A stretch of 64,000 nucleotides of DNA from Clostridia bacterium (GTDB lineage: Bacteria > Bacillota > Clostridia > UMGS1810). The first letter of the stretch is position 1. The number at the start of each line of letters is the position of its first letter. This document shows positions 1-64,000 of this stretch, piece by piece. The stretch is from assembly GCA_045530725.1 (NCBI GenBank), contig JAZSCT010000034.1, positions 7,396-71,395 of the forward strand, in the 5' to 3' direction. Position numbers and translations under genes: made by a program. The notes beneath the pieces were generated by a model. That model did no database searches. It had not been told where the DNA came from and worked only from the letters and a program-made list of their open reading frames with translations.

Positions 1-1267
1 TAATGTCTTTCGGTATGCTTTACAAATTTTATGTTTGGCTTTGAGCCGTCGCTTTTAAAATATGTGATTTCATATACTGCCTTTCCTTTCGGGATATTTC
101 CGGCAAGTCTTTCTATATCCAGAGCGATGATGTCGGTATAGATTTTCTTGAATGAGTGTACACTTACCTGTACGTCATTTATATAGTATTGGTTGTTGCT
201 TTCCGTTTCCTTACGGCTGTCACCCTGACGTATGATATTCATTGTCATAACAGAGTTATCTTTTTTGAATTCGATTTTTTCCACATCGGCAAGAATTTCA
301 AGATTTACAAGTGAGTCAACAAAGGTAAACATATTCATATCCATAAATTCTATATTTTTTGTTTCGATGCTTACCACATTGTTGCTTCCGCTTTTTCTCG
401 CATATGTATATATACCTGCTGAATGGGTATCTCCAATATATATATGCCCGAAATTGCCACCGTCGTCCGTGAAATAAAGAAGTCTTGCTCCATTTCCCAG
501 ACCGTATTTTGAAAGGTCGGACACGTCGTCTTCCACGAACTCCTTTGCCGAAATCAGCGGCAGATACTGTGATATATATGTGTTAATATTGGTCACATCT
601 GCACTTTTTCTGATGGGTGAAGTCATATTCCAGAGTTCTTCTCCTGTAGAGGAAGAAGTTTTTTCGAGTACTATTCTTCCCTCAGGTCCGTCAAATTCTA
701 TCTGGGAAAGCAGTTGTGAATCAGCAGAATGAAGAGTTTGATTTCTGAAGTAGGATACAGGTTGCATCATTGCAAGAGCCTTTGCAGAATGTATCACAAA
801 TACTTCCTTTGAGCCATCTACATTCAGGAAATATCCGTTTCCCTGAGTAAGATTTCCCACTCTGTAGGTTATTTCGCCATCAGGGTATGTTATTTTTACC
901 TGTGATTTCGGTCTGTCAAATCCATAGTCCGAAAGACTGAAAGCATCATCTGTTGCTTTTTCTTCTGCCACTACATTTTTTAAGAAGTTTTCCAGTTGGC
1001 TTATCATAGACTGATTAAGTTCTGCAGAAGGGCTTTCTATATATGAATACATTACGGAATCATTTTTTCTGAATGTATATGAGGAGTCGGGAAGTGTCAC
1101 CGATATTTCATTTAAGTATTTGTCAGAAATATCTGTGACTGTATATGTCTTTACCTCGTTTTCCTTTGTGCCATTATCCGATATGGGATCAAGATTTGTC
1201 ACCCATATTGTTATGCCAAGAAGAATCACAGCCACAACCAGAAGTATCACCAGAGACTTTTTGTTCA
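1..1267 (-). CDS. DUF4340-like membrane-anchored protein (partial; 3' end lies outside window)
   Basis: Reverse-strand ATG at 1265-1267 (MNKKSLVILLVVAVILLGITIWV..., N-terminal anchor) stays open to position 1, so it is absent from the ORF track. Its start abuts the stop of the GldG-like gene. Internal DLSKYGLGNGARLLYF...IYIGD resembles DUF4340 proteins, which usually follow GldG-like genes. Confidence 0.5.
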
Positions 1268-2710
1268 TCAGAGTTTCCTCCTTTTTACGAAGGTGACAAG
1301 TCCCCATAAGAGGAATATTGCAGGAATGATGATAACAGTCAGAACCATTACTCTCTGTGACTGCTCTTTAGAAATATCCATTCCGCGGTTTGTGATATTC
1401 TTTGGTCCCACATCAAGAAGAGAACTGGAGCCTGTTGTGTATTTTATACAGTTTGAAATATAGTCTGCATTTGCAAAAGCGGAATTTACAATATAGTTTC
1501 TGTCGAAGAGTTTTTCTCCGCCGATAAATACTGCCTGGGCCTTCTTTCCGCCGTCATACATTCTCTCTGTAAGGCAGGCAACTGCAAAAGGACCCTTTAC
1601 TTCTTTATTTCCGCTTCCCGAAGGAGACATTGTTACGAAACTCTTGTCGCTTGTGATAAGAAGCGGAGTATATGTGATATTTTTTGCACTTGATTTTCGG
1701 ATTGCTGTAGCATCACAGGAAAGGATTCTTCTCTGTGCGGTACCGATAGAATCGATTATATCGTGGTTGTAAAGATCTGGCAGTAGTTCAAGAGGAATAT
1801 CTGCGTGATGTGCGCTGCTTCCTTCTACTGCATAGCCTGGTATGAATTCAACACCCCATTCTCTGAAGTATTCTTCTATGTTTGAAAGATCTTTTTCATT
1901 TGAGTGTCTGTCATAAATTACCATAAGGTTGCCGCCTTTTTTCATATATCCGTTAATGGCGGTTATTTCCTGTGGTGTAAAGTCGTCAACAGGATTTATG
2001 ATAAGCATATCTGCATTTTCGGGAACGGAAGTATTTGTAAGGTTAAGTGAACTGATATCCCCATAGAGAAGAGGGAAACTTTCTTTAAGATAAGGTGCGG
2101 TTATGCTTTCTCCGTGACCTGTAGATACATATATTTTAAGTTTCTTTCCATATACGGCATAGTCAATAGCACTTGACAGATTCTGCTCTGATTTAAGAAG
2201 CAGCATATCATCCTGATAAAGATTTGCCAGATCGGAAGAATCAATTATTCTGTATTTTTCTTTGTAGGTTACTATTATGGAGATGTCATCCATATTTTCA
2301 CCGGAGTCTTTTTTGTATCTTTCATAAATTCCCGGGTCTGTTTTGGGATCTATTTTTTCAAATGAGATTTTTCCTGTCATTGACTGAAATTTCTCTATGA
2401 TTGTGTATGTAGAATCAATTACATCATACGGGTCGGAGTTTTCTCTGAATTTGTCGGGGATGATGGATATGATTTTTACTTCGCCGTTTTTTACTGAATC
2501 ATCTTTGTCAAGTTTTTTGATGATTTCCTTTGTAATCGGAGAAAAGTCAAGAAGGTTGGATCTTGACAAATCCACTTTCAGATTGAAGTTGTTGTTTATA
2601 AAACCTGACAGGATGTTCACCGAGGCAAATATTACAATCACAAGAAGTACAATTACCCAGGATGTTATTTTCATTGATATATTGTTTTTCATAATACTTT
2701 TTCCTTTCAA
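1268..2710 (-). CDS. GldG-like ABC transporter auxiliary protein (ABC_transp_aux family)
   Basis: 480-aa ORF with N- and C-terminal TM segments flanking a large external domain. Third gene of an ATPase-permease-auxiliary operon. ATG at 2692 (MKNNISMK) is an equally possible start. Confidence 0.65.
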   Translation of the reverse strand: MKGKSIMKNNISMKITSWVIVLLVIVIFASVNILSGFINNNFNLKVDLSRSNLLDFSPITKEIIKKLDKDDSVKNGEVKIISIIPDKFRENSDPYDVIDSTYTIIEKFQSMTGKISFEKIDPKTDPGIYERYKKDSGENMDDISIIVTYKEKYRIIDSSDLANLYQDDMLLLKSEQNLSSAIDYAVYGKKLKIYVSTGHGESITAPYLKESFPLLYGDISSLNLTNTSVPENADMLIINPVDDFTPQEITAINGYMKKGGNLMVIYDRHSNEKDLSNIEEYFREWGVEFIPGYAVEGSSAHHADIPLELLPDLYNHDIIDSIGTAQRRILSCDATAIRKSSAKNITYTPLLITSDKSFVTMSPSGSGNKEVKGPFAVACLTERMYDGGKKAQAVFIGGEKLFDRNYIVNSAFANADYISNCIKYTTGSSSLLDVGPKNITNRGMDISKEQSQRVMVLTVIIIPAIFLLWGLVTFVKRRKL

Positions 2711-2728
2711 AAATTCTGTTTTTGTTTT

Positions 2729-3433
2729 TTAAATCCATCTTTTTTTATCAATGTGATGAACTGTTAGAAAACTGAACAGACTTACAACGCTTATGTAGTA
2801 TATAACTGCCTCTGTGTTGATGATTCCTCTGGAAAAGTCTCCGTATCTGGCAGAAATTGAAATGTGGTTTAAGAATGCGGCTATGTGAGGATTTGATACA
2901 TTGATTGCGATACGGTCTATTATAAACAAAACAAAAAGTATTCCGAATGTGGCAACTGCAGAGATAAGTTGATTCTCTGTAAGTGCGCTTATGTATGTTC
3001 CTATTGATATAAAAGCAGAACTCATAAGAAGAAATCCTATATACTGGCTTATAAGTTCTCCTCTTGAGATTTCGCCATATATTGATATGATAAACGGAAA
3101 TATTATTGTGAGCCACAATGAAAGCCCATATACACTTATTGCCGCAAAGAGTTTGCCAAGGACAATATGAGTGATACTTACAGGTGCGGTAAGGAGCAAC
3201 TGATCGGTTTTTGAATTTTTTTCTTCGGACAGAAGACGCATTGTAAGGATAGGGATGAGAAACATCTGTATGGTATTCAATCCTTCAAAAAACGCCTTTA
3301 GGTTGGAGGTGTTTTCCTGTATGTTCGTTACCATAAAGGTAAGGGCTGATGCAAAGAGGAAAAATCCTATGAATATGTAGCCTAATGGTGATGAAAAGTA
3401 CGCTTTAAGTTCTTTGTTGTATATTGCATTCAC
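2729..3433 (-). CDS. ABC-2 type transporter permease (GldF-like)
   Basis: 234-aa hydrophobic ORF with multiple TM helices. Only a 2-nt gap to the upstream ATPase gene. Confidence 0.75.
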   Translation of the reverse strand: MNAIYNKELKAYFSSPLGYIFIGFFLFASALTFMVTNIQENTSNLKAFFEGLNTIQMFLIPILTMRLLSEEKNSKTDQLLLTAPVSITHIVLGKLFAAISVYGLSLWLTIIFPFIISIYGEISRGELISQYIGFLLMSSAFISIGTYISALTENQLISAVATFGILFVLFIIDRIAINVSNPHIAAFLNHISISARYGDFSRGIINTEAVIYYISVVSLFSFLTVHHIDKKRWI

Positions 3434-3435
3434 TT

Positions 3436-4473
3436 CTATTTGTCCTCCTTTTTGATTCCAAGCATATCATTGAATGTTTCTTTGAATGATTTCTTTTTTT
3501 CTTTGGGTGCCGGAGTTTTTTTCACAAGTGAAACTGCATTCTCTCCGGTGAGTTTTAAGAATATTTCTTCAAGGGTAAGGGTGCTTGATTTCATGGATAT
3601 AATCGGAAGTTTTGCCTTTGCCAATGCATAAAACACATTTTCTCTTGCATCCTTTCCGAAGTCAGATATTATACTGTATTCAAGCCCGTCCCTTGTTTCT
3701 TTCACAAATTTTACTTCAGATACATTTTCTATATCGTTTGTAAGGATACCATCTGCTTTTTCTTTGTCACCTGATACCGTAATGGTGAATTCTTCCTTTG
3801 ATGAAAGCATATTGCTTATTTCATCAGGAGAGCCGTCTGCCATAAGAGTACCGTTGTTTATGATGATAATCTTTTCGCATACAGAGTCTATTTCCTGAAG
3901 TATATGAGAACTTAAGATGATGGTTTTTTCTTTGCCCAGTTCTCTGATGACGTTTCTTACTTCGATAATCTGCTTGGGATCAAGACCTACTGTAGGCTCG
4001 TCCAGTATAAGTATTTCAGGGTCTCCTATAAGTGCCTGAGCGATTCCCACTCTCTGTTTATAGCCTTTTGACAGGTTTCTTATGAGCCTTTTTTCCACAT
4101 GGTTGATTCTTACAAGAGCAACAACTCTGTTTATGTGGTCTTCCTTTTTGAGTTTTGACTTTGAGCATTTTAAGTCAAATACAAATTCAAGATACTCCCT
4201 TACTGTCATATCAGGGTACAATGGCGGAAATTCGGGAAGGTATCCGATTCTTTTTTTGCATTCATCGGGGGATTTGAGAATATCATATCCTGAAACAGTC
4301 ACACTTCCTGCACTTGCGGAGAGATATCCTGTGATAATATTCATTGTGGTGGACTTACCTGCACCGTTAGGACCTAAGAAGCCGACGATTTCACCTTTTC
4401 TGATAGAAAAGGAAATGTTGTCAACTGCAAGTTTTTGTCCGTAATATTTGGAAAGATTTTTTACTTCTATCAT
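3436..4473 (-). CDS. ABC transporter ATP-binding protein (GldA-like)
   Basis: Walker A GPNGAGKST, signature LSKGYKQR, Walker B ILILDEP. Start moved from 4512 to ATG 4473 (MIEVKNLSKYYG), which is preceded by AAAGGAAA. Confidence 0.9.
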   Translation of the reverse strand: MIEVKNLSKYYGQKLAVDNISFSIRKGEIVGFLGPNGAGKSTTMNIITGYLSASAGSVTVSGYDILKSPDECKKRIGYLPEFPPLYPDMTVREYLEFVFDLKCSKSKLKKEDHINRVVALVRINHVEKRLIRNLSKGYKQRVGIAQALIGDPEILILDEPTVGLDPKQIIEVRNVIRELGKEKTIILSSHILQEIDSVCEKIIIINNGTLMADGSPDEISNMLSSKEEFTITVSGDKEKADGILTNDIENVSEVKFVKETRDGLEYSIISDFGKDARENVFYALAKAKLPIISMKSSTLTLEEIFLKLTGENAVSLVKKTPAPKEKKKSFKETFNDMLGIKKEDK

Positions 4474-4613
4474 TTCGTTTTTCCTTTCATATGTAGGCAC
4501 AATAATGCACATAAATTACTACATTATATTATAACATATAATTGTAAATAATGTGTAAATATTTTTATGTAATATTTGACAAAAAAGAATGTTTGTATTT
4601 GTTCAAATCATAC

Positions 4614-4646
4614 AAAAAAGGACTGTAAAAATCATTTTTACAGTCC
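4614..4646 (-). terminator. Rho-independent terminator after aspS
   Basis: 12-bp stem GGACTGTAAAAA/TTTTTACAGTCC (4620-4631/4635-4646), 3-nt loop, then a U-run on the minus strand (A-run 4614-4619). Confidence 0.75.
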
Positions 4647-4664
4647 CCTTGTAAATTGTGGGTA

Positions 4665-6443
4665 TTATTCTTCAGTTTTTGAAATTTCGATTCCCAGTTC
4701 GTCAAGTTGTCTTTTGTCAACGGTATCAGGAGCGTTGCTCATAAGTTCGGAAGCGTTCTGTACTTTAGGGAATGCAATGACGTCTCTGATGCTTTCTGAC
4801 TTTGTAAGAAGCATTACAAGTCTGTCAAAGCCATATGCCATACCGCCGTGAGGAGGTACACCGTATTTGAATGCTTCAAGAAGGAATCCGAATCTTTCGT
4901 GAGCCTGTTCTTTGGAAAGCCCGATGATATCAAACATTTTTTCCTGAAGTTTGTCATCAAATATTCTTATTGAACCGCCGCCAAGTTCACATCCGTTGAG
5001 GATGATGTCGTAAGCCTTTGCTCTTACTCTCTCAGGTTCACTTTCAAGGTATTCAAGGTCTTCATCCATTGGTGATGTGAAAGGATGATGCATTGCCACG
5101 TATCTTCCTTCTTCCTCGTTGTACTCAAGAAGAGGGAATTCTGTTACCCAGAGAAGATTGAACTTGTCTTCGTCGATAAGTCCGTTATTTTTTGCAACTT
5201 CAATTCTCAATGCACCAAGTGAGTCAAATACCACCTTGTCCTTGTCTGCTACGATAAGGATAAGGTCGCCCACTTCTGCTTCTGCTTTTTTGATAATAGC
5301 ATTTATTTCATCTTCTGTAAGGAACTTTGCGATAGGAGACTGAACGCCGTCAGCGTTTATTCTCATCCATGCAAGACCTTTTGCTTTGTATGTTTTTACA
5401 AATTCGCCAAGTGCATCAACATTCTTTCTTGAAATGTTTTCAGAAAGGCCCTTTGCATTGATACATCTTACAGAGCCGCCTGCCTCGATTGCACCTGTAA
5501 ATACACCGAAACCGCAGTTTCTCACTTCGTCGGTAATGTTTCTTATTTCAAGACCAAATCTTGTGTCAGGTTTGTCAGAACCGAATCTGTCCATTGCTTC
5601 CCTGTATGGAAGTCTTAAGAATGGTGTTTCAATATCTTTATTAAGAACTTCTTTGAAAACTCTCTTTATAAACTGTTCATTTACGCTTATTACATCGTCG
5701 ATTTCAACAAATGACATTTCAAGGTCAATCTGAGTAAACTCAGGCTGTCTGTCTGCTCTTAAGTCTTCATCTCTGAAACAACGTGCAATCTGGAAGTATC
5801 TGTCCATACCTGCAAGCATAAGAAGTTGTTTGTAAAGTTGTGGAGACTGTGGAAGAGCATAGAAATGTCCGTGATGAACACGGCTTGGTACAAGATAGTC
5901 TCTTGCCCCTTCAGGTGTACTCTTCTGAAGCATAGGTGTTTCTATTTCCAAAAATCCGTTTTCGTCATAGAAATCACGTGCAAGTTTTGCTATTTTGTGA
6001 CGGAGAACCATCTTTCTCTGCATATCAGGACGACGAAGGTCAAGATATCTGTGTTTGAGTCTCAGTTCTTCTTTAACGTCGCTGTTTTCTTCGATGTAGA
6101 AAGGTGGTGTCTGTGATTTGTTTAAGATTCTCAGTTCTGTAACTTCGATTTCTATTTCACCTGTAGGCATATTCGGGTTGATGGATTCTCTCATTCTTAC
6201 AATACCCTTTGCCGCAAGTACATATTCGCCTCTTACAGTAGCCGCCTTTTCATAAAGGTCCTTGTTGTCTGTGTTGAAATAAAGTTGAATAATGCCTGAA
6301 ATATCTCTTAAGTTGATGAATATAAGACCGCCAAGGTTTCTTACCTGGTCTGCCCATCCCATAAGTACAACTTCTTCACCGATGTTATCTTTGGAAAGGG
6401 TTGCACATTTGTGGGTTCTTTTTAATCCTTTTAAGTTTTCCAT
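4665..6443 (-). CDS. aspS: aspartate--tRNA ligase
   Basis: 592-aa ORF with class IIb synthetase features: FRDEDLRADRQPEFTQID (motif 2 region) and GGMAYGFDRLVML (motif 3). Confidence 0.95.
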   Translation of the reverse strand: MENLKGLKRTHKCATLSKDNIGEEVVLMGWADQVRNLGGLIFINLRDISGIIQLYFNTDNKDLYEKAATVRGEYVLAAKGIVRMRESINPNMPTGEIEIEVTELRILNKSQTPPFYIEENSDVKEELRLKHRYLDLRRPDMQRKMVLRHKIAKLARDFYDENGFLEIETPMLQKSTPEGARDYLVPSRVHHGHFYALPQSPQLYKQLLMLAGMDRYFQIARCFRDEDLRADRQPEFTQIDLEMSFVEIDDVISVNEQFIKRVFKEVLNKDIETPFLRLPYREAMDRFGSDKPDTRFGLEIRNITDEVRNCGFGVFTGAIEAGGSVRCINAKGLSENISRKNVDALGEFVKTYKAKGLAWMRINADGVQSPIAKFLTEDEINAIIKKAEAEVGDLILIVADKDKVVFDSLGALRIEVAKNNGLIDEDKFNLLWVTEFPLLEYNEEEGRYVAMHHPFTSPMDEDLEYLESEPERVRAKAYDIILNGCELGGGSIRIFDDKLQEKMFDIIGLSKEQAHERFGFLLEAFKYGVPPHGGMAYGFDRLVMLLTKSESIRDVIAFPKVQNASELMSNAPDTVDKRQLDELGIEISKTEE

Positions 6444-6453
6444 AATTGTCTCC

Positions 6454-7710
6454 TTATCTTAATGCGTCAGCGATTTTTTTCACATCAAGTTCTGTTTCTG
6501 TAATTTCGCCGTTTTCCATACATTTGAGTCCCGCTTTTTTGTTATTGATTTCATCATCACCGAGAACGATGGTGTATTTTGCATTGAGTTTGTTTGCAAA
6601 TTTCATCTGCGCCTTTACGCTTCGGTTAAGGTGGTCACATTCTGCCCTGATACCTTCTTTTCTAAGTCCGAATGTAAGTGCCTGGGCATACTTTGCCGCT
6701 TCCTCGCCGATGGATGCTACAAATATATCTGTGTCATTGGGCTCAGGAATCACAATACCCTGTTCTTCCATTGTAAGGATCAGTCTTTCCAACCCCAAAG
6801 CAAAACCTGTTGCGGGAGTATGAGTGTGACCAAGTTCCTCAATAAGACCGTCATATCTTCCACCGCCGCAGATTGTGGAGTTGGAATTTTTGTTATCGGC
6901 AATGATTTCAAATACGGTTTTTGTATAATAATCAAGACCCCTTACAATAAGCGGATCGATATGATACTCAATACCCATTCCTTCAAGATAGGATTTAACC
7001 TTTTCGAAATGTTCGCTGCACTCATCACAGATACAGTCGAGAAGAAGTGGTGCATCCTTTACTATGCCCTTGCAGATATCAGACTTACAGTCGAGGATTC
7101 TCAATGGATTCTTTTCAAATCTTGACTTACATGTATCACAAAGATCGTCATAGTAAGGTTTCAAATATTCTTTGAGTTTTTCGTTATATACACTTCTGCA
7201 GTTAGGACATCCGATACTGTTGATATTAAGTTTCAGATTTTTAAGTCCGATTCTTTCATACAGAAGCATTGCAAGACTCATAAGTTCTGCATCTACAGAG
7301 GGATCCTGACTTCCCAGACTCTCTGCACCGAACTGATGGAATTCTCTGTATCTTCCTGCCTGTTTGTTTTCATAGCGGTAGCAACTTATGATGTAGAAGA
7401 GTTTTGCAGGCTGGGGGATATTGAAAAGCCCGTGCTCGATATAGAGTCTTGCACAGGGAGATGTGCCTTCAGGTCTTAAGGTGATACTTCTCTCGCCCTT
7501 ATCCATAAAGGTGTACATTTCCTTCTGTACAACGTCTGTTGTATCGCCTACGCCTCTTTCGAATAATTCTGTATGTTCAAAAACAGGTGTTCTTATTTCC
7601 TTGAAATTGTATTCTTTGCATATTTTTCTTATTTCGTCCTCAAGATACTGCCATATGTGGGACTTATCAGGGAGCATATCGTTGGTTCCCTTTGGTGCTT
7701 TTGTAAGCAT
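6454..7710 (-). CDS. hisS: histidine--tRNA ligase
   Basis: 418-aa ORF with typical HisRS strings: KAPKGTNDMLP, FRYENKQAGRYREFHQFG, GGGRYDGL. Confidence 0.95.
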   Translation of the reverse strand: MLTKAPKGTNDMLPDKSHIWQYLEDEIRKICKEYNFKEIRTPVFEHTELFERGVGDTTDVVQKEMYTFMDKGERSITLRPEGTSPCARLYIEHGLFNIPQPAKLFYIISCYRYENKQAGRYREFHQFGAESLGSQDPSVDAELMSLAMLLYERIGLKNLKLNINSIGCPNCRSVYNEKLKEYLKPYYDDLCDTCKSRFEKNPLRILDCKSDICKGIVKDAPLLLDCICDECSEHFEKVKSYLEGMGIEYHIDPLIVRGLDYYTKTVFEIIADNKNSNSTICGGGRYDGLIEELGHTHTPATGFALGLERLILTMEEQGIVIPEPNDTDIFVASIGEEAAKYAQALTFGLRKEGIRAECDHLNRSVKAQMKFANKLNAKYTIVLGDDEINNKKAGLKCMENGEITETELDVKKIADALR

Positions 7711-7747
7711 TGAATCACTTCCTTAATAATATATAAATCCATCCTTC

Positions 7748-7776
7748 ATTGTAATGAAAAATAGGGTATTTGTCAA
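7748..7776 (-). promoter_or_regulatory. sigma-A type promoter for hisS-aspS
   Basis: On the minus strand: TTGACA (7776-7771), 17-nt spacer, TACAAT (7753-7748). About 35 nt upstream of the hisS ATG. Confidence 0.5.
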
Positions 7777-7810
7777 GTGAATAACCAAAAAAATGTTTCT
7801 CTTGTTGAGA

Positions 7811-7839
7811 TTGACAAAAATCACCTTCAGGTGTATATT
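7811..7839 (+). promoter_or_regulatory. sigma-A type promoter for the 7880 membrane-protein gene
   Basis: TTGACA 7811-7816, 17-nt spacer, TATATT 7834-7839. A GGAGGTGA Shine-Dalgarno lies at 7863-7870. Confidence 0.5.
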
Positions 7840-7879
7840 TAAAGAGTAGATAAGTATGTATCGGAGGTGATGGATTCTG

Positions 7880-9280
7880 ATGGGAGAAAAAACAAGGATT
7901 TATCATATTTTTGCAGCATTTTTAGTTGTGGTGTTTTTGTTTCTTAATGTGTATTCTCTGTGGTTTGGTGCAAAGAATACAGGCGATATCATTACGATCA
8001 CTGACAGTTTTACCCTTTCATCGGATAAGACAGGTACAAGTGTATATCTTAGTGATAGTCTTAAGGAAAAAGGTGATATACACAGATATCATTTTCTTAC
8101 AGATGACTCTATGGCGGTAAGAATTGCAGGATACCTATCAAAATTCATAAATCCTCTTTATGTGTGGATTATAATAAATATGTTGAGCACATTGTTTATA
8201 ATATATATGCTTATATCCCTTCTTTCTTCAGAAGAAGGGGGAATACTTAAGTTTGTTCTTGTGGTTCTCTTTCCCTTTCTTCCGGGATTTTTCCGCGGCA
8301 GTGTTCAACTTGGAGCATATACACTTTGCGGGGCACTCGTTCTTTGTGTGATATATATCGGCACAATTAAAGGCGCATCGGTTGTCAAATGGTATCTTGC
8401 AATGGCTCTTTGTGCGATTGTTGTATCGGTTCTTCCGGAATTTTGGATTATAGTATATATAATTCCGTTTGTGGCATACAGGGATATAAAGATCAGTTAT
8501 GACGGGGGAAGGGCGGCATCTCATATATTGTTGCTTCTTCTTACGGCAATTATAATTCATTTTGCTTATTTAAGAGCGTTCGCCGACTATAGTGAACTGT
8601 ATTCGTATCTTACGGGGACAGAGTATCTTAATTCCACTTCGGGCATAAAATACTTTATGTGCTTTGATACTGTAGAAAAAATCGGGATTTATCTTCCTGC
8701 TTTTGTTATGGCAGTTGTATCATTTGCAGGGTTAATTTTTGTAGAAAAATATGTGAGAAAGTACATTTACCCGGGAGTTTTTCTCTATATCTGGATGGTA
8801 CTTTTTGCACCAAAGAATTCATATGTGATAACAGTTATATATCCTGTTTTGTTTTTTGCATTTTCAAAGACTCTTATTCATGTGGGTTTTTTAAGAACCA
8901 TTAAGAAATATGTGACAGTTTCTTTGTGCATTCTTCTGCCTTTGTGCATACTGTGTTGTATAAATATATCTTACTCAAATCATACAAAAGGACTTCTCAC
9001 CACCTGTTATGTGCAAGAGTATGCCAAATTGTATGATGAATATGCAAAAGAAGATTCTCTTGTGCTTTCTGTAACAGATGAGAGCAAATCCGCTATGCAT
9101 ATGTATGCTGCATATCCAAAAAAGACTATTCTTTCAGTACCGGATGAAAAAGAAGTCACTCGCATTGCAGACACATACCGACCTTGCTGTGTTGTGTCGG
9201 AATATGAAATATCTCTGGAAGGATATGAAAAAGTACTGAATGAAGAAGGTAAATATGTATATACATTATACGTTAAATAG
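7880..9280 (+). CDS. polytopic integral membrane protein of unknown function
   Basis: 466-aa ORF with a strong SD and roughly 10 hydrophobic helices. An ~80-aa loop follows TM1 and a ~100-aa soluble C-terminus closes the protein. No motif I recognise. Confidence 0.6.
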   Translation: MGEKTRIYHIFAAFLVVVFLFLNVYSLWFGAKNTGDIITITDSFTLSSDKTGTSVYLSDSLKEKGDIHRYHFLTDDSMAVRIAGYLSKFINPLYVWIIINMLSTLFIIYMLISLLSSEEGGILKFVLVVLFPFLPGFFRGSVQLGAYTLCGALVLCVIYIGTIKGASVVKWYLAMALCAIVVSVLPEFWIIVYIIPFVAYRDIKISYDGGRAASHILLLLLTAIIIHFAYLRAFADYSELYSYLTGTEYLNSTSGIKYFMCFDTVEKIGIYLPAFVMAVVSFAGLIFVEKYVRKYIYPGVFLYIWMVLFAPKNSYVITVIYPVLFFAFSKTLIHVGFLRTIKKYVTVSLCILLPLCILCCINISYSNHTKGLLTTCYVQEYAKLYDEYAKEDSLVLSVTDESKSAMHMYAAYPKKTILSVPDEKEVTRIADTYRPCCVVSEYEISLEGYEKVLNEEGKYVYTLYVK

Positions 9281-9332
9281 TGAAAACTGATTTTATATAA
9301 TGGCATAAGTTTATTATGATTTATTAAACGGG

Positions 9333-9365
9333 ATGTGAAAATCTGATTTTTACATTTCGTTTTTG
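9333..9365 (+). terminator. terminator after the membrane-protein gene
   Basis: Near-perfect palindrome ATGTGAAAATC-T-GATTTTTACAT (9333-9355) followed by the T-rich TTCGTTTTTG. Confidence 0.5.
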
Positions 9366-9481
9366 CGTTTATTATCTCAGAAAAAATGCAAAAAGATATC
9401 CTATTTTTGCAAAAATAAGTAAAAAACACCCTGATATTTGGAAAAAATGCGAAAAAACAAGAGGAAACATGAAAATAATAC

Positions 9482-9510
9482 TGGAAATTTCGTTTGTATA
9501 GTGATATAAT
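9482..9510 (+). promoter_or_regulatory. glg operon promoter (extended -10)
   Basis: TGGAAA 9482-9487, 17-nt spacer, TGaTATAAT with TATAAT at 9505-9510. The ORF-track GTG at 9517 would sit at the transcription start. Confidence 0.45.
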
Positions 9511-9552
9511 ATATTTGTGAATCTCTATATATTGTTCGAAGGGGGAAGCAGT

Positions 9553-11469
9553 TTGGCAAAGATTACCCGAAAAGACAAAAAAATCGATTATGTGAAAGAA
9601 TGGCAGGACTTTCTTTCAGGACATAATTTCAATATGTACAATCTTCTCGGATGTCACAAGGATGTTCAGAATTTAAAAGACGGATATGTGTTCAGAGTAT
9701 GGGCGCCCAATGCAAAGAGTGTCAGTCTCACAGGTGAGTTTAATAACTGGAACACAAAAGAACTTATGATGAAGAATATCGGCTATGGAATATGGGAGAT
9801 ATTCTGCGATTTCGTTCATACTTTTGACAGTTACAAATATTGTATAGAAAAAAGCGACGGAAGTTTTGTCTTAAAGTCCGACCCTTATGCATTTCATTCT
9901 GAGACAAGACCGGGAAATGCATCAAAAGTTTATTCTCTTGATGGGTTCAGGTGGACTGATGACAAATATGTGAAAGAAAGAAGCGAAAAGAATCAACTTA
10001 ACTGCCCCATGAATATATATGAAGTGCATCTTGGTTCATGGAGAAGATATGATGACGGCAATTTCTTTTCATATAAGGATCTTGCAAAAGAACTTATCCC
10101 TTATGTAAAAAAGATGGGATACACACATATAGAACTTATGCCTGTAAGTGAATATCCATTCGATCCTTCCTGGGGTTATCAGGTGACAGGATATTATTCA
10201 CCTACATCAAGATACGGTACGCCTAAGGACTTTATGGAACTTATAAATACTGCCCACAGAGAGGGCATCGGTATCATAGTTGACTGGGTACCGGCACATT
10301 TCCCGAAAGATGAGTGCGGACTTTATGAGTTTGACGGAAGTTGCCTTTATGAATATACCGATCCCAAGAAGAACGAGCATCCTCATTGGGGCACAAGGAT
10401 TTTTGATTATGAAAAAGGAGAGGTAATATCTTTCCTTGTGTCAAACGCAGTATATTGGTTTGACAAATTTCATATAGATGGTATAAGAGTAGATGCAGTT
10501 GCATCCATGCTTTATCTGGACTATGGCAAGGAAGAAGGACAATGGACAAGAAACAAATACGGATCAAATATCAATCTTGAAGCCGTTGAGTTCTTAAAGA
10601 CTCTCAATACTGCCGTGTTTGAAAGATTTGGCTATGCTCTTATGATTGCAGAAGAATCTACTGCATTTCCGGGAGTTACCAAGCCGCCATATGACGGAGG
10701 GCTGGGATTTAACTTCAAGTGGAATATGGGCTGGATGAACGATATGATGGAGTATATGTCCATGGATCCTTTGTTCAGACGTGATCACCAGAACAAAATC
10801 ACATTTTCTCTCACCTATGCATTTTCAGAAAACTATGTTCTCCCCTTAAGCCACGATGAGGTGGTTCACGGCAAGTGTTCACTTGTAAACAAAATGCCGG
10901 GAGAATATGAACAGAAATTTGATAACTTAAGGGCTTTTTACGGATATATGATGATTCATCCGGGAAAGAAACTTTCATTTATGGGCAATGAATTTGCTCA
11001 GTTTATAGAGTGGGATTTCAAAAAAGGCCTTGACTGGTTGCTTCTGGATTATGATCCTCACAAAAAAATGCAGGCTTATGTTGAGGATTTGAACAAATTT
11101 TATCTTAAGCATCCTGCAATGTGGGAGAATGATTCCGACTGGGAAGGTTTTAAGTGGATTGCCTGCGACGACAACGCACAGAGCATTATAGCATTACGAC
11201 GTATAGACAAAGACGGTGACGAGGTTATAAGTGTATCCAACTTCTGCCCTGTAGATAGAGAGGGTTACCGCATAGGAGTCCCTTATGAGGGGAAATACAG
11301 ACTGGTACTTACCAGCGATGATATTAAATACGGCGGACACACCCAAAAAGGCAAAACCTACAGTTCTAAGAAGATAGCGATGCATGGCTTTGATCAGAGC
11401 ATAAGTATAAAGATACCTGCTATGAGTACAAGCTATTTCAAACTTGTCAGGTCAAAGGAAACAAAGTAA
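9553..11469 (+). CDS. glgB: 1,4-alpha-glucan branching enzyme
   Basis: GH13 motifs [42 protein letters not shown]. Start moved to in-frame TTG 9553, 6 nt after GGGGGA, because GTG 9517 lies only 7 nt past the -10 box. Confidence 0.92.
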
Positions 11470-11504
11470 GAAAGATATTAAAATTTTATAAGGTGGTGCA
11501 TACA

Positions 11505-12695
11505 ATGATTAGAAGGCGTAAAGAATGTGTTGCCATGCTTTTAGCCGGCGGACAGGGAAGCAGACTTAAGGTTCTGACTGAATATACAGCAAAACCTGCA
11601 GTTCCCTTCGGAGGAAAATACAGAATCATAGATTTTCCTTTGTCAAATTGTATCAACTCAGGAATTGACACCGTAGGAATTTTAACACAGTATCAGCCAT
11701 TGGAGCTGAACAACTATATCGGAAACGGAAGACCGTGGGGCTTGAATAAGAACTATGGCGGAGCGCATATATTGCCTCCATATTCCAGAAATGGAAAATC
11801 CGAATGGTACAAAGGTACAGCCAATGCTATTTATCAGAATATCCATTTTATAAATATGTACAATCCTGAATATGTGCTTATCCTTTCAGGTGACCATATT
11901 TATACAATGGATTACAATAAGATGCTCAAATTCCATAAGAAGAATAATGCAGACTGTACAATCGCAGTACTGGATGTTCCTCTGAAGGAAGCATCAAGAT
12001 TCGGTATTATGACTACAGATGAAGAAGACAGAATCTTTAAGTTCGAAGAAAAGCCCAAGAATCCAACAAGTACAAAAGCATCTATGGGTATCTATATTTT
12101 CAACTGGGAAGTATTGAAATCATACCTTATCGCTGATGAAAATGACCCGAATTCTGATAACGATTTCGGAAAGAATATTATCCCGAATCTTTTAAAAGAC
12201 GGCAAAGGGCTTTATGCATATGAGTTCGACGGGTACTGGAAGGATGTAGGAACCATCGACAGTCTCTGGGAAGCGAATATGGATCTTCTTGATTCTTCAA
12301 GTGGGATTTCTCTTGGCTCAGGAAACAAAAAGGTATATGCAAGAAACTATGCTGCTCCTCCTACAGAAATCTCTGCTACATCTGATGTGAAGAATTCCTT
12401 TATCGCAGAGGGATGTACTATAAGAGGAAAAGTAGAAAACAGTATTATTTTTACCGGATGTGAAATAGATAAGGGTGCGCATGTTGTGGATAGTGTTGTT
12501 ATGCCAAACACTCATATTATGGCAAATACCGACGTTCTCTATTCCATCATCGGTGAAAATGTTACAGTTGGCAAAAACTGTGTAGTAGGCGGAGATCCTT
12601 CTGACTACGACAAAAAAGATTGGGGGATTACTGTTATAGGCAAAGACAACGTGATAGAAGACAGTTCAGTAATCAAACCTAAGGAAATTATATAA
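11505..12695 (+). CDS. glgC: glucose-1-phosphate adenylyltransferase
   Basis: [31 protein letters not shown], and left-handed beta-helix C-terminal repeats. ATG 11505 follows AGGTGGTG. Confidence 0.93.
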
Positions 12696-12712
12696 GGGGA
12701 GGTGCTTTTATT

Positions 12713-13825
12713 ATGAAAATGGCAGGAATTATTTTTTCCAACATTTACGATAACACCATGGCAGAACTCACAAAACACAGAACTATGGCTTCTGTACCCT
12801 TCGGCGGAAGATACCGTCATATAGACTTTGTTCTTTCAAATATGGTTAATTCAGGCATTCAGTCTGTAGGTGCAATAACCAAATATCACTATAAATCCCT
12901 TATGGACCATCTTGGTACACTTGATGAGTGGGACCTTGATACAAAGACAGGTGGTTTCTATCTGATTCCTCCTTTCCTTGAAGGTCAGACATCTGTATAT
13001 AGAGGCAAGATAGAAGCATTAAGCGGTGCTATGAGTTTTGTCACAAGATGCGGATGCGATTATGTACTTTTGTCCGATTCTACAGTAATATGTAATATCG
13101 ATTATGACGAAATACTTGAAAATCACGTTTCATCAGGCAAGGATGTTACAGTTATTGCAAACAGAGATCCTCATCTTATAAACGAACCCAAGGAGTTTGT
13201 CCTGAATGCATATAAGGGCAAAGTCATAGATGTTGCTCTTAACTGCGTTACAGGCAAAGATGACTACATTGGCATGGGTATGTTCATTATGAGCATAGAC
13301 AAGATGGTAGAAATGGTAAATGACTGTGTATCAAGAGGCAAGTATCATCTTGAAAAAGACTTTATTCAGAAAGAATTCAACGATGGAAATATATCCATAA
13401 ACCTTTATGAATTTAAAGGAACTGTCCTTCGCAACAACTGTATTGTTTCATATTTTGAAAACAGTATGAAACTTCTGGATTATAATGTGAGAAAAGAAAT
13501 ATTTTCAAAGAACGGACCTATCTATACCAAAGTCCGTGACGAAAAGCCTACCTACTATGGTGCTTCAAGTGAAGTAGATAACTGTATCATAGCCGACGGT
13601 TGTGATATAAGAGGCAAGGTGGAAAACTGCGTTATATTCAGAAATGTTACCATCGAAGAGGGCGCTGTGGTAAAAAATTCCATCATTATTCAGGGTACTA
13701 CCATCAAGAAAGACTGCAACATTGAATACGTTGTAGCAGACAAGGATGTAGTATTTACCGAAGGAAGGACACTTATAGGCGCACCTACTGCACCTGTAAT
13801 AATCAACAAAGGAGAAACAGTATAA
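12713..13825 (+). CDS. glgD: glucose-1-phosphate adenylyltransferase regulatory subunit GlgD
   Basis: GlgC paralogue lacking the GGxGxRL loop (GIIFSNIYDNTMAELT...FGGRYRHIDFVLSNMVNSG). Sits in the classic Firmicutes glgC-glgD position. Confidence 0.85.
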   Translation: MKMAGIIFSNIYDNTMAELTKHRTMASVPFGGRYRHIDFVLSNMVNSGIQSVGAITKYHYKSLMDHLGTLDEWDLDTKTGGFYLIPPFLEGQTSVYRGKIEALSGAMSFVTRCGCDYVLLSDSTVICNIDYDEILENHVSSGKDVTVIANRDPHLINEPKEFVLNAYKGKVIDVALNCVTGKDDYIGMGMFIMSIDKMVEMVNDCVSRGKYHLEKDFIQKEFNDGNISINLYEFKGTVLRNNCIVSYFENSMKLLDYNVRKEIFSKNGPIYTKVRDEKPTYYGASSEVDNCIIADGCDIRGKVENCVIFRNVTIEEGAVVKNSIIIQGTTIKKDCNIEYVVADKDVVFTEGRTLIGAPTAPVIINKGETV

Positions 13826-13874
13826 ATAACAGCAATTACACAGACTATGTGTTGTGTATGGAAAGGGGAAACTT

Positions 13875-15299
13875 ATGAAAATTCTGTTTGCCGCATCCGA
13901 AGCGGCTCCCTTTGCAAAATCGGGTGGATTGGGTGATGTAGCCCAGGCGCTTCCCACTCAACTTGCAAAAAACAAAAATGTAGAAGTAAGGGTAGTAATC
14001 CCTTATTATAAAAGAATCAAGGACAATCCGGAGATAAATCCCGAATTTGTCACAAGTTTCGGAGTGGATCTTGCGTGGAGAAGAATTCACGTTGGGATTT
14101 TTAAGACCACATACAAGAAGGTCACATACTACTTTATAGACAATGAGTATTATTTTGCCAGAGATACATTCTATGGGCATTATGATGACGGGGAGAGGTT
14201 TGCATATTTTTCAAAGGCAATTCTCGAAATGATTCCATACATCGATTTTGTCCCTGATGTAATTCATACAAATGACTGGCAGACTGCGCTTATCCCTGTA
14301 TATCTTAAGGGTATTTATGCAAAGGATCCTATGTATAAGGGCATAAGAACTGTATTTACAATCCACAATATAGAGTATCAGGGCAAAATGCCTAATGAAT
14401 TTTTTAAAGATGTTATCGGTCTTGATGAGGGTATGAGAAGTGTGCTCACATATGACGGTTGTATCAACTTTATGAAAGCGGCAATCGTTCTCTGTGACAA
14501 ACTTACTACTGTATCAGAGACCTATTCATTTGAGATAAGATACCCTTATTTCTCACATGGATTAAGCGAAATCATCAAAGAAAATGAGTACAAAATCGAA
14601 GGTATCGTAAACGGTATTGACACAGATATATACAATCCTTCCAAGGATAAATATATCCAGACAAAATACAAGAGCGGTGAACTTTCGAAGAAGGCAAAGA
14701 ATAAGGAATACCTTCAGAAGAAACTTGGTCTTGAAGTAAATCCTGATATCCCTGTAGTGGCAATTATATCCCGTCTTGTATCTCACAAGGGACTTGATCT
14801 TGTGGAAAGAGTTTTGAATGAGATTATGGGGCTTAATGTGGAATTTATTGTACTCGGTACAGGGGACAAAAAGTTTGAAGATATGTTCAATTTCACAGCA
14901 TACAATCATCCTTCAAGAATGGCATCACTTATAAAGTTTGATCCTGTACTTGCAAGTGAGGTGTATGCAGGTGCAGATATCCTTCTTATGCCAAGCAAAT
15001 CCGAGCCTTGCGGGCTTTCGCAACTTATAGCAATGCGCTATGGCACAATCCCGGTTGTAAGAGAAACAGGTGGCTTAAATGACACAGTTCCTCCTATAAA
15101 TACCGAGACTCTGGAAGGAAGAGGCTTTACCTTCAAGGGATACAATGCACACGATATGCTTGATGCGATAAGCCGTGCAGTAAACTTTTATTATGACAAG
15201 CCAAAGTATGAACAGATTGTGAAATCCATTATGGATTTCAAGTCAGACTGGACTATTTCTGCGGCTAAATATGTCAATGTTTATAAAAGTATAATATAA
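13875..15299 (+). CDS. glgA: glycogen synthase
   Basis: MKILFAASEAAPFAKSGGLGDV N-terminus and a GT5 C-terminal SKSEPCGLSQL. Start taken at ATG 13875, after AAAGGGGAAAC. Confidence 0.93.
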   Translation: MKILFAASEAAPFAKSGGLGDVAQALPTQLAKNKNVEVRVVIPYYKRIKDNPEINPEFVTSFGVDLAWRRIHVGIFKTTYKKVTYYFIDNEYYFARDTFYGHYDDGERFAYFSKAILEMIPYIDFVPDVIHTNDWQTALIPVYLKGIYAKDPMYKGIRTVFTIHNIEYQGKMPNEFFKDVIGLDEGMRSVLTYDGCINFMKAAIVLCDKLTTVSETYSFEIRYPYFSHGLSEIIKENEYKIEGIVNGIDTDIYNPSKDKYIQTKYKSGELSKKAKNKEYLQKKLGLEVNPDIPVVAIISRLVSHKGLDLVERVLNEIMGLNVEFIVLGTGDKKFEDMFNFTAYNHPSRMASLIKFDPVLASEVYAGADILLMPSKSEPCGLSQLIAMRYGTIPVVRETGGLNDTVPPINTETLEGRGFTFKGYNAHDMLDAISRAVNFYYDKPKYEQIVKSIMDFKSDWTISAAKYVNVYKSII

Positions 15300-15380
15300 T
15301 AAAATATCATCACATTTTGTGTTTGATTTATGGGAAAACCCACCATTTGTAATAACATTAGTAAGGAGAGAAAGTAAGAA

Positions 15381-17795
15381 ATGGCGTACAAAAAAGAAGA
15401 AATCCTTCAGCTTATAGACAAAGAATGTCTCAATAACTATGGCTGCTACCTGAAGGAAGCAACAGAAAGACAAATCTACAAATCAGTATGCAGAGTTGTC
15501 AAAGATTTACTTGCAGCAAAGAGAAAAGAATTTCACGAATCATATGATAAGAAAGACGGCAAACAGGTTTATTATATGTCAATGGAGTTTCTTGTTGGTA
15601 CATCCTTAAGAAACAACCTTTACAACCTTGGCCTTGAATCTGTATTTACAAAGGCTTTGAAAGACAGCGGTGTAGATATCAACCGTATGTATGAACTTGA
15701 GCCTGATGCAGGTCTTGGTAACGGCGGTCTTGGAAGACTTGCTTCATGTTATATGGATGCTATGACAAGTGTCGGTATGATGGGAACAGGTTTTTCAATA
15801 AGATATGAATTCGGTATCTTCAAGCAGAAGATTGTAGATGGCTGGCAGATGGAATTCCCTGACAACTGGCTTGAAATGGGAGATGTATGGCTCAATCAGA
15901 GAAAAGACGAATCCTTCGAAGTAAAATTCGGTGGCCATGTTGTGGAAGACTGGACAGGGGACAAACTAAATGTAAGACACGAAGGATATAATTCTGTCAT
16001 TGCAGTTCCATACGATATGTTTATATCAGGTCATGACTCAAAGGCTGTAAACAAACTTATCCTCTGGAGTGCAAAGTCTCCTAATTCAATCGATATGAAT
16101 GCATTCTCACGTGGAGAATATGTGCAGAGTCTTGAAGAAAATACAATGGCAGAAGTAATCTCAAAGATTCTCTATCCTGCCGACAACCATATCGAAGGCA
16201 AACGTCTTCGTGTGAAACAGCAGTACCTTTTAGTAAGTGCATCATTGCAGATGATTCTTAAAAGTCACCTTAAGAAATACAAAAACCTTGACAATCTTTC
16301 TGACAAGGTGGCTATCCATATCAATGATACACATCCTGCACTTTGTGTACCTGAACTTATGAGACTCCTTGTTGATGAGCACGGATATGACTGGGACAGC
16401 GCATGGGAAATTGCACAGAAGACTCTTTCTTATACAAATCATACAGTTATGAGCGAAGCATTGGAAAGATGGCCAGAATCATTATTCAGCGCAGAACTTC
16501 CAAGAATATATCAAATTGTATGTGAAATCAACCGTCGTCTTGTACAGAGCCTTAACCAGAAATACCCCGGCGATGTGGCAAAGATTGATTATATGGCAGT
16601 TATTGCACATGGCGAAGTAAGAATGGCAAACCTTTGTCTTGCATGCTGTCACACAGTAAACGGCGTATCCAAACTTCACAGTCAGATTCTTGTAGATTCT
16701 ATTTTCAGAGATTACTACAACATCACACCTGATAAGTTTACAAATGTTACCAACGGTATCTATTACAGAAGATGGCTTTGTCAGTCAAACCCTGAACTTA
16801 CCAAACTTATAAAAGGCCTTATCGGCAATAAGTTTATAAAAGATGCAGATGCCCTTGAAGATCTGCTCAAATACAAAGATGACAAGACAGTTCTTGAAGA
16901 ACTCAGAAAAATCAAACTTATCAAGAAGACGCAACTTGCAGAGTACATTGCATCTGCAAACGGTGTAAATGTAGATCCTAATTCTATATTTGATATTCAG
17001 GTAAAGAGACTTCACGAATACAAGAGACAACTTCTCAACGTTCTTCAGATTATGCATATGTATCTTAAGATCAAGGAAAATCCAAATGCGGATTTCGTTC
17101 CGAGAACATTTATCTTTGCAGCCAAAGCATCTGCAGGATATATGATGGCAAAACAGATAATCAGACTTATAAGTGCCGTATCAAACCTTGTAAACTCTGA
17201 TATTCAGGTAAGAGACAAACTGAAAGTTATTTTCATTGAAGACTACAGAGTATCTCTTGCAGAAAAGATTATCCCTGCCGCAGAAATCTCCGAGCAGATT
17301 TCCATTGCAGGTAAAGAAGCATCAGGTACAGGCAATATGAAGTTTATGATAAACGGTGCAGTTACTCTCGGTACACTTGACGGTGCAAACGTGGAAATCT
17401 TCGAACAGGTAGGGGACGAAAATATATTCCTCTTTGGTCTTAAGGCTCACGAAGTAGATGAACTATGGGCAAAAGGCTATAATCCGCAGGTATATGTGAA
17501 TAACAGTCCTGAACTTAAGGCAGTTCTCGGTATGCTTACAGACGGAACTCTTGGAACAAGATTTGATGATATACACAAATCACTTCTTACAAATTCCTTC
17601 GGTGTTGCTGATGCATATATGACACTTGCAGACTTTGATTCTTATGTAAAAGCACAGAGAAAAGTTGACGCTACCTATAAGGATGCAGATAAGTTTACAA
17701 ATATGTCACTTACAAATATCGCAAAGGCAGGTATCTTCTCATCTGACAGAGCGGTTAAGGAATATGCAGACAACATCTGGAAAATGAAGTATTAA
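15381..17795 (+). CDS. glgP: glycogen/maltodextrin phosphorylase
   Basis: 804-aa ORF with EPDAGLGNGGLGRLA and the PLP-lysine motif EASGTGNMKFMINGA. Confidence 0.93.
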   Translation: MAYKKEEILQLIDKECLNNYGCYLKEATERQIYKSVCRVVKDLLAAKRKEFHESYDKKDGKQVYYMSMEFLVGTSLRNNLYNLGLESVFTKALKDSGVDINRMYELEPDAGLGNGGLGRLASCYMDAMTSVGMMGTGFSIRYEFGIFKQKIVDGWQMEFPDNWLEMGDVWLNQRKDESFEVKFGGHVVEDWTGDKLNVRHEGYNSVIAVPYDMFISGHDSKAVNKLILWSAKSPNSIDMNAFSRGEYVQSLEENTMAEVISKILYPADNHIEGKRLRVKQQYLLVSASLQMILKSHLKKYKNLDNLSDKVAIHINDTHPALCVPELMRLLVDEHGYDWDSAWEIAQKTLSYTNHTVMSEALERWPESLFSAELPRIYQIVCEINRRLVQSLNQKYPGDVAKIDYMAVIAHGEVRMANLCLACCHTVNGVSKLHSQILVDSIFRDYYNITPDKFTNVTNGIYYRRWLCQSNPELTKLIKGLIGNKFIKDADALEDLLKYKDDKTVLEELRKIKLIKKTQLAEYIASANGVNVDPNSIFDIQVKRLHEYKRQLLNVLQIMHMYLKIKENPNADFVPRTFIFAAKASAGYMMAKQIIRLISAVSNLVNSDIQVRDKLKVIFIEDYRVSLAEKIIPAAEISEQISIAGKEASGTGNMKFMINGAVTLGTLDGANVEIFEQVGDENIFLFGLKAHEVDELWAKGYNPQVYVNNSPELKAVLGMLTDGTLGTRFDDIHKSLLTNSFGVADAYMTLADFDSYVKAQRKVDATYKDADKFTNMSLTNIAKAGIFSSDRAVKEYADNIWKMKY

Positions 17796-17842
17796 TTTGC
17801 TTGATGTAAAACTGTAGTAAAGTAAAAAATTAAGTAAGATAT

Positions 17843-17873
17843 GATTGCAGTATGCATTTTGCATACTGCAATC
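17843..17873 (+). terminator. perfect 13-bp stem-loop between glgP and the GH13 gene (partial terminator or processing site)
   Basis: GATTGCAGTATGC-ATTTT-GCATACTGCAATC. Only a weak T tract follows. The ORF-track ATG 17852 lies inside the stem. Confidence 0.45.
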
Positions 17874-17896
17874 CATTTATAAGTAGGGAAAAAACA

Positions 17897-19735
17897 ATGA
17901 GAATTTTATTTGACAGCAAAAATAATAAACACAAAACTCCTTTTGGGTGCTTAAGAGAAGACGAAAAGTGTACTCTCTGCATACATATCCCCGAAAATGT
18001 CTCTGCAAAAAGGTGTTTTTTGTGTATGGAAAACAATGAAGGCTTTTATCTTAAAATTCCTATGAAAAAAAGTCATACTGTAGATTTGTATGACTATTTC
18101 AATGTGGAGTTTTCCATAAACCATGTTGGGTTGTATCATTACTGGTTTAAGATAGAACAGGAAGGAAACTCCTTTGATTTATTTAAAGAGGGCTATTCTG
18201 ATACAAATATCGGTGCGGGAGATAAGTGGCAACTTACTGTGTTTTGTAAGGAATATGAGACACCTGAGGATTTCAAGGGGAAGGTATATTATCAGATTTT
18301 TCCTGACAGATTTTATTATGAAAATATAATAGAACCTGAATCAAAACTTGCCCCATACAGAATACACCCATCCTTCAAGGAAGAGCCTGATTATCTTCCA
18401 AACCAGGAAGGGAAGATCCTTAACTGTGACTTCTTTGGCGGAAATCTTCAGGGAATAGAAAAGAAACTTCCATATCTTAAAGACCTGGGTGTAGGTGTGA
18501 TATATTTAAATCCCGTCTTTATGGCATATTCCAACCACAGATATGACACCGCAGATTACAAAAGAATCGATCCTCTTCTTGGTGACGAATATGATTTTGC
18601 ATCTCTTTGTGAAAGAGCACACAAAATGGGAATGAAGATAATTATCGATTGTGCATTTTCTCATACAGGAAGCAACAGCGTGTATTTTGATAAGGAAAAT
18701 ATCTTTGGAAACGGTGCATATCACAACCCTGATTCTCCATACAGAAACTGGTTTCAGTTTGTGAATTATCCTCATGAATATACAAGTTGGTGGGGAATAG
18801 ACACATTGCCATGTACAGAAGAACTTAATGAAGATTTTTTGGACTATATTGTACGATGCGATGATTCTGTAGTGGCTCATTGGTTAAGGCTTGGTGCAGA
18901 TGGCATAAGACTTGATGTGGCAGATGAACTTCCTGATGAGTTTATCGTAGAAGTGAAGAAAAAACTAAAAGAAATAAATCCCAATGCACTACTTATGGGC
19001 GAAGTATGGGAGGATGCATCAAATAAGGAAAGTTACGGCAAAGTACGTCAGTATCTTTCACATAGTGAACTGGATTCGGTTATGAATTATCCTTTCCAGA
19101 ATGCCATAATAGATTTCTGTCTTGGAAATATCTCTTCAAAATCATTGGCGCAAACTGTTATGACCATAAGGGAGAATTACCCTAAGCCTGTATATGACTG
19201 TCTTATGACAAGCCTTTCCACTCACGATACTGTGAGAATCATAAACAGACTTTCTCCTGATATCCCCGAACTTTCAAGAGAGGGCAGAGCCCATTATGTT
19301 ATAGAAGGAGATAGCCTTACAAAAGGTATTGGACTTGAAAAGATTGCCGCATTCCTTCAATTTACTCTTGGAGGGTCTGCAAGTATATATTACGGAGACG
19401 AAGCAGGTCTTCAGGGGTTTGAAGATCCATTCAACAGAAGATTTTTCCCCTGGGATAATATAGATTGTGATCTTTTTGATTTTTACAAAAAACTTGCATC
19501 TATAAAGAATTCCACCGATCTTCTTAAGACAGGGGAAATAAAAGCATATGAAGATGACGGGGTATTTATATTTGAGAGATTTAGTGAAGATTCAAGTATC
19601 AAAGGTGTAGTAAATCTTACAGACAGAGAATATGCTGTTGATACAAAAGAAGTGGTGTTATCATCCAATGTGCAGTCAGATGGAGATAAACTTACAGTGT
19701 GCAAAAACGGATTTGTACTTTTTTATACTTCATAA
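17897..19735 (+). CDS. GH13 alpha-amylase family enzyme (neopullulanase/cyclomaltodextrinase-like)
   Basis: GH13 regions IIDCAFSHTG, GADGIRLDVADE, LMGEVWED, SLSTHDTVR. Start taken at ATG 17897 (MRILFDSK), downstream of the hairpin. Confidence 0.85.
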   Translation: MRILFDSKNNKHKTPFGCLREDEKCTLCIHIPENVSAKRCFLCMENNEGFYLKIPMKKSHTVDLYDYFNVEFSINHVGLYHYWFKIEQEGNSFDLFKEGYSDTNIGAGDKWQLTVFCKEYETPEDFKGKVYYQIFPDRFYYENIIEPESKLAPYRIHPSFKEEPDYLPNQEGKILNCDFFGGNLQGIEKKLPYLKDLGVGVIYLNPVFMAYSNHRYDTADYKRIDPLLGDEYDFASLCERAHKMGMKIIIDCAFSHTGSNSVYFDKENIFGNGAYHNPDSPYRNWFQFVNYPHEYTSWWGIDTLPCTEELNEDFLDYIVRCDDSVVAHWLRLGADGIRLDVADELPDEFIVEVKKKLKEINPNALLMGEVWEDASNKESYGKVRQYLSHSELDSVMNYPFQNAIIDFCLGNISSKSLAQTVMTIRENYPKPVYDCLMTSLSTHDTVRIINRLSPDIPELSREGRAHYVIEGDSLTKGIGLEKIAAFLQFTLGGSASIYYGDEAGLQGFEDPFNRRFFPWDNIDCDLFDFYKKLASIKNSTDLLKTGEIKAYEDDGVFIFERFSEDSSIKGVVNLTDREYAVDTKEVVLSSNVQSDGDKLTVCKNGFVLFYTS

Positions 19736-19799
19736 AAATAAGCGTTCTTTCATATACTAGAATAGTTATATTCTTTTATATGTGAGGACGCTTTTTTAT

Positions 19800-20669
19800 A
19801 TGAAAAATATCACCAATACACTTATTTGTGTGCTCTTTGTAATAGCACTTTCAGGATATGGATTTTGTTCATTTTTTATAGAGCCGGGAGTGGATGAAAC
19901 CTATGCGGCAATCTCGGATAAAACTGAATCACAAGGGGGAAATATCCCGTCTTTTATGTATCATCTTGTAATAGACGATAAGAGTAAGTCGGGAGAATAT
20001 GTGATAACACCCGAAGAATTTGAATCAGATGTTACATATCTTATAAATAATGGATATACTCCCGTATTTGTATCAGAGGTGTCACGCTATTTTAAGGGGG
20101 AAGGTGTCCTTCCTCACAAACCTGTCCTTATTACCTTTGATGACGGATATTATAATAATTATCTCAATGTATTGCCCATTTTGAAAAAACATAATATAAA
20201 AGTCAATATTGCTCTGATCGGCAAATATACCGAAATGTATTCATCAAATGGGGAGATAAACGAACTTTATACCCACCTTACATATGATCATATAAGAGAA
20301 ATGTCAGAGTCAGGTCTTGTGGAGTTTGGAAATCATACTTATGATATGCACAAAATTACTGCCTTAAGACGAGGTGTAGAAAGAGCGGGCCTTGAAAGTG
20401 ATGAGGAATACAGAAAAGTACTTTATGAAGACTTTATGAAAATCCATAATGATATAAAGGAAAACTGCGGTATAGACCTTAAATACTTTGCTTATCCATA
20501 TGGATTTTTGTCAGATACGGCAGAAAGTGTCTTAAGGGATATGGGATATAGTGTGTTTCTTACCTGTGAGAAAGGTAACAATACTGTATCGGAAAAGTCA
20601 ATAGATACAATAAGACTGAAAAGATACAACAGACCTTCAGGAAAGGGTATAGCAGAAATCCTCAAATAA
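19800..20669 (+). CDS. polysaccharide deacetylase (NodB homology domain), membrane anchored
   Basis: An N-terminal TM segment, then LITFDDGYYNNY and FGNHTYDMH motifs. ATG 19800 chosen because GTG 19782 lies inside the upstream stem-loop. Confidence 0.8.
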   Translation: MKNITNTLICVLFVIALSGYGFCSFFIEPGVDETYAAISDKTESQGGNIPSFMYHLVIDDKSKSGEYVITPEEFESDVTYLINNGYTPVFVSEVSRYFKGEGVLPHKPVLITFDDGYYNNYLNVLPILKKHNIKVNIALIGKYTEMYSSNGEINELYTHLTYDHIREMSESGLVEFGNHTYDMHKITALRRGVERAGLESDEEYRKVLYEDFMKIHNDIKENCGIDLKYFAYPYGFLSDTAESVLRDMGYSVFLTCEKGNNTVSEKSIDTIRLKRYNRPSGKGIAEILK

Positions 20670-20672
20670 AAA

Positions 20673-20709
20673 CATACCAAAAGGGACGGTCCCTTTTGGT
20701 ATGTTTTTT
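20673..20709. terminator. bidirectional terminator between the deacetylase gene and trmD
   Basis: 14-bp stem CATACCAAAAGGGA/TCCCTTTTGGTATG with a CGG loop, flanked by an A-run and a T-run. The two genes converge on it. Confidence 0.8.
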
Positions 20710-20754
20710 CATTTTTTACAAAAGAAATCCCTCCGATTTTTCAGAGAGATTATA

Positions 20755-21432
20755 CTATTTGTTAAGTAAGTCAGGGCGTCTTTTCAATGTTTCTTTATAT
20801 GACATTTCCTTCCGCCACTCTTCGATTTTTTTGTGATCACCTGACAAAAGTACGTCAGGCACCTTCTCTCCCATAAACTCAGGCGGTCTTGTGTACTGAG
20901 GATGTTCAAGGAGGCCATTGTAGTGGGATTCAAGGGTAAAACTTTCTTCAGTTTTCAATACTCCTTCTATCATTCTGCTTACTGTATCGATAAGCACCAT
21001 AGCAGGGAGTTCTCCCCCTGTAAGTACATAGTCGCCTATGGAAATCTCTTCATCAACGATTTTGTCTATGATTCTCTGATCCACACCTTCATAGTGTCCG
21101 CAGAGAATCACTATATGTTCCATTTGGGAAAGTTCAGCTGCTCTTTTTTGTGTCAGTACATTTCCTTTGGGGCTCATATATATTACGTGAGGTTTCTTAT
21201 TGGAAGTCTCACATACTTTCATATATGCATCATATATGGGCTGAGGCTGCATTACCATACCATATCCTCCGCCATATGGGTAGTCATCTACCTGACCGTG
21301 CTTGTTTATGGCGAAATCCCTTATATTTGTAGTATTAAATTCTATAAGTCCCTTTTTTTCTGCTCTTCCGATGATGCTTTCGTTTAGTATATCAAACATA
21401 TCAGGAAAGAGTGTAAGTATATCAAATTTCAT
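20755..21432 (-). CDS. trmD: tRNA (guanine37-N1)-methyltransferase
   Basis: MKFDILTLFPDMF..., DDYPYGGGYGMVM, LLSGDHKKIEEWR. Confidence 0.93.
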   Translation of the reverse strand: MKFDILTLFPDMFDILNESIIGRAEKKGLIEFNTTNIRDFAINKHGQVDDYPYGGGYGMVMQPQPIYDAYMKVCETSNKKPHVIYMSPKGNVLTQKRAAELSQMEHIVILCGHYEGVDQRIIDKIVDEEISIGDYVLTGGELPAMVLIDTVSRMIEGVLKTEESFTLESHYNGLLEHPQYTRPPEFMGEKVPDVLLSGDHKKIEEWRKEMSYKETLKRRPDLLNK

Positions 21433-21443
21433 ATTATTCTCCG

Positions 21444-22289
21444 TTATTTTGAGATTACTGCTACTGTCATCTTCACAAATGCTTCCTTTATGAGAGGAAG
21501 TTTCGCCAATGGACTGAAGAAATTTCTCAAAGGAATCTCTGCATAGTATTCAGGCTTGAGATTAAGTTTTTTCATAATATTATTAAATCTCTTTACAGTC
21601 ATTTTATTTATATAGGATATGGTCTCTTTTCCGTTTTTGTCTTTGGAAAATCTGAATTTGATTCTGTCTTCTCCGTCAGGAATTCCCACCATAAGATCTT
21701 TGTATGCGTCAATCATTGTTTTTTCACTAAAGAAAAGATGTACCCAGGGAATGCCTATCACATCAGAAAGATGTGCTCCGAATGGGTGATGATATGGACA
21801 GAAGTTTATAAACAGTCTTCCGCCGCTCTTAAGCACTCGCATACATTCTTTCACCACTTCTTCAGGCTCTGCCACATGCTCCATAGAGTCGTTCATAATG
21901 ATTGTGTCGAAGGTGCCATCTTCAAATTCAAGATTCTTTGCATCACAAAGATGAAACTGAAATTTATCTTCTAGTCCTTTTTCTATACTTAATTTCTTTG
22001 ATTCTTCTCTGTAACGCTCCACCACATCTGCTCCGTGGACCATCTTTGCGCCAAGTGATGCATAATAGAGAGACTTACCTGCAGCACCACAACCTATATC
22101 CAGAACAGTTTTGTCCTTAAACATATCAGAAGTTGAGTACTTTTCTGTATAAAATTTGATTGTTTCACTTCCCTTTTCAAACTGCCATTGAGCATAGGTC
22201 ATCTTGCCTTCATTCTGAAGATTGAAAGGATGAACGGGAAGGGGAAACAATTTATTTACCTTTAATAATAATGATTTTGAAAAAGACAT
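21444..22289 (-). CDS. class I SAM-dependent methyltransferase
   Basis: Motif I VLDIGCGAAGKS and post-I GADVV. Start moved to ATG 22289 (MSFSKS), 9 nt after GAGGT. Confidence 0.8.
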   Translation of the reverse strand: MSFSKSLLLKVNKLFPLPVHPFNLQNEGKMTYAQWQFEKGSETIKFYTEKYSTSDMFKDKTVLDIGCGAAGKSLYYASLGAKMVHGADVVERYREESKKLSIEKGLEDKFQFHLCDAKNLEFEDGTFDTIIMNDSMEHVAEPEEVVKECMRVLKSGGRLFINFCPYHHPFGAHLSDVIGIPWVHLFFSEKTMIDAYKDLMVGIPDGEDRIKFRFSKDKNGKETISYINKMTVKRFNNIMKKLNLKPEYYAEIPLRNFFSPLAKLPLIKEAFVKMTVAVISK

Positions 22290-22355
22290 ATTACATACCT
22301 CATAATTTATTATTACCATTAATATACCACAAATAAGAAAAAAAGTAAATAATAT

Positions 22356-22384
22356 TTGAATTATATGTTTAAGTGGTGTATAAT
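22356..22384 (+). promoter_or_regulatory. sigma-A type promoter upstream of the eda remnant and acyltransferase gene
   Basis: TTGAAT 22356-22361, 17-nt spacer, TATAAT 22379-22384. Confidence 0.5.
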
Positions 22385-22427
22385 GATGTCATCGATGATG
22401 AAATCAACTACATATAAGGATAAAAAT

Positions 22428-22685
22428 ATGAAAAAGTTTTATGAACTTGGGTGAGTGAGATTCTTTGAATGCAGCGCAGGACCATTCCCCGATGTGAAGT
22501 TTGTAGCAACAGGCTATCTCGGTGAAGAAGACTTAAAGATAGTATCCGGTAGCAGAATTGCCGCTGCAGGTGGTGTGTGGATGTTCTAGGGAGAAAGTGA
22601 CCATACAGTTGTCAGCGAAGAAGAAATCATTGCCTGTCTTAACCGCAGTATAAAGATTGCAAAAGGATATGAGGCAGGAATTTAA
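22428..22685 (+). pseudogene. remnant of a KDPG/KHG aldolase (Eda-like) gene
   Basis: One 86-codon frame: MKKFYELG-TGA-VRFFECSAGPFPDVKFVATGYLGEEDLKIVSGSRIAAAGGVWMF-TAG-GESDHTVVSEEEIIACLNRSIKIAKGYEAGI-TAA. The GPFPxVKFxxTG...GG.W part matches the Eda C-terminus. In-frame stops at 22452 and 22587, and the N-terminal two-thirds is missing. Confidence 0.6.
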
Positions 22686-22731
22686 AATAATAAAAACTTT
22701 TCATAAATAAAAAGGCGATGGAGGTGAGAGA

Positions 22732-24021
22732 ATGAAAAAACATGATAAAAAACCATTAAGTTGGGTGAGGCTGGATAATGCGGCAAAGATTTATCCTGCT
22801 ATAAGGCGACGTAACTGGAGCAATGTGTTTCGTCAGTCGGCAACCCTCAGAGATGATGTTGACAAAGAAGTTCTTTCATCAGCACTTAATGTAGTGGTAA
22901 AAAGATTTCCCACTATCGCTGCAAGGCTCAGAAAGGGTGCTTTCTGGTTTTATCTTCAAGAGATAGATTCACCACCTGAGATTATGGATGAATTCAGTTA
23001 CCCTCTTACCTTTATGAGCAATAGCGAGATGAGAAAGTGTGCTTTTCGTGTGATTGTGTACAAAAACCGTATAGCAGTAGAGTTTTTTCATTCCTTATCC
23101 GATGGCACAGGCGCTCTTGTGTTCTTAAAAAATCTTATAGCAGAATACCTTGAGCAAAAATATGATATAACCATACCCTTAGAAGATGGAATAGTTGACA
23201 GAAGAGAAATGCCACGAAAAGAAGAAACCGAAGATTGTTTCTTAAAATATGCAGGAAATGTTCCTCTGTCACGAAGGGATACCAATGCCTGGCATATGAC
23301 GGGAGAACCTGAAGCAAACGGATATCTCAATCTTACCTGTTTCAAACTTCCTGTAGATCAGGTTCTGTCTAAGGCGCGTGAGTATAATGCCACACTTACC
23401 ACATTTCTGGGAGCCGTTATGATGAAAGCCCTGGAAAATCTCCAGAGAGAAAAAGTCCCCTCATCCAGAAAACAAAAACCCGTGAAACTCCTTATCCCTG
23501 TGAACTTAAGGAAACTGTATCCAAGCGAAACCTTAAGAAACTTCGCTATGTTTACCATTCCTGAAATAGACCCAAGACAGGGAGAGTATACTCTTGATGA
23601 AATAATCAAAGTGATCTACCACAAAATGGGTGCAGAGTTTACTCCCAAGCATATGGCAGGGGTAATTGCGGCAAATGTGAAGGATGAGAAGAATTTATTC
23701 TTGAGAATTGTTCCTCTGCCTATCAAAAACGCGGTAATGAAAGCGGTATTTGACAGAGTAGGCGAAGTGAAGAGTTGTCTCAATCTTTCAAATATGGGAG
23801 ATGTGAAACTTCCCGATGTTATGAAAAAATACGTGACACGTATGGACTTTATTCTCGGAGTTCAGGCAGCCGCACCGTATAACTGCGGCGTATTGTCCTA
23901 TAATGGTACTGTGTATTTTAATTTCATAAGGAATATATGTGAGCCTGTCCTTGAAAGACATTTCTACGAAGTATTGAAAGGGCTTGGAATTGATGTTGTT
24001 CTTCAAAGCAACAGAAAGTGA
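22732..24021 (+). CDS. condensation-domain-like acyltransferase (HxxxD family, COG4908-like)
   Basis: 429-aa ORF with a GGAGGTGAGAG SD. Carries the catalytic-type motif FFHSLSDGTGALVF (HxxxDG) about 115 aa in. The N-terminal WVRLDNAAKIYPA is typical of this uncharacterised family. Confidence 0.6.
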   Translation: MKKHDKKPLSWVRLDNAAKIYPAIRRRNWSNVFRQSATLRDDVDKEVLSSALNVVVKRFPTIAARLRKGAFWFYLQEIDSPPEIMDEFSYPLTFMSNSEMRKCAFRVIVYKNRIAVEFFHSLSDGTGALVFLKNLIAEYLEQKYDITIPLEDGIVDRREMPRKEETEDCFLKYAGNVPLSRRDTNAWHMTGEPEANGYLNLTCFKLPVDQVLSKAREYNATLTTFLGAVMMKALENLQREKVPSSRKQKPVKLLIPVNLRKLYPSETLRNFAMFTIPEIDPRQGEYTLDEIIKVIYHKMGAEFTPKHMAGVIAANVKDEKNLFLRIVPLPIKNAVMKAVFDRVGEVKSCLNLSNMGDVKLPDVMKKYVTRMDFILGVQAAAPYNCGVLSYNGTVYFNFIRNICEPVLERHFYEVLKGLGIDVVLQSNRK

Positions 24022-24030
24022 GATATAAAA

Positions 24031-24723
24031 ATGTATTGTATAAATTGTGGTGCAAAACTTGATATAAGTGAAGATATATGTCCTTTGTGCTCTACAAGTG
24101 TCCATCATCCTGACATAAAGGTCGAATATGAAAAAAGACTTTATCCAAAAGGCAGGATGCCTGAGATAACCCACCGTTCAAAAGCATTTAACGGTGCGGT
24201 GATTATAATGTTTCTTATTCCCCTGGTGGTGTCATTTCTTGCGGATTTTCATTTTGACAAAGAAGTGGGATGGTTCTGGTATGTATTGGGCGCTCTCATT
24301 ATGGGCTATACTGCATTTGCTCTTCCTTTGTGGTTTAAAAGACCTAACCCCGTCATTTTCACTCCATGTGTATTTGCCGAGGCAATAGGATATCTGTTGT
24401 ACATAAATTGTATAACAGACGGCGACTGGTTTTTAAGTTTTGCCTTCCCTGTAGCAGGAGGATTCGGAATCATTGCAACTACGGTTGTTACCTTACTTTA
24501 TTATATTAAGAAGGGCAAACTATATATATGGGGCGGAGCATTTATGCTTAGCGGTGGGTTTATCGTTCTGATAGAATTTTTTGTATCAGTTACTTTCGGC
24601 ATAGGATTTATCGGATGGTCGGTTTTTCCTTTTTCGGTACTTATTCTGCTAGGCGGGCTTATGTTTTATCTGGCAATTAACAAAAGTGCAAGAGAAGCAA
24701 TGGAAAGAAAACTTTTCTTTTAA
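24031..24723 (+). CDS. zinc-ribbon domain membrane protein
   Basis: N-terminal CINCGAKL...CPLCST zinc ribbon followed by about 5 TM helices. Starts 9 nt after the acyltransferase stop. Confidence 0.65.
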   Translation: MYCINCGAKLDISEDICPLCSTSVHHPDIKVEYEKRLYPKGRMPEITHRSKAFNGAVIIMFLIPLVVSFLADFHFDKEVGWFWYVLGALIMGYTAFALPLWFKRPNPVIFTPCVFAEAIGYLLYINCITDGDWFLSFAFPVAGGFGIIATTVVTLLYYIKKGKLYIWGGAFMLSGGFIVLIEFFVSVTFGIGFIGWSVFPFSVLILLGGLMFYLAINKSAREAMERKLFF

Positions 24724-24764
24724 GAAATTATTTGTAAATACAACAGTATTTCAGGAGAATATAT

Positions 24765-25895
24765 ATGAAAGAAATTACAATCGGTATGGTAGGTTTTGGC
24801 TTTATGGGAAAGATGCATACCTATGGCTACAAGACGATCCCATTATATTATGAAGATATACCCTTTAAGATTAATCTTAAGTGGATATGCACATCCAACG
24901 AAGAAACTGCAGGAAAAGCGATGGAACGTGGTGGGTTTGAAAAATGCACCACAGATTTTAATGACCTTTTAAATGATGAAAGTGTTGATGTGATAGACAT
25001 CTGTACTCCCAATTCACTTCATAAGGATGAGATTATAAAAGCACTTAAAATGGGCAAAAAAGTTTACTGTGACAAACCTCTCACAGTGACTTTCGATGAG
25101 GCAAAAGAAGTTGTGGAGGTTGAAAAGGATACAGGAAACATTATAAATCAGGTTACATTTCACAACAGATTCTATCCTGCTACTATTAAGGCAAAGAGAC
25201 TTGTGGAAGAAGGGAAGATAGGGAAGGTACTTACATTCGAAGGCAAGTTTCTTCATTCGGGAAATATAGATGCTACAAAGGGTATGAACTGGAAACAGGA
25301 CAAGGAATTCGGTGGCGGGGTACTGAGAGACCTGGGGTCGCATATCATAGATATTCTGTATTATCTTATGGGCGAATTTGACGAAATCTTCTGCCGCATA
25401 CAGAATATAAGACCTACACGTCTTCACAAGGACGGAGGATTGTGTGATAATGCAGGCGAGGATAGTGCATATATGAGCGTTGTTACAAAGGATGGTGCTG
25501 TAGGAAATATCACTTGCACCAAGATTGCCACAGGATCAAATGATGAACTTAGTTTTGCCATATACGGAGAAAAGGGTGCCATAAGATTTAATCTTATGGA
25601 TTCAAACTATCTTGAATATTTCGATAATACACTACCCGAAGAAGACCTTGGAGGTATTAGAGGATTTAAGAAAATCGAATGTGTGCAAAGATATGAATAC
25701 CCTGCGGGGGTATTTCCAAGTCCAAAAAGTTCTATAGGATGGACGAGAGGGCATGTGCATTGCCTATATAACTTCCTTGACTGTGTGTATAATAACAAAA
25801 AACCATCCCCTTCATTCAAAGAGGCGGCTTATGTTCAGTACATTATGGACAAAGCATATGAAAGTGCTGAGGGAAATGTGAGTCTTAAGGTGTGA
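24765..25895 (+). CDS. Gfo/Idh/MocA family oxidoreductase
   Basis: N-terminal Rossmann motif IGMVGFGFMGKMH, plus DVIDICTPNSLH and VYCDKPL. Confidence 0.85.
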   Translation: MKEITIGMVGFGFMGKMHTYGYKTIPLYYEDIPFKINLKWICTSNEETAGKAMERGGFEKCTTDFNDLLNDESVDVIDICTPNSLHKDEIIKALKMGKKVYCDKPLTVTFDEAKEVVEVEKDTGNIINQVTFHNRFYPATIKAKRLVEEGKIGKVLTFEGKFLHSGNIDATKGMNWKQDKEFGGGVLRDLGSHIIDILYYLMGEFDEIFCRIQNIRPTRLHKDGGLCDNAGEDSAYMSVVTKDGAVGNITCTKIATGSNDELSFAIYGEKGAIRFNLMDSNYLEYFDNTLPEEDLGGIRGFKKIECVQRYEYPAGVFPSPKSSIGWTRGHVHCLYNFLDCVYNNKKPSPSFKEAAYVQYIMDKAYESAEGNVSLKV

Positions 25896-25980
25896 TATAA
25901 TAATGATAACATACACCTGAGTGGTGATTACATACCGCACAAGTATTGTGCGGATTATATACCAATCCTTTGGATTGGAT

Positions 25981-26015
25981 AAAAAAATAAAGCGTTTGTA
26001 ACGCTTTATTTTTTT
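25981..26015. terminator. bidirectional terminator
   Basis: Perfect 16-bp stem AAAAAAATAAAGCGTT/AACGCTTTATTTTTTT with a TGT loop. Smaller hairpins precede it at 25935-25953 and 25962-25978. Confidence 0.7.
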
Positions 26016-26206
26016 GGTGCGGAGTGTTCTTATAGGATTTACTCACAAATGCCGTAAAATCAAGGGTTTCAGGCTTTGTATTTTATAAAATAAGTGTTTT
26101 GCAAAGCAAAACTACAATCATCTTTTCTCTATTCTCTTTTATCTCTTATATGGAAACGACAATTTTAGTGAAGAGTGAAGAGAGAAAAGTTAAAAGATAA
26201 GAGTAC

Positions 26207-26247
26207 AAAAAGAAACGACAACTTTCTTGTTGAAAATTGTCGTTTCT
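26207..26247 (-). terminator. terminator of tRNA-Gly
   Basis: Stem AGAAACGACAA(c)TTT / AAA(a)TTGTCGTTTCT with a CTTGTTG loop, directly 3' of the tRNA, then TTTTTGT on the minus strand. Confidence 0.7.
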
Positions 26248-26250
26248 TTT

Positions 26251-26325
26251 TGGAGCGGAAGACGAGATTCGAACTCGCGACGTTCACCTTGGCAAGGTGA
26301 CGCTCTACCACTGAGCCACTCCCGC
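26251..26325 (-). tRNA. tRNA-Gly (anticodon GCC), CCA encoded
   Basis: Reverse complement GCGGGAGTGGCTCAGTGGTAGAGCGTCACCTTGCCAAGGTGAACGTCGCGAGTTCGAATCTCGTCTTCCGCTCCA folds by hand into a cloverleaf: 7-bp acceptor stem, GCTC/GAGC D stem, TCACC/GGTGA anticodon stem with loop TTGCCAA, and a GTTCGAATC T loop. Confidence 0.93.
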
Positions 26326-26366
26326 AAATGCATTAATGAAGGTGTATCTCTCACCTACATTAATGC

Positions 26367-26395
26367 ATTATACCAACTTTTTATTTAATTGTCAA
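26367..26395 (-). promoter_or_regulatory. consensus sigma-A promoter for tRNA-Gly
   Basis: On the minus strand: TTGACA (26395-26390), 17-nt spacer, TATAAT (26372-26367). Confidence 0.65.
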
Positions 26396-26426
26396 GACTT
26401 TTTTTCATTATCCGATAATATTTATA

Positions 26427-26567
26427 TTATTTTTCGTTTTTATATTCTTTTTCGTTATTATTCTTCAAGTTATTATTTTTGTTTTCTTTTTTGTTGTCGA
26501 AATTATTGTTCTGTTTGTTATTCTGATTATTCTTATTATTTTCTTTGTTATTAAAATTATCTGACAC
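26427..26567 (-). CDS. candidate 46-aa Asn/Lys-rich micro-protein (GTG start)
   Basis: GGAGGTGA lies 8 nt upstream of GTG 26567. Hand translation: MSDNFNNKENNKNNQNNKQNNNFDNKKENKNNNLKNNNEKEYKNEK, ending at TAA. Too short for the ORF track. Low complexity, so coding status is uncertain. Confidence 0.3.
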   Translation of the reverse strand: MSDNFNNKENNKNNQNNKQNNNFDNKKENKNNNLKNNNEKEYKNEK

Positions 26568-26616
26568 AAATATCACCTCCTGAAAATATTTTGAACAATA
26601 AATTCAAATATATACT

Positions 26617-26646
26617 TTGTATCAAAATGAAATAATTGGTTAAAAT
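26617..26646 (+). promoter_or_regulatory. possible veg promoter
   Basis: TTGTAT 26617-26622, 18-nt spacer, TAAAAT 26641-26646. An AAAGGAG SD lies at 26654-26660. Confidence 0.35.
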
Positions 26647-26673
26647 ATTTTTGAAAGGAGTGCATATCAGAAT

Positions 26674-26910
26674 ATGAAGACTCAACTTGATATTATAAAA
26701 GAAAATGTAGAAAAAAAGATAGGAACCAATATAAAAATCGTATCCAAAAAAGGAAAACGACAAATCATCACAAAAACCGGTGTAATAACCCATGCATATC
26801 CTGGTGTTTTTGTTGTGAAAGTATTTGAAAATAACAACCGTGAATCAGTTGCATCCTATTCTTATTCGGATATTCTTACAAAAGCTGTTAAATTATCCAA
26901 TATAAATTAA
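26674..26910 (+). CDS. veg: Veg protein (biofilm formation stimulator)
   Basis: The 78-aa product aligns by eye with B. subtilis Veg: ...GKRQIITKTGVITHAYPGVFVVKV...ESVASYSYSDILTKAVKL. Confidence 0.85.
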   Translation: MKTQLDIIKENVEKKIGTNIKIVSKKGKRQIITKTGVITHAYPGVFVVKVFENNNRESVASYSYSDILTKAVKLSNIN

Positions 26911-26940
26911 ATGGACTGTAAAAACTTTTTTACAGTCCAT
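26911..26940. terminator. bidirectional terminator between veg and icd
   Basis: 14-bp stem ATGGACTGTAAAAA/TTTTTACAGTCCAT with a CT loop, lying between convergent genes. Confidence 0.75.
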
Positions 26941-26949
26941 TTAATTATG

Positions 26950-28167
26950 TTAAGCATTTAAGTATGATGCAAGTTTTTCTCTGACTGCTTTTAAGAAATC
27001 TTCGCTGTTTACTTTCTTTTTGTCAGAAAGTGTAGAGAGAAGATACAGATCACCCGTCATAACGCCTGATTCAATAGTATCAATGGTAGCCTTCTCAAGC
27101 ATATCAGCATAGTTTATAAGGTCAGGAAGATTATCCATCTCTCCCCTCTTTCTGAATGCACCACTCCATGCAAAGATTGTAGCAACAGAGTTAGTAGATG
27201 TTTCCTCACCTTTCAAGTATTTATAATAATGACGCTGAACAGTTCCGTGAGCCGCTTCATATTCATAATACCCTTCAGGAGATACAAGAACACTTGTCAT
27301 CATAGCAAGTGAACCGTATGCAGTAGCAACCATATCGCTCATTACATCGCCATCGTAGTTCTTGCAAGCCCAGATATACCCGCCTTCAGAACGGACAACT
27401 CTTGCAACCGCATCATCGATAAGAGTATAGAAATATTCTATACCAAGTTCGTCAAATTTATCTTTGTACTCAGTTTCAAACACTTCATTGAATATATCTT
27501 TGAAATGATGATCGTATTTTTTGGAAATAGTATCTTTCGTAGCAAACCACAAATCCTGACGCATATCTATCGCATAATTAAAACAACAACGTGCAAAACT
27601 TCTGATGGAATTATCCTTATTGTGAAGTCCCTGAATGATACCATCAGAATCAGAGAAATCGTAAATAAGTTCTTTTGAAGTGGTTCCGTCAGGGTTTTCT
27701 TTAAAAAGATAACATTTAGAACCTTTTTCCACATTCATTTCTACATTCTTATACACATCACCGTATGCGTGACGTGCAATAGTAATAGGCTTGGTCCATG
27801 TGGGGATATATGGAGTGATACCTTTCACTATGATAGGTGTTCTGAAAACTGTACCGTCAAGAATGGCACGAATTGTACCATTTGGTGACTTCCACATTTC
27901 TTTTAAGTTGTATTCTGTCATTCTCTGTGCATTAGGTGTAATTGTAGCACACTTAACAGCAACGCCGTATTTTTTGGTAGCGTTGGCAGAATCAACGGTT
28001 ATCTGATCGTTGGTTTCGTTTCTTTTTTCAAGGCCCAGATCATAATACTCACTCTTAAGATCAACGAAAGGTAAAATCAGATCATCCTTTATCATTTTCC
28101 AGAGAATTCTTGTCATTTCGTCTCCGTCCATTTCAACAAGCGGAGTAGTCATTTTGATTTTTTCCAT
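26950..28167 (-). CDS. icd: NADP-dependent isocitrate dehydrogenase (IDH1-like subfamily)
   Basis: 405-aa ORF with [25 protein letters not shown] and a [13 protein letters not shown]-type C-terminal half. Confidence 0.9.
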
Positions 28168-28293
28168 AATATGAATCTCCTTTTCTGAATGTATTTAACA
28201 GATGTAAATCAAAAAAATTTATTTTATTTTCCTGCCAAAGTAAAAAATTCTTTGTTTGTTCCATAAAAAATATCGGAACGAAAAGATGTCATC

Positions 28294-28401
28294 TTAAGAA
28301 ACCCTTATATTGTATTTACGAAACATTTGGGCAAGTCTTTCGTTCCAAAGAGCGCCGTCATCATAACTGAATGTGATCGCTTTCATTTTTCCGTCAAACA
28401 T
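28294..28401 (-). pseudogene. 35-codon N-terminal fragment of a NodB-type polysaccharide deacetylase
   Basis: Hand translation is MFDGKMKAITFSYDDGALWNERLAQMFRKYNIRVS, ending at a stop. The (T/S)FDDG-type motif and the KYNI segment match the start of deacetylase domains. The rest of the gene is absent. Confidence 0.4.
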
Positions 28402-28477
28402 ATAAGACCACTCCCATTTAAAAAATTCTCTTTATATACTAATACAAAACTGTATTTTTGTCAACAAAAATGAGGGT

Positions 28478-28506
28478 TTGACTTATGATGGTTTTAATGA
28501 TAAAAT
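28478..28506 (+). promoter_or_regulatory. sigma-A type promoter for the YigZ-family gene
   Basis: TTGACT 28478-28483, 17-nt spacer, TAAAAT 28501-28506. Confidence 0.5.
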
Positions 28507-28532
28507 TCATATAAATAAACTTAACAGGAGAA

Positions 28533-29150
28533 ATGGAATTGGAAAAATATATTACAGTAAGTCAGTATGCATCAGATGAGATATGTGAAAAGAAATCCCG
28601 ATTTATCGCATATATGACTCATATTGAGACAAAAGAAGAGGCAGAAGAATTTATTTCATCTATAAAAAAGAAACACTATAATGCAAGGCACAATGTATAT
28701 GCATATATCCTTTCGTCGGGTGAAAAGAAGTATTCTGATGACGGAGAACCATCGAAAACAGGCGGCTTTCCTGTACTTGAAATGCTTGAAAAAGAAAATA
28801 TCACAGACGTGGTGTGTGTTGTGACAAGATATTTCGGAGGGACACTTCTTGGTGTTGGAGGACTTATAAGGGCATATACACTTGCAGCAAAATGTGCTCT
28901 TGATAAGGCAGGTAAAAAAGAAAAACAAATGTGCGATATATTGGAAACCTCCATAAACTATTCTGATCTGGATTCATTTATTCACATTACTGAAGAAATG
29001 AAAATTGAAGTAATAATGAAAGAATATTCAGAAAAGATATCACTCACCCTTTCCTCGCCTGTATCCGAAACAGATATCTACATCAAAAAAATCACCGAAC
29101 AATTCAATGGAAATATTATTCTCACAACCAGAGAAACTGTATTCAACTGA
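28533..29150 (+). CDS. YigZ / IMPACT family protein (UPF0029)
   Basis: 205-aa ORF with the family-typical KKSRFIAYM, ARHNVYAY, DDGEPSKTGG and VVTRYFGGTLLGVGGLIRAY. Confidence 0.85.
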   Translation: MELEKYITVSQYASDEICEKKSRFIAYMTHIETKEEAEEFISSIKKKHYNARHNVYAYILSSGEKKYSDDGEPSKTGGFPVLEMLEKENITDVVCVVTRYFGGTLLGVGGLIRAYTLAAKCALDKAGKKEKQMCDILETSINYSDLDSFIHITEEMKIEVIMKEYSEKISLTLSSPVSETDIYIKKITEQFNGNIILTTRETVFN

Positions 29151-29395
29151 GAGGTATATTTCAGAACAATATTCAAATCCATATACAACACTTCTCCAAT
29201 CAAATATGTAAACGAACTAAAACTTACACGAGCAAAGGAACTTCTTACCGTGGAGGAAATATCAATAAACGATGTTTCGTTTGTGTCAGGTACAATGACA
29301 CAAGCACATTTTCAAGAGAATTCTAAAAACTCACAGGAATAACACCTGCATCATACAGAAAAAATGTTTTTAAACGTAGTGATACAGTCAATTAA
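29151..29395 (+). pseudogene. decayed C-terminal HTH of an AraC-family regulator
   Basis: The first frame reads FRTIFKSIYNTSPIKYVNELKLTRAKELLTVEEISINDVSFVSG...QAHF. It then needs a +1 shift to continue SREF(TAA)KLTGITPASYRKN. It has no N-terminal domain and no start codon. Confidence 0.55.
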
Positions 29396-29540
29396 TATGA
29401 CACAAACTACACATTAATCCTAAAAATGTATATAAACAAAGAAAATACCATAGTATGCTATGGTATTTTCTACATTATGTAATTATAATTCATCTTTTAT
29501 TATCTTGCATTTTTGCATTCCAAAGGATTTTTACATTTCT

Positions 29541-29945
29541 CTAGTTCTTTGGGTTGACAATATCTCTCCAATCAAGGTCTCCTCTTTCCATACCACGAAC
29601 GAGCACTTCGGCAGTAGCAACATTTGTGGCAAGAGGGATATTGTGCATATCACACAAACGAAGGATTGAGTTTATATCAGGTTCATGTGTCTGTGCAGTC
29701 AATGGATCTCTGAAAAATAGCACAAGGTCAATCTCGTTATAAGCAATTCGTGCACCTATCTGTTGGTCCCCGCCTTGTGGTCCTGATAAAAATCTATGTA
29801 TCTTAAGTCCTGTTGCATCTTCAACCATAGAACCGGTAGTACCGGTAGCAACAAGATTGTGCTGCTCAAGAATACCTTTATACGCTATACAAAACTGCGC
29901 CATAAGTTCCTTCTTTTTATCATGTGCAATCAATGCAATATTCAT
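29541..29945 (-). CDS. mgsA: methylglyoxal synthase
   Basis: [12 protein letters not shown]..., [22 protein letters not shown]. Confidence 0.93.
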
Positions 29946-29971
29946 CTTCCTCTTCCTTTCTCAAATTACCA

Positions 29972-30718
29972 TTAACCAAACAATTTCTTTATAACACTGT
30001 TTTTATAATCTGTAACTGGTATATTGTCACCTTTGATTCTTTTTGCAATACTGTCAAAAACCTTTTGCAAAAGAAGTTCATCATCTTTCCTGACAGGATT
30101 CATTCTTTCATCAAACCCTCCTGAAAAGTCATAAACAACTCCCAGAAGAGGGATTCTCAGGATGTCAAGAATCTCATCAACACCTTTATCGTATCCTTTT
30201 TCAATCCTTGATGGATTAACACGGTTTACAATCAGGCTGCATTTGTGCTCATCGTCAAGATAAAGTAAGAGACATTTACTTCCGCGCTGTGACACAAATG
30301 AAGAATCAGTCACAAGAACAAATTCACATTCATCATCAATTTTTTTGATAATGTCAATGTATGAATTGTCACACACATCAATCAAAAGGATATCATAATT
30401 ATCTTTTGCATCCGAAATGAGTCTTCCAATACATAATTCTACATTATAGGGCTTAAAATCTAATGGTGAACAAATAATATCTGCATTTTCGTTTATATTT
30501 GCAACAGAGTCATCCAGACTGACATCTCCTGATGAATAATCAGAAATGTCGTACAAAATACTGTCAGAAACATCATACAACAAGTCAAGATAACGGTACT
30601 TATCATTGAGTTCGGCGATAAGTACTTTGTTTTCCAAGGATAATGCATCAGAAATATTCTTAATAATAAACGACTTTCCGCATCCTCCTTTGGATGACAA
30701 AAAGAATATAACCTTCAT
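29972..30718 (-). CDS. divergent MinD/ParA-family P-loop ATPase
   Basis: Deviant Walker A SSKGGCGKS, Walker B ILLIDV, and a C-terminal amphipathic SVIKKLFG that resembles the MinD membrane-targeting tail. Sits where MinD sits in mre-min clusters. Confidence 0.6.
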   Translation of the reverse strand: MKVIFFLSSKGGCGKSFIIKNISDALSLENKVLIAELNDKYRYLDLLYDVSDSILYDISDYSSGDVSLDDSVANINENADIICSPLDFKPYNVELCIGRLISDAKDNYDILLIDVCDNSYIDIIKKIDDECEFVLVTDSSFVSQRGSKCLLLYLDDEHKCSLIVNRVNPSRIEKGYDKGVDEILDILRIPLLGVVYDFSGGFDERMNPVRKDDELLLQKVFDSIAKRIKGDNIPVTDYKNSVIKKLFG

Positions 30719-30802
30719 AGAAATACCCCTTTGTACCTTATATCATAAACTATATTTCTAATTTATAATACCATAATTATGATACTTTGGCAATAGCGAT
30801 TT

Positions 30803-32854
30803 TTAATCACGTATATGTTCGATTTCTTGTTCTTCAATAGGTTCATCAAGTTTAACACCGAAATACTGAGCAAATGCTGCTTTTGCTATAGGTGCAACGC
30901 TGCTTCCGCTGCCTGCACTTTCCACAACTATTGAAATAGCAATTTCAGGTTTGTCATAAGGAGCAAATGCAACGAAGAGCCCTGTTGCATTACTGCCCAC
31001 CACCTGTGCAGAGCCTGTTTTGGCACAGACTTTTACAGGAAATGATGCAAATGTTGAACTGGCTGTACCTTTTGAAGCAACACTTCTCATACCTTCTTTG
31101 ACAGCATTTAAGTTCTCTTCTTTTATATTGAGTTTATCAAGAACTTCTGGTTTATTAATCAATGTGCTTTTTCCCGAAACGGGATCAACAACACTTTTTA
31201 CAAGATGGGCCTTGTATCTTGTGCCACCGTTTGCAATGGTAGATACATAAGATGCCAACTGTATTGGCGTAAAAAGATTATATGATTGTCCTATAGCACT
31301 CTGTACAGTATCACCCGGATACCATATTTCATCAAAATGTTTTTTCTTAAAATCAGGGGATGCAACAACTCCCGATGCTTCGCCTTCAAGTTCAATACCT
31401 GTCTTCTGTCCGAGCCCCAGCAATGTGGTATAATCCACAAGGGTATCAATCCCGAGTCTGTGCCCTACTTCATAAAAATAATAGTTGCAGGACTCACTTA
31501 TTGCCTTTGACACATCAGTAAACCCGTGTGTACCACCTGTCTGAGACCAAATCCAGCAGTTGAAGAATCTGTCAAGTAGTTTATATCTGCCTTCGTCTTT
31601 AATAAGTTCATCATAAGTAATCTTGCCCTCTTCAAGTCCCGCAATAGCCGTAAGCATTTTGAAAGTAGAACCGGGAGCATATGTGCCGCTTATAGCGCGG
31701 TTAAACATTGGTTTGACAGGGTTTTTGTATAATTCATCATAATCTTTATCGAAATTCTCAAGACTGTAGGTGGGATAATTTGCAAGAGCAAGGATTTCGC
31801 CTGTATTCACATCCATGCATACAACTGAACCTGCCTGAGGGTTGGATTCCGAATCTTTGGAATGATACAATCTGTTTATAGTGTTTTTCAACGCTTCTTC
31901 TACAGTTTTCTGCAGTTCAAGGTCAATGGTAAGGATAGCATTATCTCCTGCGATTGCAGGGATTTCTTCGGTGCTTTTTTCTACATTGCCATCTACTTTA
32001 TATTTAACACTGCTGAGTCCATCCTGACCTTTGATGTAGGATTCAAGGTATTTTTCCAGACCATCTTTTCCGATAATGGAATTAAAAGAATACCCTTTAT
32101 CCTTCATAACTTCATATTCTTCCCTATATATAAGTCCGACTCTGCCGAGAATATGAGATGCAAGTCCATCATAAATGTAACTGCGTTTTGGTTGAGTTTT
32201 GATGTAGATATTACCAAACGAGGATGTGTTTTCTTTTATTTCGCTTACCATATTAATGTTTGCATTTGCAGAAAACACAAAGGGATTTGAATAACTGAAC
32301 AGTCTCTTTTCCATTTCATAACGGATACCGATTATATCCCTTATTTCATCCTGACTGTAGTTACCAGACACGCCATATTTCTTTTTAAGTTCATTGATTT
32401 TTTGTTCAGCACTAAGGTGCTTTTTTTCATCTTCGGACAAAGAAAACTCTTTGATGAGTTCCTTTCTTTTCTCTTCTGAATAATTTTCAAAAAGATACTC
32501 ATAAGGATAATAAGAGATTTCCAATGCATCACGATATGGTTCTCCGTATTTTTTAAAAAGAGAAGTAACCGATAATATTTCCTCGTTTAACTGCTTGTCA
32601 GTTTTGTCGGAAGAATATTTGATTTCAATCTGAAAACCATTCTCATTGGTTACAATAGGTCGTCCAAGTCTGTCAAGGATATTTCCTCTTGGAGCACTGA
32701 TGACTTCGGAATAACTCATTCTGATATTCGACTGCTCATCATACTCTTTTCCTTTTACAATCTGAAGATAAAACAATCTGTATGTAATTAGAAGTACAAG
32801 AAATATAAAGACAGCAATAATGATTAAAACTTTTTTATCATTTTTATTTCTCAT
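30803..32854 (-). CDS. mrdA: penicillin-binding protein 2 (elongation transpeptidase)
   Basis: N-terminal TM segment, then SxxK (GSTFKM), SxN (SESCN) and KTG (AKTGSAQ). Overlaps mreD by 4 nt. Confidence 0.88.
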   Translation of the reverse strand: MRNKNDKKVLIIIAVFIFLVLLITYRLFYLQIVKGKEYDEQSNIRMSYSEVISAPRGNILDRLGRPIVTNENGFQIEIKYSSDKTDKQLNEEILSVTSLFKKYGEPYRDALEISYYPYEYLFENYSEEKRKELIKEFSLSEDEKKHLSAEQKINELKKKYGVSGNYSQDEIRDIIGIRYEMEKRLFSYSNPFVFSANANINMVSEIKENTSSFGNIYIKTQPKRSYIYDGLASHILGRVGLIYREEYEVMKDKGYSFNSIIGKDGLEKYLESYIKGQDGLSSVKYKVDGNVEKSTEEIPAIAGDNAILTIDLELQKTVEEALKNTINRLYHSKDSESNPQAGSVVCMDVNTGEILALANYPTYSLENFDKDYDELYKNPVKPMFNRAISGTYAPGSTFKMLTAIAGLEEGKITYDELIKDEGRYKLLDRFFNCWIWSQTGGTHGFTDVSKAISESCNYYFYEVGHRLGIDTLVDYTTLLGLGQKTGIELEGEASGVVASPDFKKKHFDEIWYPGDTVQSAIGQSYNLFTPIQLASYVSTIANGGTRYKAHLVKSVVDPVSGKSTLINKPEVLDKLNIKEENLNAVKEGMRSVASKGTASSTFASFPVKVCAKTGSAQVVGSNATGLFVAFAPYDKPEIAISIVVESAGSGSSVAPIAKAAFAQYFGVKLDEPIEEQEIEHIRD

Positions 32855-33366
32855 TTAATTCGTCTCCATATGGATTTTGATTGAAAAAATTTGTCTCCTG
32901 TCATAAAACCGCAAAATACATAAACAGCAAAAGATAAAATAGTATTATATAAACAATGAGGTAATATAACATACAAAAAGGAATAGGAAAAATCTCCCAG
33001 ACCCCACATGGTAAACTGTGTATAAAAGTACAGAGACTGATACAGAATACCAGATACAAAAACAAAAATTGCGTTTACAAGTATTGTGGGATAAAAATAT
33101 TTATCTTTAAAAACAGAAATGAGAAAAACAGTATATAGTGTAATAAGCCCGTTAATCCCGAATGTCTGCATAAGAGAGAAATCTTTACTAAGTCCCGCAA
33201 CAACACCAAAAACAAGTGCTCCGAAGCGGTTTTCTTTCAGGGCCACATATACTGAAAGTACAAACACGGGGTCAGGCAAAATACCAAAAATCCTTATACT
33301 GCTCCCAAGTACTGTCTGAAAAATATACAGGAATATTAATAGCGAATAATATTTAACCCATTTCAT
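32851..33366 (-). CDS. mreD: rod shape-determining protein MreD
   Basis: 171-aa highly hydrophobic ORF lying between mreC and PBP2. Confidence 0.75.
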   Translation of the reverse strand: MKWVKYYSLLIFLYIFQTVLGSSIRIFGILPDPVFVLSVYVALKENRFGALVFGVVAGLSKDFSLMQTFGINGLITLYTVFLISVFKDKYFYPTILVNAIFVFVSGILYQSLYFYTQFTMWGLGDFSYSFLYVILPHCLYNTILSFAVYVFCGFMTGDKFFQSKSIWRRIK

Positions 33367-33381
33367 AATATAACCTCTTCA

Positions 33382-34224
33382 CTATTCCTCTTCATTTGCT
33401 TTGTTTCCAACGATAACAAAAACTTCGCCAATTTCATCAAAATTAACAGAAGTTTTAACAATAGCAATCTGGCTCATTCCGTCAGAAGATTTGCGGATTT
33501 CCGAAACCTTGCCAATATGAATTCCCTTAGGATAAAGTCCGCCAAGACCGCTTGTAACAACATCGTCCCCTACAATTACAGCAGAAGACAAAGTAAGATA
33601 GGACATCTTTAAACTGAAAGAATTTTTAAGAGATATATCTCCGCTGCATATGCCGTTTGCACGGATTCTGTCTATCTGGGAAGATACAGATCCTGAAGGA
33701 TCAAGGATAGTCTTCGCTTTTGACCAGTTGTACCCTACTTCATATATGTAACCTACAAGGCCATCATTGGTAATAACCGCATCGTTCACTTTGACTGAGT
33801 CTGAAGACCCGCAATCAAGAGTGAATACAGAAAACCAGTTATCAGCATCTCCTGAAATAATATTTGCAGAGACCATAATCCTATCTGTGTCTTTTTGTTT
33901 GAGAGAAAGCATTGCTCTGAGTCTCTCGTTTTCACTCTTTATCTCATTTATCTCACGTGCTTCGGAGTTCAGAACTGAAATCTGCTCTTTTAGTTTTGAA
34001 TTTTCTTCATCAAGATTCCCTATATTTAATACAAAATCCACTCCGTCACCTATTGTATCAACAACTCCGCCAAGAAGTTTCTGGACCGGAGTGATGATCA
34101 CTCCGAATACATTGCCTGTAAAATCCAGTACACCTTTTGGCAAAGTGGATAAAGCCATAAGAATAACAAGAACAAATGTGGTAATAAACATAAATAAACT
34201 GGTTTTATTTTTTAAAAAATTCAT
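33382..34224 (-). CDS. mreC: rod shape-determining protein MreC
   Basis: N-terminal TM segment, a coiled coil (NSKLKEQISVLNSEAREINEIKSENERLRAML) and C-terminal beta domains (VVTSGLGGLYPKGIHIGKV). Confidence 0.88.
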   Translation of the reverse strand: MNFLKNKTSLFMFITTFVLVILMALSTLPKGVLDFTGNVFGVIITPVQKLLGGVVDTIGDGVDFVLNIGNLDEENSKLKEQISVLNSEAREINEIKSENERLRAMLSLKQKDTDRIMVSANIISGDADNWFSVFTLDCGSSDSVKVNDAVITNDGLVGYIYEVGYNWSKAKTILDPSGSVSSQIDRIRANGICSGDISLKNSFSLKMSYLTLSSAVIVGDDVVTSGLGGLYPKGIHIGKVSEIRKSSDGMSQIAIVKTSVNFDEIGEVFVIVGNKANEEE

Positions 34225-34245
34225 ATCACATCGTCAGCCTTTCAA

Positions 34246-35247
34246 TTATTTGAGACCGAAATCACGTCTTACAAAATCAAATTCATCCAAAAGTTTGCCT
34301 GTACCCAGTATAACTGCCTCTTTAGGATTTTCTGATAGAAATACTTTCATACCTGTTTTCGAACTTAAATATGTGCACATTCCGTTTATAAGGCTACCGC
34401 CACCACAAAGAACAATACCTTTGTCAAGTATATCTGCAGAAAGTTCAGGTGGAGTATTTTCAAGAGTTTCTTTAATAACATCTACAATACGTTCACAGAT
34501 AGGATGTACACACTCGCTGATTTCCTTAGCATTCACCATTACTGACTTCGGAAGTCCTGTAATAGTGTCTCTGCCTTTTACTTCCAAAGATTTATCTTCA
34601 GGATTTTCGCTTAGTGAACAAAGTTCGATTTTAATAGATTCGGCGCTTGCCTCTCCTATATATACACGATATTTCCGTTTGATATACTGCATAATCGCTC
34701 TGTCAAAGTCATTACCGCCTACTCTGAGTGAAGTGCTTGACACAATACCGTTAAGGGAAATAACAGACGCCTCGCTTGTCCCTGCACCGATATCCACAAT
34801 CATATTTGCAACAGGTTCTTCTACAGGCAATCCTATTCCGATAGCAGCAGCCATTGGTTCATCAACAATCAGCACTTCCCTTGCTCCTGCCTGAAGAATG
34901 GCTTCTTCTATTGCCTTCTTTTCTACAGGACTTGCATCATAAGGTGTACATGCGATAACCCTGGGCTTTACAACACCTTTTTTTGTAAGTGCTTTTTTTA
35001 TAAAATACGAAAGCATCTCTTCTGTTGCATCAAAATCAGATATTACACCACTTTTTAAAGGTTCAACAGATGTGATATTCTTCGGAGTTTTGCCCATCAT
35101 CTCACGGGCATTATTGCCTATGGCAATTATACCCTTAGAATCGTTGTCAACCACGACACAGGTAGGTTCTGAAAGAACAACTCCTTTAGAGCGGATATAT
35201 ATCATTGTGTTGTCTGTACCTAAATCAATTCCAATATCCTTACGCAT
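34246..35247 (-). CDS. mreB: rod shape-determining protein MreB
   Basis: Actin-fold motifs IGIDLGTDNT, VDIGAGTSE and LCGGGSLI. Confidence 0.93.
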   Translation of the reverse strand: MRKDIGIDLGTDNTMIYIRSKGVVLSEPTCVVVDNDSKGIIAIGNNAREMMGKTPKNITSVEPLKSGVISDFDATEEMLSYFIKKALTKKGVVKPRVIACTPYDASPVEKKAIEEAILQAGAREVLIVDEPMAAAIGIGLPVEEPVANMIVDIGAGTSEASVISLNGIVSSTSLRVGGNDFDRAIMQYIKRKYRVYIGEASAESIKIELCSLSENPEDKSLEVKGRDTITGLPKSVMVNAKEISECVHPICERIVDVIKETLENTPPELSADILDKGIVLCGGGSLINGMCTYLSSKTGMKVFLSENPKEAVILGTGKLLDEFDFVRRDFGLK

Positions 35248-35263
35248 ATCTAAATCTCCCTGA

Positions 35264-35860
35264 TTATTTTTTAGTTATTAAATCAAAATCAAATTTATCT
35301 TTCATAAGTTTTATGAGTTTATCAAGCGGCAATCCCACAACATTGTAATAATCCCCGTCTATTCTTTCCACAAAGGCACCTGATACTCCCTGAATTGCAT
35401 AACCGCCTGCTTTGTCATATGGTTCATCAGTCAGTATATATTCTCTAATCTGTAAATCAGAAAGCGTTTTGAAATACACCTTTGTGCACTCAAAATCCGT
35501 CTCTGCGCGACCTGTCTTTGTGTCAAAAACACAAATCCCTGAATATACCCTGTGTTCATTACCTGAAAGACTCTTTATAATGCTGAATGCTTCATCTTCA
35601 GTTTTAGGTTTTCCCAAAAATCTGCCCTCATATTCAACTATGGTATCAGAACCTATCACAAGATAGTCGCCGTGCAATTGACGTGCTGTATGAGTTGCTT
35701 TAAGCAAAGCAAGTTCTGAAACATATAGTTCAGGTGCAACACATTTAGGAACAATCGATTCATCTGCATCACTTACAACTATTTTAAACTTTACCCCTGC
35801 ATCTTCGAGAATTTCCTTTCTTCTCGGAGATTTGGATGCAAGAACAACTTTTTTCATCAA
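35264..35860 (-). CDS. maf: Maf-like nucleoside triphosphate pyrophosphatase
   Basis: LASKSPRRKEIL, IGSDTIV, YDKAGGYAIQG. Confidence 0.9.
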   Translation of the reverse strand: MMKKVVLASKSPRRKEILEDAGVKFKIVVSDADESIVPKCVAPELYVSELALLKATHTARQLHGDYLVIGSDTIVEYEGRFLGKPKTEDEAFSIIKSLSGNEHRVYSGICVFDTKTGRAETDFECTKVYFKTLSDLQIREYILTDEPYDKAGGYAIQGVSGAFVERIDGDYYNVVGLPLDKLIKLMKDKFDFDLITKK

Positions 35861-35861
35861 A

Positions 35862-36362
35862 TCAAATCCTTCTTATCCTATTTATCACTACAGATGCTAT
35901 TGCCCCTGTAAAGATGCCTGTGACAACACTTATTAAAGATAAATAAGAGAAATAATATATCATATTGAAACTTCCTGATATAACCATTGCCATAACAACC
36001 TGACAAAGGTTGTGAAAAAACGCACCTGCAACGGAAACACCTATACAGGACACCTTATCAGCACATATTGTTTTTATAATATGCATGGAAAATACGCTTA
36101 TTATTGCTGCAGGAAGGGAATACAACAAAGATGACATCCCTGAATACAGTAACCCTGTAAAGACCGTCCTTGAAACATTTACAGCCAATGCAGTCTTAAA
36201 ATCAAACAGATACAAAACAACCAGGCATACAATGTTTGATATGCCGATTTTTGATCCCGGAAGCACATTGAAATTCAAAAAATTTGCCTCAAGAATTCCA
36301 AAAACAATTCCAAGAGCAGTCATAATTGCAGAAAATGTAATGGTTTTTGCTTTATTCATCAA
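35862..36362 (-). CDS. Gx transporter family membrane protein (Hpre_diP_synt_I-like)
   Basis: 166-aa ORF with 5 TM helices. Has the family-typical pairing with a NusG_II-domain gene immediately upstream. Confidence 0.6.
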   Translation of the reverse strand: MMNKAKTITFSAIMTALGIVFGILEANFLNFNVLPGSKIGISNIVCLVVLYLFDFKTALAVNVSRTVFTGLLYSGMSSLLYSLPAAIISVFSMHIIKTICADKVSCIGVSVAGAFFHNLCQVVMAMVISGSFNMIYYFSYLSLISVVTGIFTGAIASVVINRIRRI

Positions 36363-36739
36363 TATGTAACTGCATCGGGGTTATCCCCGTCTCCTACAAT
36401 CTCAATAACAAGTCTGTGAGGCAGACAGACTAATGATTGTCCTGGTTTATAAATTGGTTTGTCCTGTATTTCGACCTTTTGTACACAGTCAGAATATGTA
36501 ACAGATACGCCATCTTTTGTGATAAGAATATGGTTTTCGCCATATTCATTATCTATTTTTATCACTTCGTCATCGGACACCATAGACAAATCAATCTTTC
36601 TTATTTCCTGTCCATTTACTTTTATAACACAGATACCCTTATCTGCATTATCTGAAAACGATGATGAAAAAATGAGACCTATTCCGCACAAAAGTGCCAA
36701 AGCAATTATTATAACATCAAAAATCTTAATTTTTTTCAT
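36359..36739 (-). CDS. NusG domain II-containing (DUF1312-like) membrane-anchored protein
   Basis: Start taken at ATG 36739 (MKKIKIFDVIIIALALL). One TM segment, then a beta-rich domain ending VCLPHRLVIEIVG. 4-nt overlap with the downstream gene. Confidence 0.55.
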   Translation of the reverse strand: MKKIKIFDVIIIALALLCGIGLIFSSSFSDNADKGICVIKVNGQEIRKIDLSMVSDDEVIKIDNEYGENHILITKDGVSVTYSDCVQKVEIQDKPIYKPGQSLVCLPHRLVIEIVGDGDNPDAVTY

Positions 36740-38843
36740 ATTCAAGAACACCTCTGTATAAATGACCTCTTGTGTATTCAAAGGTTGCTTTCTGACCTTT
36801 TGAATACATAGATATAATTTCCCTCACGGTGTTTTTATCTTCGGTGGTAAATACAAGTCTGATGGCAGAAACGCCTGTTTTCTCTATTTCATTAAGTCTG
36901 TCTCCCATATACACGGGAGCGCTGTTATAGACAGTATTCGTGCAGTTGAATTTCCTTGACATAACTGGGAATTCTTTACCCTTTCTGTCGAAAACCGAAA
37001 AGAACTTTCTGTCTTTACAGTTACATTTACCGTAATGTGTCTTAACAAGACAGTTTTCACTTGTCATAAGGGAAAGCCTACCGTATGCAATAATTTCTGT
37101 ATCAACAAGAGAATTTAAGAAGCCTATCTGCCTTAAATTCATCTCAGGAGAAAGCACAACTGATTTAAAGTTAAATTTGCCATAGTAATTACAGGACAAT
37201 GAATTGGTAATATTAAGTCCATCATCGCCATAGAGAGTCTTTCCTTCACACAATTTAAGGTGACCTATATTGGAGATAGAAACACAATCCACACCCGACA
37301 AATCTATTTTATCAGCAAACTTGTCCCTGATAATCACAGGAAGAGAAACAACAAGTCTGTCTTTGTGTAAAAGATAATATTCTCTGTCAAGGATGAATTC
37401 TTCATATTCAAGGAATATCTTCTTGATTTCATTTACTTTAAGACATTCATTGAACTGTTCCCGTGTATTTACTTTGGCTCTTATTTCAAATGTTTTTGGT
37501 TGATTCTTTGAAGTTTTATAAGAAAATTCACCCTGTGACTCATTTCTTTTTAATTTTGTAATATTATTTTCAAGTATTTCTGTACAATATCTTCTTGCAT
37601 AATTGAAATCTTTTACAGGCACAAATGCATTATCATCAAAGTCTGCTTCAAGAGATTCAAGATAAAAGAAAGTATCTCCAAGTTTACTTATGGCTGAATG
37701 TATCTTATCATAAGTCAAAGGTGCATTTTGTGCAATAGAAACCTTGTCGTCCAAAGTGATCTCTGATACATTTTCATCATCAAGCCACATTCTGAGCATC
37801 AGTGGTTCTCCTACTTTTGCTCTTAAATGTGCATACACAGGTCTTCTTCTTTTCTCTCCCATCTTTGAGCATCTGTCAAGAAGTTCCTTTGGTATATTCT
37901 TATATACATCATCATTGTTCGATGAAATATTGACCATATGTGTACCTTTGTTGTCATCAAAATATCCTTCAGTAAATCCCGAACGGGAGAAAATCTTCTC
38001 TGCATCAAGATATTGTTCTTTAGAAATACCCTTTCCCTCTTTAAGTCCTGAATACATATCAGTAACAAAGGAAACATACTGACTGTTCTTCATTCTTCCT
38101 TCTATTTTTAGAGATTTCACTCCTGCTTTTTTGAGGAGTTCATATTTATTTGCAAGACAAAGGTCCCTGAGACTGAAAAGATATGAAGGATTCTTTGAAA
38201 TATTTCCATCATAGTCTCTGAATCTGAAAGGCAGTCTGCAAGGCTGAGCGCACTCACCTCTGTTTCCGCTTCTCTGCCCTATTACACTTGACATAAGACA
38301 TTGTCCCGAATAACACACGCAAAGTGCCCCGTGAACAAACATTTCGATTTCTGCATCGGTGTTTTTGCATATATTCTCAATCTCGCCAAAAGATAATTCC
38401 CTCGATAATACAACTCTTTCAAATCCTTCATCATAAAGGATATTTACACCATCAAGAGAATGTATGGTCATTTGTGTACTTGCATGAAGTTTAAGGTCGG
38501 GAAAGTATTTCTTTGCAATTTCGGATACTGCCATATCCTGAATAATGATCGCATCGACACCAGAGTTGTATATATCCTTTAAAAATAAAAACAAATCCTC
38601 TATTTCTTCATCAAAAACAAGAGTATTTACAGTAATATATACTTTAGAGCCGGACAAGTGAGCATAGTTAATTGCTTCTTTTATTTCGTCCAAGGAAAAA
38701 TTTGTTGCGTTTTTTCTTGCACCAAAGTTTTTGCCACCAAGATAAACTGCATCTGCTCCATTATCGACGGCACGTTTAAATGTATCAAGATCTCCTGCAG
38801 GAGATAAGATTTCTATATCTTTAGAATTCATATTATTAAGCAC
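36726..38843 (-). CDS. U32 family peptidase-like protein (PrtC/RlhA/TrhP family)
   Basis: N-terminus is ..EILSPAGDLDTFKRAVDNGADAVYLGG, followed by a Cys cluster HGALCVCYSGQCLMS...CAQPCR. The start may instead be ATG 38831. Confidence 0.85.
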   Translation of the reverse strand: MLNNMNSKDIEILSPAGDLDTFKRAVDNGADAVYLGGKNFGARKNATNFSLDEIKEAINYAHLSGSKVYITVNTLVFDEEIEDLFLFLKDIYNSGVDAIIIQDMAVSEIAKKYFPDLKLHASTQMTIHSLDGVNILYDEGFERVVLSRELSFGEIENICKNTDAEIEMFVHGALCVCYSGQCLMSSVIGQRSGNRGECAQPCRLPFRFRDYDGNISKNPSYLFSLRDLCLANKYELLKKAGVKSLKIEGRMKNSQYVSFVTDMYSGLKEGKGISKEQYLDAEKIFSRSGFTEGYFDDNKGTHMVNISSNNDDVYKNIPKELLDRCSKMGEKRRRPVYAHLRAKVGEPLMLRMWLDDENVSEITLDDKVSIAQNAPLTYDKIHSAISKLGDTFFYLESLEADFDDNAFVPVKDFNYARRYCTEILENNITKLKRNESQGEFSYKTSKNQPKTFEIRAKVNTREQFNECLKVNEIKKIFLEYEEFILDREYYLLHKDRLVVSLPVIIRDKFADKIDLSGVDCVSISNIGHLKLCEGKTLYGDDGLNITNSLSCNYYGKFNFKSVVLSPEMNLRQIGFLNSLVDTEIIAYGRLSLMTSENCLVKTHYGKCNCKDRKFFSVFDRKGKEFPVMSRKFNCTNTVYNSAPVYMGDRLNEIEKTGVSAIRLVFTTEDKNTVREIISMYSKGQKATFEYTRGHLYRGVLEYEKN

Positions 38844-39183
38844 GTTCTTTGAGACTGTCGATAACCTGTCTCAAATAATCGTTTTCCTTTTCTAAAATCA
38901 TTAATTTGGTTCTTAGTTCTTCCAAAACTAGGTTGGTTTCTTTAAGTTTTGATTCGAACGCGGTTTCTACCTGCAATCTTTTGTGATATTCGTCGCTTAT
39001 GTTGACAGCAGAAAGAACTGCAAGGTTATAAGGAGAAAGTTCTTTGTTGTCAAGGGCAATCTCCTTGATTTTACAATCTACATATGCACACACTTCTTTT
39101 ATATATTCTTCTGATTCAAATCCTGAAAAAGAATACTTATTGCCATGTATTTTCACATCTACAAGTTTTTTGTCCTGAGTCAT
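38836..39183 (-). CDS. zapA: cell division protein ZapA
   Basis: The 115-aa product has VKIHGNKYSFSG...AVLSAVNISDEY followed by a C-terminal coiled coil. Confidence 0.85.
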   Translation of the reverse strand: MTQDKKLVDVKIHGNKYSFSGFESEEYIKEVCAYVDCKIKEIALDNKELSPYNLAVLSAVNISDEYHKRLQVETAFESKLKETNLVLEELRTKLMILEKENDYLRQVIDSLKERA

Positions 39184-39221
39184 ATCAACACATCTCCGTT
39201 TGTAATCAAAAATTCATCAAA

Positions 39222-39260
39222 AGCCAAATTTGACGATTTGAAAATAATCAAATCGTCAAA
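39222..39260 (-). terminator. terminator after the DUF1858 gene
   Basis: 13-bp stem TTTGACGATTTGA/TCAAATCGTCAAA (39229-39241/39248-39260), followed on the minus strand by TTTGGCTTTT. Confidence 0.7.
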
Positions 39261-39291
39261 TAAGAAATTATAAACAAATTATCTTCAAATA

Positions 39292-39495
39292 TTACTTCTC
39301 AGCAAGGTAATTGTTGATCTTGTCAACCAATTCATCTGCATCCACGCCGTGAACAGCACAAGCCTCTTCTACTGTTTCTCCTGATGCTGAAGGGCATCCG
39401 AGACAATGCATACCGATTTCAAAAAAGAAAGGTGCTGTACCCTGATCAATCTTCAATACGTCCATAATAATAGTATCTTTTGTAATCTGTGCCAT
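39292..39495 (-). CDS. DUF1858 / hybrid-cluster-associated redox disulfide protein
   Basis: MAQITKDTIIMDVL...GMHCLGCPSASGETVEEACAVHGVD. Start taken at ATG 39495, after GGAGGAA. Confidence 0.8.
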   Translation of the reverse strand: MAQITKDTIIMDVLKIDQGTAPFFFEIGMHCLGCPSASGETVEEACAVHGVDADELVDKINNYLAEK

Positions 39496-39560
39496 AATAT
39501 ATTCCTCCGTTAAATTAAAATTTATCACTTAATTTATATATTAATAAAATATACATATAT

Positions 39561-39589
39561 ATTATACGACATTTTTTAAAAGTTGTAAA
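39561..39589 (-). promoter_or_regulatory. sigma-A type promoter for the DUF1858 gene
   Basis: On the minus strand: TTTACA (39589-39584), 17-nt spacer, TATAAT (39566-39561). Confidence 0.5.
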
Positions 39590-39609
39590 GAGAATTTTGT
39601 AACTTTGAA

Positions 39610-40758
39610 CTATTTTTGTTTGACATAAACCGGTGACACCCTGTAATCGTCAGGACCTTCATCGGGATTGTCAATACAATAAGTGGAAAGTGCGGTAGCA
39701 TTTACATCCCATTCAAGCATAATATCATCATCGGAGTAATCAGCAAGTTTGCTTATAACAGGTAAGGAGGATTTCTCCTTTATTTCTTTTATAAGTTTTC
39801 TGCCATTATCGTTAAAGGCAAGTAATCTTATGTATGAAAGTTCTGCATTTGTGTCAATGTTTAACATAGCGCATTTGACAAGACGTCGTATTCTGCTGAT
39901 GGTGTATCTCGACGTAACAGCATTATCATAGAATTTTTCAAGGCAATTTGAACCTTCAAGAGCCTTTTTGATTCTTATATTAAGACCTGGTTCAATACCT
40001 TTTACACGAGAAAATTCAGAATCAGAAAGATTAGATATAACATAGCGGATTATGTTATACATTTTTTCTTCGTCATAAATCTTTGTATCATCTGTTATTT
40101 TGTACGGAACAAGTTTTTCTGCATCGGATATTTTGCCCTCTAAAAGAAGTTTACGTATATAAGATGCCGACGCAAATTCACCATTTGCCATATCACTGTT
40201 ATGCTCAACAGATTCTCTTTTTATGCAGTAAGGCAAAATATCAGACTTAATCCTATCAAGAGCACGTATATACGAAACACCTAGCATATCGTTTGCCTTA
40301 AGTTCTGTATCACACATCATTTTTAGTGACAAAGAGCAGGAAACGGGATATGATTTCCCCTGATCCATATACATACGAACATTACGATTATATTCTTCTG
40401 TCTCCGTGACACGGGCAACCTTTTTAAGCAGGTCAATATCCCCTGACTCCGAACCAAATGAAATACAATCCACAACACCAAGACTTTCGAGAAGTTTAAC
40501 TGCACCGTAAGAAAATATATCTGCTCCCTGAAGAACATAGTATTCAGGAAGTTCAATCACAAGATCTGCACCGTATCTTACAGAATCTTCTGCTCTTTTC
40601 CATTTATCAAAAATACATACTTCTCCACGCTGAGAAATGCTTCCGCTCATTACACACACCACATTGTGGCAGCCTGTCACCTCTTTTGCTTTCTCTATAT
40701 GGAATTTATGACCATTGTGAAATGGATTGTATTCACAAATAATACCAACTGTTTTCAT
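39610..40758 (-). CDS. tmcAL: tRNA(Met) cytidine acetate ligase (YlbM/UPF0348 nucleotidyltransferase)
   Basis: MKTVGIICEYNPFHNGHKFHIEKAKE. Start moved to ATG 40758, which removes the overlap with the upstream gene that the ORF-track GTG 40860 creates. Confidence 0.8.
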   Translation of the reverse strand: MKTVGIICEYNPFHNGHKFHIEKAKEVTGCHNVVCVMSGSISQRGEVCIFDKWKRAEDSVRYGADLVIELPEYYVLQGADIFSYGAVKLLESLGVVDCISFGSESGDIDLLKKVARVTETEEYNRNVRMYMDQGKSYPVSCSLSLKMMCDTELKANDMLGVSYIRALDRIKSDILPYCIKRESVEHNSDMANGEFASASYIRKLLLEGKISDAEKLVPYKITDDTKIYDEEKMYNIIRYVISNLSDSEFSRVKGIEPGLNIRIKKALEGSNCLEKFYDNAVTSRYTISRIRRLVKCAMLNIDTNAELSYIRLLAFNDNGRKLIKEIKEKSSLPVISKLADYSDDDIMLEWDVNATALSTYCIDNPDEGPDDYRVSPVYVKQK

Positions 40759-40786
40759 ACAAAAACTCCAATTCGGTAAATGTTTA

Positions 40787-42145
40787 TCAGTTTTTGAGAC
40801 TGTGTATCGGTGCAGGGATTCTGCCACCTCTTGAGATAAATTTTTCACTTGAAAGCCCACTTACTTTCATAACAGGACCAGTTCCCAAAAGACCACCAAA
40901 TTCAACCACGTCCCCTACTACCTTGCCAGGTGCAGGAATTACTCTTACAGCAGTTGTTTTGCAGTTTATCATACCGATTGCCGCCTCATCAGCGATGATT
41001 GCTGAAATGGTGGATGCAGGAGTGTCCCCGGGTATAACAATCATATCAAGACCAACACTGCAGACACAGGTCATTGCTTCGAGTTTTTCCAAAGATAAAG
41101 ATCCTTTCGTAACTGCGTCTATCATACCCGCATCTTCACTTACGGGAATAAATGCGCCACTAAGTCCGCCAACATATGATGAAGCGAAGACACCGCCTTT
41201 TTTCACAGCGTCATTGAGAAGTGCCAATGCTGCGGTTGTGCCGTGTGCACCGCATTGCTCGAGTCCCATTTCTTCAAGGATATATGCCACACTATCACCG
41301 ATTGCAGGTGTAGGGGCAAGAGACAAATCTACAATGCCATAAGGAACTCCAAGTCTTTTTGATGCTTCTTTTGCAACAAGTTGTCCCATTCTGGTAATCT
41401 TGAATGCGGTCTTTTTGATAGTTTCGGAAAGAGTCTCAAAATCTCCGTCTTTTACCTTTTCCAAAGCGCATTTAACCACTCCGGGGCCGCTTACGCCAAC
41501 GTTTATAACACATTCTGCTTCGCCAACACCGTGAAAAGCACCTGCCATAAAAGGATTGTCCTCTACTGCATTTGCAAAAACAACAAGTTTTGCACATCCG
41601 AAGCCATCTGTATCTTTTGTAAGAGATGCAGTTTCTATTATGATATCACCCATAAGTTTGACAGCATCCATATTTATTCCTGCTTTTGTAGTGCCTACAT
41701 TAACACTTGAACATACAAGATTTGTACTTGCCAAAGCCTCAGGGATGGATTTTATAAGGTTGATTTCGCTGTTTGTAAAGCCTTTGTGAACCAAAGCAGA
41801 ATATCCACCGATAAAATTGACTCCTACTTCATTTGCCGCTTTGTCAAGAGTTTTGGCAACTTTTACAAAGTCTTTGGAAGAAAAATTTCTGCCTATAAGA
41901 GAAATCGGTGTAACGGAAATTCTTTTGTTGATAATAGGAATACCATATTCACTCTCGATATCTCTGCCTACCTTCACAAGATCTTTTGCTTTGGTAGTAA
42001 TTTTTACATATATATCATTGCAAACCTTGTCAACATCTTCTCCTGAACAATCCAGAAGAGAAATTCCCATTGTAATCGTTCTGATATCAAGGTTTTCTTT
42101 TTCTATCATATGAATGGTTTCAAGTATTTCACCTGTATTGATCAT
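40787..42145 (-). CDS. UPF0210 (DUF711) family protein
   Basis: The 452-aa product starts ...[27 protein letters not shown]. Shows the classic pairing with the UPF0237 ACT protein upstream. Confidence 0.8.
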
Positions 42146-42166
42146 ATCATATCCCTCCTGATGTTC

Positions 42167-42436
42167 TTAGATTTTGTGCATAGAATTAAATATATCTTCG
42201 TGCTGCATGGTAACAGAAACACCAAGGTCTTCGCCACATGTGTGAAGTTTTGATACAAGAACGCTGAATTCTTCATTTGCATTTTTTGTATCTACTTTCA
42301 TAAACATCGCAAATGTGTTGTCAAAAAGAGTCTGTGTAATATCGATAATATTCACATTGAGTTCTTTCAATGTATTGCTTACGCCTGCAATTATACCAAC
42401 TTTATCATTACCAAGCACCGTGATTATCGCTTTCAT
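42167..42436 (-). CDS. ACT domain protein (UPF0237)
   Basis: 89 aa, starting MKAIITVLGNDKVGIIAGVSNTLKELNVNIIDITQT. Confidence 0.85.
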   Translation of the reverse strand: MKAIITVLGNDKVGIIAGVSNTLKELNVNIIDITQTLFDNTFAMFMKVDTKNANEEFSVLVSKLHTCGEDLGVSVTMQHEDIFNSMHKI

Positions 42437-42451
42437 TTCTTTTCCCCCGTT

Positions 42452-43198
42452 TTATTTCTTAAAATTTCTGTATCTAACTGCTTCATAAATCATAAGCGCC
42501 CCTGCAACAGATGCATTAAGCGACGTGATTTCGCCATACATAGGAATCTTTGTAAGGAAGTCGCATTTATCTTTTACAAGTTTGCTCATACCGAATCCTT
42601 CGGAACCAATTACAATAGCAATATTACCCGAAAAATCCTGATCATAAATCGTGGTTGTTCCGTCCATATCAGAGCCTATAACCCAGATATTGTTTTCTTT
42701 TAAGTAGTCAATGGTTTTCGCAATGTTTGTAACCTTTGCAACAGGGGTAAACTCTGTTGCACCTGCAGATGATTTTTCTGTAACAGGTGTAAGTCCTGCG
42801 GCGCGGTGTTTGGATATTATAACCCCGTCGGCTCCTGCAGCATTGGCAGTTCTGATAATAGCACCAAGATTGTGCGGATCGGCAATTTCATCTGCTATGA
42901 TAATGAAATTGTTTGTTCCTTTATCCTTTGCTGCATTAAGAATATCATCTACACTAACATAATCTTTTACGGGAGCAGTAGCAATTACGCCCTGATGAGA
43001 ACCAGATTCACTCATTTCATCAAGTTTGACTTTCTCCACATAACTTACAGGGATTTTCATATCTTTTGCCATATTGACTATTTTTATAAGAGAGCCTGAG
43101 ATTTCTCCCTTTTTGATATAAATTTTATCAATGGGACGCTTGGATTTCAAAGCCTCCATAACAGGATTACGTCCTTCAATTTTTCCTAAATTACTCAT
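42452..43198 (-). CDS. rlmB: 23S rRNA (guanosine-2'-O)-methyltransferase, SpoU/TrmH group 3
   Basis: GRNPVMEALKS, HQGVIA, DPHNLGAIIRTA, GSEGFGMS. Start taken at ATG 43198, after GGAGGA. Confidence 0.85.
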   Translation of the reverse strand: MSNLGKIEGRNPVMEALKSKRPIDKIYIKKGEISGSLIKIVNMAKDMKIPVSYVEKVKLDEMSESGSHQGVIATAPVKDYVSVDDILNAAKDKGTNNFIIIADEIADPHNLGAIIRTANAAGADGVIISKHRAAGLTPVTEKSSAGATEFTPVAKVTNIAKTIDYLKENNIWVIGSDMDGTTTIYDQDFSGNIAIVIGSEGFGMSKLVKDKCDFLTKIPMYGEITSLNASVAGALMIYEAVRYRNFKK

Positions 43199-43256
43199 CT
43201 TATCCTCCATATTGCAAAAAAGAGCACCTTTAAAAAAGTGCCCTTTCAATCTGCAA

Positions 43257-44468
43257 TTATTTGCCCAATTCAAATTTGTCGTGAATAGCATTTACTGCTT
43301 TTTCAACATTGGCACTGCTGATAAGAACAGAAACCTTGATTTCGGATGTGGAAATCATATGGATATTGATGCCAGCATCATAAAGTGCTTCAAACATCTT
43401 GGCAGCAACACCGGGGTTATTTACCATACCTGCACCAACGATAGAAACCTTTGCAACATCTTCACTAACTTTGATTTCGTCATATCCAAGGAATTCCTGA
43501 CTTTCTTCAAGAATTTTCTTTGCAACATCCAATGAAGATTTTTTCACTGTAAAACTGATATCTTTTTTGTTTTCTCTACCGATTGACTGAAGAATAATAT
43601 CAACGTCAACATTGTGCTTAGCCATAAGTGAGAACACTTTGAAAGCAGCACCCGGTTCATCATCTATATTCACAAGTGCGATTCTCGCTACATCCAAATC
43701 ATGAGCAACGCCTTTTACAACCATTCTTTCCATCTTTTTGCCCTCCTTGACAATAGTACCTTCATGATCATTCATACTGTTTCTTACACACATATTAACA
43801 TTATATTTTCTTGACATTTCAACAGATCTGTTGTGAAGAACGCCTGCACCAAGACTTGCGAGTTCAAGCATTTCGTCAAATGAAACTTCATCCATCTTCT
43901 TTGCATCTTTTACAATTCTGGGGTCTGCTGTATAAACGCCATCAACATCTGTGTATATTTCACACATATCAGCATGAAGCGCTGCTGCAAGAGCAACTGC
44001 TGATGTGTCAGAGCCGCCTCTTCCAAGTGTTGTAATATCTTCATATTTGTTGATACCCTGGAAACCTGCAACAATGACAATATTGTTATGATCCAGTTCT
44101 TTTTTCACTCTTGAAGCCTCTACTTTTTTGATTCTGGATTTGGAATACTGACTGTCAGTTTCCATTCCTACCTGCCATCCTGTAAGAGATACTGCAGGAT
44201 AACCAAGTTCATGAATAGCCATTGCAAGAAGTGATATGGAAATCTGCTCACCTGTAGAGAGAAGCATATCCATTTCTCTTTTTGAAGGATTCTTGGAAAT
44301 TTCATTTGCTTTTTCAATAAGATCATCTGTTGTATCGCCCTGAGCAGACACTACAACTACAACTGAATTTCCATTTTTGTATGTTTCAACGATTCGTCTT
44401 GCAACATTAAAGACTTTGTCTTTGTCAGCCACAGAACTTCCGCCGTATTTCTGAACTATTAAACTCAT
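43257..44468 (-). CDS. lysC: aspartate kinase
   Basis: MSLIVQKYGGSSV, VVVSAQGDTTD, LGRGGSDTSAVALAA, and two C-terminal ACT domains. Confidence 0.9.
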   Translation of the reverse strand: MSLIVQKYGGSSVADKDKVFNVARRIVETYKNGNSVVVVVSAQGDTTDDLIEKANEISKNPSKREMDMLLSTGEQISISLLAMAIHELGYPAVSLTGWQVGMETDSQYSKSRIKKVEASRVKKELDHNNIVIVAGFQGINKYEDITTLGRGGSDTSAVALAAALHADMCEIYTDVDGVYTADPRIVKDAKKMDEVSFDEMLELASLGAGVLHNRSVEMSRKYNVNMCVRNSMNDHEGTIVKEGKKMERMVVKGVAHDLDVARIALVNIDDEPGAAFKVFSLMAKHNVDVDIILQSIGRENKKDISFTVKKSSLDVAKKILEESQEFLGYDEIKVSEDVAKVSIVGAGMVNNPGVAAKMFEALYDAGINIHMISTSEIKVSVLISSANVEKAVNAIHDKFELGK

Positions 44469-44484
44469 ATATTCCTCCTGTTTA

Positions 44485-45699
44485 TCAAAGTACCTGAATT
44501 ACTTTTATAATATCTGATGAATAATTTCCGATTGCATCAAGCAAATCTTTTTTCATCATTTCTTTTGTCAATATACCGATTTCGTCGTGTTTTATATCTA
44601 TTACTTTTTCTATCCCGATCAAAGATGAAAGAGAAGAAATATCCCTGTCAGTTGTCTTGAATGTGACAAGGAACTTAGCAACTGTTTCCTCTTCGGGCAA
44701 AATCTGAAGACTGCATTCAGGTGCCCAATATGAAGTATTGTGTTTGTGAGGATTTTCTGCAATATCCACAATATCCGCACATACAGCACTTGCGGTGGCA
44801 AGTTTACCTGCTCCATGTCCGTAAAACATTGTCTTGCCTACTGCATCGCCTTCCACCATTACTGCATTATAAACACCATTTACGCCTGAAAGAAGATTAT
44901 CTTTTGATACAACCATAGGTGAAACCTTAACGATACACTTATCATCATCGATTCTTTTGAAAAATCCGATAAGTTTGATCACACCATCAATTTCAGATGC
45001 ATACTCTATATCAGTAAGTGTGATGTCGGAAATACCTTTGGTATATACTTTATTATAATCAATTCTTTCGCCTGTTGCCAATGATGAAAGTATGGATATC
45101 TTTCTTGAAGCATCGAAACCTTCTATATCAGCGGTAGGATCTTTTTCTGCATATCCGTTTTCCTGGGCTTCTTTTAGCGCGGTATCAAAGGACTTCCCTT
45201 TGGAAATCATCTGATTTAGAATAAAGTTTGTTGTCCCGTTAAGAATACCTGCGACTGAGATGATATTGTTTGCTGCAAAACATTGTGACATTGGTCTTAT
45301 AACAGGAATACCGCCGCCGACACTTGCTTCAAACAAATACTTAACACCCATTTCTCTGGCAATCTGCATTAACTCATGCCCATATGTAGCAACCAATTCT
45401 TTGTTGGATGTAACAACATTCTTTCCTGCAGAAAGCAAGCGCTTTGTAAAGTCATAAGCAGGATTAAGTCCGCCCATAACTTCTGCAACAACAGAAACCT
45501 CAGAATCATTAAGGATATCCTCAAAATTCTTTGTGAAAAGTTCTTTTTCCGGATGATCGGGAAAATCTCTGATATCAAGAATATATTTAACGTCAATATC
45601 TTTTCCTGTCTTTGTCATTATGGATTTTCTGTTATTTCTCAAAACTTCGTACACGCCTGACCCAACTGTGCCGAAGCCCATTATTGCCACTTTTACCAT
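44485..45699 (-). CDS. hom: homoserine dehydrogenase
   Basis: MVKVAIMGFGTVGSGV, NGTTNFIL, and a C-terminal ACT-like domain. Start taken at ATG 45699, after GAGGAGGTG. Confidence 0.9.
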   Translation of the reverse strand: MVKVAIMGFGTVGSGVYEVLRNNRKSIMTKTGKDIDVKYILDIRDFPDHPEKELFTKNFEDILNDSEVSVVAEVMGGLNPAYDFTKRLLSAGKNVVTSNKELVATYGHELMQIAREMGVKYLFEASVGGGIPVIRPMSQCFAANNIISVAGILNGTTNFILNQMISKGKSFDTALKEAQENGYAEKDPTADIEGFDASRKISILSSLATGERIDYNKVYTKGISDITLTDIEYASEIDGVIKLIGFFKRIDDDKCIVKVSPMVVSKDNLLSGVNGVYNAVMVEGDAVGKTMFYGHGAGKLATASAVCADIVDIAENPHKHNTSYWAPECSLQILPEEETVAKFLVTFKTTDRDISSLSSLIGIEKVIDIKHDEIGILTKEMMKKDLLDAIGNYSSDIIKVIQVL

Positions 45700-45752
45700 A
45701 ATGCACCTCCTCTTTTGTATCATAGGATGCAAAAATAATTGCACATCTAGAA

Positions 45753-45781
45753 ATTATAGCATAGCAATGCCTTTTTGTCAA
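45753..45781 (-). promoter_or_regulatory. consensus sigma-A promoter for hom-lysC, immediately after the dnaX stop
   Basis: On the minus strand: TTGACA (45781-45776), 17-nt spacer, TATAAT (45758-45753). Confidence 0.6.
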
Positions 45782-45790
45782 CTTTTTACA

Positions 45791-47413
45791 TCAACTAATA
45801 TTGAAATTGTTGGGGAAATTTTTTGACAAATCTTTAAGTTCGGAAAAAATCCCTTCATCATTGTCATCGCTACCTTTGTCAAAGGTAATATTTATATTGA
45901 CAGAAATCTGGAATTTTTCTTGTATAGCCTGGCAAATAAGATTCTTTGCATCAGTCTGGTTGAGTTTCATATAATTTTCGTGATTTTCAACGCAAATATA
46001 AATCTCATCATTTTTTGTATAAAAGGATGAACCCATAAGGGCTGTGCATATCTCTATGTGACCGTTAGCAAACATCCATCCGTTGATTTCGTCCTTGTTG
46101 AGCACAATATCTTCCATAGAAGATACAGATGAATCAGAAGAAACAGTTGCACTTGTTTCTACCTCTTCAACATCAGGCTCATAAACTTCTGTTTTTTCTT
46201 TTGCAGGACAAGAATCCTCTTTGGAAACAGTAGTATTAACGGATTGAACATTTACATTGAAACTTCCCTCAGATATATTCTTTTCCAAAGTGGCTATCCT
46301 TGCAAGAAGAGCCTCTTTTGAATCAGAAAATCTGGGATCAGTCATACGGATAAGGGAAAGTTCACACAGAGCCTTTACATTGGATGAAAACTTTATATTA
46401 TTTGACAATTCATTTGTGATTTCAATAGCATGGGAAAGTTTTTCCAATGTAAACTTATCTGCAACTTCTCTTATCTCTGCATTTCTCTTATTTCCTGCAC
46501 CAAGGACTTTGTCAGAATCGGTACACTTGGAAATCATAATATTTCTTAGTGCAACCATCATAGAAGAAGTGAAATTGTCGATGTTTTTCCCCTCTCTTAT
46601 AAGTGCATCAAAGGCTTCTATAACACCTTTTACATTTTCCTCAGCAATAAGAGAACAGATGTTGTATATAAATCTGTCATCTATTCCGCCTACAATCCCT
46701 ACAACATCTTCGTAAGAAAGGTCATTATCCTTAAATGCAAGGCATTGATCAAGGATGCTCAGAGCATCTCTCATAGAGCCGTTTCCCAGATATGATACAT
46801 AATTAATTGCATCGTCAGATACAATAATATTTTCTTCTTTTAATATATATCTGATTCTGTCGGCAATTTCAATCTCGCCGATGGTCTTGAAATCAAATCT
46901 CTGACATCTTGAAAGGATGGTTGCGGGAACTTTGTGTACTTCTGTTGTGGCAAGAATAAACACCACTCCCTGAGGTGGCTCTTCAAGGGTCTTTAGAAGT
47001 GCATTGAATGCACCTGCAGAAAGCATATGAACTTCGTCAATGATATAAACTTTGTATTTTGCAACGGTTGATACATATTGTATCTGTTCAATAATCTGTC
47101 GGATATTATCTACGCCTGTGTGTGAAGCGGCGTCCATTTCCACCACATCAAGAATAGTCTCATCGAGAATCCCCTTACACATTTCACATTGATTGCATGG
47201 ATTCCCGTCTGTGGATTGGGTACAGTTGATTGCTCTTGCAAATATCCTTGCGCTTGAAGTCTTACCTGTACCTCTTGTACCTGTAAAAAGATATGCATGA
47301 GCAGTTTTGTTGCCGATAATTTCATTTTTTAATGTAGTGGTTATATGTTCCTGACCGCACACATCATCGAAAACAAGCGGTCTCCACTTTCTGTATAGTG
47401 CTTTGTAAGCCAT
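45791..47413 (-). CDS. dnaX: DNA polymerase III subunit gamma/tau
   Basis: MAYKALYRKWRP, GTRGTGKTS, a Zn module CNQCEMC, and IDEVHML. Start moved to ATG 47413. The 73 extra codons in the ORF track run through a repeat element. Confidence 0.92.
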   Translation of the reverse strand: MAYKALYRKWRPLVFDDVCGQEHITTTLKNEIIGNKTAHAYLFTGTRGTGKTSSARIFARAINCTQSTDGNPCNQCEMCKGILDETILDVVEMDAASHTGVDNIRQIIEQIQYVSTVAKYKVYIIDEVHMLSAGAFNALLKTLEEPPQGVVFILATTEVHKVPATILSRCQRFDFKTIGEIEIADRIRYILKEENIIVSDDAINYVSYLGNGSMRDALSILDQCLAFKDNDLSYEDVVGIVGGIDDRFIYNICSLIAEENVKGVIEAFDALIREGKNIDNFTSSMMVALRNIMISKCTDSDKVLGAGNKRNAEIREVADKFTLEKLSHAIEITNELSNNIKFSSNVKALCELSLIRMTDPRFSDSKEALLARIATLEKNISEGSFNVNVQSVNTTVSKEDSCPAKEKTEVYEPDVEEVETSATVSSDSSVSSMEDIVLNKDEINGWMFANGHIEICTALMGSSFYTKNDEIYICVENHENYMKLNQTDAKNLICQAIQEKFQISVNINITFDKGSDDNDEGIFSELKDLSKNFPNNFNIS

Positions 47414-47467
47414 ATTGCACCTCTCATTAAATAAAATTTGTACTTTATGTTTATATTTAAAACTAAG

Positions 47468-47583
47468 AGTGATTGAAAACAGAAAAACTTTGTCAAAGAA
47501 GGAAAAAGCGCAGTTAATCTTTGAGTACTTACGAGCATTTTGACGAACTTCTAGCGGAGTTTTTACGTTTTCAAAACATATGA
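47468..47583. repeat. copy A of a ~116-nt imperfect-palindrome element (dnaX-proximal)
   Basis: Aligns with 47643-47759 with 6 substitutions and 3 one-nt indels. Terminal inverted TTGAAAAC...GTTTTCAA. Confidence 0.85.
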
Positions 47584-47642
47584 AGTTGTTTTGTTCCGTT
47601 AAACCTGAATGAGTAACAAAATATGGTAGCATATGTTAACGA

Positions 47643-47759
47643 AGTGATTGAAAACAGAAAAAACTTTGTCAAAGAAGGAAAAAGCACAGTGAATACTTTG
47701 TGTATTCACGAGCATTTTGACGAACTTTGGCGGAGTTTTTACGTTTTCAAAACATATGA
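47643..47759. repeat. copy B of the ~116-nt imperfect-palindrome element (SRP-RNA-proximal)
   Basis: Same unit 175 nt further on. Apex is a perfect 8-bp stem GTGAATAC/GTATTCAC (47689-47709). Confidence 0.85.
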
Positions 47760-47784
47760 TAATATATTTTGTTACGAATATTTA

Positions 47785-48058
47785 AAAAGCCGTACGATTG
47801 AAAATCGAAATACCGTCATCGCACGCTTTCTTATAAAACGACTCAGACCAAGCGACCTTGTGTCACATACAGAAAACTGCTTACGGCTGCTTGGTTCCCC
47901 ACCTGACCGGGTTCACAATCACCATATTGCACAAGACTTGATCATCAACACCGTCTCATAAGTGCTGCTACAATGAAGATAATCCTCAAATCAATCATCA
48001 CCCTTGCTATAGCGGGTTGCAAGTTCAGGGCACCGCTACCGCCCCGGTTGTACGACTG
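47785..48058 (-). ncRNA. ffs: signal recognition particle RNA, long Bacillus-type with Alu domain
   Basis: The minus strand reads ...GGCGGTAGCGGTGCCCTGAACTTGCAACCCGCTATAGCA (Alu domain) and CCCGGTCAGGTGGGGAACCAAGCAGCCGTAAGC. The latter is domain IV with a GGAA tetraloop and a compensatory UGG/CCA stem. The 5' AGUCGUAC pairs with the 3' GUACGGCU, followed by UUUUU. Conserved position upstream of dnaX. Ends accurate to about 5 nt. Confidence 0.85.
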
Positions 48059-48064
48059 AAATCT

Positions 48065-48093
48065 ATTATACACTATCGATATAAATATTTCAA
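48065..48093 (-). promoter_or_regulatory. sigma-A type promoter for SRP RNA
   Basis: On the minus strand: TTGAAA (48093-48088), 17-nt spacer, TATAAT (48070-48065). Confidence 0.6.
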
Positions 48094-48113
48094 GTGATAT
48101 TTTGTATTTTTAC

Positions 48114-48142
48114 AAAAAAACTGCCTTGCTGATGCAAGGCAG
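48114..48142 (-). terminator. terminator after secG
   Basis: 9-bp stem CTGCCTTGC/GCAAGGCAG with a TGAT loop, then a run of 7 U on the minus strand. Confidence 0.8.
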
Positions 48143-48155
48143 TAACAAGTCGTTC

Positions 48156-48398
48156 TTATTTAAGTACCAATGAAAGTACAAGCGAAAGAATAAGGAACAA
48201 TGTAGCAGAGATTGTTGTGATTCTGGAAAGCATTGCATCCATAGTTCTTGCTTTATTTTTTCCGAAGAATGTTTCTGCACCGCCGGAAATAGCACCTGAA
48301 AGACCAGCGCTCTTACCCTGTTGCATAAGAACAGAAATAATCAACACAATTGCAAGAATAACCTGAATAACGATAAGAATTGTTTTTAATGTACCCAT
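48156..48398 (-). CDS. secG: preprotein translocase subunit SecG
   Basis: 80 aa with two TM helices and the central LMQQGKSAGLSGAISGG motif. Confidence 0.9.
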   Translation of the reverse strand: MGTLKTILIVIQVILAIVLIISVLMQQGKSAGLSGAISGGAETFFGKNKARTMDAMLSRITTISATLFLILSLVLSLVLK

Positions 48399-48569
48399 AT
48401 TTATAACCTCTCTTTAAGTAATTTTATCTAACGAACTACGCTATTATAACATACTAATTTATAAAAATCAAGTAGATTTTTGAATATTTTAGCAAAATAA
48501 GAAAACAATTCTTCTCGCTAACCATTTATTATATATAATGAAACAAATATTAAATCTAAATTACAAATC

Positions 48570-48599
48570 TTGACAACAACATATTGTATAAGTTAAAAT
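48570..48599 (+). promoter_or_regulatory. promoter for the topoisomerase operon
   Basis: TTGACA 48570-48575, 18-nt spacer, TAAAAT 48594-48599. Confidence 0.45.
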
Positions 48600-48631
48600 A
48601 AGTGCATACGAAATATACAGGTGGTGCAGTA

Positions 48632-50614
48632 ATGGCAAACAAAAAAACCGAATATACAAACGAAAGTATATCCATGCTTAAAGGTGCCGACAGAGTCAGA
48701 CTCAGACCGTCGGTTATTTTTGGTTCTGACGGACTGGAAGGTTGTGAGCATGCTTTCTTTGAAATCCTGTCCAACTCTATCGACGAAGCAAGAGAAGGCT
48801 ACGGAAATGTAATCGAAGTAAAAAGATATCTTGATAAGTCAATAGAAGTGACAGATATGGGACGTGGAATTCCTCTGGACTTCAATACAAAAGAAAACAG
48901 ATATAACTGGGAACTTGTGTTTACAGAACTGTATGCAGGCGGTAAATACAATACAAACTCAGGCGAAAACTACGAATACAGCCTTGGTCTTAACGGTCTT
49001 GGTGCATGTGCCACACAGTATGCATCAGAGTATATGGATGTATGTGTATATCGTGACGGATATAAATATGAACTTCACTTTGAAAAAGGTGTGAATGTTG
49101 GCGGACTCAAAAAAGAGGAATGCACCTACCGACACACCAAATCACAGATCCGCTGGCTTCCTGATTTGGATGTATTTACAAATATAGATATTCCGCTTGA
49201 ATTTTATCACGATGTACTGAAAAAGCAGGCTATTGTAAATAAAGGAATACTTTTTAAATTCAAAAACGAAGTGTCCCCTATGCGATATGAAGAAACAGAA
49301 TACATATATAATGATGGTATTCTTGATTATGTAAAGGAAACTGCATCCGACAAATCACTTACTCTGCCTGTGTACTACGAATGTGAAAAGAAAGGCCGTG
49401 ACAGAGAGGATAAAGATGATTATAAAGTAAAACTTTCTGTTGCATTTTGTTTTTCAAATCAGAATGTACTTCTTGAGTATTTCCACAATTCAAGTTTTCT
49501 TGAACATGGCGGTTCTCCTGACAAAGCGGTAACAAACGCTTTTGTCTATGCTATTGATAAATATCTTAAGCAAACAAATAAATATACAAAAAACGAATCC
49601 AAGATTACCTTTGGCGACGTAAAAGACTGTCTGATACTTGTATCAAACTCTTTTTCAACCTTTACAAGTTATGAAAACCAGACAAAAAAAGCCATAAATA
49701 ACCCTTTTATTGCAGAAGCAATGACAGAGTTTTTGCGATCTGAACTCGAATTCTATTTTATCGAAAACAAAATGGAAGCAGAAAAAATTGCAAATCAGGT
49801 GCTTATCAACAAACGAAGCCGTGAGCATGCAGAAAAATCAAGATTAAACATCGCCAAGAAATTAAGTGGAAGCATAGATGTAACAAACAAAGTAGCCAAA
49901 TTTGTTGACTGTCGTACAAAGGATGTATCAAGAAGAGAACTGTACATAGTAGAAGGTGACTCTGCATTGGGCTCCTGTAAGATGGCAAGAGACTCAGAAT
50001 TTCAGGCTATAATGCCTGTAAGAGGTAAGATTCTTAACTGTCTCAAAGCAAGTTACGACAAAATATTCAAATCGGAAATTATCGTAGATCTTCTGAAAGT
50101 AATGGGTTGCGGTGTAGAAATCAGCATAAAGGGCAACAAAAACCTGTCCGAATTTGATATAAACAATCTACGTTGGGACAAGATAATCATCTGTACCGAT
50201 GCGGATGTTGACGGATTTCAGATAAGAACACTCATCCTTGCTATGCTTTATCGTCTCACTCCTACCCTTATCAAAGAAGGAAAGGCATTTATTGCAGAAT
50301 CACCACTTTTTGAAATCACTCACAAAAACGAAACATATTTTGCATATACAGAAAAAGAAAAATCCGATATCATTAAAACCTTCGACGGAAAATATACAAT
50401 TCAGCGTTCTAAAGGTCTCGGTGAAAATGAACCTGAAATGATGTCAAAAACAACAATGAACCCCGAAACCAGACGCCTTATCAAGGTAACACAGGAAGAA
50501 GCAGAAGAAACTGCCAGAATATTCGACATTCTTCTGGGTGATGATCTTAACGGAAGAAAAGACTACATCACACAGTACGGAAAAGATTATCTTGATATGC
50601 TTGATTTAAGTTAA
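48632..50614 (+). CDS. type IIA DNA topoisomerase subunit B (ParE/GyrB-like, divergent)
   Basis: GHKL N-box FEILSNSIDEA, Toprim ELYIVEGDSALGS, PVRGKILNC and IICTDADVDGFQIRTL. Start taken at ATG 48632, after AGGTGGTG. Confidence 0.85.
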   Translation: MANKKTEYTNESISMLKGADRVRLRPSVIFGSDGLEGCEHAFFEILSNSIDEAREGYGNVIEVKRYLDKSIEVTDMGRGIPLDFNTKENRYNWELVFTELYAGGKYNTNSGENYEYSLGLNGLGACATQYASEYMDVCVYRDGYKYELHFEKGVNVGGLKKEECTYRHTKSQIRWLPDLDVFTNIDIPLEFYHDVLKKQAIVNKGILFKFKNEVSPMRYEETEYIYNDGILDYVKETASDKSLTLPVYYECEKKGRDREDKDDYKVKLSVAFCFSNQNVLLEYFHNSSFLEHGGSPDKAVTNAFVYAIDKYLKQTNKYTKNESKITFGDVKDCLILVSNSFSTFTSYENQTKKAINNPFIAEAMTEFLRSELEFYFIENKMEAEKIANQVLINKRSREHAEKSRLNIAKKLSGSIDVTNKVAKFVDCRTKDVSRRELYIVEGDSALGSCKMARDSEFQAIMPVRGKILNCLKASYDKIFKSEIIVDLLKVMGCGVEISIKGNKNLSEFDINNLRWDKIIICTDADVDGFQIRTLILAMLYRLTPTLIKEGKAFIAESPLFEITHKNETYFAYTEKEKSDIIKTFDGKYTIQRSKGLGENEPEMMSKTTMNPETRRLIKVTQEEAEETARIFDILLGDDLNGRKDYITQYGKDYLDMLDLS

Positions 50615-50632
50615 GAAAGGAGCCCCGGGGAT

Positions 50633-52810
50633 ATGTTTAATCATACAGAACAGAAAATTACAGATACACTCAAAGAAAACTATATGCCTTATGCAATGAG
50701 TGTAATAATATCAAGAGCCATCCCTGAAATAGATGGTTTCAAGCCTTCCCACAGAAAACTCCTTTATACTATGTACAAAATAGGACTTCTGTCAGGTCCT
50801 CGTAAAAAGAGTGCCTATGTTGTAGGCGAAGTAATGAAACTTAACCCTCACGGCGATCAGGCTATATATGAAACAATGGTGAGACTTACAAGAGGCAACG
50901 AATGTCTCCTGCATCCATTTGTTGATTCAAAGGGAAACTTTGCAAAACAGTATTCTAGAGATATGGCTTTTGCCGCATCACGATATACTGAAGTAAAACT
51001 TGAAGAATTTTCTAAAGAAATATTCAAAGATATTGATAAGAACACAGTTGATTTTCAGGACAGTTATGACGGCACTATGAAAGAGCCTGTTTTACTTCCT
51101 GTTACATTTCCCAATATACTTGTCAACCCGAATCAGGGTATCGCTGTGGGTATGGCAAGTTGTATTGCAAGTTTCAACTTAAAAGAAGTCTGTGAAACAA
51201 CTATTGCATATCTCAAGAATGAAAAATGCGATATCATGGAAACACTTCTTGCACCTGACTTTTCTACAGGTGCGCAGATTATATATAACAAAGAACAACT
51301 TGCTTCTATATATGATACAGGAAGAGGAAGTTTCAAACTGAGAGCGAAATACCGCTATGACAAAAAGAACTCTCTCATAGAAGTCTATGAAATTCCATAT
51401 ACAACAACTACCGAGGCCATCATGGACAAGGTTATTGAACTGATAAAACTTGGAAAAATCAAAGAAATAACAGATATGAGAGACGAAACCGATCTTTCGG
51501 GTCTCAAACTTACAATAGACATAAAGAGAAATGCAAATCCTGATACTCTTATGCAGAAACTTTATAAACTCACACCTTTGGAGGATTCATTCTCATGTAA
51601 CTTCAACATTCTTATAGGAACCACCCCAAAGGTGATGGGAATCAAGGAGATTCTTAAGAACTGGTCGGAATTCAGAATCGGATGTATCACCAGAAAAATC
51701 AAATTTGATATAAACAAACTTACAATGAGACTTCACCTTCTGGAAGGTCTCAAAAAGATACTTCTCGACATTGACAAAGCCATCAAAATCATACGTAATA
51801 CAGAAAAAGATGATGACGTAATCCCTAACCTTATGATCGGCTTTGATATAGACGAAATTCAGGCGCAGCATATCGCAGAAATCAAACTCCGCAATCTTAA
51901 TAAACAGTACATTATAAACAAACTGAACGAGATTGATCAGATTGTGGATGAACTTGACAGACTGAATTCCATCATCTCAAGCGAAAAAGAAATCAAAAAA
52001 CTGATAATCGCTGAACTGAAAGACATCATCAAAAAATACGGCAGAGAAAGAAAGACAGAAATCATCACAGCAGATGAAATTGTTGAAATTAAAATGGAAG
52101 ATACAATTCCCGATTATAACCTGAAAATCTTCCTTACAAAAGAAAGTTATCTTAAAAAAGTAACTGCAGTAAGTCTCCGTTCAGGCGGTGTACACAAACT
52201 TAAAGAAAATGACGAAATCATTCTTGAGCAGGAGGCTACCAACAGAAGTGAACTTATAATGTTTACCGACAAAGCAAACGCATACAAAATGAAACTTTCT
52301 GAAATAGCCGACTGCAAAGCAAGTGACTGGGGACACTTCACCCCTAATCTTACTGAAATGGAAGATGAAGAAAAAGCAATATTTGCTGTGGCAACTACTG
52401 ATTATTCAGGAGATATGCTCTTCTTCTTCGAAAACGGAAAGGTTTCTCGAGTACCTCTTAAAGCATATGAAACAAAAACCAACAGAAGAAAACTTATCAA
52501 AGCATTCAACGATAAGTCAAAGGTTGTATGTGCACTTTATATCAAAGAAGACTGTGATATAGTTCTATACAGTTCTATAGACAAACTTCTGGTATTTAAT
52601 TCTAAACACATTGTGGCAAAAGCGGCAAAACATGCTCAGGGTGTTACTGTTATGAATCTAAAAAAGAAAAGTACCCTTACAAATGCTGTAACAGTTGACA
52701 AGGCAAACCTTGCTGACCCCGAAAGTTACAGAGCAAGGGCACTTCCTGCTACAGGTTATTACATCAAGGACGAGGATTCAACTACTCCACAACTGAATTT
52801 ATTCGAATAA
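50633..52810 (+). CDS. type IIA DNA topoisomerase subunit A (ParC/GyrA-like, divergent, 725 aa)
   Basis: YMPYAMSVIISRAIPEIDGFKPSHRKLLY, NPHGDQAIYETMVRL, and the catalytic-Tyr context AASRYTEVKL. I see no QRRGGKG GyrA box in the C-terminal domain. Confidence 0.85.
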   Translation: MFNHTEQKITDTLKENYMPYAMSVIISRAIPEIDGFKPSHRKLLYTMYKIGLLSGPRKKSAYVVGEVMKLNPHGDQAIYETMVRLTRGNECLLHPFVDSKGNFAKQYSRDMAFAASRYTEVKLEEFSKEIFKDIDKNTVDFQDSYDGTMKEPVLLPVTFPNILVNPNQGIAVGMASCIASFNLKEVCETTIAYLKNEKCDIMETLLAPDFSTGAQIIYNKEQLASIYDTGRGSFKLRAKYRYDKKNSLIEVYEIPYTTTTEAIMDKVIELIKLGKIKEITDMRDETDLSGLKLTIDIKRNANPDTLMQKLYKLTPLEDSFSCNFNILIGTTPKVMGIKEILKNWSEFRIGCITRKIKFDINKLTMRLHLLEGLKKILLDIDKAIKIIRNTEKDDDVIPNLMIGFDIDEIQAQHIAEIKLRNLNKQYIINKLNEIDQIVDELDRLNSIISSEKEIKKLIIAELKDIIKKYGRERKTEIITADEIVEIKMEDTIPDYNLKIFLTKESYLKKVTAVSLRSGGVHKLKENDEIILEQEATNRSELIMFTDKANAYKMKLSEIADCKASDWGHFTPNLTEMEDEEKAIFAVATTDYSGDMLFFFENGKVSRVPLKAYETKTNRRKLIKAFNDKSKVVCALYIKEDCDIVLYSSIDKLLVFNSKHIVAKAAKHAQGVTVMNLKKKSTLTNAVTVDKANLADPESYRARALPATGYYIKDEDSTTPQLNLFE

Positions 52811-52815
52811 AAAAT

Positions 52816-52849
52816 AAAGGTGGTAAGTCCATAAGGATTTACCACCTTT
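52816..52849. terminator. bidirectional terminator after the topoisomerase operon
   Basis: 11-bp stem AAAGGTGGTAA/TTACCACCTTT with a 12-nt loop. Confidence 0.65.
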
Positions 52850-52852
52850 AAA

Positions 52853-53191
52853 TTATGCAAAGATTGATTTAAGAAATACAATACTTTCAGGAAGGTCACT
52901 TTCAAAGTCAGTTGTCTTTCCTTCGATACTCATATTTCCATCATAGCCGATTTCTTTTAATACTTTTACAACTTTTGTATAATCATATGAGTCTTCTTTC
53001 TTCGGGAAGAATCTGCCATCAGGGTTTGCTATAAGGAAATGCTTAAGATTTACAGAGTTAATAATGTTGGTCTTCCATGACTCCAATGGTTCGATAACAA
53101 TCATCATATTGTACTTCGCAGCAATCTCATCTGCAATAAAAGAAGCCTTCTCAAACTGTTTGAGACAAAGTTCCGTATCTTTTGTTAAGTA
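52853..53191 (-). pseudogene. C-terminal remnant of a xylose-isomerase-like TIM-barrel sugar-phosphate isomerase/epimerase
   Basis: The frame is open only from the TAG at 53192-53194. It reads ...FEKASFIADEIAAKYNMMIVIEPL...GRFFPKKEDSYDYTKVVKVLKEIGYDGNMSIEG. This matches the last third of the family. There is no N-terminal part and no RBS at the listed ATG. Confidence 0.45.
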
Positions 53192-53261
53192 CTAACACAA
53201 ACAAATTTATTAATCAATGTGCAAAATTGCTCTCTGTATATCAAAAATTACACAATATTGC

Positions 53262-55019
53262 CTATTTGATTTCATTTGCCATATTATAGAAGTTATAATA
53301 CATACCTTTTTTTAAAAGGAGTTCATCGTGAGTGCCTTCTTCTACAATGCCATCTTCAGTAAGCACAAGTATTCTGTCAGAATTTTTGATGCTTGAAAGT
53401 CTGTGTGCTATAGTAAGGGAAGTTCTGCCTTTAGCAAGTTCAGAAAGGGATTTTGCAACAAGGTATTCACTCTCATTATCAAGGGCACTTGTGGCTTCGT
53501 CAAGGATAAGTATTTCGGGGTTTTTGAGAAAAACTCTGGCAATACTGATACGTTGTTTCTGACCGCCTGAAAGTTTGACTCCCCTCTCCCCTACATATGT
53601 GTCGTATCCATCTTTTAAATCGCATATAAATTCGTGTGCACCTGCTTTTTTTGCCGCTTCTATCACTTCATCATATGTGGAATCTGATTTTCCATAGGAG
53701 ATATTTTCATATACTGTTCCCGAAAAAAGATACACATCCTGCTGAACCACACCTATAGATTGTCTCAATGACTTAAGAGAAATCTTTCTTATATCTATAC
53801 CGTCAAGTGTAATCACACCATTTGTAGTATCAAAAAATCTTGGGATAAGATTACAAAGGGTGGTTTTTCCACCGCCTGACGGTCCCACAATAGCCACCTT
53901 TTCTCCAGGATTGATCACAAGATTCAGGTTGGAAAAAACCTTATTGTGATCATCAGGATATTCAAATGACACATCTTTAAACTCTATCTTACCTTCGGGA
54001 TGAGATATATCAATACAGTCCTCATCATCAAATATTTCCACATCAGCATCGATAATTTCTATGAAACGTTCTATACCTGTAATACCCCTCTGGAATTGCT
54101 CTGTAAATTCGATTATACGCCTTATTGTGGCAATAAGAGTGGAAACATACATCACATAGGCTACCATATCACCGGGAAGAATATTTCCATTCATAAGATA
54201 CATACCGCCAAGAAGTACAACTGTAAGATACATAAGACCATCGAATATTCTTGTGGATGTACTGAACTGCCCCATAAGTCTGTAGGATTTCCGCTTGATA
54301 TTCAGAAACTCTATGTTTCCTTTTTCAAATTTTTCATTTTCGATTTCTTCATTTGTAAAGGCTTTTACAACCTTCTGGCCAAGAAGACTGTCCTCTATAT
54401 TGGCATTAAGTTCACCTATCTGAAACCTTTGTCTGGCAAATATACTCTTCATCCTTCTGCTTAGTGCCATACAAACGACAGTCATCAAAGGCACGAAAAG
54501 AAATATAGACACAGTAAGCATAAGGTTTATCCTTGAGAGTATGATAAATGATGCAACAATCTTTATAAAAGCAATGAAGAACTCTTCGGGACAATGATGA
54601 GAAAACTCTGTCACCTCAAAAAGGTCATTGGTGATTCTGCCCATTATCTGCCCTACTTTTGTGTTATTATAGTAACTGACAGACAATTTCTGAAGATGTG
54701 CATAGGCATCCCTTCTCATATCTGTTTCCATCATAGCACCCATTACATGTCCCATATTTGACATATAGTAATTTGAAACAGCGTCTATAACACGTAACAA
54801 AAGATACAACATGGCGAGACTGCCGATAAGTTTTGCAGACAAAAGACCTACATCAATAAGTGCAGTATTTGTAATATGTCTTATAATCATCGGCAATACA
54901 ATTTCACAAAGAGTTGTCAGAAGTGCACAAAACAGGTCAAAAATCAGTATTTTTCTGTAAGGTTTAAAATATGGTAAAAATCTTTTTATCAAATGCGATG
55001 TTGAATATTTATCATTCAT
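53262..55019 (-). CDS. ABC exporter, fused permease/ATPase (MsbA/ABCB type)
   Basis: Six N-terminal TM helices, Walker A GPSGGGKTT, signature LSGGQKQRISIAR, Walker B ILILDEATSALD. A GGAGAT SD lies 6 nt upstream of the ATG, inside the 18-nt gap to the upstream gene. Confidence 0.9.
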   Translation of the reverse strand: MNDKYSTSHLIKRFLPYFKPYRKILIFDLFCALLTTLCEIVLPMIIRHITNTALIDVGLLSAKLIGSLAMLYLLLRVIDAVSNYYMSNMGHVMGAMMETDMRRDAYAHLQKLSVSYYNNTKVGQIMGRITNDLFEVTEFSHHCPEEFFIAFIKIVASFIILSRINLMLTVSIFLFVPLMTVVCMALSRRMKSIFARQRFQIGELNANIEDSLLGQKVVKAFTNEEIENEKFEKGNIEFLNIKRKSYRLMGQFSTSTRIFDGLMYLTVVLLGGMYLMNGNILPGDMVAYVMYVSTLIATIRRIIEFTEQFQRGITGIERFIEIIDADVEIFDDEDCIDISHPEGKIEFKDVSFEYPDDHNKVFSNLNLVINPGEKVAIVGPSGGGKTTLCNLIPRFFDTTNGVITLDGIDIRKISLKSLRQSIGVVQQDVYLFSGTVYENISYGKSDSTYDEVIEAAKKAGAHEFICDLKDGYDTYVGERGVKLSGGQKQRISIARVFLKNPEILILDEATSALDNESEYLVAKSLSELAKGRTSLTIAHRLSSIKNSDRILVLTEDGIVEEGTHDELLLKKGMYYNFYNMANEIK

Positions 55020-55037
55020 ATCAAATCTCCGTATTAT

Positions 55038-56252
55038 CTATGACATTCTTCGTTTGAGTACAGATTCAAATTCCTCATATGACATCTCATCAACAGAATC
55101 AATGATTTCTATATTCATGGTTTTTGCTCTGTTTATGATAGTTTCCCTCTGATAAACATCGTTACTGATATATGTGCATATGAGAGCGAGTTTCGAATAT
55201 TCTCCGCCGAACTTTTCTCCAACGGTATAAAGTTCGTAGAGGTCTTCTTTATGAACCTGACCGTTCTTGCAGGAAATAAACACAGGAATATATCCTCTTG
55301 TAAAAACTACATCAAGTTCATTTCTAGTGTCGGTACCGTCGGTTTCGCCTGTAATAATACCATCCCAGTCAACAAATACTCCCACATCCGAGTCATCAAA
55401 AAAACCAGGTTCTTTTTTACATATATTAAATGCAGTAACATATGTATAAAGTTCGAGAATATTCCCTGCTTTAAGCAAACATTGCTTAATCTGTTGATTT
55501 TTGTAGCCAAAGGAGAGATTTTCTCCATCAAATAAATAATCAGTAATAAATCCGTGTTTTGCAAGTTTTCTTAACAAGTCCTCATTAACGGGCTTAAGTT
55601 TTTTGTTGTATTCAAGTTGTGACAGTTTGATTTTTACAATACCATCATATGAAAATGAGGCTGTTTTTTCAAACAGATCAAACATATTTGCCTGAATGTT
55701 CCACTCACGGCAATTGTCTTTGCAGATTTCCCATAGTGTTAGTACATCAGTTCTGAATTCATCATTGAAATCCCATTCGTAGTCAGTTTCAGTATTTTTG
55801 ATTACAGAGCCGCCATTCATCTTCACACATTCGTCTATAGAAAGTCCTTTGTCATCTTCACAAACAATGTTGTCGCTATTCTTCACTCTAATAAGATTTC
55901 CCGTTCTTATATTAAACTGAACCATGGGAATATCTCTTGTAACAGACAGTTCTCCCATAGCAGCAAGTACCAGTTCCTTACCGCCTGTAAGGTCAAATAC
56001 ACAGTCCTTATTATCGGCTACAATTTCATCAAGAGCACAGTAAATCTTTTCATAATCATATCTTGAAACTTTTCTAAATTCAAGAACAATGTGAGGATTT
56101 CTTCCACAAAGAACATTCTTAAGATCATTAATGCGTTTATCCCTCATTACTTTGTCAAAACCTACAAAGATAATCTTTTCGGGATTAAGTTTAAGCCCTG
56201 CTATGATATTCTGTATCTGACAGGTATCAAATAATTCTATCAATGTTTTCAT
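55038..56252 (-). CDS. Card1/Can2-like protein: CARF-like N-domain + PD-(D/E)xK nuclease-fold C-domain (DUF1887-like)
   Basis: Start taken at ATG 56252 (MKTLIELFDTCQIQNIIAGLKLNPEKIIFVGF). Carries DLTGGKELVLAAMG, and a C-terminal GNILELYTY / VFVDWDG / NELDVVF / VFISCKNG motif series. Family assignment rests on remembered family features, not on a search. Confidence 0.55.
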   Translation of the reverse strand: MKTLIELFDTCQIQNIIAGLKLNPEKIIFVGFDKVMRDKRINDLKNVLCGRNPHIVLEFRKVSRYDYEKIYCALDEIVADNKDCVFDLTGGKELVLAAMGELSVTRDIPMVQFNIRTGNLIRVKNSDNIVCEDDKGLSIDECVKMNGGSVIKNTETDYEWDFNDEFRTDVLTLWEICKDNCREWNIQANMFDLFEKTASFSYDGIVKIKLSQLEYNKKLKPVNEDLLRKLAKHGFITDYLFDGENLSFGYKNQQIKQCLLKAGNILELYTYVTAFNICKKEPGFFDDSDVGVFVDWDGIITGETDGTDTRNELDVVFTRGYIPVFISCKNGQVHKEDLYELYTVGEKFGGEYSKLALICTYISNDVYQRETIINRAKTMNIEIIDSVDEMSYEEFESVLKRRMS

Positions 56253-56348
56253 ATATAACGCCTTCTTTTGTATATTATTATCAAGTATATCATATATTGC
56301 GGGTTTAATGCAACAAAAAGCAAGTGAATGAATTATAAAACATTTCAT

Positions 56349-56388
56349 AAAAAAGGAGATATAAACAATTTACATATTTACATCTCCT
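56349..56388 (-). terminator. possible terminator after the small membrane coiled-coil gene
   Basis: 7-bp stem AGGAGAT/ATCTCCT with a long 21-nt loop, then 6 U on the minus strand. Confidence 0.4.
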
Positions 56389-56412
56389 GTGTGCTTATTC
56401 AATTGTATTATC

Positions 56413-56736
56413 TTAGTCTGACTCCAAAGTGCTTTCTGCCTTTTCGATGTTCAACTGTGCTTTCTTCTCTTCTTCGTAGAATTTCTTCACATTATCCATC
56501 TGTATATTCATTGAATCCACAGTTTCGGATAGTTTTTTATTTTCCTTCTTTAACTGATGAATTTCATCCTTTAGTGCTTTTATTTCTTCGGTTTCGTTAA
56601 ACTCCGCATTGTATATTAGAAAAAAACTCAACGCAAAAGATAAAGCGAATATAACTGCATATTTAAGAAAACCAACAAGCCACATTCTCAGATTGTAGGC
56701 TTTGGTATGTTCAGAAAAAAAGTTATAATAATTCAT
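56413..56736 (-). CDS. small membrane-anchored coiled-coil protein, unknown function
   Basis: 107 aa with one TM helix (WLVGFLKYAVIFALSFALSFFLIY), then the heptad-like EEIKALKDEIHQLKKENKKLSETV. A GGAGAT SD overlaps the addA stop. Confidence 0.6.
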   Translation of the reverse strand: MNYYNFFSEHTKAYNLRMWLVGFLKYAVIFALSFALSFFLIYNAEFNETEEIKALKDEIHQLKKENKKLSETVDSMNIQMDNVKKFYEEEKKAQLNIEKAESTLESD

Positions 56737-56750
56737 AGTTTAATCTCCTG

Positions 56751-59700
56751 TCAGATTTTGATAATTTTGTTACAGTTCAAAAGGCAAATATAGCATTCGT
56801 CACAGTCTTTACCCGTGATTTCACAAATAGCATCTTTATAAAGAAGAATCTGATTTTTGTAATTTGCCCTGATTTTATCTTCATCATCTGTTTTGTCTGT
56901 CTTGTAATCAACCAGAGTATAGTTTCCTCTTTCGTTTTCAAAAAACAGATCCACCGTACCCTGAATGACTATTGTTTCGTCACTATCTTCAAAGTGTTCC
57001 GAGACTTCTTTTGCACTTTTGAGCACCTTGAACGGAAACTCTCTGTAAACAGACGGGCTTTTTAAAATTCTCCGTCCCAAATCACTTTTTAAAAATTCCA
57101 CAACAGATTCAGCATCTACAAGTTTCATATCATCTTCTGTAAAGAAATTCTTTTCTGCCATTTTCTCCATAAATGACTTAACATAAGATACAGAAATATC
57201 CTCACAAAAATCAATATGTTTAAGCACAAGATGAGTTATTGTTCCCTTTCTTGCATGAGAATCCTTCACATCTTTTTTTCTTTCTCTTATAGGTGGGATT
57301 GAATAGTATGAATAGTCTTCATCATTTTCAAGTCTGTTGTAAAACTCTTTAAGTTCCGTTACGGTAAATGCAGTCGGAATGTCATTTGTATATCCTGGAT
57401 AAACATATGTAAATCTTTTGTAAATATCAGATGATGTAAGCGAAGTATCGTCCTCTTCCCCCATATTAAGCATTGTTTTTGCATCAAAGGATGCATCATC
57501 CATATAAGCATCCGAGATGTCAAGTGTGTGTGAGTCGATGATACTTAACTTAAATGCAGTATCTTCAGTTCTGTATTCACCAACATAAGTAGGATTATCC
57601 TTCTCTATATATAGTACGCTCGGTATAATCCAGTCAAAGAAACACTTGGCTCCTAAAAGTATATCCTGAGGGAACGGTTTATCATATGAGGCATACACAT
57701 CATATTTTGCCAGAGTTTTGTATGCATCAGGAATACACCCTACCATTATAAGTTTTTCTCTGGCTCTTGTCAATGCAACATAAAGAACTCTCTCCTCTTC
57801 GGATATTCTTTCATTGTTTATAATTTCCTTAATTGAAGTGAAGGAAATAAGCGGATAAGAAAAGTGGCTTGTAATATCAGAATACTTAAGTCCGATACCC
57901 AGTTTTTTGTGCAAGAGAAAATCTCCTCTTTCTTCAAAAGGATTAAACTGCCTTGCACATCTTGCAAGAATTACAACAGGAAATTCAAGTCCTTTGCTCT
58001 TGTGGATAGACATTATTCTTACTACATTTTCCGATTCGTCTATAAGAGATGCTGAGGGAGAATCCTTTTTTCCACGAAGGTTTTCGTTGATAAAATGAAT
58101 GAAATTAAATATTCCCTTAAAATCCGTATTGCCGAATTCTTCTGCTCTCTTTATAAAAAGTCTTACATTAGCCAAAGCCTGTCCCGGAATTTCAAGGGAC
58201 ATAACATACTCATTGAAGTTAGTTTCATCAATAAGATAATTCAAAAAGTCAACTGTGGAGAGAAGTTTTGACTGAGTTCTTAACTTTTCAAGTAATTTAA
58301 GAAAATTACTTATCTTAAGTCCGAGAGCGTCTTTGTATGTGGATTCATAAAGTCTCATAGCATTTATGAAGTAGTCGTTTTTGTCACAAAGACGGATTTT
58401 CATAAATTCGTTTTCGTCAAAATCAAATATGCTGAGCCTTAAAGCACTAATTAGTTCAATGTCATCAAGAGGATTAAGTACCACCTTGATCACCGAAATA
58501 AGAGAAGAAATCTCCTCGGAATAAAGATATCCCTCATTGTAGTCGGTAAACACAGGTATGGAATACATTTTGAGAATATCTGTATAAACCTGCACATGTC
58601 CTTTAAGACTGCTCATAAGGACGGCAATATCCGAATACTTTATTTCTCTGAATCCTTTTTCCTTGTCAAATACCAGTTCTTTTGAATCGATAATCTGGCG
58701 AATCTTTTTTGCAATATAAATTGCCTCTGCGCTGTCAACAGTAAGTGCTTCTTCATCATCAGGGAAGTTTTCCTTTTCGAAGTTAATAATATCCACATCA
58801 ACGGTCTTAAAAAAATCTCTTTCTGTATAAGGCGAGTTTTCGTTATAATACAGATATTCATCCTCGTTGTATGTAAGACCGCCTACATCCTCTGTCATTA
58901 CACATGAAAAAATATGATTTACTGCACCAAGTATTTCACATCTACTGCGGAAGTTTTTGTTCAGAGTGATAAGTGAACAAGGCGAAACATCTGATGCATC
59001 ATATCTTGTATAAGTCTTTTGTTTGGATGTAAAAAGCGACGGATCAGCATCACGGAATCTGTAGATGCTCTGTTTTGGGTCACCAACCATAAAAATATTG
59101 TTTTGCCCCTCTTCCATCCTTGATACAAGAGTAAATATCCTTTCCTGAACATTGTTACAGTCCTGATATTCGTCTATATATATTTCCTCGAAGGATTCTG
59201 AAAGGATCCTGGCATAATCGGTTTTTTTGCCATTTTCATCCATGAGACATTTCAGAGACAAATGCTCATAATCTGAATAATCAACAAGATTTTTCTTAAA
59301 TTTAAGATCAGAAAACTCCACCGAAAAATCACGTACAAGAGAGTATATTGTCTCAATATATGAAGCGGCATTTTTCATCCCTTCCACAAGTTCTTCTTCA
59401 GGAAGTGAAATGATGCTTTTTATACCGTTTAAAAGTTCCTTACCTTCGTTTCTTAAAGAGACCGCTTTCTCAGATATATCGGGATCCATATTTTTGACAT
59501 ATGACTGACTTCTTGTTTTGAACTTAATCCCGCTGAAATATTCATAGGCTTTTGTCCATTCCGAAAGACTTTTAATTCCTTCGTCACAGATATTCATCTC
59601 ATCTGAAAGAAATTCAGACAGCTTCACACCCTCCTTATCAAGATCACACAAAGAAATGGCTTTTTTGTATATGGAAAAAGCCTTCTTTACCATATATGAT

Positions 59701-60329
59701 GCCTTGTTAAGAAGAACATCCTGATATACTTTCACATTGCCGCATCTATACTGATTTACAACCTCATCAAGCCACTTTTCAGGCTCAGGAAAGGACCTTG
59801 AGAAATCATATATCTTAATAATTATATCAATAAGTGCAGAATCGGTTCTTCTTGTGTATGATGAAACAAGTTTCAGAAAGTTACTGTCCCCTGATTCATA
59901 GAATCTTTCAAACACATTGTCTATGGCCTCTTTTTTTATAAGTTCTATTTCTGCAGGGTCACCTGTACGAAACTGCGGATCAAGACCCAGAGTGTTGAAA
60001 TTTGATCTTATAATATCAAGACAGAAACTGTGAATAGTGGAAAAATGCGAATTGGCACTTAATGCAAGTTGCTTTTTGAGTCGGACATCGTCGGGATTCT
60101 CGTTAATTTTTTTCATAATATTTGCATTGATTCTTTCCCTGATTTCCGATGCAGCCGCATTTGTAAAAGTCATCACAAGTATCTTGTCAATGTCACAGCC
60201 ATCTTCATCCATTATACGTCTTATTATTCTTTCTGTCATAACGGCGGTTTTTCCGCTGCCGGCAGACGCACTTACAAGAAGATTGGTTACGGGGGCGCAT
60301 ATAGCGTCAGATTGTTCAGTTGTCCACAT
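56751..60329 (-). CDS. addA: ATP-dependent helicase/nuclease subunit A
   Basis: 1192 aa with UvrD-type Walker A SASAGSGKTAV, DEYQDCN, and a C-terminal RecB-type nuclease (VDLFFE...LVDYKTD). Confidence 0.92.
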   Translation of the reverse strand: MWTTEQSDAICAPVTNLLVSASAGSGKTAVMTERIIRRIMDEDGCDIDKILVMTFTNAAASEIRERINANIMKKINENPDDVRLKKQLALSANSHFSTIHSFCLDIIRSNFNTLGLDPQFRTGDPAEIELIKKEAIDNVFERFYESGDSNFLKLVSSYTRRTDSALIDIIIKIYDFSRSFPEPEKWLDEVVNQYRCGNVKVYQDVLLNKASYMVKKAFSIYKKAISLCDLDKEGVKLSEFLSDEMNICDEGIKSLSEWTKAYEYFSGIKFKTRSQSYVKNMDPDISEKAVSLRNEGKELLNGIKSIISLPEEELVEGMKNAASYIETIYSLVRDFSVEFSDLKFKKNLVDYSDYEHLSLKCLMDENGKKTDYARILSESFEEIYIDEYQDCNNVQERIFTLVSRMEEGQNNIFMVGDPKQSIYRFRDADPSLFTSKQKTYTRYDASDVSPCSLITLNKNFRSRCEILGAVNHIFSCVMTEDVGGLTYNEDEYLYYNENSPYTERDFFKTVDVDIINFEKENFPDDEEALTVDSAEAIYIAKKIRQIIDSKELVFDKEKGFREIKYSDIAVLMSSLKGHVQVYTDILKMYSIPVFTDYNEGYLYSEEISSLISVIKVVLNPLDDIELISALRLSIFDFDENEFMKIRLCDKNDYFINAMRLYESTYKDALGLKISNFLKLLEKLRTQSKLLSTVDFLNYLIDETNFNEYVMSLEIPGQALANVRLFIKRAEEFGNTDFKGIFNFIHFINENLRGKKDSPSASLIDESENVVRIMSIHKSKGLEFPVVILARCARQFNPFEERGDFLLHKKLGIGLKYSDITSHFSYPLISFTSIKEIINNERISEEERVLYVALTRAREKLIMVGCIPDAYKTLAKYDVYASYDKPFPQDILLGAKCFFDWIIPSVLYIEKDNPTYVGEYRTEDTAFKLSIIDSHTLDISDAYMDDASFDAKTMLNMGEEDDTSLTSSDIYKRFTYVYPGYTNDIPTAFTVTELKEFYNRLENDEDYSYYSIPPIRERKKDVKDSHARKGTITHLVLKHIDFCEDISVSYVKSFMEKMAEKNFFTEDDMKLVDAESVVEFLKSDLGRRILKSPSVYREFPFKVLKSAKEVSEHFEDSDETIVIQGTVDLFFENERGNYTLVDYKTDKTDDEDKIRANYKNQILLYKDAICEITGKDCDECYICLLNCNKIIKI

Positions 60330-63300
60330 AATTATCTTCCTCCAGTCTTTCCCATACCGAATCTGCTTTTAAAGTTTCGATATTTCTGAATTTACCTTTG
60401 AATCTGCAAACAGAAGAAAAGTCACAGTATGAACACGAACTGTGAACACCTTTCACATACGGATCTATTGTATATATACCTTCCATAATCCCCTGTGCAA
60501 GTTCAGTTGCCTTCTTCTCCAGATGATTAAACAGAATATAGAATCTGTCCTCCGATGCTGCATTTCTCTTATTGGAATTAAATGTATCAATATCAAAAGC
60601 ATCACCAAGAGAATCCTCCGAAGAGATAAGTCCTTTCAGGGAGTAATGCTTTTCCGTTTCATCCTGAAGTTTTTGGATATCATCGTACTTTTTGCCTAAA
60701 AGGATGAAGTCATTTATCTTAAAATACAATGCACCTGCAGGCCTGTAATCGGGATTTGATCTGGTAAGAGCATCCAGATACACAAAAAGTTGAAAATCAA
60801 GCCCGTAGAAAAGATTTTCAAAAGAAAATTCCTTGTTGTTTGTCTTGTAGTCGATAACTCTTATAAATTCCCCGTCAGGAGTTTTGTAGGAGTCTGCTCT
60901 GTCTATTACTCCTGTGAGTTTCACGGTTTTGCCTGAGTTAAGTTTCAGTTCAACACAACCAAGCCCCTTATCATCAAATCTGATTTCATAACCCAAGGGA
61001 GAAAACCTGGAGTCTGCAATCTGTCTTACAAGATGGATAAAGGATGCACTTAAGGTCTCTTCAAGCCGTGTAATCTTAAATCGCTCTCTTGCTGAAACTC
61101 TGTCTATATCGATTCCCATATCTTTGGTTATTTCTCTGATGTAATAAGCCACTCTTTCTCTGATATAGTTTTCGTCTATACCGGAAAAATGATCAAACTT
61201 TGTCTCTGCTTCTTTGCAAAGCATCTCAAAAACTGCATGAGAAAGCGTACCTATATTTGCAAAATCAATTTCTCTTGTATATCTCGGTTCAAGATTAAGC
61301 ATAAATCTTAAAAAATATGAGAACTTGCATGCTGCAAATTTTTCAAGTCTTGTTACTGTAGTATATAACACATCGGAAAAATACTTATCTTTAACTTCAT
61401 CAGAAAGCATTGCGGGGTTTTCTGACTTAAGAAGTGATCTTTTCAGTATATCTGCTTTTTTGGGATAAATGAGAGATAGAACAGAGAACACCCTCTCCCA
61501 CTTTTTTGTATCTTTTCTGATGCCCTGCAAAACATATTCCCAACTTGTATATGGCGAATTCAGAATAAAGTCTTCGTCATCATCAGAAACATATACAGTA
61601 TCAATCCCCAAATTCCTCTTTATCATAGTGACAACCATTGCTTCACGGGCAGTATCGCCTGTGATTTCTGTGTATGGGTATGATATGTAAAGGGATTTTT
61701 CAGGTATCGTCAGAACAGAATACACAAGAAATCTCTGATAATATATTTCATCAAGACTGTTTTTGATAAATTCTATGTTATACTCTGACAAAACATCCTT
61801 TTCGCCAGTTGTAAAAATACCAAAGGTGGAAGGCTTCTTCGGGAAGGAATTTTCCGTAGCACCAAGCACAAACAAAACCTTCACATTCTTGATTCTGGAA
61901 CGGTCTGCATTGCCCACAGTCACACAATCGGAGGATGTGGGAAGAAGACCTATTGAACTGGAGGTAAATGCTACCTTCAGATAGGTATAAAACTCCTTCG
62001 GATTAATAAGAGTGTCAGAAAGGCCTTCGCTGATTTCATCAAGTATGGAAATGATTTTGTTCCATACAAGAGTTACGGTTTTTGCTTCATCAAGCATTGA
62101 CAATGCTTCGAAGTCTTTTATTTCACTTACAATTTTCTTTTCGAATCCGCTGATTTTCATATAATCATACAAAGCATCACACATTTTTTCTGCAATATGA
62201 CGGCCTTTGATACGATTATGAAATTCTGTGATTGATTTAAGAAACTTATTTCTGGAAGAATTAATAATCTTAAGATACTTTTCGTTTAAGTCCTCTCTTC
62301 TTGAAAACTTGTCCAGTTTATCATTCCATCTTAAATCATTTATCCAGTCGGATTTGTTTATACTCATATTAAGCACATACTCTTCCAGTATATCAATCTC
62401 TTCGTCAGTCATATCAAGAAATCCAAGTCTTAAATAAGAAAAAATGGATTCATAAGAATAACTCTCTGTGTATATCCTCAAAGCACCAAGTACAAACTGA
62501 GCAGGATGAATATCTATAAGCGGTGTTTTTTCGTCTATAAATGTACGAATATTAAATTTTTTGAACACATCGTCTATAATACCTGAATAAGCATCAAGGT
62601 TTGAACATATTACCGCAATATCCTTAAACTTAAATCCTTCATCCCGACACAAAGACAGTATCTTTGATGCGGTATGTTTCACCTCGGATACAGCATCAAA
62701 ATATGAATTGATACTAACATTATTCTCTGTATATCCTACTTTTTCAAAAGAAGAATAGATATTTTTTTCTATGTTATAAAGTGCAGAATCTTTTTTGTGA
62801 CGCATATTTTCGCCTAAAAACTGACTTTTGTGCACTTTGATTCCGTTTTTGGCTGCTCCATCGATAAGTTTTGAAGAAGTGATTATGGATGGAGAAAAGA
62901 AAGAGAATCTGCTCTCTTTTGTATAGTTTAATACGTCAGTACACAAAGACACCGTTACTTCCTTGGCGGATTTTGATATTTCAAAAATCACATCAAGTTC
63001 CGGTGGGATAAAACTTGAAAATTCATCAAAAAAAACATAAGCCCCATCAAAAAATCCTGACGTACCTATCATACCTCTTACACTTGTAAGAAGGTCAGTA
63101 GAATCAGTATATTTTTCTTTGAGGATATTCTGATATGAAGAGTATATTTCTGCTATATCAGACAACTTTTCTTTTGTCATCTGATTTGAAATATTATCCT
63201 TAAGTTTAAGTATGTCATCAGGAAAAACACAATACTTTTTAAAACCTGTGATCATATCATTCATCAATGACACAAAACCTTCATTGGAAGACATCCTTGA

Positions 63301-63615
63301 ATACAGTTTGAGATTGCCAGAATTAATTGCCTTGCTCATAAGGACAGAACGCACAGTATCACTTATAACGTCACAAACAGATTCTCCCGATTCTTCATAA
63401 ACTCTTTGTATAATTCTTTCAAAACTGATTACCTGACAGGATAATGGCGAAATACTGCCGATTATATCCATAATTTTTCTTTCGGTCATATGAGTAAACT
63501 GTTCGGGCACACAAAGAAAAACCTTTTTTCCGCTATGGACAAGGCTTCTGATATTCTGATAGATATTATAACTTTTTCCGCTTCCTGCTCTTCCGTACAA
63601 GATCTTAAGTCCCAT
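60316..63615 (-). CDS. addB: ATP-dependent helicase/nuclease subunit B
   Basis: 1099 aa with GRAGSGKS, a C-terminal nuclease (VIDRAD...VIDYKTN), and Fe-S cysteines CSYCDFSSVC. 14-nt overlap with addA. Confidence 0.9.
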   Translation of the reverse strand: MGLKILYGRAGSGKSYNIYQNIRSLVHSGKKVFLCVPEQFTHMTERKIMDIIGSISPLSCQVISFERIIQRVYEESGESVCDVISDTVRSVLMSKAINSGNLKLYSRMSSNEGFVSLMNDMITGFKKYCVFPDDILKLKDNISNQMTKEKLSDIAEIYSSYQNILKEKYTDSTDLLTSVRGMIGTSGFFDGAYVFFDEFSSFIPPELDVIFEISKSAKEVTVSLCTDVLNYTKESRFSFFSPSIITSSKLIDGAAKNGIKVHKSQFLGENMRHKKDSALYNIEKNIYSSFEKVGYTENNVSINSYFDAVSEVKHTASKILSLCRDEGFKFKDIAVICSNLDAYSGIIDDVFKKFNIRTFIDEKTPLIDIHPAQFVLGALRIYTESYSYESIFSYLRLGFLDMTDEEIDILEEYVLNMSINKSDWINDLRWNDKLDKFSRREDLNEKYLKIINSSRNKFLKSITEFHNRIKGRHIAEKMCDALYDYMKISGFEKKIVSEIKDFEALSMLDEAKTVTLVWNKIISILDEISEGLSDTLINPKEFYTYLKVAFTSSSIGLLPTSSDCVTVGNADRSRIKNVKVLFVLGATENSFPKKPSTFGIFTTGEKDVLSEYNIEFIKNSLDEIYYQRFLVYSVLTIPEKSLYISYPYTEITGDTAREAMVVTMIKRNLGIDTVYVSDDDEDFILNSPYTSWEYVLQGIRKDTKKWERVFSVLSLIYPKKADILKRSLLKSENPAMLSDEVKDKYFSDVLYTTVTRLEKFAACKFSYFLRFMLNLEPRYTREIDFANIGTLSHAVFEMLCKEAETKFDHFSGIDENYIRERVAYYIREITKDMGIDIDRVSARERFKITRLEETLSASFIHLVRQIADSRFSPLGYEIRFDDKGLGCVELKLNSGKTVKLTGVIDRADSYKTPDGEFIRVIDYKTNNKEFSFENLFYGLDFQLFVYLDALTRSNPDYRPAGALYFKINDFILLGKKYDDIQKLQDETEKHYSLKGLISSEDSLGDAFDIDTFNSNKRNAASEDRFYILFNHLEKKATELAQGIMEGIYTIDPYVKGVHSSCSYCDFSSVCRFKGKFRNIETLKADSVWERLEEDNYVDN

Positions 63616-63756
63616 AACAAATCACCTCATATATTTCTACATTTATTTTACATCAAATTTTTCATTTCGGCAAGTATCTTAAGATAATAAATTTCACCTT
63701 GTAAAATTTGGTATTCCGTGATAAAATAATATAAAGTTTTAAATCAGGAGTTTACA

Positions 63757-64000
63757 ATGTTAAAAGATAAAAAAGAAATCTTCAAAGGAATGGACATATT
63801 TCTTCTTGTAATCACATGTTTGAGTATGCTTTACGGCATTATAATGATTTCAAGTGCAGTCCGTTCCTATGATACAAGTTTTAAATTTGTAATAATACAG
63901 GGTGTAGGTATAGTATTGGGACTTGCAGTTATGCTCTTAATCTCAAGATTTGACTATGATTACTACAGCGATTTTTCCATACTGATATACACAGTATGTA
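63757..64000 (+). CDS. FtsW/RodA/SpoVE family protein (partial; 3' end outside window)
   Basis: ATG 63757 follows CAGGAG. Product starts MLKDKKEIFKGMDIFLLVITCLSMLYGIIMISSAV...IIQGVGIVLGLAVMLLISRFDY, typical of a SEDS N-terminus. Open to the window end, so absent from the ORF track. Confidence 0.7.
   Translation, partial: MLKDKKEIFKGMDIFLLVITCLSMLYGIIMISSAVRSYDTSFKFVIIQGVGIVLGLAVMLLISRFDYDYYSDFSILIYTVC

Follow-up and report, generated by a model that had tools for sequence, protein, structure and literature searches.

Hairpins between the SRP RNA gene and dnaX of a Clostridia bacterium are probably worn copies of an uncatalogued MITE-like element

Background

Inverted-repeat MITEs flanked by TA are well known, among them Correia, ERIC, and RUP, the last being attributed to IS630-Spn1 (PMC2229807). 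RUP of Streptococcus pneumoniae and Correia/NEMIS of Neisseria insert at TA, are present in ~100 or more intergenic copies, and fold into long stem-loops once transcribed (PMC2229807). ERIC (IRU) of Enterobacteriaceae is ~127 bp long and folds into a single hairpin. Within the Firmicutes, bcr1 (Group A bcr) of the Bacillus cereus group is ~155 bp long, is flanked by 5-bp direct repeats, folds into a cruciform of 2 stem-loops, and is transcribed (PMC3184786).

The present analysis concerns 2 hairpins in the spacer between the SRP RNA gene and dnaX of a Clostridia bacterium genome (G000), located in a 64,000-nt stretch of DNA that was analyzed as a whole and is referred to as the window. Through these hairpins the window is connected with an uncatalogued repeat family that occurs in high copy number in uncultured Clostridia of the gut and rumen. 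Similarly to bcr1, this family is a small non-coding dispersed Firmicutes repeat with short flanking direct repeats, its presence varies between close relatives, and its single-strand fold is kept by compensatory changes (PMC3184786). Unlike bcr1, however, it is 278–280 nt long (short forms take 116–170 nt), has TA flanks and a branched fold of helices P1, P2, and P3, and shares no sequence with bcr1. In common with RUP and Correia/NEMIS it is a MITE with terminal inverted repeats and 5'-TA-3' termini (PMC2229807), but the Clostridia element is longer and its branched fold covaries over the whole length. Moreover, while the inverted repeats of the 107-bp RUP match IS630-Spn1, no IS630-type transposase is detected in 67 genomes of the bacterial family that carries the Clostridia element. 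As for ERIC/IRU, the common features are an imperfect palindrome, TA flanks, and occurrence in both orientations inside operons and between genes (PMC2229807, PMC3184786). ERIC, however, belongs to another host clade and has no sequence relation to the Clostridia family, and the short forms in the window are ERIC-like in shape only.

Taken with the evidence presented below, the spacer hairpins are best explained as worn copies of a protein-less MITE-like mobile element and not as a dnaX control element, with a probability of roughly 0.85. The family is uncatalogued, but of a known kind, and at the SRP-dnaX locus it is represented by an ordinary MITE-like remnant.

Layout of the SRP RNA-dnaX locus

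The large SRP RNA gene occupies positions 47790..48055 on the minus strand (Rfam RF01854, 154.6 bits) and has a promoter TTGAAA-17-TATAAT at 48065..48093 (−) with 11 of 12 matches. On the same strand dnaX spans 45791-47413, with the ATG start codon at 47411..47413 and the ribosome-binding site GAGAGGTG, read from the sequence and conserved in the same-genus genome G001, at 47418..47425 (−). The spacer between the SRP RNA gene and dnaX is thus 376 nt long. Its sole promoter-like site, TTTAAA-16-TATTAT at 47759..47786 (−), lies between the SRP RNA 3' end and the second hairpin copy; it is weak, and its 9 of 12 matches are no better than chance.

The dnaX N-terminus MAYKALYRKWRP aligns from residue 1 (Met at 47413) in 22 relatives. 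Since dnaX of the relatives always begins at this methionine, the 73-codon extension that produces a 613-aa ORF starting at 47632 is spurious, as the earlier note had supposed. The 112-aa plus-strand ORF at 47623-47961, also suspected there, is likewise not genuine, as the SRP RNA gene overlaps it. No credible ORF is found in the 116–280-nt element, and both spacer ORFs are artefacts of the inserts, which gene callers may report and annotation pipelines should not.

Hairpin copies in the spacer

The spacer was initially described as 2 copies of an imperfect palindrome, and this description holds: copy A (47468-47583) and copy B (47643-47759) share 92.4% identity over 118 BLAST columns (E = 3e-41) and differ, as counted from the alignment, by 6 substitutions and 3 single-base indels, mostly at the apex. 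Each copy is an imperfect hairpin with the stems named previously, including the 8-bp apex GTGAATAC/GTATTCAC of copy B at 47689-47709, which is intact in copy B and degraded in copy A. The repeat unit, however, extends further on one side than was originally reported, to 47598 in copy A and 47776 in copy B.

Copy A, a decayed short-form element at 47468..47598 (+), scores 84 bits on the plus strand with the hairpin covariance model R1. It consists of the hairpin core (47468-47583) and a remnant of the right inverted repeat (47584-47598), with the left inverted repeat lost and the apex degraded. Copy B is a complete short-form element with flanking TA at 47614..47774 (+), the 2 TA dinucleotides being at 47614-47615 and 47773-47774. 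For its hairpin core at 47643..47759 (+), R1 gives 114.4 bits on the plus strand against 28.9 bits on the minus strand. The left terminal inverted repeat (47613..47637, +) is 25 nt long and 88% complementary to the right one (47751..47775, +), with which it pairs; both are conserved in G001, and the ends of copy B resemble the inverted repeat of a short-form element at G001:C17.

According to the comparison with shuffled sequences, copy B is structured on both strands, with folding energies of −40.8 kcal/mol on the plus strand and −28.8 kcal/mol on the minus strand (z = −7.8 and −5.7, respectively), and copy A shows no significant structure (z = −1.8 and −1.0). With the arms included (47613-47776), the fold of copy B reaches −60.7 kcal/mol on the plus strand versus −47.1 kcal/mol on the minus strand. 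The apical 8-bp stem with its 5-nt loop at 47689..47709 (+) has the conserved context AAAAGC-ACA-stem-GA-GC-A-TTTT, in which the apical helix covaries and the A4/U4 helix shows almost no variation. Read on the minus strand, the copy B apex resembles a weak terminator-like hairpin followed by TGTGCTTTTT, and the apex together with UGUGCUUUUU on the SRP-dnaX strand is scored as a weak terminator-like site. Elsewhere in the window, R1 gives 2 weak matches at 20664-20716 (−) and 29430-29478 (+), which have 17–18 bits and E = 0.05–0.09 and are probably due to chance.

The spacer in related genomes

The SRP RNA was located in 24 relatives and its distance to dnaX was measured. Of the 13 genomes of the same family outside the genus, 12 have a spacer of 25–67 nt and one has a spacer of 111 nt, and none of the 13 has the hairpin there; over all relatives outside the genus the spacer does not exceed 67 nt in 16 of 21. 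A spacer of 25–67 nt is too short for a promoter, so that dnaX presumably relies on read-through transcription initiated at the SRP RNA promoter. Long inserts of the hairpin kind are seen only in G000 (376 nt) and G001 (416 nt). In G002, the third sampled species of the genus, the contig ends inside the spacer; copy A can nonetheless be seen.

The position of copy A, adjoining the dnaX ribosome-binding site, is thus common to all 3 sampled species, but its decay differs between them. In G000 both arms are kept and the apex is lost, in G001 the apex is perfect and the distal arm plus 53 nt are gone, and in G002 the apex is changed. The inverted repeats around copy B are common to G000 and G001. 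Together, the shared positions, differing interior, and decay in the alignment of G000 and G001 indicate that the insertions in the spacer are old, nested, and in decay. The G001 interior between the repeats of copy B (L044:~1810-2010) is a different sequence of ~200 nt with repeated GTGAAGTT/AACTTCAC words and small palindromes.

Full-length element and its fold

As alignment of the flanks reveals, the hairpin constitutes a single domain (P3) within a larger conserved element with sharp conservation boundaries and a length of ~278–280 nt (275–281 nt in nearly all copies). In full-length copies the terminal inverted repeats form a 20-bp helix that covaries between subfamilies: the sequence of the terminal repeats is wholly different, and the pairing is always kept. 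Typical ends read TA|GGCATAACAGACTCGAAC...GTTCGAGTCTGTTATGCC|TA, and TA is present on both flanks in most full-length copies. The helices comprise P1 (the inverted repeats, 20 bp), P2 and P2a around a small conserved hairpin, and a long P3 (26+7+8 bp), with some loop sequences being invariant. Short derivatives that retain only P3, of 116–170 nt, exist elsewhere too; the window copies are of this hairpin-only kind, and their core is the apical domain of the full-length element.

The fold is conserved. RNAalifold applied to 22 non-redundant full-length copies (alignment A3) reports 80 pairs, 62 of which have changes on both sides. The fraction of paired cells is 93.3% versus 71.5% in shuffled alignments, and the covariation score is 0.555 versus 0.171, with none of 500 shuffles reaching either value. 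When the partners are slid by 1–3 columns, pairing falls from 93.3% to 35–53% (at most 52.7%).

As for the folding strand, G-U/U-G cells outnumber A-C/C-A cells overall (120 vs 41), and the ratio is more pronounced in P3 (61 vs 7). The orientation of the element (E) relative to neighboring genes is mixed, with 27 cases of <E<, 18 of >E>, 12 of <E>, and 10 of >E< based on crude ORF calls. Because both orientations occur, strand-biased mutation cannot explain the G-U excess, which suggests that the fold of one strand is under selection. In the window the selected folding strand is the plus strand, antisense to both SRP RNA and dnaX. The earlier note placed the structure on the transcribed strand; R1 scores, the G-U excess, and fold energies instead put the selected fold on the opposite one.

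Two kinds of partial sequence were also observed. Palindromes of ~48 nt, which represent the 2 terminal inverted repeats of the element back to back with no interior, are found at G017:C28:3393-3440, G017:C149:5150-5200, G051:C123:16980-17030, and in L080 around 6656; each is either an element that has lost its entire interior or a footprint resembling that of excision. A stretch resembling the inner-domain hairpin (GTCGTCCTCGCAAGGCACCAAGCCTTACTTCGTCC) is located at L022 (G000:C57:34912-34956, minus strand), where it stands alone, outside a full element and downstream of a terminator-like hairpin.

Copy number and distribution

Besides the spacer copies, G000 contains a third one, a hairpin of ~170 nt between grpE and dnaK (C57:~31942-32110), which has the same apex and outer stems of other sequence that are yet still paired, as well as a full-length family member at C52:~2665-2925. 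In a BLAST search of 40 relatives the 58-nt core turns up repeatedly within this bacterial family, and contig ends are a frequent location. The R1 model, built from 14 diverse copies (alignment A2) with 38 pairs, 30 of which have compensating changes, matches in 58 of 67 same-family genomes, with ~760 matches in total and up to 53 scored copies per genome. Many matches are at contig ends, and many have identical scores inside single genomes; such runs of identical scores indicate recent amplification. The many scattered intergenic copies are the distribution under which the earlier note would have assigned the repeat to a generic MITE/REP family.

An exact-pattern scan of species-representative genomes yields 81 loci, all of which belong to MAGs of uncultured Clostridia of the gut or rumen; the gut samples include those of human (Hadza), goat, and yak, and some of the MAGs are labelled Oscillospiraceae or Acutalibacteraceae. 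No family copy was matched in reference plasmid and phage collections; in IMG/VR a single contig matches, and it is identical to the contig of a MAG match. Rfam 15 reports no family at gathering score or credible E-value for the spacer, 3 other G000 loci, loci of 10 relatives, or a canonical full-length copy; the matches are at chance level, such as lactis-plasmid at 18 bits and some miRNA and snoRNA models.

Insertion sites and transposase partner

A filled site and its empty counterpart were compared between the 2 genomes of the genus. The filled site at G001:C17 reads GAA-TA-[~165 nt, ends CAAAAATTATGTTGTGCG...CGCACAAAAA]-TA-ATTTTTG, and the orthologous empty site at G000:C64 reads GAA-TA-GTTTTTG with a single TA, the flanking genes being orthologous and adjacent. 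Duplication of the target TA is therefore seen at this one filled/empty pair, with the reservation that TA is palindromic and could belong to the inverted repeat.

Some element ends also coincide with stop codons. Of 116 ends of full-length elements, 6 provide, through their terminal TAG, the stop codon for an adjoining ORF of 150 codons or more, compared with 0–2 at other offsets (−120 to +60). With a threshold of 60 codons no enrichment of stop codons is detected, and the spike at offset 0 appears only for ORFs of at least 150 codons. This pattern suggests insertion into the TA of TAA or TAG stop codons. Individual ends whose TAG serves as the stop of a long flanking ORF (297–1338 codons) are found in L057, L061, L004, L080, L103, L109, and L130.

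With respect to a mobilizing enzyme, the IS630-type Pfam domain DDE_3 is above cut-off in 0 of the 67 genomes, which are MAGs and often lose IS contigs. No longer autonomous element is detected, as pairs of inverted repeats in ~150 fetched loci are nearly always ~250 nt apart, and pattern searches of element-rich genomes for an autonomous parent return nothing but MITE-sized pairs and very small palindromes made of the repeats alone. For plain DNA transposition, in turn, so strong a fold on one strand throughout the element is more than is needed.

Discussion

Among the explanations offered earlier for the spacer hairpins, an insertion of the MITE/ERIC type is favored by the dispersed high-copy family, inverted-repeat ends, TA flanks, and presence or absence between species. 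The option of a dnaX leader or processing element fails because the element is absent from the SRP-dnaX spacer in every other genus examined. The spacer comparison shows that an ancestral short spacer (~25–67 nt) received the insertions in the lineage of the genus, with dnaX probably transcribed by read-through from the SRP RNA promoter. Mobility would proceed by TA-targeted insertion with TA duplication, presumably by a transposase acting in trans. The 92% identity of copies A and B suggests a local duplication, or gene conversion that followed an earlier insertion. The window copies are most likely tolerated passengers, and they are oriented so that the SRP-dnaX transcript gets the weaker structure. 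Locally, the single effect that seems plausible would be a longer, structured dnaX 5' leader, with at most a partial loss of read-through at the weak terminator-like apex of copy B. Selection for such a leader role is disfavored since copy A decays in all 3 species.

The same observations bear on the idea that the hairpins are a selected cis-acting leader, attenuator, or processing site that separates SRP RNA from dnaX mRNA or sets the dnaX level, which we regard as extremely unlikely. Their location between the SRP RNA 3' end and the dnaX ribosome-binding site would suit it, as would the terminator-like apex that copy B has on the minus strand, its significant structure there (z = −5.7), and the copy A position kept in 3 species of the genus. 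However, spacers in other genera (25–67 nt) do without the element, and within the genus copy A has lost its apex in G000 and an arm in G001 and has an altered apex in G002. In addition, the same element occupies hundreds of unrelated sites in both orientations, and its selected fold is on the strand opposite to the dnaX transcript. The latter property would be expected if the copies were genes for a small structured plus-strand RNA antisense to the dnaX leader, with the family being a multi-copy functional RNA. The excess of G-U over A-C in P3 on the plus strand of the element (61 vs 7), compensating changes in 62 of 80 pairs, invariant loops, and the R1 score of 114 bits on the plus strand versus 29 bits on the minus strand agree with this explanation, and bcr1 of Bacillus provides a precedent of a transcribed mobile repeat with compensatory changes (PMC3184786). 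We nevertheless consider it improbable: no plus-strand promoter is predicted beside the window copies, the copy A apex is lost, orientation to the neighboring genes is mixed, and the many identical copies per genome indicate recent transposition rather than conserved genes.

Strand-specific G-T wobble pairs would fit single-stranded DNA as well, and the element might accordingly act as folded single-stranded DNA that serves as a transposition or recombination substrate, as in IS200/IS605, REP/RAYT, and integron attC. The lack of a detected DDE partner and the proximity of some copies to serine or tyrosine recombinase genes are in line with this reading. In IS200/IS605 the two ends of an element are unlike and no duplication is made, whereas the present element has genuine inverted repeats flanked by TA and, at one site, a duplicated TA. 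Relative to flanking genes, which stand in for replication direction, element orientation shows only a weak bias (27 vs 18), and the ends do not match the R'/R'' attC consensus as judged by eye. The chance that the element works as a single-stranded substrate is therefore rated as very slight, and an IS200/IS605-derived or REP-type identity, for which dissimilar ends carrying subterminal hairpins, a lack of duplication, and a pronounced orientation bias would be expected, was rejected on the grounds of ends, TA duplication, and weak orientation bias. Several other candidates were dropped based on sequence reading, namely CIRCE, the apex of which differs; bridge and omega RNAs, for which there is no adjacent ORF; and integron attC, retron, and a K-turn reading of the GC-ACA...GA-GC loop.

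Returning to the MITE-like element itself, it is unlikely, though less so than the readings above, that the 278–280-nt family is more than a passive parasite, with its RNA or single strand taking part in mobility or with the host having recruited it as a functional RNA. This possibility arises because of the near-fixed length, the compensated branched fold on one strand, the invariant loops, and the absence of an IS630-type partner in 67 genomes. If true, the window hairpins would be stripped-down copies of an active module. The strand-specific fold and the missing transposase partner are the only parts of the analysis that could give new biology.

For the window, a false lead is removed, namely the SRP-dnaX spacer as a dnaX control element. 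For the wider group of genomes, the family breaks MAG assemblies and sometimes supplies the stop codons of neighboring genes, and a family model would aid annotation and mask false riboswitch or sRNA calls. G000 also carries a second, unrelated dispersed repeat of ~150 nt, with ~20 copies of 73–94% identity. It is located at L159:1700-1868 and G000:C64:56584-56738, and also in C31, C55, C52, C58, C40, C1, C57, C59, C17, and C47.

Follow-up and report, generated by a model that had tools for sequence, protein, structure and literature searches.

On the minus strand of the window, by which we mean the whole 64-kb stretch of DNA analyzed, lies a gene for a 404-aa product (Table 1). The open reading frame is a real one and had been picked out, with no strand given, in an earlier examination of the letters by themselves (the sequence-only reading), which had quoted from it the peptides LIELFDTCQIQN, DLTGGKELVLAAMG, GNILELYTY, VFVDWDG, NELDVVF, and VFISCKNG; all of them are present in the translation. 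The start codon is the ATG at position 56252. An alternative, longer reading from position 56348 would yield 436 aa but is unlikely, because its ATG is part of a terminator-like hairpin's T-tail, because the 404-aa start is preceded by a ribosome-binding site (AAGAAGG) 8 nt upstream, and because the N terminus of the shorter product, MKTLIELFD, is kept across the family. No identical sequence came up when the 404-aa product was looked up.

Table 1. Features of the S-C-K gene, its product, and the adjoining genes in the window
Feature	Positions	Strand	Remarks
CARF + PD-(D/E)xK-fold gene, S-C-K clade of Can2/Card1/DUF1887	55038..56252 (stop included)	minus	404 aa
Ribosome-binding site AAGAAGG	56261..56267	minus	8 nt upstream of ATG at 56252
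N-terminal CARF (Rossmann-like) domain, ~aa 1-125	55878..56252	minus	AF2 beta-alpha repeats at 3-113; aligns to Can2 CARF 17-134
E6-L-F-D9, end of CARF strand beta1	56226..56237	minus	D9 aligns with Can2 cA4 contact S19; VC1899 likewise Asp
CARF glycine loop D87-L-T-G-G-K92-E93	55974..55994	minus	E93 aligns with Can2 cA4 contact K99
C-terminal PD-(D/E)xK-fold domain, ~aa 256-404	55041..55487	minus	PF09002 on aa 260-385; AF2 core; Foldseek
E267, helix Glu of GNILELY	55452..55454	minus	Invariant; matches Cdn1 E274 by motif correspondence
D295-W-D297-G at end of strand beta1	55359..55370	minus	Family-specific, nearly invariant; absent from Can2 and VC1899
N311-E312-L-D314	55311..55322	minus	Invariant; equivalent to Can2 active-site E276/D278
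S327-C328-K329	55266..55274	minus	Ser for metal-binding Glu of (D/E)xK; invariant in family
ABC exporter, 585 aa (ABC_membrane + ABC_tran)	53262..55019	minus	18 nt downstream of S-C-K gene
Terminator-like hairpin, 14-bp stem + T-run	56354..56388	minus	Separates addB-addA-107-aa unit from S-C-K gene
AddA gene	56751-60329	minus	
AddB gene	60316-63615	minus	

The neighbors first named, addAB and an ABC exporter, are indeed there, and the other genes of the window are of the housekeeping kind. Only the exporter is kept next to the gene in its closest relatives (99%, 83%, and 63% identity), the pair outliving rearrangement of the upstream region down to 63% identity, and the two genes are probably cotranscribed. 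The addB-addA genes end 0.5 kb upstream on the same strand, an arrangement which would suit a DNA repair or end-processing accessory of AddAB and had been taken as a functional clue. However, this adjacency was found only in the window and in a 99%-identical strain, with other genes in its place at 83% identity, and the terminator-like hairpin intervenes between the units. The adjacency is therefore incidental, and a functional link with AddAB was rejected as effectively refuted.

Searches of the 64-kb window for CRISPR arrays, for homologues of Cas10, Cmr1/3/4/6, Cas6, RT-Cas1, Cas13d, and CorA, and for ORFs with a GGDD/GGDE palm were all empty, in agreement with the original statement that no CRISPR-Cas system, array, or cyclase lies within these 64 kb. 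Besides the 404-aa protein, PADLOC gave only generic matches in the window (best 25 of 62 families).

Fold and catalytic site

Profile and structural comparisons bore out the proposal that the product joins a CARF domain to a PD-(D/E)xK domain in the manner of Card1/Can2 (DUF1887/CARF4). The PADLOC model CARF4--CARF_PDDEXK covers residues 1 to 401 (E = 1.1e-41). PF09002 (Card1_endonuc), which had been suggested for checking the assignment, scored 25.3 bits, just below its gathering score of 26.4 bits; a precomputed PF09002 match is present in many homologues. Single-sequence phmmer with the 404-aa product found nothing in the PDB or in NCBIfam. The AF2 model (pLDDT, 89.8) was matched by Foldseek to VC1899, Can2, Cdn1, and Card1 in the PDB at TM scores of 0.62 to 0.80, with E values of 9e-22 for 1XMX, 5e-20 for 7BDV, and 1.5e-17 for 6XL1 over ~410 columns each, and 9U49 is a further full-length match. 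The PADLOC and Foldseek E values argue against a chance resemblance, and the product, as modeled, is a two-domain Can2-fold protein consisting of a CARF domain and a PD-(D/E)xK fold, the latter with an alpha-beta-beta-beta-alpha-beta core.

The structures used for comparison with Can2/Card1 (SthCan2 7BDV, TsuCard1 6WXW/6XL1, and TbrCan2 8Q3Y) share with the product an N-terminal CARF domain, a helical/beta insertion, and a C-terminal PD-(D/E)xK fold, and their helix Glu, N-E-x-D motif, and Lys are conserved in the family to which the window protein belongs. Unlike them, that family has a Ser in place of the Glu of E-C-K plus an extra D-W-D-G motif, and sequence identity is only 13 to 20%. As a stand-alone gene, it belongs to a large and separate clade within the Can2/Card1 (DUF1887, CARF4/Crf4) family; we call this clade S-C-K after its altered motif.

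The serine had been noticed from the sequence of the one protein, together with the suggestion that conservation among homologues be examined. In the family-profile alignment, S327 falls on the Glu of "VIECK" in Can2 and of "IIECK" in VC1899. S-C-K, E267, N311-E312-x-D314, and N330-G331 are invariant in 82/82 aligned members, and Ser occupies position 327 in 143/143 readable representatives, none of which has E-C-K. On this pattern of conservation, the serine is not decay.

As a catalytic map for the 404-aa product we used the residues that the authors of the Cdn1 study list as stabilizing the active-site Mg2+, namely, E274, D310, E323, and K325 (PMC12825302). A complete Can2-type catalytic set is lacking: E267, E312, D314, and K329, the nuclease-side Lys that is invariant in the family, are present, and the E of E-x-K is Ser327. 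D295 and D297 were considered as candidates for a compensating acid; by strand-register reasoning, they would lie some four residues from the catalytic pair. Losing a metal-binding carboxylate could reduce or abolish catalysis, and the clade might then be made up of catalytically dead pseudonucleases in which the E-to-S change prevents metal binding, leaving only a ligand sensor, sponge, or scaffold. Consistent with this, the ExK Glu (Cdn1 E323) is among the Mg2+-holding residues (PMC12825302) and is missing in the whole clade, and VC1899 is essentially inactive in vitro (PMC7969007). We nevertheless find a dead enzyme quite improbable, as E267, E312, D314, K329, and the Ser are invariant across ~700 clusters, down to 30% identity, which is not expected of a dead site. 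PD-(D/E)xK enzymes with S-x-K can, moreover, be active: those of the Cfr10I/NgoMIV type, which likewise have Ser for the (D/E) of the last motif, draw on an acid from another part of the fold, the compensating Glu being contributed by a helix farther downstream. Unlike the situation in these enzymes, the candidate acid of the S-C-K protein, E340, is not invariant (it is Lys in 27/75 unlinked members) and was ruled out as a Cfr10I-style compensating residue; no acid was assigned to this role. Overall, the sequence-only reading pointed in the right direction in raising the possibility of a variant mechanism instead of that of a standard nuclease.

The CARF pocket

The cA4 contacts of SthCan2 are S19, T42, K99, and Y118 (PMC7969007), positions which in a weak profile alignment (i-Evalue, 0.0026) correspond to D9, approximately G31/F32, E93, and Q112 of the window protein. 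Position 93 is Asp or Glu in 82/82 aligned members (100%). The CARF pocket is strongly conserved in the family yet, judged from the alignment with Can2, devoid of the Can2 cA4 contacts, with the charge reversed at the position aligned with K99. At the positions tracked, the pocket of a CRISPR-linked relative, L033, is that of the window protein except at 32 (Tyr versus Phe) and 92. The K92 sublineage, to which the window protein belongs, includes 0/35 CRISPR-linked members versus 6/38 for the acidic-92 type (P = 0.026 by Fisher's test, uncorrected for phylogeny). K92 is a derived change in the pocket and was seen in unlinked members only.

These observations bear on whether the protein might be an ordinary cA4-activated Can2/Card1 nuclease serving a conventional cOA type III system elsewhere in the genome. 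Its fold and domain order are common to Can2/Card1, and trans-encoded effectors are among the proposals made for type III systems (PMC11229360), but the cA4 contacts are not conserved, the K99-aligned position is acidic, the catalytic Glu is replaced, and no family member was seen in a type III locus lacking CorA. We regard such a role as very unlikely; a plain trans-acting Can2 would in any case be an ordinary finding. The cA4-type ligand that the family resemblance had first brought to mind is also hard to reconcile with the occurrence of the linked members in CorA/SAM-AMP-type loci only (see below).

The best structural match of the S-C-K protein, VC1899 (1XMX; TM score, 0.74/0.78), is the founding DUF1887 member, from Vibrio cholerae, and was described as a CARF orphan that cA4 does not regulate (PMC7969007), so that the orphan status of the window gene has a precedent. 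The two proteins have in common the lack of CRISPR association (for the S-C-K gene, within 64 kb), the absence of the Can2 cA4 contacts, and an Asp at the S19 position. VC1899, however, keeps E-C-K and has a basic residue, Arg96, at the Can2 K99 position, which makes the S-C-K clade a different lineage, and it represents a single proteobacterial lineage, whereas the S-C-K proteins form a large clade in Clostridia that is repeatedly linked to CorA. The DUF1887 ribonuclease Cdn1 (9U49/8Z4I), which both cA4 and cA6 activate, shares the fold (TM score, 0.72) but differs in that its E323 is equivalent to Ser327 in the S-C-K protein and in that its locus is a conventional type III-B one that also carries Csm6.

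CRISPR-linked relatives and the SAM-AMP pathway

The S-C-K family comprises about 712 clusters at E ≤ 1e-30, and about 7 to 9% of its members are found in CRISPR loci: CRISPR/CorA linkage was seen in 2/30 loci flanked on both sides by 8 kb or more and in 5/54 for which one flank was of that length. Seven independent CRISPR loci carry a member, CorA is present in all of them, and the linked members are scattered over the family tree. Six of these loci belong to type III-B and combine Cmr with CorA (Cas10 is in view in five of them), with the gene orders SCK-Cmr1-Cas10-Cmr3-6-CorA (L033, L050, and L102), Cas6-Cmr1-6-CorA-SCK-arrays (L090), Cmr-CorA-Cas6-RT-Cas1-array-SCK (L063), and SCK-CorA-Cmr1 (L136). 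The seventh (L065), with no Cas10 in view, reads Cas13d-array-CorA-SCK-CARF2. Intergenic gaps are 9 to 30 nt where genes adjoin. Among the linked loci, no S-C-K member was seen in a type III locus without CorA, in contrast to the CorA-less cOA loci of Can2/Card1. Given that CorA occurs in 53/1113 type III loci (PMC11229360), it is unlikely, at roughly 1e-4 or less, that the three or four independently ascertained linked members would all be of the CorA type by chance.

In the SAM-AMP branch of type III CRISPR signaling, no sensor other than CorA has been described so far, and the Cas10 that synthesizes SAM-AMP is recognized by being short, with no HD domain, acidic D70/E151 equivalents, and GGDD (PMC10600005). 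The acidic pair equivalent to D70/E151 of BfrCas10 was found in 5/5 Cas10 proteins of S-C-K loci (anchored on PDB 9LQ5_B), and the S-C-K CRISPR loci yielded no candidate for DHH/NrN, DEDD, or lyase. The linked S-C-K genes resemble those for NrN, the DEDD phosphodiesterases, and SAM-AMP lyase in being operonic with corA, type III-B genes, and a D70/E151-type Cas10; unlike the S-C-K protein, all three enzymes are without a sensor domain, and their folds are unrelated to it.

A CRISPR context only with CorA, a pocket of reversed charge compared with cA4 binders, and a remodeled, invariant catalytic center together make the S-C-K family a candidate second SAM-AMP sensor or fourth class of SAM-AMP switch. 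With a probability of roughly 0.45, we read the S-C-K protein as a sensor-phosphodiesterase derived from the SAM-AMP pathway and, in the window, unlinked to CRISPR within 64 kb. As such, its CARF dimer would bind a small signal of the adenylate type that carries a cationic moiety, more likely SAM-AMP or a closely related molecule than cA4, and binding would control a remodeled metal-dependent phosphodiesterase center (E267, E312, D314, S327, and K329). This center might cut the signal itself and so serve CorA systems as a switch of the NrN kind, or it might cut nucleic acid as a second effector. The window gene would either act in trans, its partner being a CorA/type III-B locus at another site, or have been exapted to a CRISPR-independent signal, since it is unlinked to CRISPR within 64 kb, sits in housekeeping DNA, and belongs to the K92 sublineage, of which no member was seen in a CRISPR locus.

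We only infer SAM-AMP binding and degradation, from the acidic CARF pocket and from the lack of NrN, DEDD, or lyase in the linked loci. Linkage to CorA only, the Cas10 signature, the missing degraders, and the non-cA4 pocket count for the SAM-AMP reading. Against it count the unlinked position of most loci in housekeeping DNA and of the K92 type throughout (0/35), the presence of Cas13d in L065, the possible loss of catalysis, and the weak alignment (i-Evalue, 0.0026) on which the CARF residues were mapped. In the reverse test, moreover, a family member was present in only 2/80 CorA loci, and for some CorA clades the proposed signal is cA6, not SAM-AMP (PMC11229360). Many S-C-K-negative CorA cassettes (DUF362 / CorA-Cmr1-6 / LysS-GreA) are likewise without an adjacent known degrader, so that substitution of S-C-K for NrN or lyase is at most a possibility, and the idea that S-C-K and NrN, DEDD, or lyase strictly exclude one another was set aside.

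The need for a SAM-AMP-degrading enzyme in this branch is still unexplained (PMC10600005, PMC12255297), and the 2025 CRISPR classification describes parts of the SAM-AMP pathway as not thoroughly characterized, with exceptions that may reveal new sensors and nucleases (PMC12669027). The S-C-K family may supply a sensor or off-switch that the pathway has been missing. A bolder version, which strikes us as unlikely, is that the clade is the first CARF receptor for SAM-AMP or for a similar nucleotide derived from SAM, has a Ser-Lys-rebuilt site, and has escaped CRISPR in most copies, that of the window included, as chromosomal sensors in gut Clostridia. SAM-AMP-type signaling would then operate in trans over long genomic distances, or the signal would have a CRISPR-independent source, and the protein could also be the degrader or regulator that accounts for CorA cassettes with no NrN, DEDD, or lyase.

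Unlinked members in gut and rumen Clostridia

All members of the S-C-K family come from gut or rumen Clostridia, with ~150 species matches among gut Clostridia in a patchy distribution. Roughly 91 to 93% of them are unlinked to CRISPR and sit among housekeeping genes, and PADLOC gave only sporadic, generic matches among 132 immediate neighbors of unlinked members, that is, no defense-island context. No S-C-K relatives were found in 50,697 phage and 72,556 plasmid records, and neither an origin in phages or plasmids nor an anti-CRISPR role was retained. The family's large size (~700 clusters) and the fact that most copies are orphans in gut and rumen Clostridia that have not been cultured make it a good case for asking about CARF function outside CRISPR.

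Such a distribution could mean that the clade has left CRISPR loci and senses an endogenous or stress nucleotide, its partner being the ABC exporter in the window and other membrane proteins elsewhere. Apart from the housekeeping surroundings of >90% of the members, the lack of a defense-island signal, and the absence of phage and plasmid copies, this would agree with the confinement of the derived K92 to unlinked members, with the survival of the exporter pairing through upstream rearrangement to 63% identity, with the recurrence of tight membrane-protein partners such as the cluster-3 TM protein, and with the precedent of VC1899 as an orphan not under cA4 regulation (PMC7969007). On the other hand, the window pocket is otherwise the same as that of the CRISPR-linked L033/L050, no conserved non-CRISPR cyclase or synthase partner accompanies the family, the patchy spread over ~150 species matches resembles that of an accessory more than a core gene, and ABC exporters are often neighbors by chance. 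We hold a CRISPR-independent sensor of this kind to be possible, if somewhat doubtful.

In Panoptes, a CRISPR-independent CARF signaling system (mCpol + CARF-TM effector; PMC13577387), a CARF effector is encoded outside CRISPR loci, as are the unlinked S-C-K proteins. Unlike in Panoptes, no GGDD-palm gene adjoins the window gene or recurs near its unlinked homologues; an mCpol-like or other cyclase partner, absent from the window and not recurrent near homologues, was rejected.

Tight membrane-protein partners other than the ABC exporter recur in the family, for example, a cluster-3 TM protein that is found in both halves of the family tree.

The S-C-K gene and its chromosomal setting

The 404-aa ORF proposed in the sequence-only reading was borne out as a real gene, and all the peptides that reading quoted were found in its product. 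A longer, 436-aa version starting at 56348 is unlikely because its ATG lies within the T-tail of a terminator-like hairpin, an AAGAAGG ribosome-binding site stands 8 nt 5′ of the 404-aa start, and that start matches the conserved N-terminus (MKTLIELFD) of the S-C-K family, i.e., the relatives with Ser for the Glu of E-C-K.

The PADLOC model CARF4--CARF_PDDEXK covers residues 1 to 401 of the window protein (E = 1.1e-41), and Pfam PF09002 (Card1_endonuc) residues 260 to 385 at 25.3 bits, slightly below the 26.4-bit cutoff; an NCBIfam search and single-sequence phmmer against PDB gave no match. AlphaFold2, given 27 homologues, produced a confident model (pLDDT 89.8, pTM 0.86), and Foldseek aligned it at full length with the orphan VC1899 (1XMX; E = 9e-22; TM 0.74/0.78) and then, in order, with SthCan2 (7BDV), Cdn1 (9U49), Card1 (6XL1/6WXW), and TbrCan2. 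Together, the PADLOC and full-length structural matches establish the predicted two-domain Can2/Card1 architecture.

Housekeeping genes (for glycogen, mreBCD-PBP-Maf, tRNA synthetases, TrmD, topo IV, AddAB) fill the whole window. Within the 64 kb there was no CRISPR array, no homologue of Cas10, Cmr, Cas6, Cas1, Cas13d, or CorA, and no GGDD-palm ORF; among the PADLOC matches listed (25 of 62 families), only generic ones accompanied the S-C-K protein. The hairpin stands between the S-C-K gene and addB-addA-(107-aa ORF), the addAB adjacency is seen only in the window and one 99%-identical strain, and a role as AddAB accessory is effectively refuted. In 50%-identical relatives, the S-C-K gene is flanked by a Peptidase_U32-Maf-MreBCD-PBP-MGS block, which here lies ~16 to 25 kb away; this suggests that the gene has long resided in the chromosome, amid rearrangement, and was not acquired recently.

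Putative catalytic centre and CARF pocket

Aligning the family profile to PDB sequences placed N311-E312-L-D314 on the 'NELD' of Can2, whose E276 and D278 are active-site residues (PMC7969007), and S327-C-K329 on the 'IECK' of Can2 and VC1899. Likewise, the Cdn1 residues listed by its authors as stabilizing the active-site Mg2+ (E274, D310, E323, and K325; PMC12825302) correspond to E267, D314, S327, and K329. All 82 aligned members, down to ~30% identity, have E267, W296, N311, E312, D314, S327, C328, K329, N330, and G331, and the 143 readable family representatives all carry Ser, none Glu; from these alignments, the Ser is evidently no lineage accident. A nearly invariant D295-W-D297-G motif is family specific, being absent from Can2 and VC1899. 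E340 was ruled out as a compensating acid because it is not conserved in the 82 members. The family-wide invariance indicates a predicted catalytic centre that is remodelled but selected rather than decayed; a dead pseudo-nuclease, its Glu lost and its fold kept as a sensor or sponge, seems unlikely.

Can2 contacts cA4 through S19, T42, K99, and Y118 (PMC7969007), which in a weak profile alignment (i-Evalue 0.0026) fall on D9, about G31/F32, E93, and Q112. Across the S-C-K family, E6, D9, N15, G31, D87, G90, and G91 are conserved. All 82 aligned members have Asp or Glu at position 93, where Can2 has K99 and VC1899 has R96, so that the charge is reversed. Position 92 is also acidic in most members (92/150 representatives), with Lys92 marking a less common sub-lineage to which the window protein belongs (11/150 representatives; 35/82 in the locus set). 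Chi et al. noted that SAM-AMP-synthase Cas10s swap basic or neutral residues for D70/E151, accommodating the cationic methionine moiety (PMC10600005). By the same logic, the acidic CARF pocket would suit a ligand derived from SAM more than it would cA4; a Can2 of the ordinary kind, acting in trans and dependent on cA4, as the shared architecture might imply, is highly improbable.

Association with CorA/SAM-AMP systems

Three loci flagged by a k-mer scan for periodic repeats contain genuine CRISPR arrays ~0.1 to 1.9 kb from the S-C-K homologue. PADLOC annotation and phmmer identified five genome loci that contain both CorA and S-C-K, and a reverse scan of metagenomes with their CorA proteins yielded 80 CorA loci, two of which (L102 and L136) are independent further cases (see table). 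One locus, L065, is a signalling-type accessory module on a type VI-D system, with Cas10 absent within 18 kb; it also encodes a stand-alone 212-aa CARF2 protein (E = 1.8e-54). In a neighbor-joining tree the linked members are scattered throughout, L033 and L050 (40 to 42% identity) falling in the window's half. All five Cas10s from linked loci have Asp and Glu in the columns aligned to D70 and E151 of PDB 9LQ5_B, the published SAM-AMP-synthase signature (PMC10600005); four are full length and short (492 to 618 aa) and the fifth (L063) ends at a contig edge. Given the low frequency of CorA among type III loci (53/1113; PMC11229360), chance is a very unlikely explanation for finding the independently ascertained linked members exclusively with CorA. 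The seven linked loci yielded no DHH/NrN, DEDD, or lyase candidate. The searchable literature describes NrN, DEDD, SAM-AMP lyase, Csm6-2, and a TA module as CorA partners and does not place a Can2/Crf4-type protein in this pathway.

Our preferred, still tentative reading (probability roughly 0.45) is that the S-C-K protein is a phosphodiesterase under CARF control that descends from the SAM-AMP/CorA branch of type III signalling and may still serve it. In this model, the dimeric CARF domain would recognize a cationic adenylate (SAM-AMP or a related molecule), and the substrate of the remodelled E/E/D/S/K centre would be either that signal or nucleic acid.

Linkage is infrequent, at 2/30 among loci with ≥8 kb on each side and 5/54 among those with ≥8 kb on one, and involves 0/35 K92-type versus 6/38 acidic-92 members (P = 0.026, uncorrected for phylogeny). 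In the reverse direction, just 2/80 CorA loci have an S-C-K gene. A 585-aa ABC exporter begins 18 nt downstream of the window gene and is retained 18 to 19 nt downstream in relatives at 83% and 63% identity, whose upstream genes differ. An exapted, CRISPR-independent sensor partnered with the exporter or other membrane proteins is a possible but less likely alternative. Many CorA cassettes have no adjacent SAM-AMP degrader, so that replacement of NrN by S-C-K cannot be claimed.

Among human-gut metagenome contigs (L104 to L132), many type III-B CorA cassettes are flanked by housekeeping genes (DUF362/CorA-Cmr1-6/LysS-GreA), with no adjacent NrN, DEDD, or SAM-AMP lyase. A degrader is reportedly required for immunity (PMC10600005) and could possibly be encoded in trans. 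In L156 to L171, CorA precedes a conserved, unannotated 774-aa protein beside long CRISPR arrays, with RT-Cas1 in some loci and Cmr genes absent; the protein is a candidate for a compact CorA-paired effector, of type VI-like or another kind, for which the described VI-B + CorA systems (PMC11662929) offer a comparison.

Stand-alone DUF1887 proteins are already known (VC1899), and the S-C-K family is already catalogued (NCBI 'DUF1887 family protein', PADLOC CARF4 models). Three features appear new: an S-C-K centre shared by the whole family and accompanied by the D-W-D-G motif, a pocket of reversed charge, and a CRISPR association exclusively of the CorA/SAM-AMP type. The family would allow a cheap, direct experiment on further sensors or switches of the SAM-AMP pathway.

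Distribution and recurrent neighbours

The family is large, with 494 word-indexed homologues and 712 representative-library clusters at E ≤ 1e-30. The exact motifs occur in at least 150 species-level genomes, nearly all MAGs and all from gut/rumen Clostridia (Oscillospiraceae, Acutalibacteraceae, Ruminococcus); no copies were found in 50,697 phage and 72,556 plasmid records. Neighbour clustering over 87 loci gave no universally conserved partner (best cluster, 13 loci), and the immediate neighbours of unlinked members had no defence-island signature.

Several recurrent neighbours were observed. At least three lineages have, one to four genes downstream of S-C-K, a vWA-like TM protein (~700 to 880 aa) together with a Tubulin_2/FtsZ-like protein (PF13809, ~1200 aa), a pair not covered by any PADLOC model; two type III-B loci have a similar pair immediately after CorA. 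The S-C-K gene also directly adjoins, in each half of the family tree, the gene of a ~600- to 750-aa membrane protein that has TM helices at its N-terminus, a Rossmann-like GxGxxG region, and a C-terminus resembling RyR below threshold (E = 3e-4); this protein is a possible second membrane partner that recurs, alongside CorA. An AAA+ protein of 694 to 715 aa (AAA + AAA_lid_6; weak IetA-like PADLOC matches) follows at 15 to 32 nt. Some members are fusions that end in either a metallo-beta-lactamase-fold domain (PF00753; 699-aa protein) or a TPR array (833-aa protein).

Features of the window and of loci containing S-C-K (SCK) relatives or CorA
Feature	Location	Strand	Remarks
S-C-K gene	window 55038-56252	-	404 aa
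Terminator-like hairpin	window 56354-56388
107-aa ORF	window 56413-56736	-	14 nt after addA, just before hairpin; N-terminal TM helix, coiled coil; conserved only in 99%-identical strain; no family matches
Peptidase_U32-Maf-MreBCD-PBP-MGS block	window 29541-38843		compared with L002 276-9832
Bacterial large SRP RNA	window 47790-48055	-	154.6 bits; ordinary
tRNA-Gly(GCC)	window 26251-26325	-	ordinary
Linked locus	L033, L050		PGA_cap, then SCK-Cmr1-Cas10-Cmr3-4-5-6-CorA(-Cas6), then HlyD
Linked locus	L063		Cas10-Cmr3-6-CorA-Cas6-RT-Cas1-array-SCK
Linked locus	L090		Cas6-Cmr1-Cas10-Cmr3-6-CorA-SCK-arrays
Linked locus	L065 292-9714		Cas13d-array-CorA-SCK-CARF2
Linked locus	L102		SCK-Cmr1-...-CorA-RT-Cas1-Cas6
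Linked locus	L136		SCK-CorA-Cmr1
CorA and 774-aa protein	L167 10001-13845		example of L156 to L171
vWA/tubulin-like pair	L002 14274-20101; L011 11290-17169; L056 5912-11510; L098 9169-11814 and downstream; L138
~600- to 750-aa membrane protein	L026 11218-13395; L054 3143-4936; L055 11250-12998; L053 11333-13147; L002 8057-9892; L018 8045-9862		gap to S-C-K gene 15 to 21 nt in three loci
AAA+ protein	L002 11259-14045; L013; L041 7518-9665		ClpP gene next in L002, L013
S-C-K fusions	P0095, P0111 (L008/L009 10001-12100); P0205
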